A program made the translations under genes and the position numbers. This document shows, in pieces, positions 1 to 64,000 of a stretch of 64,000 nt of DNA. The stretch comes from Macrostomum lignano (taxonomy: Eukaryota): assembly GCA_002269645.1 (NCBI GenBank), contig NIVC01001647.1, positions 1-64,000 of the forward strand, given 5' to 3'. Below the pieces are notes generated by a model that saw only the letters and a program-made list of their open reading frames with translations, was not told where the DNA came from and made no database searches. Every line of letters starts with the position of its first letter. Within the stretch, counting starts at the first letter, position 1.

Positions 1-99
1 TGTTTGGGAGGCTGCTAGTAGGGACAGGGAGAAAGGGAGAGTGAAAGGGAATGCTGTAGAGGACAGCGGAAGAGATGAGGGACGAGAGGAGAAAAGGAA

Positions 100-1130
100 T
101 AGGAGAAATCGGAGGAGAGAGAAGAGAGGGACAGGAGAGGGAGAGAGGAGAGGGAGAGAGGAGAGGGAGAGAGGAGAGGGAGAGGAGAGGGAGAGAGGAG
201 AGGGAGAGGATGAGGGGGAGAGGAGAGGGAGAGAGGAGAGGGAGAGGATGAGGGGAGAGGAGAGGGAGAGAGGAGAGGGAGAGGATGAGGGGGAGAGGAG
301 AGGGAGAGGATGAGGGGGAGAGACAGGAGAGGGAGAGGATGAGGGGAGAGGAGAGGGAGAGAGGAGAGGAGAGGATGAGGGGAGAGGAGAGGGAGAGGAG
401 AGGAGAGGAGAGGAGAGGAGAGGAGAGGAGAGGAGAGGATAGGAGAGGAGAGGAGAGGATGAGGGGGAGAGGAGAGGGAGAGGATGAGGGGAGAGACAGA
501 GAGAGAGGAGAGGAGAGGGAGAGGATGAGGGGGAGAGGAGAGGGAGAGGATGAGGGGAGAGACAGGAGAGAGGAGAGGAGAGGGAGAGGATGAGGGGGAG
601 AGGAGAGGGAGAGGATGAGGGGAGAGGAGAGGAGAGGATGAGGGGAGAGACAGGAGAGAGGAGAGGAGAGGGAGAGGATGAGGGGGAGAGGAGAGGGAGA
701 GGATGAGGGGGAGAGACAGGAGAGAGGAGAGGAGAGGGAGAGGATGAGGGGGAGAGGAGAGGGAGAGGATGAGGGGGAGAGGAGAGGGAGAGGATGAGGG
801 GAGAGACAGGAGAGAGGAGAGGAGAGGGAGAGGATGAGGGGGAGAGGAGAGGGAGAGAGAGAGGAGAGAGGAGAGGGAGGAGAGGATGAGGGGGAGAGGA
901 GAGGGAGAGGATGAGGGGGAGAGACAGGAGAGGGAGAGGATGAGGGGGAGAGGAGAGGGAGAGGATGAGGGGGAGAGACAGGAGGGGGAGAGGAGAGGGA
1001 GAGAGGAGAGGGAGAGGATGAGGGGGAGAGACAGGAGAGGGAGAGGATGAGAGGGAGAGAGAGAGAGAAAGAGGAGGAAGAGGGACAGACAGTGGTAGAG
1101 GAGCAGGGAGGAGAGGGAGAGCACACAGAG
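100..1130. repeat. GA-rich low-complexity tandem repeat (GGAGAGGAGAGGGAGAGGATGAGGG-like)
   Basis: Almost purine-only, repeating GGAGA/GATGAGGG words; the overlapping ORFs are only Leu/Ser/Pro or Glu/Arg/Gly runs. Confidence 0.95.
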
Positions 1131-1780
1131 AGACACATCCTGTGGGAAGGTGTGCTGAAGAAGCTGAAGGAACAGCACAGTTGACTAACTAAGTCACTTT
1201 TCAACTTCCGCCCCTCCCCGAGAGAATGTCAACCTAAATTCAGATTACACCAAAATCAATAAAAATACCGCAGAGCGCTATAGAAATTCTAAGTTTGCAC
1301 TTAATTCAGCGTTGGTCTTGGCAGTCAGCGGTCGCACTTTGTTGTGAATTTGTATAGTCTACGGCATCGATTAGCCGCTGGAGAAGTTCGATAAAGATAA
1401 GACAGCAAAGGGCGCAAGTAGGATCTAAATTATATATTTATATTATTATACATGTCGCTTAATTATCAGACTTAGTGTGAGATGTGATCTTAAAGTACTT
1501 CACATATTTGGTAGGCAATACGCAATTTTTAGCGGTTAGTTGCACTTATTTGAACCTTTTAACATACCTCCTGTCAGCGCATTTTTTATGTATCCACCAA
1601 CTTTCGCGTTGATGACCAAGCTAACTTATCCAAGTATGGTCCTTGTAAGTGCACCTTCTTCCCAAACCTTTATAAGCTGTTTACGTCATTATGGGATTCC
1701 TATGTGCAAATTTCATATAGAACTTCCGTGAGGAGTTCTGTTAAAATAAAGGAGACTGAGACAGGGAGAGATATTGGAAT

Positions 1781-2100
1781 GAGAGGGAGACTAGGGTGAG
1801 ATGGCGTAGTGGGGTGAGAGGGAGACTGGGGTGAGATGGCGAGTGGGGTGAGAGGGAGACTGGGTGAGATGGCGTAGTGGGGTGAGAGGGAGACTAGGGT
1901 GAGATGGCGTAGTGGGGTGAGAGGGAGACTAGGGTGAGATGGCGTAGTGGGGTGAGAGGGAGACTGGGGTGAGATGGCGAGTGGGGTGAGAGGGAGACTG
2001 GGTGAGATGGCGTAGTGGGGTGAGAGGGAGACTGGGAGAGATGGCGAGTGGGGTGAGAGGGAGACTGGGGAGAGAGGGAGACTGTGGTGAGAGGGTAACT
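1781..2100. repeat. 34-35 bp minisatellite (GAGAGGGAGACTAGGGTGAGATGGCGTAGTGGGGT), about 9 copies
   Basis: Unit recurs at 1781, 1816 and onward. Confidence 0.9.
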
Positions 2101-2879
2101 GGGGAGGGCGGAGACTGAGAGATATAAAGTGACTCTAATTTAAATAAACATAGAGAAAAGTGACAAGTAGGGTGAACGACAATGAACTCGAGAGAGCACA
2201 GTTTAAAAGGATCTGGTGCATGTATGGTAAATAATTGGTTGGCAGACTTGATTACAGCTTATTTTATTAGGACAAATAAAGTAAGAAGACGCAAAGATAC
2301 CACATGGACACTCGAAGACAGACACAATATGGACGCTCCACACCAAGTAAAAACACAAAAACAAACACGGCATATTAACAAATTTGCGCCATTACATTAA
2401 TCTCCACAAAAAAATGGGACCCAGAACCGCTTTAGTACTTTTATTAACTTGAAATCTAATTTTAATTTTTAATATTAAAACTTGCAAGCGGCTGTTTTTT
2501 ATAAAATAAAAGTACAAGCACAGGCTTGGGTGTCTACAAGCCGGCATTAGGCTGGCTAGAGTGCCACCCCATAGACAACAGTTAGCAAGAAGAAGAGGGA
2601 ACAGTCAACCGCGCACCCCTAGACAAAGCTCGCTGGGCCTGTATCTTTTTCAGCAGTATATAAGCGAGAGCGCAGGAGCGCCTGCAGAGCTAACCCAATA
2701 TTTTGCTTACCAACCGAGTGCATCATCAACATACAAACTCGAGTCCTAGAACAGCAGCAACTCAGCAACTGAGGTCGAGTACACTTTCAGGAGCAACCGA
2801 GTGGAGTCCACACTTAGAAAAAACTGCATCCCGAGTCCATCTGTGCCCGGTAGACGGAGATAGTAAGTCCGCTTGTCTT

Positions 2880-3140
2880 TGTCTCTCCATTCTCCTCTCT
2901 TCCCCTCTACTCTCTCTTGTCTCCCTCTTTCCCCTCCCTCTCCTCTCCTCCCGCTCACTCTTCACTCTTCTTTAACCCTCCCCTTCTCTTCTCCCTCTCC
3001 CCTCCTCACTTCTTACTCTCCCTCTCCTCTCTCTCTCCCTTTTTTCGCTCTTCTCTCAATTCCTCTCCTCTCCGTCTCCCCTCTCTCGCCTTCCAATCCA
3101 CTCTCCATAGCCCTTCGCCTTCTCCACTCTCTCCACGTTT
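2880..3140. repeat. CT-rich low-complexity tract
   Basis: Pyrimidine-rich degenerate (CTCT/CCT) sequence upstream of the Cys-rich gene. Confidence 0.8.
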
Positions 3141-3305
3141 GTCGCTCAAATATGTAAAAAATATTTCAAATTGTATAGCGCATATTTCTCACTATTTCTA
3201 CTTTATATACCCATCCTATATTACATCATAATATTGTCTCGTGGTTCCTTCTCACCTCTGCCTCTGTGTAATTTTTTTTCAAATTGACAGCATTGCGTCG
3301 ACGCT

Positions 3306-4178
3306 ATGGACAACGCTTTTGTACTGCAACTGTGCCTGGCCATTGCGCTGTTTCAACTGCCTGTGTGCAGTGCAGTAACTAAGTGCATTGTTGGTGCTTT
3401 CTCAGGGACAAATTATTCTACTGCCGCGTTTGACGCATTAAAGAGTGCAAAATCTAAAACGTGTCCCACAACGAGTAACGATAAATGCCATACAGTCTAC
3501 ACTTCCGCCAGCGGTCAGTTGGTAAGTGCAGACTAATAAACCAATATTGTATTAAATAGTCCGCTTGGCCATACATTTAACCTAATTTTTTCAGAAAGCA
3601 TTAGAATTCAAATGTGGCGCAACTGCCTGTGGTAATCCAACAAAAACAGACTGCGATAGTTGCGACGTTGATGATTGCAACACTGTAAATGATGTATTTA
3701 ATAAATTCTCATCATGCCCGTATTACGACGGCATAAATCAAACGACGATAACCACGGTTGAAATCTACTGTGTGAAAACACCTCAGAGCTGTAAACGACT
3801 AGATTATAAAGATGGAGTGAGTAATAGGCTGGTATTCTTTTTTCAATTAAAAACTATTTTACCGTTTGAAAAATACGCTGAATTTTTATCTTTCAGACTG
3901 ACGCCAAAGTCTATATTGGCTGCGAATCCGACTGTACGGCTAAGGAAACTGCTGCCACTCCGGCTAATGTGGTTAAAGGATGCACGTCTTGCAAAGGATA
4001 TGATTGCGCGCCCACCACCGCGCCTGCTGTTACGACACCAAATAAAAGTAAAAAAAAAACAGACGATGTCAAAGACTCAAAAGACGATGAAAAGAAGTCG
4101 CAGGACCAGCTGCAGCCGGGACAGCCGATCTTCCTAGCTCTACTAGTGGCTTTTTCACTGTGCTTGGCTCTACTCTAA
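3306..4178 (+). CDS. Secreted, probably GPI-anchored Cys-rich protein with two Ly6/uPAR (three-finger)-like modules, 239 aa, 3 exons
   Basis: Exons 3306-3521, 3595-3816, 3897-4178. Donors GTAAGT and GTGAGT, acceptors TTTTCAG and TTTCAG, both introns phase 0 (73 and 80 nt). N-terminal signal peptide (FVLQLCLAIALFQLPVCSA). Module 1 ends CDSCDVDDCN, module 2 ends CTSCKGYDC, followed by a Thr/Lys/Asp stalk and a hydrophobic C-terminus (IFLALLVAFSLCLALL). The fold assignment is inferred from Cys spacing only. Confidence 0.8.
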
Positions 4179-4782
4179 TGGCTGCTCGTCTAAAAAGTTT
4201 GAGTTTAAATCCGCGCATAAAAATAGCGCGAGATAACAAAAAATTTATGTTTTAACTAAAGTGACTATGCTTTCTCGACCCCTGTTAAAATATTTTTCAG
4301 AAAACCTACAATGCGTATAACTACATTCATTCACCGGCTCTTGTTCTGAAAGTGTGCCGATTACAAATAAACATGAAAGGATTTAATTCCTCAAAATACT
4401 GTACACTCAAAAATAAAAGAATTTAAGTCTATCTAATTTTTTCTAAAATGATAAATAGCTTAAGCTTAAGGGACTCGTTCCCTTCACAAATTCAAAAATA
4501 AATGGATCGCGTTTACCATAGACAATTTTCAAACGATCAATAGAAGCTATAAGCTAGCCGATTCATCCCCTGATGTGTAAAGGCCTGCATAATGGAAATT
4601 AAATCCGGCAATTAGTTAAGAGATCTGACTAAGAGTTAAGAGAATCGCTTTAATGTCGTACTTCTCTTCTAACCACAAACAGTCGATGACGAATTAGTCA
4701 AAGAATATGCATAAAATAAAGCGATAAAACGAGGGTTTTAGGAGGGCTAGCATGTAGCTCACTGAAATAAATTCAAGAATTC

Positions 4783-5650
4783 CCCTCCATCCACCCTCTT
4801 CCCTCTATCCATACTCTCTCCCCTCTATCCACCCTCTCCCCTCTATCCACCCTCTCCCCTCTATCCACGGCCTCTCCCCTCTATCCACGGCCTCTCCCCT
4901 TTATCCAACCTCTTCCCTTTATCCACCCTCTCTCCTATCCACGGCCTCTCCCCTCTATCCACCCTCTCCCCTCTATCCACCCTCTCCCCTCTATCCACGG
5001 CCTCTCCCCTCTATCCACCCACTCCCCTCTATCCACCCTCTTCCCTCTATCCACCCTCTCTCCTATCCACGGCCTCTCCCCTCTATCCACCCTCTCCCCT
5101 CTATCCACCCTCTCCCCTCTATCCACCCACTCCCCTCTATCCACCCTCTCCCCTCTATCCACGGCCTCTCCCCTTTATCCACCCTCTTCCCTCTATCCAC
5201 CCTCTCCTATCCACGGCCTCTCCCCTCTATCCACCCTCTCCCCTCTATCCACGGCCTCTCCCCTTTATCCACCCTCCCACGGTCTCACCTCTATCCACCC
5301 TCCCACGGTCTCACCTCTATCCACCCTCCCACGGTCTCACCTCTATCCACCCTACCACGGTCTCACCTCTATCCACCCTAACACGGTCTCACCTCTATCC
5401 ACCCTACCACGGTCTCACCTCTATCCACCCTCCCACGGTCTCACCTCTATCCACCCTACCACGGTCTCACCTCTATCCACCCTCCCACGGTCTCACCTCT
5501 ATCCACCCTCCCACGGTCTCACCTCTATCCACCCTACCACGGTCTCACCTCTATCCACCCTCCCACGGTCTCACCTCTATCCACCCTCCACGGTCTCACC
5601 TCTATCCACCCTCCCACGGTCTCACCTCTATCCACCCTCCCACGGTCTCA
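4783..5650. repeat. Compound minisatellite: 18-bp unit (CCCTCTATCCACCCTCTC), then 26-bp unit (GGTCTCACCTCTATCCACCCTCCCAC)
   Basis: 18-bp period from 4823; 26-bp period from 5281 (about 14 copies). Both share the CTCTATCCACCC core. Confidence 0.95.
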
Positions 5651-6224
5651 GTGCACTTACTTTTTCTCTAGCAATAATCGAACCTAGGCCTCGCATCGAT
5701 TTGCTCTACGCTCGTACTGTTAGTATAGCGTGCGTTGAGTATTTTCCCGAATTTTCCATTCCCGAATGCACATGAATCTTTATTTATCTTAGAGTTTGAA
5801 AGCACCGATATTACATGTCCGTCTGGGAGTGGCTTTTTAAGGCATCAAGCATTTTAGGAAGAAAATAATGTCATCGTGGTGATTCATCATTCGGTTTATG
5901 ATGGCATTATCTGCACATAGGTTTCTCTTCAACCTCTTGACTGGCTGACGACATTTCATATAAATGAAAAAACTGCAGCCCTAAAAGTCGACAATGTTAG
6001 CTTGTACATAAAATTTTACGAGTACATATAATTTCAAGGCAAACTCAACCAGTGTATTTATGCTCTGTGCATTATGCAAAAGATGAGCAGATATTGGACC
6101 TATGGGCCTGCCCCCCTATTTAGTTAACAACAAAATAGACAGAACCGCGAAGACGGCTTTCAAGGCAATATAAGAGGAGAAACTTTGGATTCGATTCGGT
6201 GCATACAGACATACTGTAACTGCA

Positions 6225-6274
6225 TACAGACATACAGACTGACCGACAGACAGACAGCCAGCCAGCCAGTCAGC

Positions 6275-6312
<38 letters not shown>

Positions 6313-6330
6313 CACAGACAGACAGACAGA
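6225..6330. repeat. (GACA)n-type microsatellite
   Basis: Direct reading of gacagacagaca runs. Confidence 0.9.
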
Positions 6331-6533
6331 GCAGAAGCAGCTGGCCAGTCAGAGAAGCCGTAGTGCACACCTATGCATGTACATGTAAGACTATTTGAAA
6401 TAATCGCTTCCTATTTCTCTAAGTTTGGTTTACACGCAGAAGATATCAGCTTGTACCCGTGGTAGCATGCATTGTACATCGGGCAGTACAATTCAACCAA
6501 TTGAGAACACTACACGCGAGCAGCACGGTGCGG

Positions 6534-9500
6534 TTAATTTCCCTGTTGGCCATGTTGATTTCCGGTATGGCGCCATTTATGACTTTGGTTGCCATGGCTA
6601 CTATGATGACTTCGGTTGCCATGGCTACTATGATGACTTCGGTTGCCATGGCTACTATGATGACGGTGGTTGCCATGGCTACCATGATGACTTTGGTTGC
6701 CATGGCTACCGTGACGACTTTGGTTGCCATGGCTACTATGATGACTTTGGTTGCCATGGCTACCGTGACGACTTTGGTTGCCATGGCTACCATGATGAGT
6801 TTGGTTGCCATGGCTACCATGATGACTTTGACCCTGGTAATTGGGGCCAAAATAGTTGCCATACGAATCGTAATAACCAAAATTGTATTGAACACCATAG
6901 GGTTGATAGCCATTGTAACCATGGAAACCAGTGATTGCCTTCCGGCGGGACGCGGGATGATCGTACGGTTTTGGACGACTTTGCTTCTGATTCTGCCAAC
7001 TGCCATCGTGGCTGTTGGCGCTCTGCACTGCAGCCCCACCCGCTTCTGCAGCAACTGCGGCTGGCGGGTCGATCGTTGCTCGGGCCTTGGACTGCTGCTG
7101 CGACGCCTGCGTTGAGGTATGGTCGGTTGCCATGGTTACCACTGTTACTATTCTTTATCCTTACTTTTCTCTCTAGCTAGTCTAGCAACTCTGTTGCCTA
7201 GCAGGTAAACAAAGAAAAAAATCTTATGCATATCAAATAAAATCGGTTGCTATGGTTACCTAAGAAAACTGGTTGCTATGGATAACTGAGAGAATCGGCT
7301 GCTATGGTTACCTAAGAAAATTGGTTGCTATGGATAACTGAGAGAATCGGCTGCTATGGTTACCTAAGAAAATTGGTTGCTATGGATAACTCAAAAAATC
7401 GGTTGCTATGGACAACTAATAAAATCGGTTGCTATGGTTACCTAAGAAAATTGGTTACTAAGGTACCTAAAGAATGGTTGCTACGGTGCCTCAGTAAAAT
7501 CGGTTGCCACGGGTATCCAAGAGAATTGGTTGCCTAGGGTTACACCAGGGACAATGTTGCAATGGCTACCAAATGACGCGATTACTTTATTATCACATCA
7601 TTACCCAAAAAAGCCTCCCCATCAACGCCCAGCTTTTACCGCAACGGCACGCAGGTCGGCCAGATAATTCTCCCGCTCAATAGGGAAGCCGCGGGCCTCA
7701 GCAAACGCGGCGATGGCTTTCTCGGCCGGCCAGCCGTCGACGTCGATCAGGTAGCGGCAGATCATGTAGCCGGTGCGGTTCACCCCGTGGGTGCAGTGCA
7801 CAGCTACCACCGAGTCTGGGGGGGGGGTGATTGCAAACTCAGGAATTCCACTCGCGAAATCAATTGCTTTTGAGGAAATTGGCTCGGATGTGGATTCCGT
7901 TAAGATTTTTTTTGCAATAGATTTGGGATTTCCGCTGAGATTCTCTGGGATTTGGGACTTAATCTGAGATTCTCTTTGGGATTTAGGTCTTCCGCTGACA
8001 TTTTCATAAGGGTTTGGGATTTCCGTTGAGATTCTCTTAGGAATTTGGGATTTCCGTTGAGATTCTCTTAGGGATTTGGGATTCCTGTTGGGATTCTCTT
8101 AGGGATTTGGGATTTCCGTTGAGATTCTCTTAGGAATTTGGGATTTCCGTTGAGATTCTCTTAGGGATATGGGATTCCTGTTGGGATTCTCTTAGGGATT
8201 TGGGATTTTCGTTGAGATTCTCTTAGGGATATGGGATTCCTGTTGGGATTCTCTTAGGGATTTGGGATTTCCGTTGAGATTCTTTTAGGGATTTGGGATT
8301 CCTGTTGGGATTCTCTTAGGGATTTGGGATTCCTGTTGGGATTCTCTTAGGGATTTGGGATTTCCGTTGAGATTCTCTCAGGGATTTGGGATTTCCGTTG
8401 AGATTCTCTTAGGGATTTCTCAACGGATTCCCGTTGGCATTTTATGGAGCATGGATTTGCTAAGATACTCGTAGATAACACGGAAAATTACGAGTTTAAC
8501 CCTATAGGAGATATGATTAACAGGAATGGCTTTTACACCGAAACAAAGACCGGTGTATTTTACACGCGAACAAAGACTCACCAGGAGATTCCTGTCTGAA
8601 CTGGTTGACCACGGCTTCGAATCTGGAAGAGGATTATTTTTAAGCAGAGAGGCGGCGTGGAGAAGATGACAAAACGGCGTTCATACGTTGTAGCTTTGAT
8701 TTATTCACCTGCTTATGCACTTTTGGTCAGGGATGTTGTGGCCTTCAACAAAGATTTTCTCGTATTTCACTCCCTGGCTGGTGAATTCCTAGAATTCGAA
8801 AATTTATTTTTTTTGCCAGCCATTGAAACTTCAAACCTCTTAAAATGTTTACAACTACCTCAATCATATGAAAATCCAAAATTTAATCCCCAAAAATCAG
8901 ATTCATAAAAATCCCCATAAAAATCCCCAAAAATAAGATTCATAAAAATCCCCAAAAAATCAGATTCATAAAAATCCCCTAAAAATCAGATCCATAAAAA
9001 TCCCCAAAAAATCAGATCCATAAAAATCCCCTAAAAATCAGATCCATAAAAATCCCCTAAAAAATCAGATCCATAAAGATCCCCTAAAAAATCAGATCCA
9101 TAAAAATCCCCTAAAAATCAGATCCATAAAAATCCCCTAAAAAATCAGATCCATAAAAATCCCCTAAAAATCAGATCCATAAAAATCCCCTAAAAATCAG
9201 ATCCATAAAAATCCCCTAAAAAATCAGATCCATAAAAATCCCCCCAAAAAGCAGATCCATAAAAATCCCCTAAAAAATCAGATCCATAAAAATTCCCCAA
9301 AAATCAGATCCATAAAAATCCCCTAAAAAATCAGATCCATAAAAATCCCCCAAAAAGCAGATCCATAAAAATCCCCTAAAAAATCAGATCCATAAAAATT
9401 CCCCAAAAATCAGATCCATAAAAATCCCCTAAAAAATCAGATCCATAAAAATCCCCCAAAAATCAGATCCATAAAAATCCCCCAAAAATCAGATCCATAA

Positions 9501-10921
9501 AAATTCCCCAAAAATCAGATCCATAAAAATCCCCTTAAGGCAGGTTTACCTGAGGGTTGTAGTACCGAGTAGTGAAAGTGAGATCCACCACCAGTCCCAG
9601 TGGCAGCTTCATCTGTTTGCACCTGTTCATCAGCTCGGACGGGGTGAACTGCTCATGAGCTGGCATTGAGGCAACGTAGCACTGCGAATGCAATACAAAA
9701 TAGTTTTTTTATACAAAGCAATCATTGTGGCTGAGTCAATGTGTTCACCTCATTTTTATTGCTTTTTCAAATATGATAAAGCATAATTGCAACAAAATAA
9801 CTTATTAACTCACCTGTTTGAGTGGCACTTTAACCGCTAGAAAATGTGTGTCAGAGATAATCTCCTTAAACGGGTTATAGGCTTCCCATCTGGAAATTGG
9901 AATTCCGCGGGGGTATTCTTTAAGGGAATTCAAGGAGAATTCTTTAGGGAATTCGGGGGAGAGATTCATAAGGGGAATTCGGGGGAGAGATTCTTAAGGG
10001 AATTCGGGGGAGAGATTCTTAAGGGATTCTGGGGGGAGAGATTCATAAGGGGAATTCGGGGGAGAGATTCTTAAGGGGAATTTGGGGGGAGAGATTCTTA
10101 AGGGGATTCTGGGGGGAGAGATTCTTAAGGGGATTCTGGGGGAGAGATTCTTAAGGGGACTCTGGGGGGAGAGATTCTTAAGGGGAATTCGGGGGGAGAG
10201 ATTCTTAAGGGGAATTCGGGGGAGAGATTCTTAAGGGGATTCTGGGGGAGAGATTCTTAAGGGGATTCTGGGAGAGAGATTCTTAAGGGGAATTCGGGGG
10301 AGAGATTCTTAAGGGAATTCGGGGGGAGAGATTCTTAAGGGGAATTCGGGGGGAGAGATTTTTAAGGGGATTCTGGGGGAGAGATTCTTAAGGGGAATTC
10401 GGGGGGGAGAGATTTATAAGGGGAATTCGGGGGGAGAGATTCTTAAGGGGAATTCGGGGGAGAGATTCATAAGGGGAATTCGGGGGGAGAGATTTATAAG
10501 GGGATTCTGGGGGAGAGATTCTTAAGGGATTCTGGGAGGAGAGATTCTTAAGGGGATTCTGGGAGGAGAGATTCTTAAGGGGAATTCGGGGGGGGAGATT
10601 CTTAAGGGGAATTCGGGGGGGGGAGAGATTCTTAAGGGGAATTCGGGGGAGAGATTCTTAACGGGAATTCGGAGGGAGAGATTCTTAAGGGGAATTCGGG
10701 GGGGGGAGAGATTCTTAAAGGGGAATTCGGGGGGAGAGATTCTTAAGGGGAATTCGGGGGGGGAGAGATTCTTAAGGGGAATTCGGGGGGAGAGATTTTT
10801 AAGGGGAATTCGGGGGGGGGGAGAGATTCATAAGGGGAATTCGGGCAGATTGGTATAGAGAAGGCAGGTGTAAGTTATCAATAGCGCTACGCACTTACCG
10901 ATCTGGTATGCCCCCAGGCAT
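6534..10921 (-). CDS. DUSP11: DUSP11/PIR1-like RNA 5'-triphosphatase (dual-specificity phosphatase family), about 366 aa, 7 exons
   Basis: Exons 10921-10899, 9889-9814, 9681-9550, 8788-8709, 8622-8582, 7815-7640, 7106-6534, all GT-AG with consistent phases. Protein: MPGGIPDRWEAYNP...FLAVKVPLKQ...LGLVVDLTFTTRYYNPQ...KIFVEGHNIPD...VAVHCTHGVNRTGYMICRYLIDVDG...ERENYLADL. The HCTHGxNRTG P-loop and flanks match DUSP11. The last exon is less certain; the unspliced alternative stops at 7622. Confidence 0.9.
7243..7560. repeat. Intronic array of X-box-like words (GGTTGCTATGGTTAC / GGTTGCTATGGATAAC) in DUSP11 intron 6
   Basis: About 10 copies of the GGTTGCTATGG core. Confidence 0.85.
7900..8420. repeat. 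31-bp minisatellite (GGGATTTGGGATTTCCGTTGAGATTCTCTTA) in DUSP11 intron 5
   Basis: Direct periodicity. Confidence 0.9.
8870..9535. repeat. 25-26 bp minisatellite (AAAAATCAGATCCATAAAAATCCCC) in DUSP11 intron 3
   Basis: Direct periodicity. Confidence 0.9.
9915..10850. repeat. 26-29 bp minisatellite (GGGGAATTCGGGGGGAGAGATTCTTAA) in DUSP11 intron 1
   Basis: Direct periodicity with variable G-run lengths. Confidence 0.9.
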
Positions 10922-11269
10922 TGTGCAGCGCTGAACACAGAAAGGCAAATTTTTAATTGTTGAATTTGATGGACACGATGGATAGATATCTATGCAGTGG
11001 CCTCATAAATATATCTACGATCGTATATTAAGTCCTGAATGCAAATCAATTTTAAATAAAAGTCGAAGAAAGGAAGTCAAGTTTTAAATAAATAAATCAA
11101 AGTACCTTTTATTTAGCGTTCCGCATACATCATTGCTAGAGACCTCAATGGTAGTTAAAATAGCAGTGCATAGAGAGATAGAGAAGTGAGAACTAACTAT
11201 TAACCTGTGTTCCGGGATGCATCGAAAATATACTTCAAAGTTAGTTTATTTATATGCCATTCTACTACC

Positions 11270-11700
11270 AGTATAAAAATGGAATATTGTGTCCGTAATT
11301 TGTTCAGTATTAAAAGACTGTTGATACTTTTGATACATATCGCCAAAACGTTGAGAAAACAGTTCCAATAAAAAGTCTATCCAGAAAATCACCCTATTCT
11401 ACTAACAGTATAAGAATGGAATATTTTAGCAACAATAATGAAATGTACAGTATTGAAAAAATGTGTACTTTCGATACATATCGCCTAAACTTTGAGAAAA
11501 CATTGTATTTTTTTCTAATAATCTATCAGAAAATCTGGTAAAAAGTGAATAAAAATGTATCCATAGAAATGAAACTATTCTACAAACAATAATAAAATGG
11601 AATAATTTAGCGAAATTTTAATTTAACGAAAATACAGTACTTTCGATACATATCGCCTAAAAGTTGAGATAACATTTCTATAATTATTTTCACTAATTTA
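11270..11700. repeat. Three diverged copies of an AT-rich unit of about 140-180 bp
   Basis: The core CTTTCGATACATATCGCCTAAA and the word AATGGAATA each recur three times (cores near 11330, 11468, 11640). Confidence 0.65.
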
Positions 11701-11910
11701 TCTAACATATTTTGTAATCTATGAATAAAATATCACTATCTAGAAAAATCTGGCATAGAATAACGGAAACAGAATACGGAATTAGTATAGGCCTACTAAA
11801 AGTAGTCAGTCATAGTTATAAATGTAGAATAAAATATAATCCAGCCGACATGTATAGAAAATTGAATATTTTAAATAGAATCACAATTACAGCAAATCAG
11901 TTTATTAAGA

Positions 11911-13574
11911 TTAAATCGGCCTAATGCCAACCAGTTTTCTAAGCTGCTCAAAAATCATAAAAGTGATAACAGTGTGCGGCCCGATCCGCATCCAGTTCGG
12001 CACGAATCCTTTATAGAGGCCGGTCAGACCTTCGGTCCTGATGGCGGCAGCGGCGCAAGAGAACGCATTGGAATAGGCGGCTCCACGAAGGCCCACCGTG
12101 TCCTGGTTCATCACCCGGGTCTTCACTACATCCAATGGTGAGGTTGTGATGGCGCACATCAGCCCGGCGAACATGCTGGCTAGAAAGTGCAAAGGCAGGC
12201 CCTCTTTGAGCAGGCCTCTGCTCAGCATGGTGTGCTTGAAGTGATCGTAGGATGGCACCTGCATTGATGAGGGATCTTGTGTCTTAATGTGGAGTGCTGA
12301 CCTGACTCTGACTCTGACATCCTCAAAAACACCAAATCTGAATAAAACATACAATTGACCCATATAAGACACAAAATCTGACTGATAAACACACTAAATT
12401 TTACCTATAAACACAGCATATGACTAATAATAAACACAAAATCTGACCCATAAACACAAAATCTGACCTATAAACACAAAAACTGACCCATAAACACAAA
12501 AATGACCTATAAACACAAATAACGTGACTGATAATAAATACACTAAACCTAACCCATAAATACACTAAATCCGTCTCATAAAAAACACACTTAACCTGTC
12601 CCATAAACACACTAAATCTGTCCATAAACACACTAAAACGGACCCATAAACACACTAAAACTGACCCATAAACACACTAAAACTGACCCATAAACACACT
12701 AAAACTGTCCCATAAACACACTAAAACGGACCCATAAACACACTAAAACTGACCCATAAACACACTAAATCCGTCCCATAATAAACACACTAAATCTGAC
12801 CCATAGACACACTAAATCTGTACTATAAACACTAAAACTGAACCATAATAAATAAACACTAAATCTGTCCCATAATAAACACACTTAACCTGTCCCATAA
12901 ACACACTAAACCTGTCCCACAAACACACTAAGTCTGACCGATAAACACACCAATCTGACCCATAAACACCCTAAATCTGACCCAGCCTAACCCAAACCAA
13001 GCAGCAGACTGACCTGAGTAGCGGTGACAACAGCGGCCCGAGCTACAGTAGGCCCGATGCCTTTGTACAGCGCAGGCACGCCGCCCTCCGCATAGATACT
13101 AACAAAAGCGTGCCAGGTGCCGCGGTACCTGGCCCCGGACTCGAACGCCTGCATTCGAACTTTCACTAAATCCGTAGGCGTAGCCACAGCGCTACCCAGC
13201 ACGCCGGTGACAGCGCCCGAACAGATTTTCTTCCACAACGAGAAGTTGGCCGGATCGGTCTCCCCGAACAGCCGCTTGACAGGCTCGTACAGGCCCACCC
13301 GGATGGCCCCGTAGCCGCCATCGCGCATCATCGACGGCACGACGCCTTTGTACAGACCGCGAAGGCCTTCGTTGCGGACCACGGTGGCCAGGCCGCGAAT
13401 GAAACCGGCGTAGCGAGCGCTGCTCGTCCGGTTGGCTGCTTCGCCTTGGATCTGCAGGCGAATCTTCACCACGTCTACAGGATTGGTGACCACCGCCGCC
13501 GTCAGGTTGGAGCAGCCGGCCAGGCCCACCCGGACCCAGTCGCTTTCCGGCTGCTGCTGCTGCTGCGGGTTCAC
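11911..13574 (-). CDS. Mitochondrial carrier, SLC25 family (UCP/ucpB-like), about 300 aa, 2 coding exons; no in-frame ATG at the 5' end
   Basis: Exons about 13574-13014 and 12258-11911, phase-0 intron (CAG|GTCAGT ... TGCAG|GTG). Three carrier signatures: PVDVVKIRLQ, PTDLVKVRMQ, PLDVVKTRVM. C-terminal GFVPNWMRIGPHTVITFMIFEQL. The subfamily is inferred. Confidence 0.9.
12355..12985. repeat. About 22-bp minisatellite (CTGACCCATAAACACACTAAAA) filling the SLC25 intron
   Basis: Direct periodicity. Confidence 0.9.
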
Positions 13575-13590
13575 GATAATAGCAGCACCG

Positions 13591-14350
13591 TATCAATCTA
13601 TCAGCCTAGCCGTCTACTAAATATCAACTTATCAATCTATCAGCCTAGCCGTCTACTAAATATCAACTTATCAATCTATCAGCCTAGCCGTCTACTAAAT
13701 ATCAACTTATCAATCTATCAGCCTAGCCGTCTACTAAATATCAACTTATCAATCTATCAACCTAGCCGTCTACTAAATATCAACTTATCAATCTATCAAC
13801 CTAGCCGTCTACTAAATATCAACTTATCAATCTATCAACCTAGCCGTCTACTAAATATCAACTTATCAATCTATCAACCTAGCCGTCTACTAAATATCAA
13901 CTTATCAATCTATCAGCCTAGCCGTCTACTAAATATCAACTTATCAATCTATCAGCCTAGCCGTCTACTAAATATCAACTTATCAATCTATCAGCCTAGC
14001 CGTCTACTAAATATCAACTTATCAATCTATCAACCTAGCCGTCTACTAAATATCAACTTATCAATCTATCAACCTAGCCGTCTACTAAATATCAACTTAT
14101 CAATCTATTAACCTAGCCGTCTACTAAATATCAACTTATCAATCTATCAACCTAGCCGTCTACTAAATATCAACTTATCAATCTATCAGCCTAGCCGTCT
14201 ACTAAATATCAACTTATCAATCTATTAACCTAGCCGTCTACTAAATATCAACTTATCAATCTATCAGCCTAGCCGTCTACTAAATATCAACTAATCAATC
14301 TATCAAAATAGACATTTACTAAATATCAACTTATCAATCTCAACTTATCA
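13591..14350. repeat. 39-bp minisatellite (TATCAATCTATCAGCCTAGCCGTCTACTAAATATCAACT), about 18 near-identical copies
   Basis: Direct periodicity; begins immediately upstream of the SLC25 coding start. Confidence 0.95.
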
Positions 14351-14696
14351 ATGTATCAAATGCTAACTTATTAATATATCAACTCAGTTCATCAATATTA
14401 AAAAGTTAAGACCAGTCAGAGTAACTGATTGGTAAAGAAATATTATAAATATAGTTTATATTTTAACAGATTAGAATTAAAAACTCTAGTGATCATCTCG
14501 TTTTCATTGAATTAGGCTTCTTTACGAGTAAATGCCAAAACAAATGTATGAAATATCCAGAAATAAAATTAGCATTAAAACACGCAGTGAGACAGTAGTT
14601 CTTATGCGCTAATTAATAGTTAATTTGTAAAATTATAAATTTTTTACTTGCAAAATTAACCACCTTCCAACGTACAAAACAATGGCAGTTCCCATC

Positions 14697-15115
14697 AACC
14701 AATCAAAAAATCGCTGCAGTTCTCTCTATTCTCCCAACCAATCAGAGAATCGCTGCAGTTCTCTCTATTCTCCCAACCAATCAGAGAATCGCTGCAGTTC
14801 TCTCTATTCTCCCAACCAATCAGAGAATCGCTGCAGTTCTCTCTATTCTCCCAACCAATCAGAGAATCGCTGCAGTTCTCTCTATTCTCCCAACCAATCA
14901 GAGAATCGCTGCAGTTCTCTCAATTCCCCAACCAATCAGAGAATCGCTGCAGTTCTCTCTATTCTCCCAACCAATCAGAGAATCGCTGCAGTTCTCTCTA
15001 TTCTCCCAACCAATCAGAGAATCGCTGCAGTTCTCTCTATTCCCCCAACTAATCAGAGAATCGCTGCAGTTTTCTTGATTCTACCAACCAATCAGAGAAT
15101 CGCTGCAGTTTTCTC
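14697..15115. repeat. 39-bp minisatellite, each unit carrying an AACCAATCAGA (CCAAT box) word, about 11 copies
   Basis: Unit CCAATCAGAGAATCGCTGCAGTTCTCTCTATTCTCCCAA. Confidence 0.9.
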
Positions 15116-15141
15116 ATACCGCTTTGAATTTCCAGCTCTAA

Positions 15142-16967
15142 CTAACAGTTCCCATCCTGCTCAGTGAGCCGCAGCCACTCCAGTAGGGCCATCTTGGTCC
15201 CGGTACTAACCCGGTTCTTGGCGTCAGGCCTGCAGCTGAGCAATTGTGAAACCTGTACCGGAACCTCGGACCTATCCAGAGACCAGCTGGGTACCGTTTC
15301 CTCATCTGGAGTTTCTTCTCTGCTATTCTGAAAATTGGAGGGGATTGCGCTGTTGGTGTGTTGCTTTATTACTGTCTCTTACACTTCCAGATCTCCGACT
15401 CTTCGTGACTTTCTGTCACTCTTCATGACGTTCTGTCACTCTTTGTGACTTTCTGTCACTCTTTATGACTTTCTGTCACTCTTTATGACGTTCTCTCTTC
15501 ATGACGTTCTGTCACTCTTCATGACTTTCTGTCACTCTTTATGACGTTCTGTCACTCTTCATGACGTTCTGTCACTCTTCATGACGTTCTGTCACTCTTC
15601 ATGACGTTCTATCACTCTTCATGACGTTCTGTCACTCTTCATGACGTTCTGTCACTCTTCATGACGTTCTGTCACTCTTCATGACGTTCTGTCACTCTTC
15701 ATGACGTCCTGTCACTCTTCAGCATGACCTTCACTAATTTACACTCTCGCTGTCTCAGCAGACAAGCCCTAGTCGCAGAAGTGCAGCACAGCTAACCTGA
15801 CGATCGCCATCATTGGCTAGGCCGTCGCTTTCTTCAAGCAGCAAAGTGCCGCCGATCCGCCTGGCCAGCCGGCGGTCAATCCAAACCAGCCGGTCCACCT
15901 CGCGCGGCTCCGGCTTGGCGGCCGAGGTCAGGCTAGCCGAAGACTCCGACAGTCTGGCGTGGAAGTACAGCACCAGATGGTGCCTAGCAGGCCAGCCAAT
16001 GTCCAGACTGGCCGGGAACACGGACTCCCAGGCCGACCTCCTCTGCCAGCTCTCTGGCCGCTGCCTGTGCGGCGGTCTCGCCGAGATCCAGATGACCGCC
16101 TGGCGGCACCCACACCTCCGGGAAGGCGGACATGCCGGCCGGGCGCCTGGTGAGCAGCAGGCGACCGTCGCCAGATTCCAGCAGTATAGCGGCTGCGGCC
16201 GCTACGCGAGTAAAACGACGGCGGGTGTCAGCAGCGTCGGGCTGGCAAGGGGGAGCATTCAGCAGGGGTGGACTGTGGTGATCACTCCTCTCTGTCTCCC
16301 TATTGTTAAACTCCCCGCCAAGTATCTGATAAACACCTTTTGCTTAATTGTTAAACTCCCCGTGTCATAATTAAACACCCCCTCTCTCTCTCCATTTTTA
16401 AACTGCCCTAGAAAGCTTAAACACACGACACCAATAAACTACCTAAGAGGCTTAAATCCTCATTGTTAAACACCCTAGCCCAATAGGCTTAAACACACCA
16501 CACTGCTAAACTACCCTAACTCAATAGGCTTAAACACAGCACACTGCTAAACTACCTAAGAGGCTTAAACACAGCACACTGCTAAACTAAGAGGCTTAAA
16601 CATCCCTTGTTAACCCTCCCACTCACACTCCCCCTAGCCACCAGACCCCTGGTTGCAGCCGCACCTGAGCGGGAGGCTGCAAACCGACACCTTCGGCAAT
16701 CTTGGCCACCGGGCAGTCGGCAGGCCGGTGCAGCTCTGTGTGATGCGTTGACGTCGCCGAACTGTCAAGCAGTCCAGCGTCGATAGATTCGCAAGTCCGA
16801 GCACGAAGCGGCGACAGGCAGACGCGATCCGGCAGCAGGTCGATGGTCACCTGAGCTGAGCGGCCGGGCCTTCGGGCTCCAGGCGGAGCGCCAAGCCGGC
16901 GCACGCAGCCCAGCAGTGATTCAGCAAAGCCCGGGTAGCGGTTCTCGGCCGGGCAGTACACGAACAT
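15142..16967 (-). CDS. NUDT17: NUDT17-like Nudix hydrolase, 3 exons; frameshifted with an apparent deletion just after the Nudix box as assembled (possible pseudogene)
   Basis: Exons 16967-16665, 16241-15797, 15327-15142. Motifs LHRPADCP, ILLESGDGRLLLTRR...VWVPPGGHLDLGETAAQAAARELAEEVGL (Nudix box), WESVFP...HHLVLYF, RVSTGTKMALLEWL match NUDT17. Exon 2 is 445 nt (3n+1) and changes frame near 16030. Confidence 0.85.
15405..15720. repeat. 20-bp minisatellite (TTCTGTCACTCTTCATGACG) in NUDT17 intron 2
   Basis: Direct periodicity. Confidence 0.9.
16355..16615. repeat. Degenerate repeat (GGCTTAAACACAGCACACTGCTAAACTACC) in NUDT17 intron 1
   Basis: Recurrent CTTAAACAC and CTAAACTACC words. Confidence 0.7.
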
Positions 16968-17037
16968 GGGGACTCTGCGTAGGCGGAGCCACAGCAACCG
17001 GGTTTTAGCGGCAGGTCGGTGGGGTTAGAGTGCAGCC

Positions 17038-17510
17038 GATGGGTGTTTAAAGGGGTTAGGGCTGCAGCTGATGGGGTGTTTAAAGGGCTTAGGGGTGCAG
17101 CTGATGGGGTGTTTAAAGGGGTTAGGGCTGCAGCTGATGGGGTGTTTAAAGGGGTTAGGGCTGCACCCGATGGGGTGTTTAAAGGGGTTAGGGCTGCAGC
17201 TGATGGGGTGTTTAAAGGGCTTAGGGGTGCAGCTGATGGGGTGTTTAAAGGGGTTAGGGCTGCCGCTGATGGGGTGTTTAAAGGGGTTAGGGCTGCAGCT
17301 GATGGGGTGTTTAAAGGGGTTAGAGGTGCAGCTGATGGGGTGTTTAAAGGGGTTAGGGCTGCAGCTGATGGGGTGTTTAAAGGGGTTAGAGGTGCAGCTG
17401 ATGGGGTGTTTAAAGGGGTTAGGGCTGCAGCTGATGGGGTGTTTAAAGGGGTTAGGGCTGCCGCTGATGGGGTGTTTAAAGGGGTTAGGACTGCAGCTGA
17501 TGGGGTGTTG
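17038..17510. repeat. 33-bp minisatellite (GATGGGGTGTTTAAAGGGGTTAGGGCTGCAGCT), about 14 copies
   Basis: Direct periodicity; source of the repetitive ORFs at 16847-17540. Confidence 0.95.
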
Positions 17511-18259
17511 AGGCGTGTGGGTTCAACCAACGATATATAGAAAGAAAAAGGAATGTTTATTTTCGTAAAAATGTATTAAAATGTTGATTTCATACTTTTT
17601 CTGCAGATTTTAAATTTACGTTTTAAATTTTAAGCAAAAATAAAACAAACAAACATACAACACTACTCATAGTGGCAAACAGAAACGAAGACAAATCACT
17701 TGCTACAATTAATAAAGTCTATATCGATTTTTAATAGCCTTATTTCAGAGTCCTATACAACAGTGAATATATAGACTATATATATTTCTATAATAGCAGA
17801 ATGTTGACAGAAAGAGTGTAAAACTGGATTTTAAAAAGAAACACAAAGACGCACGCAAAACTGCAATGTTTAACAGCAGGAAATTAATAAAAGGTCAACG
17901 CTGAAGTCACAATACGGAAACATTTAGATCTAAAGGATAATAGACACACAGATTGAGTGAAAATTTGCAAATATAATCCTTATAACAGTTGCGTAAGTAG
18001 TTTAGTTAGGGCAAAATATGGCCAGCACGAGAAGCCCGTCAATCAATAGGTCGAGACGGTTCCTAATTCAGCTATTACATGGTCTAAAAGGACACGTTCA
18101 CGTGTATTATTATAAATATGCTTATGTCTCTAACCATAATACAACTTTTTGTTCTTATCTGAATACTATTAGTGAGTTAATAGTTGCGATTAACTGACCT
18201 AAGATTGGGACACTCAACCTAGGATATTCAGACTCCATTCTAATGTTGTGATTCCCCTT

Positions 18260-18500
18260 GATAAAATTAGGATTCCCCGCACCAAGATTGGGATTCCCCG
18301 TTCTAATATGGGTATGCCCGTCCTAAGATTGGGATTCCCCGTCCTAAGATTGGAATTCCCCGTCCTAAGATTGTGATTCCCCGTTCCAATATTAGGATGT
18401 CCGTCCTAAGATTGGGATTTCCCATCCTAATATTGGGATTCCCCGTCCTAAGATTGGGATTCCCGTCCTAATATTGGGATTCCCCGTCCTAGATTGGGGT
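18260..18500. repeat. About 21-bp minisatellite (GATTGGGATTCCCCGTCCTAA)
   Basis: Direct periodicity downstream of the centrin stop. Confidence 0.85.
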
Positions 18501-18685
18501 TCCCGGGTTCTGTGCGGTGAAAATAGGATTTTGGCTTAGAGCTAAAGCCTATCAGTGACTAAAAAGCTTAGTGAATCTTTAAAAAAACAAAAGCAACAAA
18601 TCGAGTAGGTCTATGGTCCAATAAAAACGTAGGAATAAGCCAGATAAGCACTACAATATAAATTATACCAAGTATACAAAGCAGC

Positions 18686-20276
18686 TCAATACAGGCTGGT
18701 CTTCTTCATAATCCGCAGAAATTCCGACTCGTTAATCTCGCCGTCGCCGTCCCTGTCGGCTTCGTCGATCATCTCCTGAAGCTCCTCGTCTGTGAGATTC
18801 TCGCCCAGCTCCTTGGCAACGCGTTTCAAATTTTTAAACGAAATCTTGTCAGTCTCGTCGTCGTCGAATAGGCGGAAGGCTTTGAGAATCTCCTCCTTCG
18901 AGTCTTTCTCCGTCATCTTGCTGGTCATCATACTTAGGAAGTCGTTGAAGTCGATGGTGCCTTCGTGGAGGAAGTCGGGTTTCGTTAATTAATACAATGT
19001 AGAAAATTTAATTGTGAGAGCTCATAGAAGAAGATAGAACAGATGGAACATCATCAGGTACTCGTCCAGCACATGGAAAATTGTATAAGAACACCTGGGG
19101 AACATGAGAACACCTGGGGAACACATGAGAACAGTGGGGAACACATGAGAACAGTGGGGAACACATAAGAGCAGTGGAAAACACATAAAAAGACCTTGGG
19201 AACACAAAAGAACACCTAAGGAACACATAAGAACAGCTAAGGAACACATAGAACACTGGGGAACACATGAGAACACCTGGGGAACACATATGAACTGCTG
19301 GGGAACACTTGAGAACACTGGGGAACACATAAGAACAGTGGGGAACACATGAGAACACCTGGGGAACACATATGAACTGCTGGGGAACACATGAGAACAC
19401 TGGGGAACACATAAGAGCAGTGGGAAACACATGAAAAGACCTTGGGAAACACATGAAAAGACCTTGGGAACACAAAAGAACACCTAGGGAACACAAAAGA
19501 ACACCTAGGGAACACATAAGAACAGCTAAGGAACACATAGAACACTGGGGAACACATGAGAACACCTGGGGAACACATAAGAACAGCTGGGAACACATGA
19601 GAACACTGGGGAACAGATGAGAAGACCTGGGGAACACAAAAGAACACCTAGGGAACACATAAGAACAGCTGGGGAACATAGAAACACTGGGTAACACATA
19701 AGAACAGTGGGGAACACATAAGAACAGCTGGGAACACATGAGAACACTGGGGAACAGATGAGAAGACCTGGGGAACACAAAAGAACACCTAGGGAACACA
19801 TAAGAACAGCTGGGGAACATAGAAACACTGGGTAACACATAAGAACAGTGGGGAACACATAAGAACAGCTGGGGAACACATGAGAACACCTGGGGAACAC
19901 AGTATTAATTGACAGGCTGTCTACCAAACGATTAAAAAAAGTAGCACATGTCGGCAACTAGACTGAGGCCTACAGTCAACCTGCCCACCCCACTGCAGAA
20001 TGAATCTCCTAATAAAAGCTCGAAGAAGCCCTCACCTGTGCCTTCCTTGTCGTACTCGGCAATCAGCTTCTTAATCTCTTCTTTCTTGGGCTCGAAGCCG
20101 AGCGCCCGCATGGCCACCTTCAGTTCCTTGATGTCGATGGTCCCGGAGCCGTCGTTATTAAATAGGTCAAATGCTTCGCGAATCTCCTGCTTCTGCTCCT
20201 CGGACAGCTCCAGCTTGATGCCGGCCGTCTTCTTCTTCTGGCCGCCGCCAGGGCTTGGCTTCTTGAAGGTCGACAT
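18686..20276 (-). CDS. CETN2: Centrin (centrin-1/2 type EF-hand protein), 171 aa, 2 exons
   Basis: Exons 20276-20036 and 18960-18686, phase-1 intron (G|GTGAG ... CACGAAG|GC). Protein: MSTFKK...[17 protein letters not shown]...[17 protein letters not shown]...[17 protein letters not shown]...[24 protein letters not shown]. Confidence 0.93.
19085..19900. repeat. About 21-22 bp minisatellite (GAACACATGAGAACACCTGGGG) filling the centrin intron
   Basis: Direct periodicity. Confidence 0.9.
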
Positions 20277-20280
20277 GAAT

Positions 20281-20580
20281 GAGACAGCAATGAGTACAGA
20301 CAGCAATGAGCACAGTCACAGACTGCAATGAGCACAGACTGCAATGAGTACAGACTGCAATGAGTACAGACTGCAATGAGTACAGACTGCAATGAGCACA
20401 GACTGCAATGAGTACAGACTGCACTGAGCAGTGAGCACAGATTGCAATGAGACAACAATGAGTACAGTGCTTAAACAGTACAGACTGTAATGAGTAGACT
20501 GTAATGAGTACAGACTGTAATGACAATGAGTATAGACTATAATGAGACAGCAATGAGTAGACTATAGAGAGTAGACTATA
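20281..20580. repeat. 16-bp minisatellite (GCAATGAGTACAGACT) directly upstream of the centrin ATG
   Basis: Direct periodicity. Confidence 0.9.
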
Positions 20581-21769
20581 ATAAAATAGCATAGGTAAAA
20601 TACAGCTCTTAGCTGTATCATATTGTTTAATAGTTTATATTGTCTAGATTGTTTAATAGTTTTAATGACCTATGATAAACTTTATTTGACTTAGCTACAA
20701 GGGGTTTTAGGTATCTACTATCTAGATGCAGCAAGGAGGCATTGCTACCCCTTTTGCTAACCCCAAAACCTATGATAAAATTAGAAAGAAATAGTATGTT
20801 TAGTATAATTTTTAATCTTTTATATGATTTTCATATTATCTTATATTAGTATATTAATAATATTTTAGACCAAAACTAGCAAAAAATAAAACATTAAAAA
20901 ACTATTTCTTATTTTTTAAAGTAACTATTTAAAAAACTAATAAATTTAAATCTTATATACTAAACTGAGTTGTTAGTGTGTGTCACAATTGATTTTAGAA
21001 AAAATATGATTCTATTGTCTAAAGTATATATTTATGATAAATTGAAACAAATGTGATTGAATTGAAAAAAAATAAAAAATTGTAATGTTTCTAGACTAAC
21101 ATATGTGTCTAATACTTTAGAACTAGACTTTTTGAATTTTAAAAAGAACATGTATATAGCAACAAAGATATAAATATAGAGAAATCTATTAGCTTATGGT
21201 TTTGTCATGTAGATAGAAGATAGGCCTATAAAATAGCATGTTATAAAGTTGACTAGACAGCCATTGCTATTATAGTAGATCAAATGTCCACAAGAGGTTA
21301 CATTTTAATGTTTATATAAAATTTAAGTAGGGTACATTGTTTAAGGAAAGTTAGGAGAATGAAAGCAAAAACAAGCATTTGCATATTGTCTTTCTTTATT
21401 AATAAATAATATCAAATTAATTTTATTTTATATGACATATTTTGCTTTTGCCAAACAATTGGCATCTTCAGGCAATTATCTAGATGCAGAAAGATGATGA
21501 ATTTTTAAGTCTATTAAGCCAATATGATGCAACCATGGGTAGCAAAGTTAGATAGCCCTGAATGAGAGAGAGAGAAGCAAATGCATAGGTTTGAACACGA
21601 ATTGATATTACTAAAGAAAGAAAACATGTTGTATTTATTTTTGGGACTTCTTAAACTTTAGGTAGATAAAATAGTTACAATTTTGATAGGATCATAATTT
21701 TGTCTCTATAAGGGTTTTTTATGGTGCTGATTTCAAATTTGAGCTTAATTTTTTTGTAGCTTAAAGCCA

Positions 21770-22390
21770 ACCACCGGGACATTGGGAATGGGGGTTTTTA
21801 GGGTGGGGAGAATCTTCATGGAAATTGATTTTATCTACTTAAAATTCAATAGAGACATGAGGATCTATTGAAGATTAGGTAGGTAAATTCTAAACCTAAA
21901 GGGGGGTCTAATGAGGGGGGAATGGCCAATAACTACCAACCATTAGGACATGGGGAATGGGGGTTTAGGGTAGGGAGAATCTTCATCAGGATTGATTTTA
22001 CCTACCTAAACTTCAATAGAGGCATGGGGGTCTATTGTAGATTAGGTAGGTAAATTCTAAACTTAAGGGGGGTCTGATAAAGGGGGGATAGGCCAATAAC
22101 TACCAACCATTAAGACATGGGGAATGGGGGGTTAGGGTAGGGAGAATCTTTATCGGGATTGATTTTACCTACTTAAACTTCAATAGAGGCATGGGGGTCT
22201 ATTGTAGATTAGGTAGGTAAATTCTAAACCTAAGGGAGGTCTGATGAGGGGGTTGGGCCAATAACCATTAACAATTAGGACATGGGGAATGGGGGTTTAG
22301 GGTAGGGAGAATCTTCATCAGGATTGATTTTACCTACCTAAACTTCAATAGAGGCATGGGGGTCTATTGTAGATTAGGTAGATAAATTCG
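21770..22390. repeat. Tandem repeat of about 166 bp, about 4 copies
   Basis: GGACATGGGGAATGGGGG recurs near 21777, 21947, 22114 and 22278. Confidence 0.85.
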
Positions 22391-23170
22391 TGGAGACTGA
22401 AGGTTCTAGAGTGAAATGTAATGAAGCTTAAATAAAAACTTTCAGCAAGTTATCAAACACTTCCATCAAGAAAAATTATAATCTTATCAAATTAATTGAT
22501 ATCACTTCAGCAGCTATAATTACCTTTCAGAATAGAGAAGATAATGCAGATTAGTAGAAATTAAGTATAGGTAAACATTTAAAGAATGTACAGCTAGTCA
22601 CAACCATGAGAGAACAATAGCGAATCAAAAGCAGGAGGCAAGGGCAGTGGCAAACCGTGAGTGAGCATTTTTTAAAAACACTAATTTGACATAGCACTTT
22701 TGGTACACTATAACAGACTGAGTGAAGATAAATTAGAATAGACACTCCTTTTATTGGAGTTAAAAATCTAACCTCTTAAATGTTTTTTACAATAAATTCA
22801 TTAAAATTTTAGACAATATTTACGTTTGAGAGCCATGATTCTAAAAAAGTTTAATTTTCAAACATACAATTCTCTGAAACTGCTTGCATCAAATTATCAT
22901 TAATTATATAGGGGATTAACAAATTGAGCTCCTGTTAACTCTGACAGTATTTTTTTGCAGTTTTCTTTGCTTTATTATCATTTTGGACAGCCTCTAAGAC
23001 TCTGGCAAAAGTTTTAGCAAAATCGGAAAATTGGAAGTATTTTACATACCTAAAGTTCAAGAAGTCCTGTTTCTGCTTAATATAAAATAGTATTAATCCT
23101 TTTAAAAAAACTAACACAAATCAATTTATTTTTTTGGGCATTGCATTAAAATATGAATAATATACAAATT

Positions 23171-23648
23171 CTAGGCATTTCGGCAACAGTTAATTTTGGC
23201 GACACGGAAAATGGTGACTTTGGCAACAAGCAATGTTAAATTCGGCAAAAAGTTTCTCTTTCACTTTCACAAATCACTTTCTATGGCTATTTATTTAGTC
23301 TTTTTATTACATTCTTATTAATATAACCAATGCGTCTATACCCTACCATAACCGCCTTCTGCCTATAGCCTACAAAATACTTTCCCTTTTTGTTAAATGT
23401 AACAAACAAGTGTGCTCTGACAAGCAATCCGACAATCTCTTGGTGAAGAGACTGACCAAGTGTGTGAGCAAGCCCCATCACCAAGGCGGCTTCGTCACAG
23501 TACGATCTGCAAATCCAATCCTATGAGAACATTTACATATACTGTGGTTTTGTTGACGAAACGTACTTGTTGCCAAATTTAACATTGCTTGTCGCCGAAG
23601 TCACAATTTTTCATGTCGCCGAAATCAACTGTCGCCAAAAAGCCTGGC
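23171..23648. mobile_element. Non-autonomous DNA element (MITE-like), about 480 bp, with imperfect TIRs of about 80 bp
   Basis: 23171-23253 (CTAGGCATTTCGGCAACAG...AAGCAATGTTAAATTCGGC) is the reverse complement of 23563-23648. No coding capacity; no clean TSD. Confidence 0.7.
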
Positions 23649-24225
23649 ACCCTAATATACAGATGTCATGGAATACTGACTTTCAAATTGGCATCAAACT
23701 TTTTGTGCTAAATGTCAATTTTTTCCTTAGCTTTCGCTGGTTTCTAAGATTTTATACCTCTGTATCATGAGCAATCATAAAACATGAAATGTTGCTTTTA
23801 TTGGTTGTGGCTGATGCTATTGGGAATGGTATGCAGATTTTGGATTCTGCAATTTCTAAATTCTGACAAAAAACAGACTAGATGGGCATGGCTAGCTACC
23901 AAGAATGGGTTCTTCAAATAGCAAGGGGGTACTTTTAGTTTTTTAATGTGATTTGGTTCTAAAAAAGGACAAAATCATTTTTAAAAAACAAGACTGGAGG
24001 AATTACAACTACTGGCCAATTAATAACCTAGGCCATTGTCGGCAACCGGCGTTTCGTAGAAAAAAAATTCGATGAAACATCGATGAAGCTAATATTAACA
24101 TTAACAAATCCTAAGCTTAATACATTCTTGTATTACCATAATTTTACGAGATATATATGCTAATCCTGAGTTTTGACCTGTTTTGAACGCTAAAATTTAA
24201 AACTAAAAATGCTGATTTTACCTTT

Positions 24226-24264
24226 TACCTGTAACCATGTAAAAGAAAAACATGGTTACAGGTA
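24226..24264. other. Perfect 15-bp inverted repeat with a 9-nt loop
   Basis: TACCTGTAACCATGT-AAAAGAAAA-ACATGGTTACAGGTA. Confidence 0.85.
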
Positions 24265-27179
24265 GCGTTGTAAATTCCACCCACGGCCACAATCCTTTAT
24301 AATCACTTAGTACATATCATTTACATGTTTTACCAAGGAATCAGTACATAAATTCTATGCTGACTGTGTAACAATTCATTTTGTCAATATGTATAACCGA
24401 GATGATAAAAATAGATTTATAAAGCCGATGAGTCGAGTCGCCATACATTTAAATTTATTATTTTTTTAAGTACATGTAAAGTATATAGGATAGGACATGT
24501 TCGTTCGATATACAAAATTAACATAGAATCCTAATTTTCTAAACAAAAGCTCTATATATCAATAGGAAGCTATAATAAAGGCAAAACATGTGAAGACGAA
24601 CATTGGTTCTGCCTCCTAATCAAAAGCATGCAATAATTCTTTTTTGTGCTGTAAAAAGAATAACTTCGTAAATTGTGTCTCCGTAATGTTTTTTCAAAAA
24701 ATATCTGCCTCCTTAAAATTTACCATGAAACGTAGTTTCCCGTCCGACTTACATGTAAGTAATCATTGGTATTAGGGTGTAACACGATCGATCCGACCTA
24801 GAAACTTACTTGATCCTTATCAAATCGTTTATTAGAACAAGTGGCGGATCCTAGGGGGGGGGAGGGGGCGGCGGGGCGTGTGAATAAAATAGAGTTTTCG
24901 ACACAAGACCGTGGGGATAAGCACTTCCTTTAGTCAACTTAGAAAAACTGCACGATGGATAAATTTAAGAGCCAGAGATGTGATCACGTTATTAATAATA
25001 CATTATACAGATGATTTATCTACTACTCTACTGAAAGTGGGAGCATAAGTGCTTTTTTCCAAATCCCGCGCTAGCACATGGGCCCTAAACTTACTAGCCT
25101 ACTAACAGTGGGCAATGGGCATTTTTATCCTTTTTAGGATAGAATCTATGCTAGATATAATGTTTGGTCATACTAGTAGTCATAATAACATATAGGCGCA
25201 GCTTTTTGGGTCATAAATCATCGCTTTCGAAGCTGGTCTGACAGCCACCTGCGCCTCACTCAGTGTTGAGGCGGGCGCCAGATGGTCTGAGGGGATGCGA
25301 ATGATAGCTTTTTTCCCATCATTTTGACAGGTCATCAAGATTTATGAGAGCAGGGCCTATTGTTCGTGTTCACTCAAGCGTGTGACAGCTTTGACAGCTA
25401 TGCGTTTTACCCCTAAAAGTACTTTGGGATTAGCAATTAGCGATTTCTCTTCATTATCCTCACTTTCTATTTAATATGAGCTTTCTAATGTATATTTTTT
25501 CATTAATTTTTGTCAATTCTACGCGAAAAGTCATAAATCATTTTGTTGCGATTTTGATTGATTTATGGCCGCACCTGTCATGTTTTTACGACCCCGAGGG
25601 AACTGATAGGATCTCCCGGTCACTGGGTAGCAACAAGCTTAGCCAATCAGAAAATTCGGCACTCATTTTAACAAATCGGCTCAGCCAATCAGAATCGACG
25701 TGTTCCATTATAACAACTGCGGTCCAGTTGGCGGCTATTTAAACCAGTGTTTTTGGCCCGCTCGGACTACAACTTTCTTCCTTTCCGGGGTGCTACCCCT
25801 GCAAACCTTCTTGCGACCGGGTGCCACCCTTGGCTCCACCGGCCAGAAATTGACCGTCGTTTCTTGATCCCCGGATTGCGACTTCCCCCATCATCATCAA
25901 GGACGAATCCCCCGGTCATCAGCAGTGAACGTCAAAGTGAAGAGCATCACCTGCTAGCTATCAGCGAAGATCACATCAGCATCATCCCGGGCCTACAGCT
26001 GCGAAGCACTAAGCCGATTCGGTCACTGTGGATTACCTGGTCTCCGGCTGTTGAGTTTCTGATTGGTTGGGTGAGAGGCTGCCTAGACTTGCTTGATTGG
26101 GTGATTCCTTATCTGTCCCCTTTCCCTGTTTCAGTAGCTGGATTAGGCGCACACTTTTGCTCATTTTGTTCAGTATAGTGCTGTAATCAAGGCAGAAGTC
26201 ATTCAATAATACTGCTAGTAGTCTAAAACTCCAATTCAATCTGAAGTGTGAAGTGATCTAAGGAGAAGGTTAAATCTAACTGTTATTTTCATCGGTTTTA
26301 TTTCTTTGTTCGCCGATGGCTCAGATCAATAGCTAAGCTAGTAGGCGCCGGTCATAGTGGACCAATGGCAAGGGAGTTCTCAGTCGATCAATCTATCAAA
26401 TCAGTTAGCGAAATTGCCAATAGTGCAGAATCGGCTCCAGAGGTGTACATGCGGTCTCTGATGTTCGAGTTAGCCTATCATCAGCGCTAGGAGAGGCTGG
26501 TTGGCGCGTTGAAGGCCAAAAGTACAATTCTTCGTATTTAGCAATGTAATAGTACATGTAGCTACCCCATAGTCTCGCCACTGCAAGAATACCCTGCACG
26601 AGTCCCCTCTGTAACTGCATGACCAATGCGATCTAGTCCCAGCAGTGTCCCTTAACATCGGCTATGACTTCGAGATTGACAGCAAAAAGACACTAGTTGG
26701 CAGGTAAGTGCAAAGCCCCTTCTAGTCGGAAGCCCGATTTCGAGAGTCCCGGTGTGGTGAGCCAGGACGTACGGGCTGGTGGCAGCGAGTTAGCTAATCT
26801 GCGGATTAACTAATTTCTACCTTCAAAATTCTCCCTGCTTGTCTCTCGCTGTCCCTCTCTTAGCTGTAGGACCTAGACTGCTCGCCACACGATCAAGCTA
26901 CCATGGGGCTGACCATCTGACAGGAGTGGGGGGCCAGGACTCTAATTGATTTATTTCTGAGACCTGAGGCCCGAAGGCTTCCCCACAAGGGGGCCGAAAG
27001 GTCGAAACCCATCATTATACCATACTTATAATAGAAATATCAGCGTAACAATATTATCATTAAGTTGACCCGTCAAGTTACGACACAACACACTTAACTC
27101 CTGGTATGTTGAACTTAGAACGATAATACAATTCACTTTCCACAAATTTTTGACAATTTGTCCTTTTATTGTAACAAAA

Positions 27180-27570
27180 AAATAAACTTTTTATTTCGCT
27201 GTGTACATGTACATGTATGACGAAGGTTTAACTTGTACAGTTAAGCAAAAGCACTTCTATCTTTTTACATGTAGATGAAACCAAATGAAGCTTATAGCAG
27301 CTAGTTATGAGCTTGATTGTCGTTGTACTTTAATTCCCTTCGTTGCCTTCCCCATCAACTATAGACAACGCAGAAAGTGCTTGTCTTAATCTCAGGGCTT
27401 TTTACCCAGCATACAGCTAGTGTTGTCTATGGTTGATAGGGAAGGCAACGAAGGAAAAAATTATTACGACAATCAATCTTATAAATAAAAAACTGCTACA
27501 AGCTTTATTGTTGTATCTTTATTGTATCGAAAGAGCATTTGCACAGTGAAATAAACCGTTTATTTGCAAC
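27180..27570. mobile_element. Foldback (long palindromic) element, MITE-like
   Basis: Core arms 27337-27369 and 27422-27454 pair at 31 of 33 positions; weaker pairing extends outward to about 27180 and 27570. Confidence 0.65.
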
Positions 27571-30159
27571 CGATGCAAATAAATGAAATTTACACTGAGA
27601 CCATAGACGTTCGCCCGGGGCAAGTAGGGGAATACATTAGGCGTAAAGGCGGTGGTTCTTAATTATTACCCAGTTGGGCCCGGTCATAGACAAAGAAAAG
27701 CATTTATTTGATGCGAAAGAAATTTAGAATTTCTGTTGCTTGACACGAACTGAGTAATAAATACATCATTACCCACTTGTTTGACTTATCTATGGGCGTA
27801 AGCGATAAATAAATAAAACAAGTGGGGAAAAACATGTACTTAGGTATTACTGATTTAATGACAAGTAAGATGTCGGAATTAAACCGGAGTTCGCAAGATA
27901 GTGTTCAAAGATTGCAACCGTTAGATTTCGGTGCTTTATTTATAGTTTTTTTCGATGGAACATTCTGGAAGAATGTTCTAGAATGAGTTCACGTGGGTGG
28001 GAACTCAACTTACTGTATTTGGAATTATATGTTTATCGCGGAAATTTCTAGAATTATTGCAATGCGTGCTACTAATAAAATTGGAGTGGAAAAAATAATG
28101 TAAAAACAAAACATTGCCCTAAATACTCGTAAATACAATTGCAATTTTGCTTTTTTGCTGGTCAAGTTTGATAAAAGTATCCTCGATTTGTACGAGTATA
28201 TTATCGTGCCGTGCTGTTTGATAGTTCGATGACGGTTTAAACGGTCGATCAACCTTTTTTAGCATTTAGGACGAATAAATCTGCAGAGTAGGAGCAATTT
28301 ATATTGCGCCTTTAAATTTCGACTCGAAGCGTTTAGCGTAGCAAAAAGAAAGGAAGAATTTGCTGGGATGAATTAATTGTTCCTGGAATTGATGTTTTTA
28401 ACCGGAGTTCATGTGCGTGTAAAAGTCAATTTTAAAGAAAACTAGCGTATAGACATTGCAACAATGCAATGTAATTCGATATAGTTTTTCCCTGATTTGC
28501 CACGAGAAAATATGCATGTATACGATATGAGCCTAAGATAAAGTTGCATGTCAAGGGCATTCGTTAATAGGCCGACTCGCATGCACATGAGAGATTATAT
28601 TTTAAGAGGAGCAGGCCTTGCAGGCCTGGCGTCACGTGACGTTGAGCTGTTATTGTCTTATCTTAGCCTGCGTCAATTTATAATGGCCATGTGTCTACAC
28701 AATGCTAGATGCGATCTTTTAGATATGATGCATGAAAGAAAATATTAGGTCATTTGAATGATGTTGCAGAAAAAAATTGTCATTTCTTTCAAATTGAGAC
28801 CGGAACGAGCTATTTTTGAGCTATGCATATGCATACAGTATAGTTTATTAAATTTCTATATCTTAATAATGATTATTTTACAATACAAACAAAAGAATGC
28901 TTAGCCATCTTTAGCTTTGTTACTATTAGTAACTAAACTGGTGGCATTAGCACTACATGCCAAAATTAACAGGATTGTATTTTGGAAGCTGCTGCATTCC
29001 GAGGCCCGCTACGCGCCGGACCGATCGATAAACTCTGCCCCTGCCCCACACGTACCCACCTCCCCCAATCCGCCCTCAGACCCATTCCAGGGGTACACAG
29101 ATTTTTAAGCGTACATTTAAAAGCCGTCAACGAAACTAATTAGAGACTAACGCGTGAACGGGCGGCCGGCCCTTTATTCTAAGTTTAGTCTATAAAAAAT
29201 ATCCGTCTGTCTGTCCCCCCCGGCGCAGTGAGGACAAGGCAAGGAGATTTAAGTAACGCAATTAGCAGGCCCTAACTGGTTAAAAGCCTAACTTAATAGT
29301 GCATAAAATAATCTTATGACAGTCTAAATAATGTAACCAGACCGAGAGCCTTTCTTGTCTCCAGCAGCTAAAACAAACACTGTATATACACTACACTACC
29401 CAACTGTCCAAGTGTGCTTAAATAAACATACCGAAGTTATTATCAAATACTGTCTAGACGCGCGCAATAATTATGGTTATTAAAATACAACTCGTAATTA
29501 GCTACATCAACAAATAAGCTAACATAAATAAATAATAACAACTCAAGCAAAAGCTTACATTTTTATATCGAAAGACGGTACATTCAATTCTTATTGAATA
29601 TATATTTCTCTGCGAATTATATTTTAACTTTAATTTAACACTCAGGGAAAAATATTATTAAATATTGTTTGATTGAGCAGAGACAGACCACATTGGTCAG
29701 GATTCGGGAATCTCAATGAATCTCAAGGCAAATTTTGCTGAGTTGCTCGCAATATTGATGTAAAAGAGACAGTCAATAGGTCTGGGTCCTGGGAGACTTA
29801 ATAACTATTAACTTGAAAGAGGTGAACGAAAGCATTTTTTTCATCTGTTTTTTGGGGTTTAAGTGCAAAACTATTAGCCAGGAAGTTAAAATTCAATAGA
29901 ATTGTTGCACATCTATCCTCCATCACATCTATCCTTAAGGGACAAGAATAACAGTGAATAGCATCATATTCGAACAACAATTCAGGTCAATAATCATGCA
30001 ATAATGACGCGGAAAAAGTCATGAAAAAAACAAAAATCCTTGACATAATTTCTACAGAAATACTTCAATTTTACTATGCATTGCTGACAAAAATCTACAC
30101 CGCTATGCAGAATGACTCAGAGGCCAGAGCGCAGTAGTCCGGGGTAGGAGATGCCCCTC

Positions 30160-31357
30160 TCGACATCACCTACTTGGCGCCCTCTTGACATCACCTACTT
30201 GGCGCCCTCCTGACATCACATACTTGGCGCCCTCTCGACATCACCTACTTGGCGCCCTCCTGACATCAACTACTTGACGCCCTCTCGACATCACCTACTT
30301 GGCGCCCTCCTGACATCAACTACTTGACGCCCTCTTGACATCACCTACTTGGCGCCCTCCTGATATCACCTACTTGGCGCCCTCTTGACATTACCTACTT
30401 GGCGCCCTCCTGACATCAACTACTTGACGCCCTCCTGACATCAACTACTTGACGCCCTCCTGATATCAACTACTTGGCGCCCTCTTGACATCACCTACTT
30501 GGCGCCCTCCTGACATCAACTACTTGACGCCCTCCTGACATCAACTACTTGGCACCCTCCTGACATCACCTACTTGGCGCCCTCCTGACATCAACTACTT
30601 GGCACCCTCCAGACATCACCTACTTGGCGCCCTCCTGACATCACATACTTGGCGCCCTCTTGACATTACCTACTTGGCGCCCTCCTGACATCAACTACTT
30701 GGCGCCCTCTTGACATCACCTACTTGGCGCCCTCCTGATATCACCTACTTGGCGCCCTCTTGACATTACCTACTTGGCGCCCTCCTGACATCAACTACTT
30801 GACGCCCTCCTGACATCAACTACTTGGCGCCCTCTTGACATCACCTACTTGGCGCCCTCCTGATATCACCTACTTGGCGCCCTCTTGACATTACCTACTT
30901 GGCGCCCTCCTGACATCAACTACTTGACGCCCTCCTGACATCAACTACTTGGCGCCCTCTTGACATCACCTACTTGGCGCCCTCCTGATATCACCTACTT
31001 GGCGCCCTCTTGACATTACCTACTTGGCGCCCTCCTGACATCAACTACTTGACGCCCTCCTGATATCAACTACTTGGCGCCCTCCTGACATTACCTACTT
31101 GGCGCCCTCCTGACATCGCCTACTTGGCGCCCTCTTGACATCAACTACTTGGCGCCCTCCTGACATCACCTACTTGGCGCCCTCCTGACATCGCCTACTT
31201 GGCGCCCTCTTGACATCAACTACTTGGCGCCCTCCTGACATCACCTACTTGGCGCCCTCTTGACATTACCTACTTGGCGCCCTCTTGACATTACCTACTT
31301 GGCGCCTTCCTGACATCAACTACTTGGCACCCTCCTGACATCAACTACTTGGCGCCC
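30160..31357. repeat. 25-bp minisatellite (TGACATCACCTACTTGGCGCCCTCC), about 48 copies
   Basis: Direct periodicity. Confidence 0.95.
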
Positions 31358-31673
31358 TAAGAAGCCATTTCAACTGATGCAACATGTGTAGTAAAGCACA
31401 GACAAGTAACAGGTAAGAACGGCTGGATTCTACTATTTTAGCTATAGTGTTACTAGAAAGAAAGTCTACAGAATCGCATATTTTAATTCTATAATATAGT
31501 CTTCGGAATCTTTTAGTTCGGCTTTTTTCAACGGATTTTCCGCTGCCAACGCTAAAACAATTCAACCAGTCTAAGAGACAAAAACGCTAATCTAAGAGTA
31601 AAAAGCTGATAATCACAGCAGAAAGCATTGGTGCTGATTGTTAATGAGTGGGACGAATCAGTAAACAACTACT

Positions 31674-32162
31674 AGTATTGCTTTTGTCAGCCTAACTGAG
31701 AATAAAGCCACCCAAAATGAGAATCCTGCCTACGCCGACTGCGAAGGGCCCGGCCGCGTGCAGCCCCAGTCTATGGGCCATAGACAATAAAGGACAAGCA
31801 AAGGGATAAAAAGCCATCCAATGTGAGAATCGATTGCAATCCAATATTATCGATCCAATATTGGTCTATGCGTCGTATTCTTTTATTTTTATACCTTCTG
31901 AGCTTCTGAGCCATATGACTAGCCAATCCTAGCTTATCCTTTATAGTCTATGGCTCATAGACTAGGCTGGACGCAGCTAGGCCCTTCGTATTCAGCTTAG
32001 GCAGGATTCTCACATTGGATGGCTTTTCATCACTTTGCTTATCCTTTACAGTCTATGGCCCATAGACCAAGGCTGCACGCAGCCAGGCCCCTCGCAGTCA
32101 GCGTAGGCAGGATTCTCACTTTGGATGGCCCCACTCTCAGTTAGGCTGACAAAACCAATACT
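31674..32162. mobile_element. Foldback/MITE-like element, about 490 bp, with TIRs of about 155 bp and an internal partial third copy
   Basis: 31674-31830 is the reverse complement of about 32005-32162 (AGTATTG...GTCAGCCTAACTGAG...GAGAATCCTGCCTACG...GTCTATGGGCCATAGAC). A partial copy lies at about 31930-32010. Confidence 0.75.
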
Positions 32163-32294
32163 TTAATTGAGACTAAGCTACACCGGATGATGAGTGCATG
32201 GATAATATGCATATGCGAATGGACCCATCCGCATAGTAACGCATGTGTTAGACCATAGATATGGTCCCTTCAAAACGAATGATGGGAATTCGCG

Positions 32295-32650
32295 ATGGGG
32301 ATCTGAGATCCGGGATGGCTGGGACCTGGGATAAAAGGGCTTCGAGATTGTAAAGATCTGGAGGCATGGGATTTGGGATTATGGGATCTGTGATTATGGG
32401 ATCTGGGATTATGGGATCCGGGATTATGGGATTTGGGATTTTGGATTCGGGATTATGGGATCTGGGATTATGGGATCTGGGATTATGGGATCTGGGATTA
32501 TGGAATCTGGGATTATGGGATCTGGGATTATGGGTTCTGGGATTATGGGATCTGGGATCATGGCATCTGGGATCAGGTGATCCGAGATCTGGGACCATGG
32601 GATTATGGGATCTGCGCCATCATGGGATCTGGGATCATGGGATTTGGGAT
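32295..32650. repeat. 15-bp minisatellite (TGGGATCTGGGATTA) downstream of the PPP1R3 stop
   Basis: Direct periodicity. Confidence 0.9.
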
Positions 32651-32690
32651 CACTAAAAATTACGAGCGCAGAATCTAGGATCTCGAGAGA

Positions 32691-35600
32691 TCAATAGTAT
32701 ACCCGATCGGCAAAGTGGTCCCAGACGGAGAACTCTGAAAAGTCGGTGACGCCCGAATAGTTGGGCTTGTAGTCCCTGGTGTAGGCATTGGCCGACCTGC
32801 TGGACTTGGACGAGGCAGATTTCTTGGCCACCGACACCTTGTAGTTCGCGCCCAAGTTGCTGTCCCAGAAGGCTTGGCCTTCGGCCTCGAAGCAGACGCA
32901 GAATTCGAAGCCGCGCTCCAAGTCGGCGGGCAGGGGAAGCTGAACACGAATGAGTCCTGCGGGGAATGGGGATAGGGATGGCTGGAGGAATGAATGTAGC
33001 GCGTAGTTTTCCTGATATTTGGCTGAGCTACCGGCCTCGGATTCAATTCTATTAAATTCACTTTTTCAGATCCCTGTCTCAGATCCCACTCTCAGGATCC
33101 TAATCTCAGATCCCAATCTCAGATTCCAGTCTCAGATCCCAGTCTCAGATCCTAGTCTCAGATCCCAGTCTTCAGATCCCTGTCTCAGATCCCAGTCTAA
33201 TATCCCAGTCTCAGATCCCAGTCCCAGATCCCAGTCTCAGATCCCAGTCCCAGATCCCAATCTCAGATCACAGACTTCAGATCCCAGTCCCAGATCCCAG
33301 TCTCAGATCCCAGTCTTCAGATCCCAGTCTCAGATTCCAGTCTTCAGATCCCAGTCTCAGATCCCAGTCTCAGATCCCAGTCTCAGATCCCAGTCTCAAG
33401 ATCCCAGTCTCGGATCTCTGTCCCAGATACAAGTTTCAGATCCCAGTCTCAGATCCCAGTCTTCAGATCCCAGTCTCAGATTCCAGTCTCAGATCCCAGT
33501 CCCAGATTCCAGTCCCAGATCCCAGTCCCAGATCCCAATCTCAGATCACAGACTTCAGATCCCAGTCCCAGATCCCAGTCTCAGATCCCAGTCTTCAGAT
33601 CCCAGTCTCAGATTCCAGTCTTCAGATCCCAGTCTCAGATCCCAGTCTCAAGATCCCAGTCTCAAGATCCCAGTCTCGGATCTCTGTCCCAGATACAAGT
33701 TTCAGATCCCAGTCTCAGATCCCAGTCTCAGATCCCAGTTTCAGATCCCAGTCTCAGATCCCAGTCTCAGATCCCAGTCTCAGATCCCAGTCTCAGATAC
33801 TAGTCTCAGATCACGATCTCGGGTCTCAGTCTCAGATCCAAGTCTCAGATCCCGATCTCTGGTCCCAGTCTCAGATCCCGATTTCGGGTCCCAGTCTCAG
33901 ATCCCAGTCTCAGATCCGGAATAATGAGACACACCTGACGAGAGTCCTGCGAGCTGGCGTAAGTCGCATCAAAGTCTCGATAGCTCGCCCATTGATCGAA
34001 GCTCACCCGAACAAAGACTCTCTTTTTGAAGCTGATATTCTTCACCGAGACCGAGCCTTTAGCTGTCAGCCCGTCAAAATATAAATTGCTAAGCGATACG
34101 CAATTCTTTTCCACATTCTCTCTGAACAGAATGTACTTTGACGAGGGCTGGGCAAACTGGCAGCGGAACTGGCCGGATTTGTCCGAACTGGCTTCAATGT
34201 CATCGGCCGCGTCCGGGTCGGCTGGAAGTGGCCCTGATGTTGGGGAAGATCGGGGCCGGGAGTTTTTTAGCTTCGGCATACACCCCCATATATCCTAGTG
34301 AACAACCTGAGGGAGGGGGAAACAGCCCAGTGAACAACCTGAGGGAGGGAAACAGCCCAGTGAACAACCTGAGAGAGGGGGAAACCGCCCAGTGAACAAC
34401 CTGAGGGAAGGGAACAGCCCAGTGAACAGCCTGAGGGAGGGAAACAGCCCAGTGAACAACCCTGAGGAAAACAGCCCAGTGAACAACCTGAGGGAGGGAA
34501 ACAGCCCAGTGAACAACCGGAGAGAGGGGGAAACAGCCCAGTGAACAACCTGAGGGAAGGGAACAGCCCAGTGAACAGCCTGAGGGAGGGAAACAGCCCA
34601 GTGAACAACCCTTAGGAAAACAGCCCAGTGAACAACCTGAGGGAAGGGAACAGCCCAGTGAACAACCTGAGGGAGGGAAACGGCCCAGTGAACAACCTGA
34701 GAGAGGGGGAAACAGCCCAGTGAACAACCTGAGGGAAGGGAACAGCCCAGTGAAAAGCCTGAGGGAGGGAAACAGCCCAGTGAACAACCCTGAGGAAAAC
34801 AGCCCAGTGAACAGCCTGAGGGAGGGAAACAGCCCAGTGAACAACATGAGGGAAGGGAAACAGCCCAGTGAACAGCCTGAGGAAAACAGCCCAGTGAACA
34901 GCCTGAGGGAGGGAAACAGCCCAGTGAACAGCCTGAGGGAGGGAAACAGTCTAGTGAACAGCCTGAGGGAGGGAAACAGCCCAGTGAACAACCTGAGGGA
35001 GGGAAAGCAGCCCAGTGAACAGCCTGAGGGAGGGGGAAACAGCCTAGTGAACAACCTGAGGGAGGTAAACAGCCCAGTGAACAGCCTGAGGAAAACAGCC
35101 CAGTGAACAGCCTGAGGGAGGGAAACAGCCCAGTGAACAGCCTGAGGGAGGGAAAGCAGCCCAGTGAACAGCCTGAGGGAGGGGAAAACAGTCTAGTGAA
35201 CAACCTGAGGGAGGTAAACAGCCCAGTGAACAGCCTGAGGGAAACAGGCCAGTGAACAACCTGAGGGAGGTAAACAGGCCAGTGAACAACCTGAGGGAAA
35301 CAGCCTGTACAAAGTCGGCATTTCAGCACTCACTGATGGACAGAAACTTTGGCGGGGCCCAGCTGGGCTCGCTGAACACGCGGACCTGCTGCAGCGGTTT
35401 GCCAGCATCGTCGGCAAAGATGACTCGCTTTTTCATCGACTTGCCAATAGAGTCGGAGACAGCCTTGTGAAGCGGCGGCCCCCCCGCCACCGTCAGGACG
35501 TCGGCGGCGGTGGCTTCGGCGGCGGTGGCTTCGGTGGCGGCCGCTGGCGCTGGTTGCGGTTCAGCCTCACCCTCGCCGTTGCCTCTACCTTCGCCGTCGC

Positions 35601-36901
35601 CCTCGCCGTCGCGCTCACCGTGGCCATTCAGCAGGTCCAGCAGGCAGTCGAAACTGTGCCGGAACATCAAAGGCGGCGCCAGTCCTGTCGATTGGTTCTC
35701 GCAATCGACTTTGAAAACTGCGACATAGTTGGGCGACTCCATGGAATAATCTAGAGGCGACTTCAAACTTGATGACAAAGGAGAGTCTTTGTAGTTGAAT
35801 TGTGCAGCAGAATTGCTGCTAGGCAGATCGGGATCTGAGTAGCTCCTGGCAATGGAACCTGTTAAGGATAAAGTACATGTAAAGCCTTAAATGAATTCAA
35901 AAGAACCATATGTACTTTAGATAATATAGATCATTGGCAAAAACTTACTATATAAATATGCTTCTATTGACTTTTTCTAGGCATATTTTTTAAAGTTTCA
36001 TTTCAATTAAAGTCTTCTAAAGTAAGTAAGTTTGGCTTGATGCCAAATCTGACATTATTATTATTTGAAATAAATTTAATATGGACCCTTAAATATAGGT
36101 TCTTACTTTATAAAAAATTGCTTAATATCAAATCATTAAAAATTATTAAATAGACAGCTATATTTGTTTGAATGCTTTGCAATAACTTTTTCAAAACTAT
36201 ACAAAAGCTATATGTAAAATAGTATCATTTATTGTATAATAAGTACATCAAGTATATTTTTATTTTGTGCCTTGCAAAAACAGACTTAGCCTAATAGCAT
36301 TCTAATTTCTATATATATATCCCAGTGTATATATATATATAACTATATAACTGTAAGATAGCATTTTCATTTTTATAGGTATAGATTACATAAAATGATG
36401 TCCTATATTGTTATATTACAAATACTTGATACTTCAATTCATACACACACATATAGGGTACAGCTAAAAGGTACAGCTAAGAATAGACAACAATATATAG
36501 TATAGGTTCATTTTGTTATTCCTAGACTCACCCAGTTTTTTCTGTAGCTGTTGCTGCTGCTTCTGCTGCTTCTGACAGTTAAAATAGCTTTGGCTTTTTG
36601 TTTTACATTGCTGCTGATGTGGAAGCTGGCGGAAACAGTTCAAGGCTGGAGCAGCTTGCGTGTCAACTGCTGACATAGTCGTCTGCGACGGCAAGTCTGC
36701 GGCTAAGGCAGGCGTGTACCTGCCTAGGGCTACTCTAGAGAAAGCAAAGTAGTGCGCAAATGCCGCTAATCCCGGTTGTCGTATTCGGCCAATTGGCGTA
36801 GTAGAACTGTATGGTCGTCTGTTTCCTTTGCTCTGCTGCTGCGACTGCTGCTGCTTGGTTGATCTCCTCTGCTTGGAGACGTGTAACAGTAGAGTGGTCA
36901 T
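32691..36901 (-). CDS. PPP1R3: PP1 glycogen-targeting regulatory subunit (PPP1R3 family, RVxF motif + CBM21), about 486 aa, 4 exons; one-base frameshift in the last exon as assembled
   Basis: Exons 36901-36532, 35858-35334, 34233-33935, 32956-32691 (phases 1, 1, 0). KKRVIFAD (RVxF); CBM21 motifs GSVSVKNISFKKRVFVRVSFDQW, DSFVF, FEFCVCF...WDSNLGANY. The last exon is 266 nt (3n+2); frame is restored by one extra base in the G run at 32933-32936. The N-terminal exon and start codon are less certain. Confidence 0.87.
33065..33918. repeat. About 13-bp minisatellite (CAGATCCCAGTCT) filling PPP1R3 intron 3
   Basis: Direct periodicity. Confidence 0.95.
34297..35305. repeat. About 30-bp minisatellite (GAACAACCTGAGGGAGGGAAACAGCCCAGT) filling PPP1R3 intron 2
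   Basis: Direct periodicity. Confidence 0.95.
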
Positions 36902-37599
36902 TTCTTTATTGTTTTAGCCTAACGCTGGCCATGTGAATTATCGTAAGCCGTCTAGTAGTAGCTTACTATCGCTTAGTCTAAAAGGAGAGCTAGCTAGCTA
37001 CCTAACTAGTCGACTTGCAAGAATGAATGCGGGAACGAATAGAGGGCAGTTTTATAAACTGCAGTTTAGCTGTGCAGTTGTTGTCCAATCCGAGTGCGGC
37101 CTTCCCTCTAGTCTAGAAAAACCCTTGCCGTTCAGCCGGCAACCCCTCCCCCTCATTTTGGGCCGTCCTTGCCAATTTTTCAGCCCGGTATGTACGCTGC
37201 GTCTATTTTTAGCCCGCGTGGACCTGGGACCAGCGGGGGGGAACAGTGTACATACGCGGCTATAGCGTACACTAACTAGCATACGAGTACAAAGGTATAT
37301 CAAAACAGGCTAAAAGCGGTTATGGGAACTGTCACAAGCCTTTATACCATCTCCGTTCTGCTTATGCCTATACCAAAAAATAAAAAACTACACAGAGAAC
37401 AGGCGTGGACCCAGAAAATTGTGAACGGGGTGGCGCAGATTACAAGTTATCTTTGTTTTTGATTTTTTACCAAGGCGCGTCACCTCCGACACGTCCCCCC
37501 CAGTAAAAGCTATGGAGTGGACATGCTAATGCTTTGCCCCCCCCACCCCACCTTGTGGCCCGTTGTGACAACAATATTTTTTCTTCAGAGCGCCAAAAT

Positions 37600-37860
37600 A
37601 TAGCGCCTTCGGCGCCAAAATGAGTGCCTGCGGCTCCAAAATGAGTGCCTGCGGTGCCATAATGAGTGCCTTTGGCGCCAAAATGAGTGCCTGCAGCGCT
37701 ATAATGAGTGCCTGCGGCGCTAAAACGAGTGCCTGCGGCGCCAAAATGAGTGCCTGCGGCGCCAATATGAGTGCCTGGGGCGCCAATATGAGTGCCTGCG
37801 GCGCTATAATGAGTGTCTGTGGCGCCAAAATGAGTGCCTGCTGCGCCGAAATGAGCGCTG
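37600..37860. repeat. 21-bp minisatellite (GGCGCCAAAATGAGTGCCTGC), about 12 copies
   Basis: Direct periodicity. Confidence 0.9.
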
Positions 37861-38620
37861 ACAACACAATTCTCAAAATAATGGAAACGTAGGAATTTAG
37901 TCATGTACATGTCTACATGCAAAATATGTTGAGTTCTTGGTAAAATATCAAAAATAAAATAAAATATCTAACTCGAACGCAAGGAACGCCCTTTGCGCGT
38001 CCCTAAATCCGCTACGGACAAAATAGTCAACAAACTAGCATTGGGATTTGTATTTTAGCAATCTCTGAGCAACGATTCTCATACTGCTTAAAAGTTATTT
38101 CGAACTCACGACTCACGTCAATGAATAATTCAGTAACTTGATGTTTTGATGTTTACATAACCTTATGTAACTATAAGCTCCAAAGAAGTGCATCTGATAG
38201 AAGAAATTTAATTTCATGAGTCAAAAATTCCCATGTTTAGTTGTAACAGACTTTATCTCTTTCTTGCTTTAAGTTCAGATAGATTACTCCTACTAATACA
38301 CAAATGTCTGGCTTACACTGCCCACTGAGTCACGCTATCTCTGACACTTAAGAAGCTAAATACCCGTAAAAGTGGACGAAAGAATGATATGAAGCTTCGT
38401 TTGCCCGTAAACAAGTCTCTTCATGGTCTACAAAGTTTATTTTGTAACATATTTGAGCTGGCCAATTCCCTATATTGAAACATTCTTATGCTGTTACTGT
38501 AAGTAAAAACATAAGGTCATTTTAGACATAAACAACTGAAGCATAAAAACGCTAAAGTCACAAGCTACTCGAAAAAAAATTGTAAAAAAATAGAGTTTTT
38601 TTCGAGTCAGTCGAAAAATC

Positions 38621-38775
38621 GACTGACTGACTGACTGACTGACTGACTGACTGACTGACTGACTGACTGACTGACTGACTGACTGACTGACTGACTGACT
38701 GACTGACTGACTGACTGACTGACTGACTGACTGACTGACTGACTGACTGACTGACTGACTGACTGACTGACTGAC
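38621..38775. repeat. (GACT)n microsatellite
   Basis: Pure tetranucleotide run. Confidence 0.98.
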
Positions 38776-39019
38776 CAAAGTCCTTAAATTAAAGCAGCAA
38801 GTATGGTACATTGCTCCAAGTTAATAAGAACGTCAAAAATAAATCTTTAAAAAAGAAAAGAAAAGATAATATTTGCTCAAGGACGTGCTCGTGCCAACGC
38901 TATATTACGTAATCCTTTCCACTCCCGATGCCCGAGTGATGTGAGGGGCTGATAGATAGAGATAAGGAAGAGACAACCCTGTTTTTATCTAGGAAAAGGC
39001 CTGCCGCCCACTCCCGTAT

Positions 39020-39330
39020 GGCAATTACTAGCTGAGCAAATTACCACTGGGCCCCACAGCACTGCGTATGCAGATCTGGTTCGGCAGCTGCAGATTCGAT
39101 CCCAGCCTGCGGTCCAGCTGCCCGCAGTCGCTCCTCCCACTTAGCTACCTTATCCTGCGCTCCACATCCACTACACTATTATTGCATCACAGAGGCCTTC
39201 CCATCTTTCCGTTCTCAGAGACCAGCCACTCCCTCCTTCCCAGGGATGCGTGAGAAGTAACGCCCCCATCCCGCGTCCCTCTTCTACGTTACAGCTTCCG
39301 CTGCGCATCCTCATATATATATATATATGA
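39020..39330 (+). mobile_element. Possible tRNA-derived SINE remnant
   Basis: A-box-like TAGCTGAGCAAA (39029-39040), B-box-like GATTCGATCCC (39093-39103) and a (TA)n tail at about 39313-39328. No second copy in the window to confirm. Confidence 0.3.
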
Positions 39331-39436
39331 CTCGGGGTTGAAACGAGTCAAGTGATACTCTCTGCTGTCATCCGGTCAGAGGATTGTAAATCATTTTCAT
39401 CCACCAGCTGGACGACCTCTAGCGAGCAGAGGATGA

Positions 39437-39910
39437 AATGGTGACCGCTGTCAGTGAGCAGATCGGTTAAATGGTGACCGCTGTCAGTGAGCAGATCGGT
39501 TAAATGGTGACCGCTATCAGTGAGCAGATCGGTTGAATGGTGACCGCTGTCAGTGAGCAGATCGGTTAAATGGTGACCGCTGTCAGTGAGCAGATCGGTT
39601 AAATGGTGACCGCTGTCAGTGAGCAGATCGGTTAAATGGTGACCGCTATCAGTGAGCAGATCGGTTAAATGGTGACCGCTGTCAGTGAGCAGATCGGTTA
39701 AATGGTGACCGCTGTCAGTGAGCAGATCGGTTAAATGGTGACCGCTGTCAGTGAGCAGATCGGTTGAATGGTGACCGCTGTCAGTGAGCAGATCGGTTAA
39801 ATGGTGACCGCTGTCAGTGAGCAGATCGGTTAAATGGTGACCGCTGTCAGTGAGCAGATGAAATGGTGACCGCTGTCAGTGAGCAGATGAAATGGTGACC
39901 GCTGTCAGTG
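39437..39910. repeat. 33-bp minisatellite (AAATGGTGACCGCTGTCAGTGAGCAGATCGGTT), about 14 copies
   Basis: Direct periodicity. Confidence 0.95.
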
Positions 39911-40254
39911 GGGCATAAGGTCCAAGGTTACCCCATTAAAAATGCATGACACCATTTCTTTTCAATGGACACAACATCCGAAAAAAAATGGAGGCAAGAC
40001 TTGCACTCGCTTTGCTGTTGCGTAACATCTGACAGCTTTTTGACCACGCATTGTCAGCAGGCCTGTCAGTCAATGCCCGCCTGCATTGGCCCCATTGTGG
40101 TGCGTCGAAGCAGGTGACGAAACCGTGGCTTCACCGATTCAAAACTCGTGTCTCACCTGTCTCGCTTACCTGACTGAGCGAACACCTGGGCCGGCTTTTT
40201 AATCTCCGGTAGTCAATTTGTCGCTTGACAGTAGCGAGTCACGCACGGGCTGGA

Positions 40255-41445
40255 TAAAGTAGAATCTTTACAAACTATAGAATCTTCACAAACTATAGAA
40301 TCTTCACAAACTATAGAATCTTCACAAACTATAGAATCTTTACAAACTATAGAATCTTCACAAACTATAGAATCTTCACAAACTAAACTATAGAGCATTC
40401 ACTAACTATAGAGTATTCACAAACTATAGAGTATTCACGAACTATAGAGTATTCACAAACTATAGAGTATTCACAAACTATAGAGTATTCACAAACTATA
40501 GAGCATTCACAAACTATAGAGTATTCACAAACTATAGAGTATTCACAAACTATAGAGTATTCACAAACTATAGAGTATTCACAAACTATAGAGTATTCAC
40601 AAACTATAGAGTATTCACAAACTATAGAGTATTCACAAACTATAGAGTATTCACAAACTATAGAGTATTCACAAACTATAGAGTATTCACGAACTATAGA
40701 GTATTCACAAACTATAGAGTATTCACAAACTATAGAGTATTCACGAACTATAGAGTATTCACAAACTATAGAGTATTCACAAACTATAGAGTATTCACAA
40801 ACTATAGAGTATTCACAAACTATAGAGTATTCACAAACTATAGAGTATTCACAAACTATAGAGTATTCACGAACTATAGAGTATTCACAAACTATAGAGT
40901 ATTCACGAACTATAGAGCATTCACTAACTATAGAGTATTCACAAACTATAGAGTATTCACAAACTATAGAGTATTCACGAACTATAGAGCATTCACTAAC
41001 TATAGAGTATTCACGAACTATACAGTATTCACAAACTATAGAATATTCACTAACTATAGAGTATTCACAAACTATAGAGTATTCACGAACTATAGAGTAT
41101 TCACAAACTATAGAGTATTCACAAACTATAGAGTATTCACGAACTATAGAGTATTCACAAACTATAGAGTATTCACAAACTATAGAGTATTCACAAACTA
41201 TAGAGTATTCACAAACTATAGAGTATTCACGAACTATAGAGTATTCACAAACTATAGAGTATTCACGAACTATAGAGCATTCACTAACTATAGAGTATTC
41301 ACAAACTATAGAGTATTCACAAACTATAGAGTATTCACGAACTATAGAGCATTCACAAACTATAGAGTATTCACAAACTATAGAGCATTCACTAACTATA
41401 GAGTATTCACAAACTATAGAGTATTCACGAACTATAGAGTATTCA
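40255..41445. repeat. 18-bp minisatellite (TATTCACAAACTATAGAG), about 65 copies
   Basis: Direct periodicity. Confidence 0.95.
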
Positions 41446-41884
41446 TATCAATTTAAACCCCGAGCTTTGGCAACCGAAGTCATTCGGCACCTTTGGTCAG
41501 CGGCTGCATGATAACTGCATGGGGTGTCCGGTTTTCACATCTGGTTTTGCGCAATCAACTTTCTCTTCCATCCTCTGGCCTCTGCTTCTAATAGCAGCAG
41601 ACACAAAGTCTTAGTGGCCAAAAAGTGGTAAATTTTCTAATGTGTCTGGCAGGGTCATTGGGAATGCGCAGTTTTTTATGGCCAGTGCGGCTTCTTTGGA
41701 TCGCGGCAACTTTGCAGCCCGACCGCCGCGCCCCTCTGCATTTGCGAAGCAGAACTGATGGGTCACCACTTTTATTTTGCATCGCGTCTCTCCCCTACTG
41801 CTGTGAGATCTGGATTTACCATCTACTAGGATTCTCGCACAATTTTGTACTATCATTCATTATTCTGTTCTCAGTACTCTATTC

Positions 41885-43235
41885 TCGTCTGTTCTCACCT
41901 GCCCTCACCTGTTCTCACCTGTTCTCAGTGTTTCTCACCTGTTTCTCACCTATTTCTCACCTGTTTCTCACCTGTTTCTCACCTGTTTCTCACCTGTTTC
42001 TCACCTGTTTCTCACCTGTTTTCACATGTTCTTACCTGTTTCTCACCTGTTTCTCACCTGTTTCTCACCTATTTCTCACCTGTTTCTCACCTGTTTCTCA
42101 CCTGTTTCTCACCTGTTTCTCACCTGTTTCTCACCTGTTTTCACATGTTCTCACATGTTCTCACCTGTTCTCGCCTGTTCTCACCTGTTCTCACATGTTC
42201 TCACTTGTTCTCACCTGTTCTCACCTGTTTCTCACCTGTTTCTCACCTGTTTCTCACCTGTTTCTCACCTGTTTCTCACCTGTTTCTCACCTGTTTCTCA
42301 CCTATTTCTCACCTGTTTATCACCTGTTTCTCACCTGTTTCTCACCTGTTTCTCACCTGTTTCTCACCTGTTTCTCACCTGTTTCTCACCTGTTTCTCAC
42401 CTGTTTCTCACCTGTTTCTCACCTGTTTCTCACCTGTTTCTCACCTGTTTCTCACCTGTTTCTCACCTGTTTATCACCTGTTTCTCACCTGTTTCTCACC
42501 TGTTTCTCACCTGTTTCTCACCTGTTTCTCACCTGTTTCTCACCTGTTTCTCACCAGTTTCTCACCTGTTTTCACATGTTCTTACCTGTTTCTCACCTGT
42601 TTCTCACCTGTTTCTCACCTATTTCTCACCTGTTTCTCACCTGTTTCTCACCTGTTTCTCACCTGTTTCTCACCTGTTTCTCACCTGTTTCTCACCTGTT
42701 TCTCACCTGTTTTCACATGTTCTCACATGTTCTCACCTGTTCTCGCCTGTTCTCACCTGTTCTCACATGTTCTCACTTGTTCTCACCTGTTCTCACCTGT
42801 TTCTCACCTGTTCTCACCTGTTTCTCACCTGTTCTCACCTGTTTTCACCTGTTTCTCACCTGTTTCTCACCTGTTTCTCACCTGTTTCTCACCTGTTTTC
42901 ACATGTTCTCACCTGTTCTCGCCTGTTCTCACCTGTTCTCACATGTTCTCACTTGTTCTCACCTGTTCTCACCTGTTTCTCACCTGTTCTCACCTGTTTC
43001 TCACCTGTTCTCACCTGTTTTCACCTGTTTCTCACCTGTTTCTCACCTGTTTCTCACCTGTTTCTCACCTGTTTCTCACCTGTTTTCACATGTTCTTACC
43101 TGTTTCTCACCTGTTTCTCACCTGTTTCTCACCTATTTCTCACCTGTTTCTCACCTGTTCTCACATGTTCTCACATGTTCTCACCTGCCCTCACCTGTTC
43201 TCACCTGTTTCTCATATGTTCTCATCTGTTTTCAG
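41885..43235. repeat. 10-11 bp minisatellite (TTTCTCACCTG), about 120 copies
   Basis: Direct periodicity; source of the spurious 422-537 aa ORFs. Confidence 0.95.
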
Positions 43236-43864
43236 TGACTCCCGTTCTGAAGCCAATTTCATGTGAGTTATGCACAGCTGTCAAATTTAGTTAATTAAAA
43301 ACATTAGCAAAAAGTATGAACTTAGGAAACACAAGAGTAGGCTGTTAAGCTGCTTTTTATTTCGCTCAAGCAAAACCTTTGCATATTCCGGGTTCTCTCG
43401 AACACTCCTCTACAAAAAGCCGCCTTTCAACTCTGCCAATTTAAGTCCTCTTCCGGGTGGCTTGCTGCTTTTGCGGGCAGACTTTGCGTGCGACTCGCCC
43501 CTCCCCCATCAGGACCGACCAACGCTTTATCAGCATCACCCAGTAAAAAAAGGTTTGCGCTGTCAAAATCAACAGCAGAGTGCAGAGGCAGGTTAAAAAA
43601 GCAAGTGCGGACTGGGCTGGCTTTAAACTAAGAAACAGAAGGGCATTGTTTCTGCTCAAACAATAGAGTGCTTAAGCTGCAGCAGAGAATGAGGAGCTTC
43701 CGCTTTGCAACTGCCTCGGCACAGATGCTCTCAGACTGGCTTCTACGAGCGTTGCTGCTGATGCACTTTTCTGGCCCTCTCTTCCGTTCTTTCGCAAAGA
43801 GCAAAAGACTTTGACAGTATTTGTCACATTGACCTGGATTGCACTCCGCTTTCGCTCTGCAACT

Positions 43865-46540
43865 CAAACTGCTCTCTGTCTCTCTACTTCTCTATCCGTC
43901 TCTCTACTTCCTTACCCGTCTCTCTACTCATCTATCCGTCTCTCTACTTCTCTATCCGTCTCTCTACTTCTCTATGCATCTCTCTACTTCTCTATGCATC
44001 TCTCTACTTCTCTATGCATCTCGCTCTACTTCTCTATGCATCTCTCTACTTCTCTATGCATCTCTCTACTTCTCTATCCATCTCTCTACTTCTCTATCCA
44101 TCTCTCTACTCCTCTGTCTATCTCTCTACTTCTCTATGCATCTCTCTACTTCTCTATCCTTCTCTCTACTCCTCTGTTCATCTCTTTACTTCTCTATCCA
44201 TCTCTCTACTTCTCTATGCATCTCTCTACTTCTCTATGCATCTCTCTACTTCTCTATGCATCTCTCTACTTCTCTATCCGTCTCTCTACTTCTCTATGCA
44301 TCTCTCTACTTCTCTATGCATCTCGCTCTACTTCTCTATGCATCTCTCTACTTCTCTATGCATCTCTCTACTTCTCTATCCATCTCTCTACTTCTCTATG
44401 CATCTCTCTACTTCTCTATCCATCTCTCTACTTCTCTATCCATCTCTCTACTCCTCTGTCCATCTCTCTACTTCTCTATGCATCTCTCTACTTCTCTATC
44501 CGTCTCTCTACTCCTCTGTTCATCTCTTTACTTCTCTATCCATCTCTCTACTTCTCTATGCATCTCTCTACTTCTCTATGCATCTCTCTACTTCTCTATG
44601 CATCTCTCTACTTCTCTATGCATCTCGCTCTACTTCTCTATGCATCTCTCTACTTCTCTATGCATCTCTCTACTTCTCTATCCGTCTCTCTACTTCCTTA
44701 CCCGTCTCTCTACTCATCTATCCGTCTCTCTACTTCTCTATCCGTCTCTCTACTTCTCTATGCATCTCTCTACTTCTCTATGCATCTCTCTACTTCTCTA
44801 TGCATCTCGCTCTACTTCTCTATGCATCTCTCTACTTCTCTATGCATCTCTCTACTTCTCTATGCATCTCTCTACTTCTCTATGCATCTCGCTCTACTTC
44901 TCTATGCATCTCTCTACTTCTCTATGCATCTCTCTACTTCTCTATCCATCTCTCTACTTCTCTATCCATCTCTCTACTCCTCTGTCTATCTCTCTACTTC
45001 TCTATGCATCTCTCTACTTCTCTATCCTTCTCTCTACTCCTCTGTTCATCTCTTTACTTCTCTATCCATCTCTCTACTTCTCTATGCATCTCTCTACTTC
45101 TCTATGCATCTCTCTACTTCTCTATGCATCTCTCTACTTCTCTATCCGTCTCTCTACTTCTCTATGCATCTCTCTACTTCTCTATGCATCTCGCTCTACT
45201 TCTCTATGCATCTCTCTACTTCTCTATGCATCTCTCTACTTCTCTATCCATCTCTCTACTTCTCTATGCATCTCTCTACTTCTCTATCCATCTCTCTACT
45301 TCTCTATCCATCTCTCTACTCCTCTGTCCATCTCTCTACTTCTCTATGCATCTCTCTACTTCTCTATCCGTCTCTCTACTCCTCTGTTCATCTCTTTACT
45401 TCTCTATCCATCTCTCTACTTCTCTATGCATCTCTCTACTTCTCTATGCATCTCTCTACTTCTCTATGCATCTCTCTACTTCTCTATGCATCTCGCTCTA
45501 CTTCTCTATGCATCTCTCTACTTCTCTATGCATCTCTCTACTTCTCTATCCATCTCTCTACTTCTCTATCCATCTCTCTACTTCTCTATCCATCTCTCTA
45601 CTTCTCTATCCATCTCTCTACTCCTCTGTCCATCTCTCTACTTTTCTATGCATCTCTCTACTTCTCTATCCTTCTCTCTACTCCTCTGTTCATCTCTTTA
45701 CTTCTCTATCCATCTCTCTACTTCTCTATGCATCTCTCTACTTCTCTATGCATCTCTCTACTTCTCTATGCATCTCTCTACTTCTCTATGCATCTCGCTC
45801 TACTTCTCTATGCATCTCTCTACTTCTCTATGCATCTATCTACTTCTCTATCCATCTCTCTACTTCTCTATCCATCTCTCTACTCCTCTGTCTATCTCTC
45901 TACTTCTCTATGCATCTCTCTACTTCTCTATCCTTCTCTCTACTCCTCTGTTCATCTCTTTACTTCTCTATCCATCTCTCTACTTCTCTATGCATCTCTC
46001 TACTTCTCTATGCATCTCTCTACTTCTCTATGCATCTCTCTACTTCTCTATCCATCTCTCTACTTCTCTATCCATCTCTCTACTCCTCTGTCTATCTCTC
46101 TACTTCTCTATGCATCTCTCTACTTCTCTATCCTTCTCTCTACTCCTCTGTTCATCTCTTTACTTCTCTATCCATCTCTCTACTTCTCTATGCATCTCTC
46201 TACTTCTCTATGCATCTCTCTACTTCTCTATGCATCTCTCTACTTCTCTATCCATCTCTCTACTTTTCTATGCATCTCTCTACTTCTCTATCCATCTCTC
46301 TACTTCTCTATCCATCTCTCTACTCCTCTGTCCATCTCTCTACTTTTCTATGCATCTCTCTACTTCTCTATGCATCTCTCTACTTCTCTATGCATCTCTC
46401 TACTTCTCTATCCATCTCTCTACTTTTCTATGCATCTCTCTACTTCTCTATCCATCTCTCTACTTCTCTATCCATCTCTCTACTCCTCTGTCCATCTCTC
46501 CACTCCTCTGTTCATCTCTCTACTCCTTTATCCGTCTCTC
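43865..46540. repeat. 20-bp minisatellite (TCTCTCTACTTCTCTATGCA), about 130 copies, with 302-bp higher-order period
   Basis: Direct periodicity; variant TCGCT marker at 44021, 44323, 44625 and at 44889, 45191, 45493, 45795. Confidence 0.95.
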
Positions 46541-47109
46541 TAGAACCACAAGAATGCCACGCAAGCTCACTATTCTGTCTATTTATGTCTGTATTAAAAA
46601 TAAATTTCAGATCAATGAACCAATATGCACTTTCTCTAGATCGTTTCGGATTTCCCAATCGGTGACTTTGGAACAATCTGGGGATTCGTTTAGTCGGTAG
46701 TAAAGAATAGGGGAATTGGACTGGAGTGGCTCTGTGAGCTCCAGTGAGCAGGCTCTGATTGATGGCAGTGGATTGTCAACAGTAATTATTAATTAAAAGG
46801 GGGGCCCTGCCAATCAGCACCCGCCTCTTTGGAGTAAAATATTCCTGAGTCAAGGAGGGAGGAGTCAATTATCTCACTTTTTCATTCATCCTGCAACCTG
46901 ACAATAGGTGGGTAGCTCTGTGGACAGGAAGCATCCATAACTTATGGGGGGACAAATGCAGTACTTCTGTGTGCAGATTTCAGATTTACTCAATCGCTGA
47001 TCCTCTTCTATTAGTACTCGGCTCAGTGTCCATTCTAGTTGGTGCATGGCTGAACTGCAAGTACGGCTCACTAGAGTAGATCTCGACTGACTCTCAGCTG
47101 TCGAGTGTA

Positions 47110-47488
47110 CGAGGAACAGGGGAGATTAGGAGAGGAACAGGGGAGACTAGGATAGGAACAGGGGAGACTAAGAGAGGAACAGGGGAGACTAGGAGAGGAA
47201 CAGGGGAGACTAGGATACAAACAGGAGAGACTAGGAGAGGAACAGGGGAGACTAGGAGAGGAACAGGGGAGACTAGGAGAGGAACAGGGGAGACTAGGAG
47301 AGGAACAGTGGAGACTAGGAGAGGAACAGGGGAGACTAGGAGAGGAACAGGGGAGACTAGGAGAGGAACAGGGGAGACTAGGAGAGGAACAGGGGAGACT
47401 AGCAGAGGAACAGGGGAGACTAGGAGAGGAACAGGGGAGACTAGCAGAGGAACAGGGGAGACTAGGAGAGGAACAGGGGAGACTAAGG
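47110..47488. repeat. 21-bp minisatellite (GGAGACTAGGAGAGGAACAGG), about 18 copies
   Basis: Direct periodicity. Confidence 0.95.
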
Positions 47489-48384
47489 CAGGAACACCCG
47501 TCCAGCCTTACAGGCATCACAGAGAGGCAGCAGCAGCCGGTTGTGCCCCAGAGAAATATCTGTATTATCCTCCACAGGGTCAGTGCGAGCCTCCCGGCCA
47601 AGATTGGTTAATTGAGTCACAGCAGCAGCAGCAGCAGCAGAAGCCAGCCGCAACAATTGGCACTCGGAGCCGATAAGCCGCGTCTGCAGGAATTTCTGCT
47701 CGCCCGCCAGCTTCCTGTTGCGCAATCGAGGTCGCCGCGGACATTCCATCGTATTCTCCGGACAGAAATGGCCGAAAATTGCATGACTGAAACGCAGGCA
47801 AACTATTTGGTTGGGCCTGGAAACTTACAAGTTAATAAGCCGCTTTGATATACAACTCGAGGGCACCATCTTCGCCGAAGTCAACGTGCCTCTTCTCCAA
47901 CACTGGCTCTCTCTCTCTCTTTTTCTCCATCTCGATTTTCCGTTTCTATCTGCTTTGCCTCATCCGCCTCGGTCCAGATGCTGTGTGTGTGTGGGAAACT
48001 CCGCAGCTCGCGGCGCCCTTGGCGACAGGCGGGGCAGAAGATTGCGGAGGGAGATTCGCACATCTGCCAGATATCCCGTCCGGGACTCGCTAAGGCGAGA
48101 AAGTGGGAATGTTTCACTAAAAACATTACGTAATAACTCTTGTTGCCACATGCACCATTTAAACGGATTTTGGCCTCGGGGCGGGGGGGGGCATCTTGGG
48201 GATGGTGCTATCGTGTTGGCCGACTAGGGATTCACACAGCTGAGAGGCGTGAGGGTGAACAGCCGGATAAAAGTTTTGCGGGAAAACCTTTTATGCTGCA
48301 TTTTTACCATCGGCTGGTGTGTTTGCTATCTGCTACAAAATCGATTCGAATCGAAAAGATTTATTTGGATTAGGGTCAACGTTG

Positions 48385-49345
48385 GTCAGGGTAGGATAGA
48401 GTAGGTCAGAGTAGGTCAGAGTGGGGTAGAGTAGGTCAGAGTAGGCATGAGTACGTCAGAGTGTAGGCATGAGTACGTCAGAGTAGGTCAAAATAGGCCA
48501 GAGTAGGCCAGAGTAGGCCAGAGTAGGCCAGAGTAGGTCAGAGTAGGCCAGAGTAGGCCAGAGTAGGCCAGAGTAGGCCAGAGTAGGCCAGAGTAGGCCA
48601 GAGTAGGTCAGAGTAGGCCAGAGTAGGCCAGAGTAGGCCAGAGTAGGTCAGAGTAGGTCAGATTACGTCAGAGTAGGTATGAGTACGTCAGAGTGTAGGC
48701 ATGAGTACGTCAGAGTAGGTCAAAATAGGCCAGAGTAGGCCAGAGTAGGCCAGAGTAGGTCAGAGTAGGCCAGAGTAGGCCAGAGTAGGCCAGAGTAGGC
48801 CAGAGTAGGCCAGAGTAGGCCAGAGTAGGTCAGAGTAGGCCAGAGTAGGCCAGAGTAGGCCAGAGTAGGTCAGAGTAGGTCAGATTACGTCAGAGTAGGT
48901 ATGAGTAGATCAAAGTAGAGCAGAGTAGGTCAGAGTGGGTCAGAGTGGGTCAGAATAGGTCAGAGTAGGGTAGAGTAGGTCATAAAGAGTCAGAGTAGGT
49001 CAGAAAGGGTCAGAGTAGGTCAGAGTGGGTATGTGTAGATCAAAGTAGGGCAGAGTAGGTCAGGGTGGGTCAGAGTGGGTCAGAATAGGTCAGAGTAGGG
49101 TAGAGTAGGTCATAAAGGGTCAGAGTAGGTCAGAAAGGGTCAGAGTAGGTCAGAGTGGGTATGAGTAGATCAAAGTAGGGCAGAGTAGGTCAGGGTGGGT
49201 CAGAGTGGGTCAGAATAGGTCAGAGTAGGGTAGAGTAGGGCAGAGTAGGTCATAAAGGGTCAGAGTAGGTCAGAAAGGGTCAGAGTAGGTCAGAGTAGGT
49301 CAGTGCAGGTCAGAGTGGGTCAGAGTAGGTCAGAGTGTGTCAGAG
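48385..49345. repeat. 10-bp minisatellite (CAGAGTAGGT / CAGAGTAGGC)
   Basis: Direct periodicity. Confidence 0.95.
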
Positions 49346-49871
49346 TGGATCAACGCAAATCTGAGTAGATTGTGTGCACCTGTAGGAGCACAAGCAAGCT
49401 GCTCCTAGAAGAGATTCAGTAGAATTTTGACAGCAGAAGAAGAGTCTTTTGGTTGCGTGTTTTTGTCTCTCATCCAACCTTTTTAAAACGCGGTTGTTCT
49501 CAGCAAAGCTCCGCTCACCTGCCTGTTTGCTAAAAAGTGGCAGACTTTGTCATTTCAACATTAGAAAATTCTTGCTTCAACTTTGCTTTCTAGACAAACG
49601 TTATTCTCGCCCCAAGATTTTATATTTAAAGAGAATTCAAAAGCTTTGGGGAGAATTCGCTGCACAAGACACTACTGGCTTTTAAAGCAGCTCATTCACA
49701 CAGACTTTGAGCATGTTCAAACATATTGAGCCACTTCATTCTCCACGGTGACTCACTTTCACAACATCCAGCCAGAGTCCAATGTGATTTATAACCCAAA
49801 GTTGTTCAGCTTGGGTGGCACTGGATTACCTCTTGGCCTTATTAGCATGATTTTAAAGCGATTAGACAAAG

Positions 49872-51958
49872 AAGATTTAGCGCCAAACTATCAGAGATTT
49901 AGTGCCACACTATCAGAGATTTAGTGCCCCACTATCAGAGATTTAGCGCCAAACTATCAGAGATTTAGTGCCACACTATCAGAGATTTAGCGCCACACTA
50001 ACAGAGATTTAGCGCCACACTATCAGACATTAAGCGCCAAACTATCAGAGATTTAGCGCCACACTATCAGACATTAAGCGCCAAACTATCAGAGATTTAG
50101 TGCCACACTATCAGAGATTTAGTGCCCCACTATCAGAGATTTAGCGCCAAACTATCAGAGATTTAGTGCCCCACTATCAGAGATTTAGTGCCCCACTATC
50201 AGAGATTTAGCGCCAAACTATCAGAGATTTAGTGCCACACTATCAGAGATTTAGTGCCCCACTATCAGAGATTTAGTGCCACACTATCAGAGATTTAGTG
50301 CCCCACTATCAGAGATTTAGTGCCCCACTATCAGAGATTTAGCGCCAAACTATCAGAGATTTAGTGCCACACTATCAGAGATTTAGTGCCCCACTATCAG
50401 AGATTTAGCGCCACACTATCAGAGATTTAGTGCCCCACTATCAGAGATTTAGCGCCAAACTATCAGAGATTTAGTGCCACACTATCAGAGATTTAGTGCC
50501 CCACTATCAGAGATTTAGTGCCACACTATCAGAGATTTAGCGCCACACTAACAGAGATTTAGCGCCACACTATCAGACATTAAGCGCCAAACTATCAGAG
50601 ATTTAGCGCCACACTATCAGACATTAAGCGCCAAACTATCAGAGATTTAGCGCCACACTATAAGAGATTCAGCGCCTCACAATTAGAGATTTAGCGCCAC
50701 AAATTCAGAGATTTAGCGCCACACAATCAAAGATTTAGCGCCACACAATCAGAGATTTAGCATCACACAATCAGAGATTTAGCGCCACACTAACAGAGAT
50801 TTAGTGCCACACAATCAGAGATTTAGCGCCACACTAACAGAGATTTAGCGCCACACTAACAGAGATTTAGCGCCACACTATCAGAGATTTAGTGCCACAC
50901 TAACAGAGATTTAGCGCCACACTATCAGAGATTTAGCGCCATACTATCAGAGATTTAGCGCCACACAATCAGAGATTTAGCGCCACATAATCAGAGATCT
51001 AGCGCCACACTAACAGAGATTCAGCGCCATACTATCAGAGATTTAGCGCCACACTATCAGAGATTTAGCGCCACATTATCAGAGATTTAGCGCCACACAA
51101 TTAGAGATTTAGCGCCACACTATCAGAGATTTAGCGCCATACTATCAGAGATTTAGCGCCATACTATCAGAGATTCAGCGCCACACAATCAGAGATTTAG
51201 CGCCACACTATCAGAGATTTAGCGCCACACAATCAGAGATTTAGCGCCACACTATCAGAAATTTAGCGCCACACTATAGGAGATTTAGCGCCACTCAATC
51301 AGAAATTTAGCGCCACACTGTCTTTGATTCAGCGCCACACTATCAAAGATTTAGCGCCACACTATCAGAAATTTAGCGCCACACTAACAGAGATTTAGCG
51401 CCATACTATCAGAGATTTAGCGCCACACAATCAGAGATTTAGCGCCACACAATCAGAGATTTAGCGCCACACTAACAGAGATTCAGCGCCATACTATCAG
51501 AGATTTAGCGCCACACTATCAGAGATTTAGCGCCACATTATCAGAGATTTAGCGCCACACAATTAGAGATTTAGCGCCACACTATCAGAGATTTAGCGCC
51601 ATACTATCAGAGATTTAGCGCCATACTATCAGAGATTCAGCGCCACACAATCAGAGATTTAGCGCCACACTATCAGAGATTTAGCGCCACACAATCAGAG
51701 ATTTAGCGCCACACTATCAGAGATTTAGCGCCACACTATCAGAGATTTAGCGCCACAGAATCAGAGATTTAGCGCCACAGAATCAGAGATTTAGCGCCAC
51801 AGAATCAGAGATTCAGCGCCATACTAACAGAGATTTAGCGCCACACTATCAGAGATTTAGCGCCACACTATCAGAGATTTAGCGCCACACAATCAGAGAT
51901 TTAGCGCTACAGAATCAGAGATTCAGCGCCATACTATCAGAGATTTAGCGCCACACAA
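49872..51958. repeat. 22-bp minisatellite (AGATTTAGCGCCACACTATCAG), about 95 copies
   Basis: Direct periodicity. Confidence 0.95.
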
Positions 51959-52549
51959 TAAAAAATACACACCCCTCTGAGCTAGATATTTCTATCATTC
52001 AGTTTGTTCATTCAGCTGAAGCGCAACCTGAGAATTGATAAAAACTCTTTTAATGGCCCAGTGATATCGGGGAGGATAATTCCTTATGAGGATTTGTGAT
52101 TAGACAGCATACTCCGCCTTCTGGCTTCTTATTGAAGAGATATTGACAGTTAAATCTGTTTAATTATACAACATAATATGTGGTTAATCCTTAGTGTTAT
52201 AAAGTATAGTTGAACACTACAGATTAAGGATTAAAGTTTTAGACGCGGGCATTGAATTTTTAAATATGGCAGAACGAGAAGAAGCATTGAATGCATTTCT
52301 TCTGCCTAGCAATTTCAATTTTATAGATAAGAAAGAGTCTGTATTGATTGGAGCGGCTTCATCTGGATTAGGAAACTGGATAGCTTTTCGAACTCGCATT
52401 GCCGTTTGAAGATCTTGAGCTTGAAGAAATTTTCCAGCTGACTGATAGCGTCTGGCTTCTTCTTAACTCAGCTCAGTGACTTGTCATTAGAAGTCCGCCA
52501 TTTTGTCATGTGCCAGATGGGTTTATCTTATTTTAGAGATTTTATAAAG

Positions 52550-53705
52550 GATAAAGACACGTGTCTATTGGGTCCACTTCCACAAAGACACATGTCTATT
52601 GGTTACACTTCCGCAAAGACACATGTCTATTGGATCCACTTCCGCAAAGACACATGTCTATTGGTTACACTTCCACAAAGACACATGTCTATTGGGTCCA
52701 CTTCCACAAAGACACATGTCTATTGGTTACATTTCCGCAAAGACACATGTCTATTGGTTACACTTCCGCAAAGATACATGTCTATTGGTTACACTTCCAC
52801 AGAGACACATGTCTATTGGTTACACTTCCGCAAAGACACATGTCTATTGGGTTCACTTCCGCAAAGACACATGTCTATTGGTTACACTTCCACAGAGACA
52901 CATGTCTATTGGTTACACTTCCGCAAAGACACATGTCTATTGGGTTCACTTCCGCAAAGACCATTTCTATTGGGTTCACTCCGCAAAGACACATGTCTAT
53001 TGGTTACACTTCCGCAAAGACACATGTCTATTGGTTCCACTTCCGCAAAGACACATGTCTATTGGATCCACTTCTGCAAAGACACATGTCTATTGGTTAC
53101 ACTTCCACAGAGACACATGTCTATTGGATCCACTTCCGCAAAGACACATGTCTATTGGTTACACTTCCGCAAAGACACATGTCTATTGGATCCACTTCCG
53201 CAAAGACACATGTCTATTGGATCCACTTCCGCAAAGACACATGTCTATTGGTTACACTTCCACAAAGACACATGTCTATTGGGTCCACTTCCACAAAGAC
53301 ACATGTCTATTGGTTACATTTCCGCAAAGACACATGTCTATTGGTTACACTTCTACAGAGACACATGTCTATTGGTTACACTTCCGCAAAGACACATGTC
53401 TATTGGTTAAACTTCCGCAAAGACACATGTCTATTGGGTTCACTTCCGCAAAGACCATTTCTATTGGGTTCACTCCGCAAAGACACATGTCTATTGGTTA
53501 AACTTCCGCAAAGACACATGTCTATTGGTTAAACTTCCGCAAAGACACATGTCTATTGGTTAAACTTCCGCAAAGACACATGTCTATTGGTTACACTTCC
53601 GCAAAGACACATGTCTATTGGTTACACTTCCGCAAAGACACATGTCTATTGGTTACACTTCCGCAAAGACACATGTCTATTGGTTACACTTCCGCAAAGA
53701 CACGT
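52550..53705. repeat. 31-bp minisatellite (CTTCCGCAAAGACACATGTCTATTGGTTACA), about 37 copies
   Basis: Direct periodicity. Confidence 0.95.
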
Positions 53706-54610
53706 GGCATTAGTACGCGAACACAATTCTCTCCCAGACATATCGCACGAAACACAAATGTCTTAGAAGCATTTCTATGGGAACTTGCGTTCATTAGTCA
53801 CATTTCCGCAAAGACGCGCGTCCTTCAAAAGCATTTCTGCCAGGCAATCAAGTTCAGTCCCATGGAGTCACGTGTCCCCAGAGGACTGACCAAAACTGAG
53901 AGGACTTTAAACTAAAGCCAGTGAGCGATTTTTCTAATAACTCTCCAGAGATGAGCGGTCACAATTGGTCTCGAGCAGTCGATAACCCAGAGGGGACATC
54001 TCGAATTCCTCTGCCAGAGAAATCAATGTCTCTGTCAACAGTCAAGTCCATCGACATTGGAATTTCGTGCCCTCGATGCTTGCTCCCGAACTCGATGTTC
54101 AGCTGCTAACATGGCTCCTTCTAGAAGCAATTAGCTGTCCAACTTTCTCAAAGCCCAAAAAATTCCGAGCATTCCGTCCGTCTGGGGGGGGGGGAACAAG
54201 GAGAGCAGAAAAGCCGTCCAAACTTCATTCAATCTCTTTCGCTCTTTGTTCTCAAATCTTCAATCACGGGCGGCGCTGAGAGGCTGGGAGGAGCTGATTA
54301 ATTCTTTGCGAATCCTTCATCCCAGCCAGCAGATGCAGCTCGGCCAGGCAAGGGAGCAAGCAGAAAAGGAAAATGGAGTGGGCGGAGATCCCAGCAGTGT
54401 GTTGACCTTCGGGACCCGCCAAGCCGGCCCTCCTAATTGTATTACAGAAGTCTGCGATGCGGATTCCAGGAAACTGACGATGATGAGGAGCGAAAATGGG
54501 AGGCTGGCGTTGGGGACAACACGGGAGGTAATGGCGGGCTCTGATTCCCGCTGGACAAAAATATAATGTCCATGAACTGTGGGGTCAGATGGCGGCTCAT
54601 CCTATTCACT

Positions 54611-54755
54611 TGGGATTGCTAATCTAGCCAATGTGGATTTAGGATTAGGAGTGGATTGCTAATCTAGCCAATGTGGATTTAGGATTAGGAGTGGATTGCT
54701 AATCTAGCCGGTGTGGATTTAGGATTAGGAGTGGATTGCTAATCTAGCCAATATA
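54611..54755. repeat. 40-bp tandem repeat (GTGGATTGCTAATCTAGCCAATGTGGATTTAGGATTAGGA), about 3.5 copies
   Basis: Period 40 (54611, 54651, 54691, 54731). Confidence 0.9.
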
Positions 54756-55207
54756 GTTAAGGATTAGAGTCGCAATTTAAAAATCGCTCTCCAAAATTTC
54801 TTAGAAATGGAGTCGAAATCTTGCAAAGCAAGCCGCCAGCCCAGCAAGGCAGTTTCTGAGCAGAAAAAGCTACAAATCCTCCCAGCAATCTCGAGCCAGA
54901 GTTGCTATCCGGACTATCGCAACCCGGCCGCCATTCTCTTCTCCTCTTCTCGAATCGTAATAAAAAGTCGCGAGTGGGCCTGACAACAGTGCGGGGGCCC
55001 TGGGCGAGTTTGTTTGCCATCCAGATGAAGGAATCTGAGCGCTGCAATTTCGTCTTCCTGCTTCTAAGAAGATGAGCAGCAGCAGCAGAGGAACGGGAGA
55101 TTCGGGGGGCACTAGAGGGGAAGAGGGGGGAAATGAGGAAAATAAGGGCAGTGCCAGATTGCCGGCAGCCGGCACTCCCACCTCCGCGGCGCTTTTGTTG
55201 ACAAGAA

Positions 55208-55211
55208 ACTC

Positions 55212-55242
<31 letters not shown>

Positions 55243-55266
55243 CCTTCTCTCTCTCTCTCTCTCTCT
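55208..55266. repeat. (CT)n microsatellite
   Basis: Direct reading. Confidence 0.9.
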
Positions 55267-56151
55267 GGCAGCTGCGGGCTGATTGCTGCTGGCGGGCGGG
55301 CGAGTTCGAGTGGACGGTGCAGAGGAAGGCCGCCTTTAGGACTCGGACCGGGGTCCAGGAGAGATGAAGAATGGGAAGGATGTGAGATGCTGGCGGAAGC
55401 TGGCCCGGGGGGGGGGTTGAGTTCCAACTCTTATAGCAGATAGGAGGGTGAAAAAGAAATCTGTGTTTGCTTCGTCAAACAGGCTTTCTATCCTTCCCTA
55501 TCCTCCTTGCTTGTCCGTCGAGTTTCTCCCAGATTTGCCACTCCTGCTCCCAAGTCATCCAAAGACTTTCCTAACCGCCAGTTCACCGCCGAGGGAGGGA
55601 GGCGCTGGAAGTGAGAACGAAAGCGAAGCGTGAGCGAGAGAGTGAATATTGTAATATTGGTAGCCAAACTGGAGTACAGTAAGTAGTTCGCAGGTTTCAA
55701 AGAGTAAGTTTTTCAAGAGTTCGCTCTGGGAGAGGCAGAGAGGGGTAGGGAGGGAGGGGGTGGCAGCGACTGGTATGTCACGCTTGCCGTGTTTCTGTAA
55801 TTAAGTGCCGGCGCACTTTTACAATCCTGCTGCTGAGCCGGTTGCTAATGCTGCTATGCTCATAGGGATTATGAGTAATGGAAACTTCAGACTTGTAGGA
55901 TAATAAATTTCTGCACCAATCTAGCCTACATGTACATGAATGAAGCCACTTAGAAAGAACTCAATCAATCGGCACTATATCAAAAGTTACATTCCAAAAC
56001 CGTGACCCGCCGATGACCTTAAATGACCTCGGGCTTCTTCTCCGACTTGGCTGCTCGACCGTGATTGTAGGCGACTCGCTAATTGCAATTAGACTCGTTT
56101 CGAAGATTGAGTACCAGAAATTTTGCATTCGATATGAGTCTATAATCTCAG

Positions 56152-56364
56152 TGTTGTGTTCTAGTTGATTGATTAAATTCAATTCAGTTGGAGACACTTG
56201 AGTCTCGCTCAATATATTTATACTCATGTGCACGTTGAAAACAGTGTTACGCAATCGAAACAACGATACCATGATTGAACGCACGATGCATATAAGGTAA
56301 TTGAACAATTCTAGCCTCAAAGTTAGTTAGTTACAACACCTAGGCCCGATGCACAGTCACTACA
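56152..56364 (-). repeat. 3' LTR (213 bp)
   Basis: Preceded on the - strand by the PPT. Confidence 0.95.
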
Positions 56365-59300
56365 TTCTCCCCCCTTCCGGAAGAGGATAACGCGCCGGTT
56401 GCCGTCGAGCTCGAGTTGACCTTCGAAGCTCAGGTGGAGGTGGCGGCTCGCCCGTCCGTGGGGGCGGAGCCGGCGGCAGCGGCAAATCGAACCAGTCGTC
56501 CTCTTGGTCGGCCGCGCCGTTGTCAGCCGGTGGGCTGTTGCACTTAACCAGCCGACTCGCTTGCCACTTTGTACCGTCGGACAGCACGAAGGTGTTGCGC
56601 CCTGCTTTGGAGGCGATCTTTAGCGGTTCCTTCAGTCGGGTCGCCAGCTTGTGCGCTCGGTGCGGCGTCTGTCGCCAGACCCAGTCTCCGGCCTGGAGCA
56701 TAGAGTCACGAGCTCGCCTTCGCTTGTTGGTGTAGTCGGCATTCTTGGCTTGCCTCTGTGCGATACTGTCTCGCAGGTCGCTGTCGTCCCGCTGTTGCAC
56801 TGGAGTTGGCCTGAGCAGCTGCAGTCCGGACCGCAGCTTGCGCCCGATCATCAGCTCGGCTGGAGTCAGCCCGGTGAGAGCGTGCTGGCTGGTCCTGTAG
56901 GTCTTGAGCACCAGGTCGATGGCGTCCTCGAACTTCGCTCCCGCCCTCAGGTTCGCTGCCAGGCCCTCCTTCAGACTCCGGTTGAATCGCTCGACTCCGC
57001 CGTTGCCTTGCGGGTAGTACCGGCTCACTCGGCTGTGCTTGATGCCCTCGGCTCGCAGGAACTCTTCGAACTCGTCGCTGACGAACTGGGGTCCGTTGTC
57101 GCTGATCAGCATCTTCGGGACTCCCCACCGGCCGAATAGCTTCCGAAGCGTCTTGATGATGTTGGCAGAGGTGACGGTTTCCATGGCTGCAATCTCCGGC
57201 CACTTGCTGTACAGGTCGTGGATCACCAGTAGAAACCGCTGGTGTCGAGGAGCCGCGGCGACCTCGCCGAAGATGTCGATCTCGACCTTGTCCCACGGTC
57301 CATCTGGCCACTCGATTGGTGTCACGATCGTCTGTTGAGGCTTGCCGGACTTCTCCGCCAGAGTGCAGGCCGTGCAGTTCTTGACGTAGTCCTCCACCTG
57401 CCGGTCAATTCCAGGAAACCAGACCGTGTCGCGGCACCGCTGCTTTGACCGAACGACGCCCGGATGCCCTTCGTGGGCCTCCTCGATGACTTGAAGTCGC
57501 AGGCTCGTCGGGATGATCGCGCGTTCACCACGACCGAGGCACTGACCGTTGTTCCAGCAGAACAGCTCGTCCCGGACGTTGAAGTACGGCTTTAGAGAGC
57601 TGTCCACCTTCGATGGCCAGCCGCCCGAGATGTACTGCAAAACCGCCTGCAGCACTTCGTCCTCCTTGGTCGCCGTTGCCAGTGCGTCTGCCGTCAGCGT
57701 TGTCTTCGAGTCGACGACTGCGTAGACGTAGCCCTCCTCGTCGGTCTCCTCGGCTGGAACGCGCTCCGTCGTGGCCCATCTGGACAGCATGTCCGCGCAC
57801 TTGTTGTCAGCGCCAGGGATGTGCTCAAACCGGACGTCGTAGCCGCGAAGTCTCTCGACCCATCGATGAATGCGAAGAGGCCTGTGCCCCATGCCTTTCG
57901 AGTCGAGCAGAGTTGTCAGGGCCTTGTGGTCGGTGCGCAGCGTTACTCGTCTGCCGTATAGATAGTAGTGCCAGCGTTCGATGCTCCATACACAGGCCAG
58001 GGCTTCTCGCTCTCCGGCTGAGTATCGCTTTTCCGCTGGGCTGAGTGCTCTCGATGCGAACGCGATTGGCACCTCTTTTTCGTTTTGTACTTGGCTGAGC
58101 ACTGCCCCCAGTCCGTCTAGACTTGCATCGCAGGTGACGTACGTCTCAGCTTGGCAGTCAAAATGAGCTAACACTGGGCTGCTGGTTACGGCTGACTTGA
58201 GTGTACGGAAGGCTGTACGTTCCCGCTCACCCCAGTGCCAGTCCGCGTCCTTTTTGAGCAGTTGTCTCAGAGGCTCGGCAATTGCTGAGTAATGCGGTAT
58301 GAACTTGCGCAAAAAGTTCACTGCTCCGAGAAACGATTGAATTTGCGCGACCGTTGATGGCTCAGGAATTCTTAGAATTGCGTCGACGTTGCACTTGGTC
58401 GGTTTGATGCCGTCTGCAGAGATGACCAATCCGAAGAAATCCACGCTCGCCTGCCGGAATTTGCACTTCTCTCGATTGAGTGTGAAGCCTTCGCGATGAA
58501 TCCGCCCTAGGACTTCTCGGAGGTTCTTGTCGTGCTCAGTCTCGTCCTTGCCGTGCACCAGGATGTCGTCCACGATGTTGATGGCGCCAGGAGCTCCTCG
58601 AAGCACCGTCTGCAGGGCTCGCTGGAAGGCAGCTCCGGAGCTAGATAGCCCGAATGGCACCACGGTGAACTGGTACAGGCCGGCATCGGTGATGAAGCAC
58701 GTCAGTCCTCGAGAGTCTGGATGCAGCGGAATCTGCTGGTAGCCTTGACGCAGGTCCAGCTTGCTGAAGCACTTCGAGCCGTTGATGCTGGCCGATAGGT
58801 CCTCGATTGACGGTACCGGATAGCGGTCCGCGATCACCGCCTTGTTGACCTGCCGCAGATCCACGCAGAGACGAACCTTGTTGGACTCCTTCTTGCGCGT
58901 CACGACAACGTTGCTAACCCACTCGGACGCGTCGACCTTCTCAATGATGCCCTGTTGCTCCATCCGGCTGATCTCTGACGTCACTTCGTCCTTCAGGCCG
59001 ATCGGCAGCTTCCGCATTGGCTGAGACACTGGCTTGACCGAGGCGTCGATCTTTGTCCGGTGAATGAAGCTCTTGGACCGGCCCAGACCGTCGAAGATTC
59101 CGGGGAAGTCGCGCTCGATCGTAGTCTCGCTGATGCTCATCACTCTGTTGTCACCTTGGAAGATTTTGAATCCGAGGGCCTGAAACAGGTCGCGGCCCAG
59201 GATGTTCGCTCCTTTGTCGGCGACGTAGAATGTGGCTTCTGTCCTGATGCCGTTGAACGTCACTGGAAGCTCGACCTTGCCGATGGTCTTGATCGCAGAT

Positions 59301-60262
59301 CCGCCGTATGCCTCCAGTTTTGTGCTCGTCGGAAGCAGCGGGTGCCTAGCGAAGGACTTCTTGAACGTCTCCATGTTGAGCAACGAAACGGCAGCACCGC
59401 AGTCGATTTGCAGTCGAATCAGCTGTCCGCCCAGACGGCATTCGCAGAATAAGCTGTCTGTGCTCTTGTTGTTCACGGCCAGGACCGTCAGACTGGACTC
59501 TGCAGGCTCTTTGGTGTCGATCGCAGAGACCGCTTTCATGCGGCACATTTTCGCGAAATGGTTCGTCTTGCCGCATCGTCTGCATTTCTGGCCCATCGCC
59601 TTGCATTCGCCCTTGTGTCCGTGGTTGCCTCCGCATCGAGTGCACTTTGGACCTGCTGCTGCGGTCTTCTCATGGCGAGCAGCTGGCTTCGGCTTCTTGC
59701 TCAGCGCCTTCACGTGGAGCTCTGGGCCGCTGACCTGCTTGGCATCTTTGATGGCTGCTTCGATTCGCTCAGCCTTCTTGATGGCGTCATCTAGCGTCAG
59801 ATCGTCCTCCTCCATCAGGAGTCTTTCCCTAATGCGAGGTACGCAGGTTTTCTCCACAAGTTGGTCTCGAATCATTTCGTCGTGAAAGGTGTCAAATTTG
59901 CAGTTTGTTGCCAGTTCTCTCAGGGCCATCACGTAGTCTCCGATGCTCTCGCCGTCGTGCTGGGCTCGCTGCCGAAAGGCGAAGCGCTCTGCTATGACGC
60001 TTCTCGACGAGCTGAAAATCGCCTTCAGTGCCTTTTTGGTCTCCTGAAGCGACTTGCTTGCATCGACGTTTGCAGCTCGGCGGCGTCCTTCCTCACCAAG
60101 CAGATGCAGGAGGATCGCCTTCTTCCGACTCTCTGATGCCTCTTCGAGAGCTCCAGCTACCAGGAAGTTCTCAAATGACTTGATCCACCTTGCCCATGGC
60201 ACAGGAGGTTCGCCTGGTACTGGTTGAAACTCCGCTGGGTACGGGAGTCCGCTCGTCGCCAT
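56360..60262 (-). CDS. Gag-Pol polyprotein (gag with two Cys/His knuckles, PR, RT, RNase H, integrase), 1300 aa
   Basis: Uninterrupted ORF. Motifs: CTRCGGNH...C..CRRCGKTNHFAKMC; QIDCGAAVS (PR); VRLCVDLR, SKLDLRQGYQQI, PFGL, IVDD (RT); TCDAS, GEREALA, TDHKAL (RH); HEGHPG...CTAC, DNGPQF, GNGGVERFN (IN). Order PR-RT-RH-IN indicates Ty3/Gypsy. Confidence 0.97.
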   Translation of the reverse strand: MATSGLPYPAEFQPVPGEPPVPWARWIKSFENFLVAGALEEASESRKKAILLHLLGEEGRRRAANVDASKSLQETKKALKAIFSSSRSVIAERFAFRQRAQHDGESIGDYVMALRELATNCKFDTFHDEMIRDQLVEKTCVPRIRERLLMEEDDLTLDDAIKKAERIEAAIKDAKQVSGPELHVKALSKKPKPAARHEKTAAAGPKCTRCGGNHGHKGECKAMGQKCRRCGKTNHFAKMCRMKAVSAIDTKEPAESSLTVLAVNNKSTDSLFCECRLGGQLIRLQIDCGAAVSLLNMETFKKSFARHPLLPTSTKLEAYGGSAIKTIGKVELPVTFNGIRTEATFYVADKGANILGRDLFQALGFKIFQGDNRVMSISETTIERDFPGIFDGLGRSKSFIHRTKIDASVKPVSQPMRKLPIGLKDEVTSEISRMEQQGIIEKVDASEWVSNVVVTRKKESNKVRLCVDLRQVNKAVIADRYPVPSIEDLSASINGSKCFSKLDLRQGYQQIPLHPDSRGLTCFITDAGLYQFTVVPFGLSSSGAAFQRALQTVLRGAPGAINIVDDILVHGKDETEHDKNLREVLGRIHREGFTLNREKCKFRQASVDFFGLVISADGIKPTKCNVDAILRIPEPSTVAQIQSFLGAVNFLRKFIPHYSAIAEPLRQLLKKDADWHWGERERTAFRTLKSAVTSSPVLAHFDCQAETYVTCDASLDGLGAVLSQVQNEKEVPIAFASRALSPAEKRYSAGEREALACVWSIERWHYYLYGRRVTLRTDHKALTTLLDSKGMGHRPLRIHRWVERLRGYDVRFEHIPGADNKCADMLSRWATTERVPAEETDEEGYVYAVVDSKTTLTADALATATKEDEVLQAVLQYISGGWPSKVDSSLKPYFNVRDELFCWNNGQCLGRGERAIIPTSLRLQVIEEAHEGHPGVVRSKQRCRDTVWFPGIDRQVEDYVKNCTACTLAEKSGKPQQTIVTPIEWPDGPWDKVEIDIFGEVAAAPRHQRFLLVIHDLYSKWPEIAAMETVTSANIIKTLRKLFGRWGVPKMLISDNGPQFVSDEFEEFLRAEGIKHSRVSRYYPQGNGGVERFNRSLKEGLAANLRAGAKFEDAIDLVLKTYRTSQHALTGLTPAELMIGRKLRSGLQLLRPTPVQQRDDSDLRDSIAQRQAKNADYTNKRRRARDSMLQAGDWVWRQTPHRAHKLATRLKEPLKIASKAGRNTFVLSDGTKWQASRLVKCNSPPADNGAADQEDDWFDLPLPPAPPPRTGEPPPPPELRRSTRARRQPARYPLPEGGRM

Positions 60263-60263
60263 T

Positions 60264-60476
60264 TGTTGTGTTCTAGTTGATTGATTAAATTCAATTCAGT
60301 TGGAGACACTTGAGTCTCGCTCAATATATTTATACTCATGTGCACGTTGAAAACAGTGTTACGCAATCGAAACAACGATACCATGATTGAACGCACGATG
60401 CATATAAGGTAATTGAACAATTCTAGCCTCAAAGTTAGTTAGTTACAACACCTAGGCCCGATGCACAGTCACTACA
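60264..60476 (-). repeat. 5' LTR (213 bp)
   Basis: Matches 56152-56364; followed on the - strand by the PBS. Confidence 0.95.
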
Positions 60477-60502
60477 CTCAGTACTAGAATATGCTCGAGT
60501 GC

Positions 60503-60913
<411 letters not shown>

Positions 60914-60952
60914 GTATCTGCCTCTCTAACCCGCCCAGCAACAATTTTCCAG

Positions 60953-61348
60953 CAGAATATAGCTGAGAATGCCGCTCTGGAGTCCCCGAGCCCCGGGGCA
61001 GTGGCCGCAGCCGCTGATCAGGTGTCGGAAGCGGCAGCGGAGGCCCGGACTCAGGCCGCTAATGCAATCGGGCGGCCGGGCGCTTCCTCATTAGCTGCCA
61101 GGCCCGGGGATAACCGCGTTATCCGCATTATTCACGCTGTCCCGAGCTGGCCGGCTTCCCGCTTTCCCGCGCCGCAAACTGAGAGCGGACTTCCAGCCCG
61201 GCAAGATGGCAACTATAAAATGAATCCGAGCGACTCCCCCGGTGCGCAGCCCGAAGGCGGTCGCGCGAACGGTGAAGATGAAGCGACTCGGGGGGAAGCC
61301 ATGCTAGAAGAAGAAGACTATCTGGAACAGGCATTAGTGGGCGTGTAG
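60953..61348 (+). other. Candidate exon of an unidentified + strand gene (131 open codons ending ...[13 protein letters not shown])
   Basis: Preceded by CTAAC (branch-like) and TTTTCCAG; GC-rich and open in phase 0. No recognisable domain and no upstream partner exon identified. Confidence 0.3.
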
Positions 61349-61464
61349 CGTCCTGGGGGCTGTCTTGAGAGCTGATTTTTGCACGGAACAGGACCTTCTT
61401 TACTTAGTATCGAAGACTCACTGGGGGCTGCGTTTCAGAACGTGATTTTGTACTTTATGGAGTG

Positions 61465-61785
61465 AAGCAACAGCGCTGCTCACACAAAAACAGCAGCGCC
61501 TCACACAACAACAGCAGCGCCTCACACAACAACAGCAGCGTCTCACACAACAACAGCAGCGCCTCACAAAACAACAGCAGCGCCTCACACAACAACAGCA
61601 GCGCCTCACACAACAACAGCAGCGCCTCACACAACAACAGCAGCGTCTCACACAACAACAGCAGCGCCTCACACAACAACAGCAGCGCCTCACACAACAA
61701 CAGCAACGCCTCACACAACAACAGCAGCGCCTCACACAACAACAGCAGCGCCTCACACAACAACAGCAGCGCCTCACACAACAAT
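61465..61785. repeat. 21-bp minisatellite (CACACAACAACAGCAGCGCCT), about 15 copies
   Basis: Direct periodicity. Confidence 0.95.
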
Positions 61786-62644
61786 TTGCAATGCACTGCC
61801 TTATAGCCTTCATGATTGCGCAGTGATACGCAAAAGCGACGCAACATGCAGTTTCTGGCGGGACCATCCGAAAGATGACATTCTCTTTCCCAACAAGCCG
61901 TTATCCAGTGGCCAGCAAATGAAAAGCTTTGGTTATCCAGAGGATGCAGATTCTTCAAAGAGGCAATCGAGACTTCCACTTGTCCTTGCAGGCCGTAGCG
62001 ACTGGCCATTTGTAAACCCGCCTTGGGTAGTGGAAGATGAGCCTTATCTAGTGCGCAGGGGCCATTCTGTTTGAAATCTGCTTCTTCTCTGCTTTTTCTT
62101 CTATAGCAGCAGCAATGCATCCTCTGGCCAGTGCAACTTTCCTCCCTGCAATCCCATTCATGCAGGGATAACTATCTCCCGCAAGTTGGGGATTTATACC
62201 TTTGTCCAGGCTGTGGAAGGCTGTGTGTTTAAAAATTCTGCCAATTTTCCTCTGTCTGTCTGTTGTGTGTCTTTTTTCTGCCGCGATTGCCCGCCCGGCC
62301 GCGGCTGGAGGTCAGCGCGGTTTTTGAGTGACACGACGGCCTTTTTTCTCCTTCTCTTTAGTTCGAAACGGTCCGGTTTTAAATTATCGTTTCCACAACA
62401 ATTCCTATCGCACCTCTCGCTCTCTCGCCGTTCGTCTGGTCGTTATGTTGCTGGGCGAGGTGTTGCGTCAGAGCCTGCTAAACCTTGGAATTGCTGGGAC
62501 TGCGGGTTTCTCTCCCCGTTTTTCCATTAACTTCTGACTTCTGTGCGGCGAGCTGATTGGGAATGCAACAGTTCTAGTCTTGTTGATCGACGATATTTGT
62601 AGATTTGGCAATCTTTGGCACAGAGCTAGGCCTATGCACTGATT

Positions 62645-63810
62645 GATTGTCTGATAGATCAGATATAGATATGGAGTGATTGTCTGAGATCAGATATAGA
62701 TATAGAATAATTGTCTGATAGATCAGATATAGATATGGAGTGATTGTCTGATAGATCAGATATAGATATGGAGTGATTGTTTGATAGATCAGATATAGAT
62801 ATGGAATAATTGTCTGATAGATCAGATATAGATATGGAGTGATTGTCTGATAGATTAGATATAGATATGGAGTGATTGTCTGATAGATCAGATATAGATA
62901 TGGAGTGATTGCCTGATAGATTAGATATAGATATGGAGTGATTGTCTGATAGATTAGATATAGATATAGAATAATTGTCTGATAGATCAGATATAGATAT
63001 GGAATAATTGTCTGATAGATCAGATATAGATATGGAATAATTGGCTGATAGATCAGATATAGATATGGAATAATTGTCTGATAGATCAGATATAGACATC
63101 ATTTTTTCTGATAGATCAATTACAGACACAGAATGGCAGTCTGATAGATCAATTACAGGCACAGAATGGCAGTCTGATAGATCAATTACAGACACAGAAT
63201 GGCAGTCTGATAGATCAATTACAGACACAGAATGGCAGTCTGATAGATCAATTACAGACACAGAATGGCAGTCTGATAGATCAATTACAGGCACAGAATG
63301 GCAGTCTGATAGATCAATTACAGACACAGAATGGCAGTCTGATAGATCAATTACAGACACAGGATGGCAGTCTGATAGATCAATTACAGACACAGAATGG
63401 CAGTCTGATAGATCAATTACAGACACAGAATGGCAGTCTGATAGATCAATTACAGGCACAGAATGGCAGTCTGATAGATCAATTACAGACACAGAATGGC
63501 AGTCTGATAGATCAATTACAGACACAGAATGGCAGTCTGATAGATCAATTACAAGCACAGAATGGCAGTCTGATAGATCAATTACAGACACAGAATGGCA
63601 GTCTGATAGATCAATTACAGACACAGAATGGCAGTCTGATAGATCAATTACAGACACAGAATGGCAGTCTGATAGATCAATTACAGACACAGAATGGCAG
63701 TCTGATAGATCAATTACAGACACAGAATGGCAGTCTGATAGATCAATTACAGACACAGAATGGCAGTCTGATAGATCAATTACAAGCACAGAATGGCAGT
63801 CTGATAGACG
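62645..63810. repeat. Two adjoining related 33-bp minisatellites (GATAGATCAGATATAGATATGGAGTGATTGTCT, then GATAGATCAATTACAGACACAGAATGGCAGTCT)
   Basis: Both have period 33 and share TCTGATAGATCA; the switch is near 63100. Confidence 0.95.
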
Positions 63811-64000
63811 AAATTGAAACTGTGAATTAAGAAGACAGAAAGTTCCGCAGCCAGCAGCAAAATGCGCACTTCCATAGCCGGCAATGCAATCCCAAATTGA
63901 AAGAATTCCCTACTGAAAACTTTCCCCAGCTGCACAGCTCCAGAAGAACACACAGTGAGAGCATGCAAGACAAATAGCAGAATTTGCCAATTAGCACACA

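What the first reader, a model, noticed from the sequence alone, without database searches (positions are those of the whole stretch)
13555..13600. SLC25 carrier has no genomic start codon and may take its AUG from the spliced leader
Seen: the carrier ORF is blocked upstream by an in-frame TGA (13593-13595). There is no ATG between it and the first transmembrane repeat; the first Met lies about 80 codons in. The AGs available there (CAG|CAG|CAG run) are phase 0, and I found no phase-compatible ATG-bearing upstream exon. Known: flatworm spliced leaders end in AUG, which has been shown to serve as initiator Met. Inference: SL-AUG plus CAG... gives an in-frame N-terminus, so translation would depend on trans-splicing. 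The acceptors before DUSP11 (9 nt) and the Ly6-like gene (15 nt, 3291) are also in frame with a terminal AUG.
Basis: partly seen in the sequence, partly recalled or inferred. Interest (0 to 1): 0.7.

Follow-up and report, generated by a model that had tools for sequence, protein, structure and literature searches.

The report
Flatworm carrier gene lacking start codon
An intact mitochondrial carrier gene of the flatworm Macrostomum lignano has no start codon in the genome and most likely gets its AUG from the trans-spliced leader RNA, a mechanism already known in flatworms, so this is a new example and not a new kind of thing.

Summary
On the minus strand a two-exon, 302-codon SLC25 carrier (ucpB-like) is closed upstream by TGA 13595-13593. 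It has no ATG until codons 82-83. Five in-frame CAG acceptors (13565-13551) sit exactly where homologues have their Met.

The organism was unknown but is now identified. The window's LTR retroelement is 99.7% identical over 4.3 kb to Macrostomum lignano contig NIVC01003978.1. The published M. lignano spliced leader ends in ...TTGCATG, and 30-39% of its genes are trans-spliced.

Joining the SL at the first CAG gives M-QQQQ-PESD-W..., the same N-terminal length as the closest homologue. Upstream there is no convincing cis donor or ATG exon. The best donor-like site scores 2.5 bits, against 4.4-8.1 for five verified donors in the window. The repeat-subtracted distance to the upstream same-strand NUDIX gene (about 620 bp) meets the published operon criterion.

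No RNA data for this gene could be reached, so trans-splicing at this site is inferred and not shown. The rivals are a weak-donor upstream exon, GTG initiation or a base error, and a fresh pseudogene.

SL-AUG initiation was shown in flatworms in 2006, so this is a new member of a known kind. Interest is low to moderate and mainly concerns annotation.

The parts
13593..13595 (-). In-frame TGA that closes the carrier reading frame upstream. It lies in the last unit of the 39-nt minisatellite.
13572..13574 (-). GTG, the only moderately good near-cognate codon in the open frame (A at -3). It lies 3 codons upstream of the first acceptor AG.
13551..13565 (-). (CAG)5 run giving five tandem AG acceptors, all at codon position 1. 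The first AG (13564-13563) lies about 28 nt downstream of a TTGAT branch-point-like site and is the predicted SL acceptor. The mature 5' end would read ...TTGCATG|CAGCAGCAGCAGCCGGAAAGC.
   Evidence: sequence read
13014..13562 (-). Carrier exon 1 from the first acceptor: QQQQPESDWVRVGLAG...TATQ. Donor is CAG|GTCAGT at 13013. GC is 0.64.
13328..13333 (-). First in-frame ATG ATG (codons 82-83). Starting here would delete helix 1 and most of repeat 1.
12259..13013 (-). Intron 1, filled by a 22-nt minisatellite.
11911..12258 (-). Carrier exon 2 (VPSYDHFKH...GIRPI) including the TAA stop. Acceptor is tgcag|GTG.
11901..11906 (-). AATAAA poly(A) signal of the carrier, 5 nt after the stop.
13591..14340 (.). 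39-nt minisatellite of 19 copies that abuts the acceptor region. On the gene's strand it has stops in all three frames and no ATG. It is the putative outron body.
14341..14695 (-). AT-rich (GC 0.27) unique segment with TTTATAA at 14639-14633 and five short dead-end ATG ORFs (14575, 14507, 14496, 14392, 14315). It contains no canonical donor.
14696..15115 (.). 39-nt array of 10.8 copies. Every unit carries an NF-Y/CCAAT box (AACCAATCAG on the plus strand, CTGATTGGTT on the minus strand). It is a possible promoter element for the carrier.
15365..15370 (-). AATAAA at the end of the upstream same-strand NUDIX-domain gene (NUDIX exon 16343-15987, stop at 15755). It marks the start of the intergenic or outron interval.
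10899..10932 (-). DUSP11-like mini-exon, used as a positive control. Acceptor ...gtgttcag|, then 9 nt, then ATG 10921, MPGGIPDR, donor CG|GTAAGT. The acceptor is in frame with an ATG-ending leader.
3272..3308 (+). 5' end of the Ly6-like gene: T8CAAATTGACAG| acceptor, exon start at 3291, then 15 nt, then ATG 3306. It is in frame with an ATG-ending leader and has no stop.

Best explanation
The carrier gene of Macrostomum lignano is an SL-acceptor gene whose genomic first exon begins at codon 2.

The primary transcript is either polycistronic with the upstream NUDIX gene or starts at a CCAAT/TATA-like promoter about 1 kb upstream. It carries an outron made largely of a 39-nt minisatellite. The spliceosome joins the 35-nt spliced leader (...TTGCATG) to the first AG of the CAG run (exon start 13562). 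The leader's terminal AUG then becomes codon 1 of M-QQQQ-PESDWVRVGLAG..., a 299-residue ucpB-like mitochondrial carrier with a normal-length N-terminus.

The acceptor is an in-frame CAG repeat, so use of any of the five AGs keeps the frame and only changes the number of Gln residues.

Shown: the gene anatomy, the intactness of the protein, the phase of the acceptors, the identity of the organism and its SL, and the lack of a good cis donor. Inferred: that SL is joined here and that translation starts on the SL AUG.
For: (a) Organism. An exhaustive protein search with a piece of the window's retroelement returned PAA49096.1 [Macrostomum lignano] as the only near-identical hit. Its contig NIVC01003978.1 (Mlig_3_7) aligns to window 56152-60485 at 99.68% over 4,334 nt.

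(b) SL. The M. lignano leader ends in ATG, and 30-38.8% of its genes are trans-spliced. About 70% of trans-spliced genes are conserved genes (PMC8629364, PMC5730564). The SL is conserved and ATG-terminated across the genus, and the authors state that the AUG is sometimes used as the initiator (PMC10468722 and its supplement).

(c) Precedent. In S. mansoni the SL AUG is in frame in 28% of trans-spliced mRNAs, and more than 40 cDNAs need it (Cheng et al. 2006, as summarised in PMC9851317).

(d) Anatomy. All five AGs are phase 0 with no stop. M+QQQQPESD places 9 residues before the conserved Trp, identical to Pecten MAKIENEQL-W and within the 8-14 range of close homologues.

(e) Orphan acceptor. 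Between the upstream gene's AATAAA (15370) and the acceptor there is no GT[AG]AG donor. The best donor-like site scores 2.5 bits, against 4.41-8.07 for five verified donors. The DUSP11 mini-exon in the same window shows that a real ATG mini-exon has a canonical GTAAGT next to its minisatellite intron.

(f) An unprocessed leader would carry five dead-end uORFs and no usable AUG.

(g) The repeat-subtracted distance from the NUDIX 3' end to the acceptor is about 620 bp, under the 1000 bp operon criterion of PMC8629364.

(h) The protein keeps all 60 family-invariant positions and three PX[DE]XX[KR] motifs, so the gene is under constraint.
Against: There is no transcript, RACE, ribosome-profiling or peptide evidence for this gene. 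The protein databases hold no M. lignano product of it, whether full-length or N-terminal fragment. That is uninformative, because this locus's centrin is missing too.

The acceptor does not match the enriched M. lignano trans-acceptor motif [T/C]TNCAG (it reads CCGCAG), although only about 44% of sites carry that motif. Its polypyrimidine tract is weak.

Weak-donor upstream exons that would be in frame do exist: ATG 15155 with ACT|GTTAGT gives MGT-QQQQ..., and ATG 14695 with CAA|GTAAAA is another. The carrier's own intron uses a non-R +3 donor (GTCAGT), so such donors are not impossible. A GTG codon in good -3 context lies 3 codons upstream.
Confidence: 0.65

Rival explanations
1. A cis-spliced upstream mini-exon supplies the ATG, as in the neighbouring DUSP11 gene. 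The 39-nt minisatellite, with or without the CCAAT array, would then be intron 1 instead of an outron.
For: In this window minisatellites routinely fill introns (carrier intron 1, centrin, DUSP11). DUSP11 has an 8-codon ATG mini-exon of exactly this kind. Phase-compatible candidates exist. ATG 15155 GGA ACT|GTTAGT gives MGT+QQQQPESDW. The same donor with ATG 15305 gives a 53-residue Arg-rich extension. ATG 14695...CAA|GTAAAA is a third. The segment 15116-15397 is GC 0.51, more exon-like than the AT-rich spacer. Flatworm acceptors are often shared between cis- and trans-splicing (PMC12582326).
Against: None of the candidate donors reaches the weakest verified donor. They score -1.0, 0.7 and 2.5 bits, against 4.41-8.07. 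The only canonical GT[AG]AG in 2.4 kb (15382) sits 8 nt before the upstream gene's AATAAA and is out of phase with all five CAG acceptors. About 1.8 GTNAGT sites are expected by chance in this interval, so finding one in phase is not significant. There is no ATG-plus-donor next to the array, which is where the DUSP11 model would place it (14341-14450).
Confidence: 0.14
2. Translation starts at the GTG at 13574. This could be genuine non-AUG initiation on an mRNA that is not trans-spliced. Alternatively the base could be an assembly error, polymorphism or very recent A-to-G change of an ordinary ATG.
For: The GTG is in frame, has A at -3, and would give MNPQQQQQPESDW, 12 residues before the Trp, which is within the homologue range. 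A single transition separates it from ATG. The 39-nt array upstream contains no ATG on this strand, so a transcription start inside it would leave the GTG as the first reasonable codon.
Against: Exclusive GUG initiation of a housekeeping nuclear gene is rare. No promoter is evident within the array, and a start further upstream adds five AUG uORFs. The GTG lies upstream of five consecutive good AGs in an organism that trans-splices about 45% of conserved genes (my own estimate from the fractions in PMC8629364), so it would normally be discarded with the outron.
Confidence: 0.08
3. The locus is a freshly disabled duplicate or an assembly artefact. Expansion or insertion of the minisatellite removed the original 5' UTR and ATG. 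M. lignano has extensive recent duplication, so a second intact copy would do the work.
For: The minisatellite ends only 26 nt before the first CAG, and the closing TGA lies inside its last unit. Mlig_3_7 has 180-312 Mb of duplicated sequence (PMC5730564). No annotated M. lignano protein for this gene was found.
Against: The remaining 299 codons, both splice sites, the stop and the poly(A) signal are intact, and all invariant family residues are kept. A random truncation would have to fall within the few codons between the Met and the first conserved residue and also leave in-frame acceptors there. The missing annotation is uninformative, because this locus's centrin is missing too.
Confidence: 0.1

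Closest known systems
SL-AUG-initiated mRNAs of flatworms (Cheng, Cohen, Ndegwa & Davis 2006, J Biol Chem 281:733; 'slORFs' in PMC9851317)
   Same: The organism is a flatworm whose leader ends in AUG. The acceptor is in frame with the ORF with no intervening stop. There is no genomic AUG at the homology-defined N-terminus, so the SL would supply codon 1.
   Different: The documented cases are cDNAs of Schistosoma mansoni and other parasites. Here the species is the free-living M. lignano, and the case rests on genomic anatomy only. The acceptor is a (CAG)5 run that keeps the frame whichever AG is used, which I have not seen described.
SL trans-spliced genes and operons of Macrostomum lignano (Wudarski et al. 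2017, PMC5730564; Ustyantsev & Berezikov 2021, PMC8629364)
   Same: A conserved gene lies on the same strand as its upstream neighbour. The repeat-subtracted spacing is about 620 bp, under the 1000 bp criterion. The intergenic space is repeat-rich and the acceptor has no cis donor.
   Different: Trans-splicing of this gene was not verified here. The acceptor lacks the enriched [T/C]TNCAG motif. A CCAAT-box array and a TATA-like element suggest the gene may instead have its own promoter.
ucpB-like mitochondrial substrate carriers (SLC25 family; Dictyostelium ucpB and invertebrate 'ucpB-like' proteins)
   Same: It has three Mito_carr repeats and is 55-59% identical to mollusc, brachiopod and nemertean ucpB-like proteins over the full length. 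It has a short N-terminus without a presequence.
   Different: The N-terminus is Gln-rich, and there is no genomic start codon. Substrate and function are unknown for this subfamily.
DUSP11-like gene in the same window (cis-spliced ATG mini-exon)
   Same: Both have a minisatellite immediately upstream of the first long coding exon and an acceptor at the start of that exon.
   Different: DUSP11 has an 8-codon ATG exon with a canonical GTAAGT donor just upstream of the array. The carrier has no such exon or donor.

Membership tests
Flatworm genes that depend on the SL 3'-terminal AUG for initiation | The organism possesses an SL RNA whose leader ends in AUG. | tested here: met
   The window is identified as Macrostomum lignano. 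The published SL is ...TTGCATG (PMC8629364, PMC5173321, PMC10468722).
Flatworm genes that depend on the SL 3'-terminal AUG for initiation | The 3' splice acceptor upstream of the ORF is in frame with it, with no stop between the junction and the conserved protein. | tested here: met
   There are five AGs at 13564-13551, all at codon position 1, and the frame is open into the carrier.
Flatworm genes that depend on the SL 3'-terminal AUG for initiation | There is no genomic in-frame AUG at or near the homology-defined N-terminus. | tested here: met
   TGA lies at 13595-13593 and the first ATG is at codon 82. Homologues begin 8-14 residues before the Trp.
Flatworm genes that depend on the SL 3'-terminal AUG for initiation | The mature mRNA carries the SL joined at that acceptor. 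| not testable with these tools
   No M. lignano transcript or read data were reachable. Exact and homology look-ups for SL-AUG products were negative because the species' transcriptome is not in the database.
Flatworm genes that depend on the SL 3'-terminal AUG for initiation | Translation initiates at the SL AUG. | not testable with these tools
   This needs ribosome profiling, N-terminal proteomics or a reporter assay.
Flatworm genes that depend on the SL 3'-terminal AUG for initiation | No cis donor or ATG exon upstream could use the acceptor instead. | tested here: inconclusive
   There is no canonical donor in phase, and the best donor-like sites score 2.5 bits or less against 4.4-8.1 for real donors. 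Weak in-phase candidates (15146 GTTAGT, 14647 GTAAAA) cannot be excluded from sequence alone.
SLC25 mitochondrial carrier family | Three tandem repeats of about 100 residues (Pfam Mito_carr), each with the PX[DE]XX[KR] signature, about 300 residues in all. | tested here: met
   Pfam PF00153 matches three times with E=3.5e-71. PVDVVK, PTDLVK and PLDVVK are present, and all 60 invariant columns are kept.
M. lignano operon (criterion of PMC8629364) | An adjacent same-strand gene lies less than 1000 bp away after subtracting repeats. | tested here: met
   From about 15350 (after AATAAA 15370) to 13563 is about 1.79 kb. Subtracting arrays of 420 and 750 bp leaves about 620 bp.
M. lignano operon (criterion of PMC8629364) | The downstream gene is SL trans-spliced. 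| not testable with these tools
   No RNA data were available.

The most novel reading that the evidence does not exclude
The AUG-ending leader acts as an evolutionary buffer. Once a gene is trans-spliced in frame, its genomic start codon and 5' UTR become dispensable and can be overwritten by the minisatellites that pervade this genome. Here the array ends 26 nt from the acceptor. An in-frame (CAG)n acceptor makes the junction frame-proof, yielding isoforms that differ only in poly-Gln length. If this is general in M. lignano, a class of conserved genes would be invisible or truncated in ATG-based annotations.
Probability: 0.25. Interest if true: 0.45.

Novelty: new member of a known kind. 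Interest (0 to 1): 0.3.

Why it matters
The main significance is practical. Gene finders that require a genomic ATG will miss or truncate such genes; starting at Met 82 would delete the first transmembrane helix. In line with that, no M. lignano protein for this carrier was found in the public protein collection, although this locus's centrin is missing too, so the absence proves little.

M. lignano is a transgenic model, so an SL-AUG-dependent gene with a frame-proof CAG acceptor would be a convenient substrate for testing how flatworm ribosomes use the leader AUG. The mechanism itself has been established since 2006, so a specialist would not be surprised.

Tried and rejected
- **Transcript-derived proteins.** I made a full-length search, an N-terminal-only search and exact look-ups of ten candidate N-termini: SL-AUG at each CAG, the GTG start and the internal Met. 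All were negative. They are uninformative because the species' transcriptome is not in the database.
- **Species identification by centrin.** The best hits were 85% identical and came from assorted phyla, so this failed. I briefly doubted the flatworm assignment until the retroelement piece found M. lignano PAA49096.1.
- **P0118, the closest carrier hit (61%).** It comes from an unidentified ENA metagenome eukaryote and is not a relative.
- **SL RNA gene and other RNA families in the window.** None were found.
- **DUSP11 start.** That was my error. The real start is the mini-exon at 10921.
- **Paper supplements for an SLC25/UCP gene flagged as trans-spliced.** There was nothing usable; the only match was a mis-named MRPL12 transcript.
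- **NUDIX-carrier fusion protein.** Rejected, because the NUDIX frame ends at a stop (15755) followed by AATAAA (15370).
- **Acceptor at 13599-13598.** Rejected, because it is out of frame and runs into TGA.
Full report
**Observation.** The finding concerns the minus strand. Reading it and listing ORFs shows an open frame that begins after TGA 13595-13593. It runs through GTG 13574 and a (CAG)5 run (13565-13551) into a mitochondrial carrier sequence. A script confirmed several points:
- No ATG occurs in any frame between the TGA and 13331.
- The first in-frame ATGs are 13331 and 13328, which are codons 82-83.
- The five AGs of the CAG run all place the next base at codon position 1.

**Gene model.** Exon 1 ends at 13014 with the donor CAG|GTCAGT. 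The intron (13013-12259) is a 22-nt minisatellite. Exon 2 (12258-11911) starts after tgcag| and ends in TAA, followed 5 nt later by AATAAA. The 302-codon product has three Mito_carr repeats (Pfam E=3.5e-71). Its best matches are 'ucpB-like' carriers of bivalves, a brachiopod and a nemertean at 55-59% identity over the full length.

In an alignment with 23 homologues it keeps every one of the 60 invariant columns, so it is not a decayed pseudogene. The closest homologues begin only 8-14 residues before the conserved Trp. The genomic frame therefore lacks essentially just a Met, not a coding exon.

**Organism.** Searches with the carrier and with the window's two-exon centrin found nothing near-identical and no flatworm hit. 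Exact look-ups failed as well.

An exhaustive search with a 581-residue piece of the window's retroelement ORF then returned one near-identical protein, with all other hits at 51% or less. That protein is PAA49096.1, 'hypothetical protein BOX15_Mlig004385g37, partial [Macrostomum lignano]'. Its contig, NIVC01003978.1 of assembly GCA_002269645.1, aligns to window 56152-60485 at 99.68% identity over 4,334 nt, including both 213-nt LTRs.

The window is therefore M. lignano or a sibling lineage. The repeat content agrees with this: the genome paper reports 21% LTR elements and 15% simple or tandem repeats (PMC5730564).

**The spliced leader.** M. lignano has a single SL, CGGTCTCTTACTGCGAAGACTCAATTTATTGCATG. 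About 30% of its genes are trans-spliced (38.8% in PMC5730564), roughly 70% of the trans-spliced genes are conserved genes, and 15% of genes lie in operons (PMC8629364). The SL is conserved and ATG-terminated in M. cliftonense and M. hystrix. [quoted passage not shown]

All reported flatworm SLs end in ATG (PMC12582326). [quoted passage not shown] 2006, as summarised in PMC9851317).

**Fit of the SL-AUG model.** A branch-point-like TTGAT lies about 28 nt upstream of the first CAG. The only earlier AG (13599-13598) is out of frame and runs into a stop. Joining ...TTGCATG to exon start 13562 gives M-QQQQ-PESD-W. That is nine residues before the Trp, the same as Pecten (MAKIENEQL-W). Any of the other four AGs also keeps the frame.

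**Upstream region.** On the gene's strand the order is as follows:
- The NUDIX-domain gene (Pfam E=1.4e-15), with its stop at 15755 and AATAAA at 15370.
- A GC 0.51 unique segment.
- A 39-nt array (14696-15115) in which each unit is a consensus NF-Y/CCAAT box.
- An AT-rich segment with TTTATAA (14639-14633).
- The 39-nt minisatellite (14340-13591), then the acceptor.

The only two AATAAA signals on this strand between 16000 and 11700 are the ones that end the NUDIX gene and the carrier. After subtracting tandem repeats, as the M. lignano operon study does, the gap is about 620 bp. That is below its 1000-bp operon threshold. Whether the gene is an operon member or has its own promoter, the leader would contain five dead-end uORFs and no usable AUG. 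That is what an outron looks like.

**Rival 1, cis-spliced ATG exon.** The window supplies a positive control. DUSP11 has an 8-codon ATG mini-exon with a canonical CG|GTAAGT donor, separated from exon 2 by a minisatellite intron. Splicing restores MPGGIPDRWEAYNPFKE....

For the carrier, a scan of 7 kb found 489 phase-0 ATG...GT combinations but none with a convincing donor. In the 2.4 kb upstream there is a single GT[AG]AG, at 15382. It sits 8 nt before the NUDIX AATAAA and is out of phase with all CAG acceptors. The best donor-like site scores 2.5 bits, against 4.41-8.07 for five verified donors.

In-phase weak candidates remain: 15146 ACT|GTTAGT gives MGT+QQQQ..., and 14647 CAA|GTAAAA is another. 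The carrier's own donor is GTCAGT, so I keep this rival at about 0.14.

**Rival 2, the GTG at 13574.** This covers non-AUG initiation, or an A/G error or polymorphism. It cannot be excluded from sequence. However, the codon lies in what would be the outron (confidence about 0.08).

**Rival 3, fresh pseudogene or artefact.** The array ends 26 nt from the first CAG, which fits this idea. A truncation would nonetheless have to fall precisely between the Met and the first conserved residue while leaving everything else intact (confidence about 0.10).

**Side claims.** The Ly6-like gene has T8CAAATTGACAG| 15 nt before ATG 3306. DUSP11 has ...gtgttcag| 9 nt before ATG 10921. Both are in frame with an ATG-ending leader and have no stop. 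Two of two in frame is only suggestive, because chance alone gives about 0.11.

**What could not be done.** No M. lignano RNA data or orthologous loci were reachable. Held supplements contain nothing on this gene. The decisive test is trivial for anyone with the public SL-read tracks.

**Verdict.** SL-AUG initiation is established flatworm biology, so this is a new member of a known kind. Its value is mainly for annotation, and it could serve as an experimental substrate in a transgenic model. Interest 0.3.

Noticed in passing
window 14696-15115: A 39-nt tandem array of 10.8 copies. Every unit is a consensus NF-Y/CCAAT box (AACCAATCAG on the plus strand, CTGATTGGTTGG on the minus strand). On the minus strand it is followed by TTTATAA at 14639-14633. 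It may be a minisatellite-borne promoter or enhancer for the carrier gene.
   Followed up: partly
window 10932-9814 (minus strand): The DUSP11-like gene starts in an 8-codon mini-exon (ATG 10921, donor CG|GTAAGT at 10898). Intron 1 (10898-9890) is the 27-nt minisatellite. The ATG at 9969 that an ORF finder picks lies inside a variant repeat unit within that intron and is not the start.
   Followed up: yes
window 56152-60485: An LTR retroelement with identical-length 213-nt LTRs and an uninterrupted 1300-residue gag-pol ORF. It is 99.7% identical to a copy on M. lignano contig NIVC01003978.1, whose annotated fragment has a frameshifted C-terminus. It was probably active recently. I used it only piecewise for species identification and did not reconstruct it.
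   Followed up: partly
window 9000-20000 and throughout: Minisatellites with 20-40 nt units fill almost every intron and intergenic gap. Examples are the carrier intron (22 nt), the centrin intron (21 nt), the DUSP11 introns (27 and 26 nt) and the NUDIX 3' UTR (20 nt, with an ATG in every unit). Coding exons are GC 0.55-0.64, while unique spacers are as low as 0.27.
   Followed up: partly
window 20276-9500 (minus strand): Four consecutive same-strand genes lie here: centrin, a NUDIX-domain gene, the ucpB-like carrier and DUSP11-like. Their repeat-subtracted spacings are about 0.6-1.0 kb, which is borderline to within the published M. lignano operon criterion.
   Followed up: partly
window 35778-32694 (minus strand): A CBM21-domain (PPP1R3-like glycogen-targeting subunit) gene in at least three exons, with a long repeat-filled intron. 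Its first ORF has no ATG before 'MESPNYVA', and the nearby upstream AGs would put an SL AUG out of frame.
   Followed up: no
protein database: The public collection holds M. lignano GenBank proteins (for example PAA49096.1) but neither this carrier nor this locus's centrin. The deposited annotation therefore appears to be incomplete for this region.
   Followed up: partly
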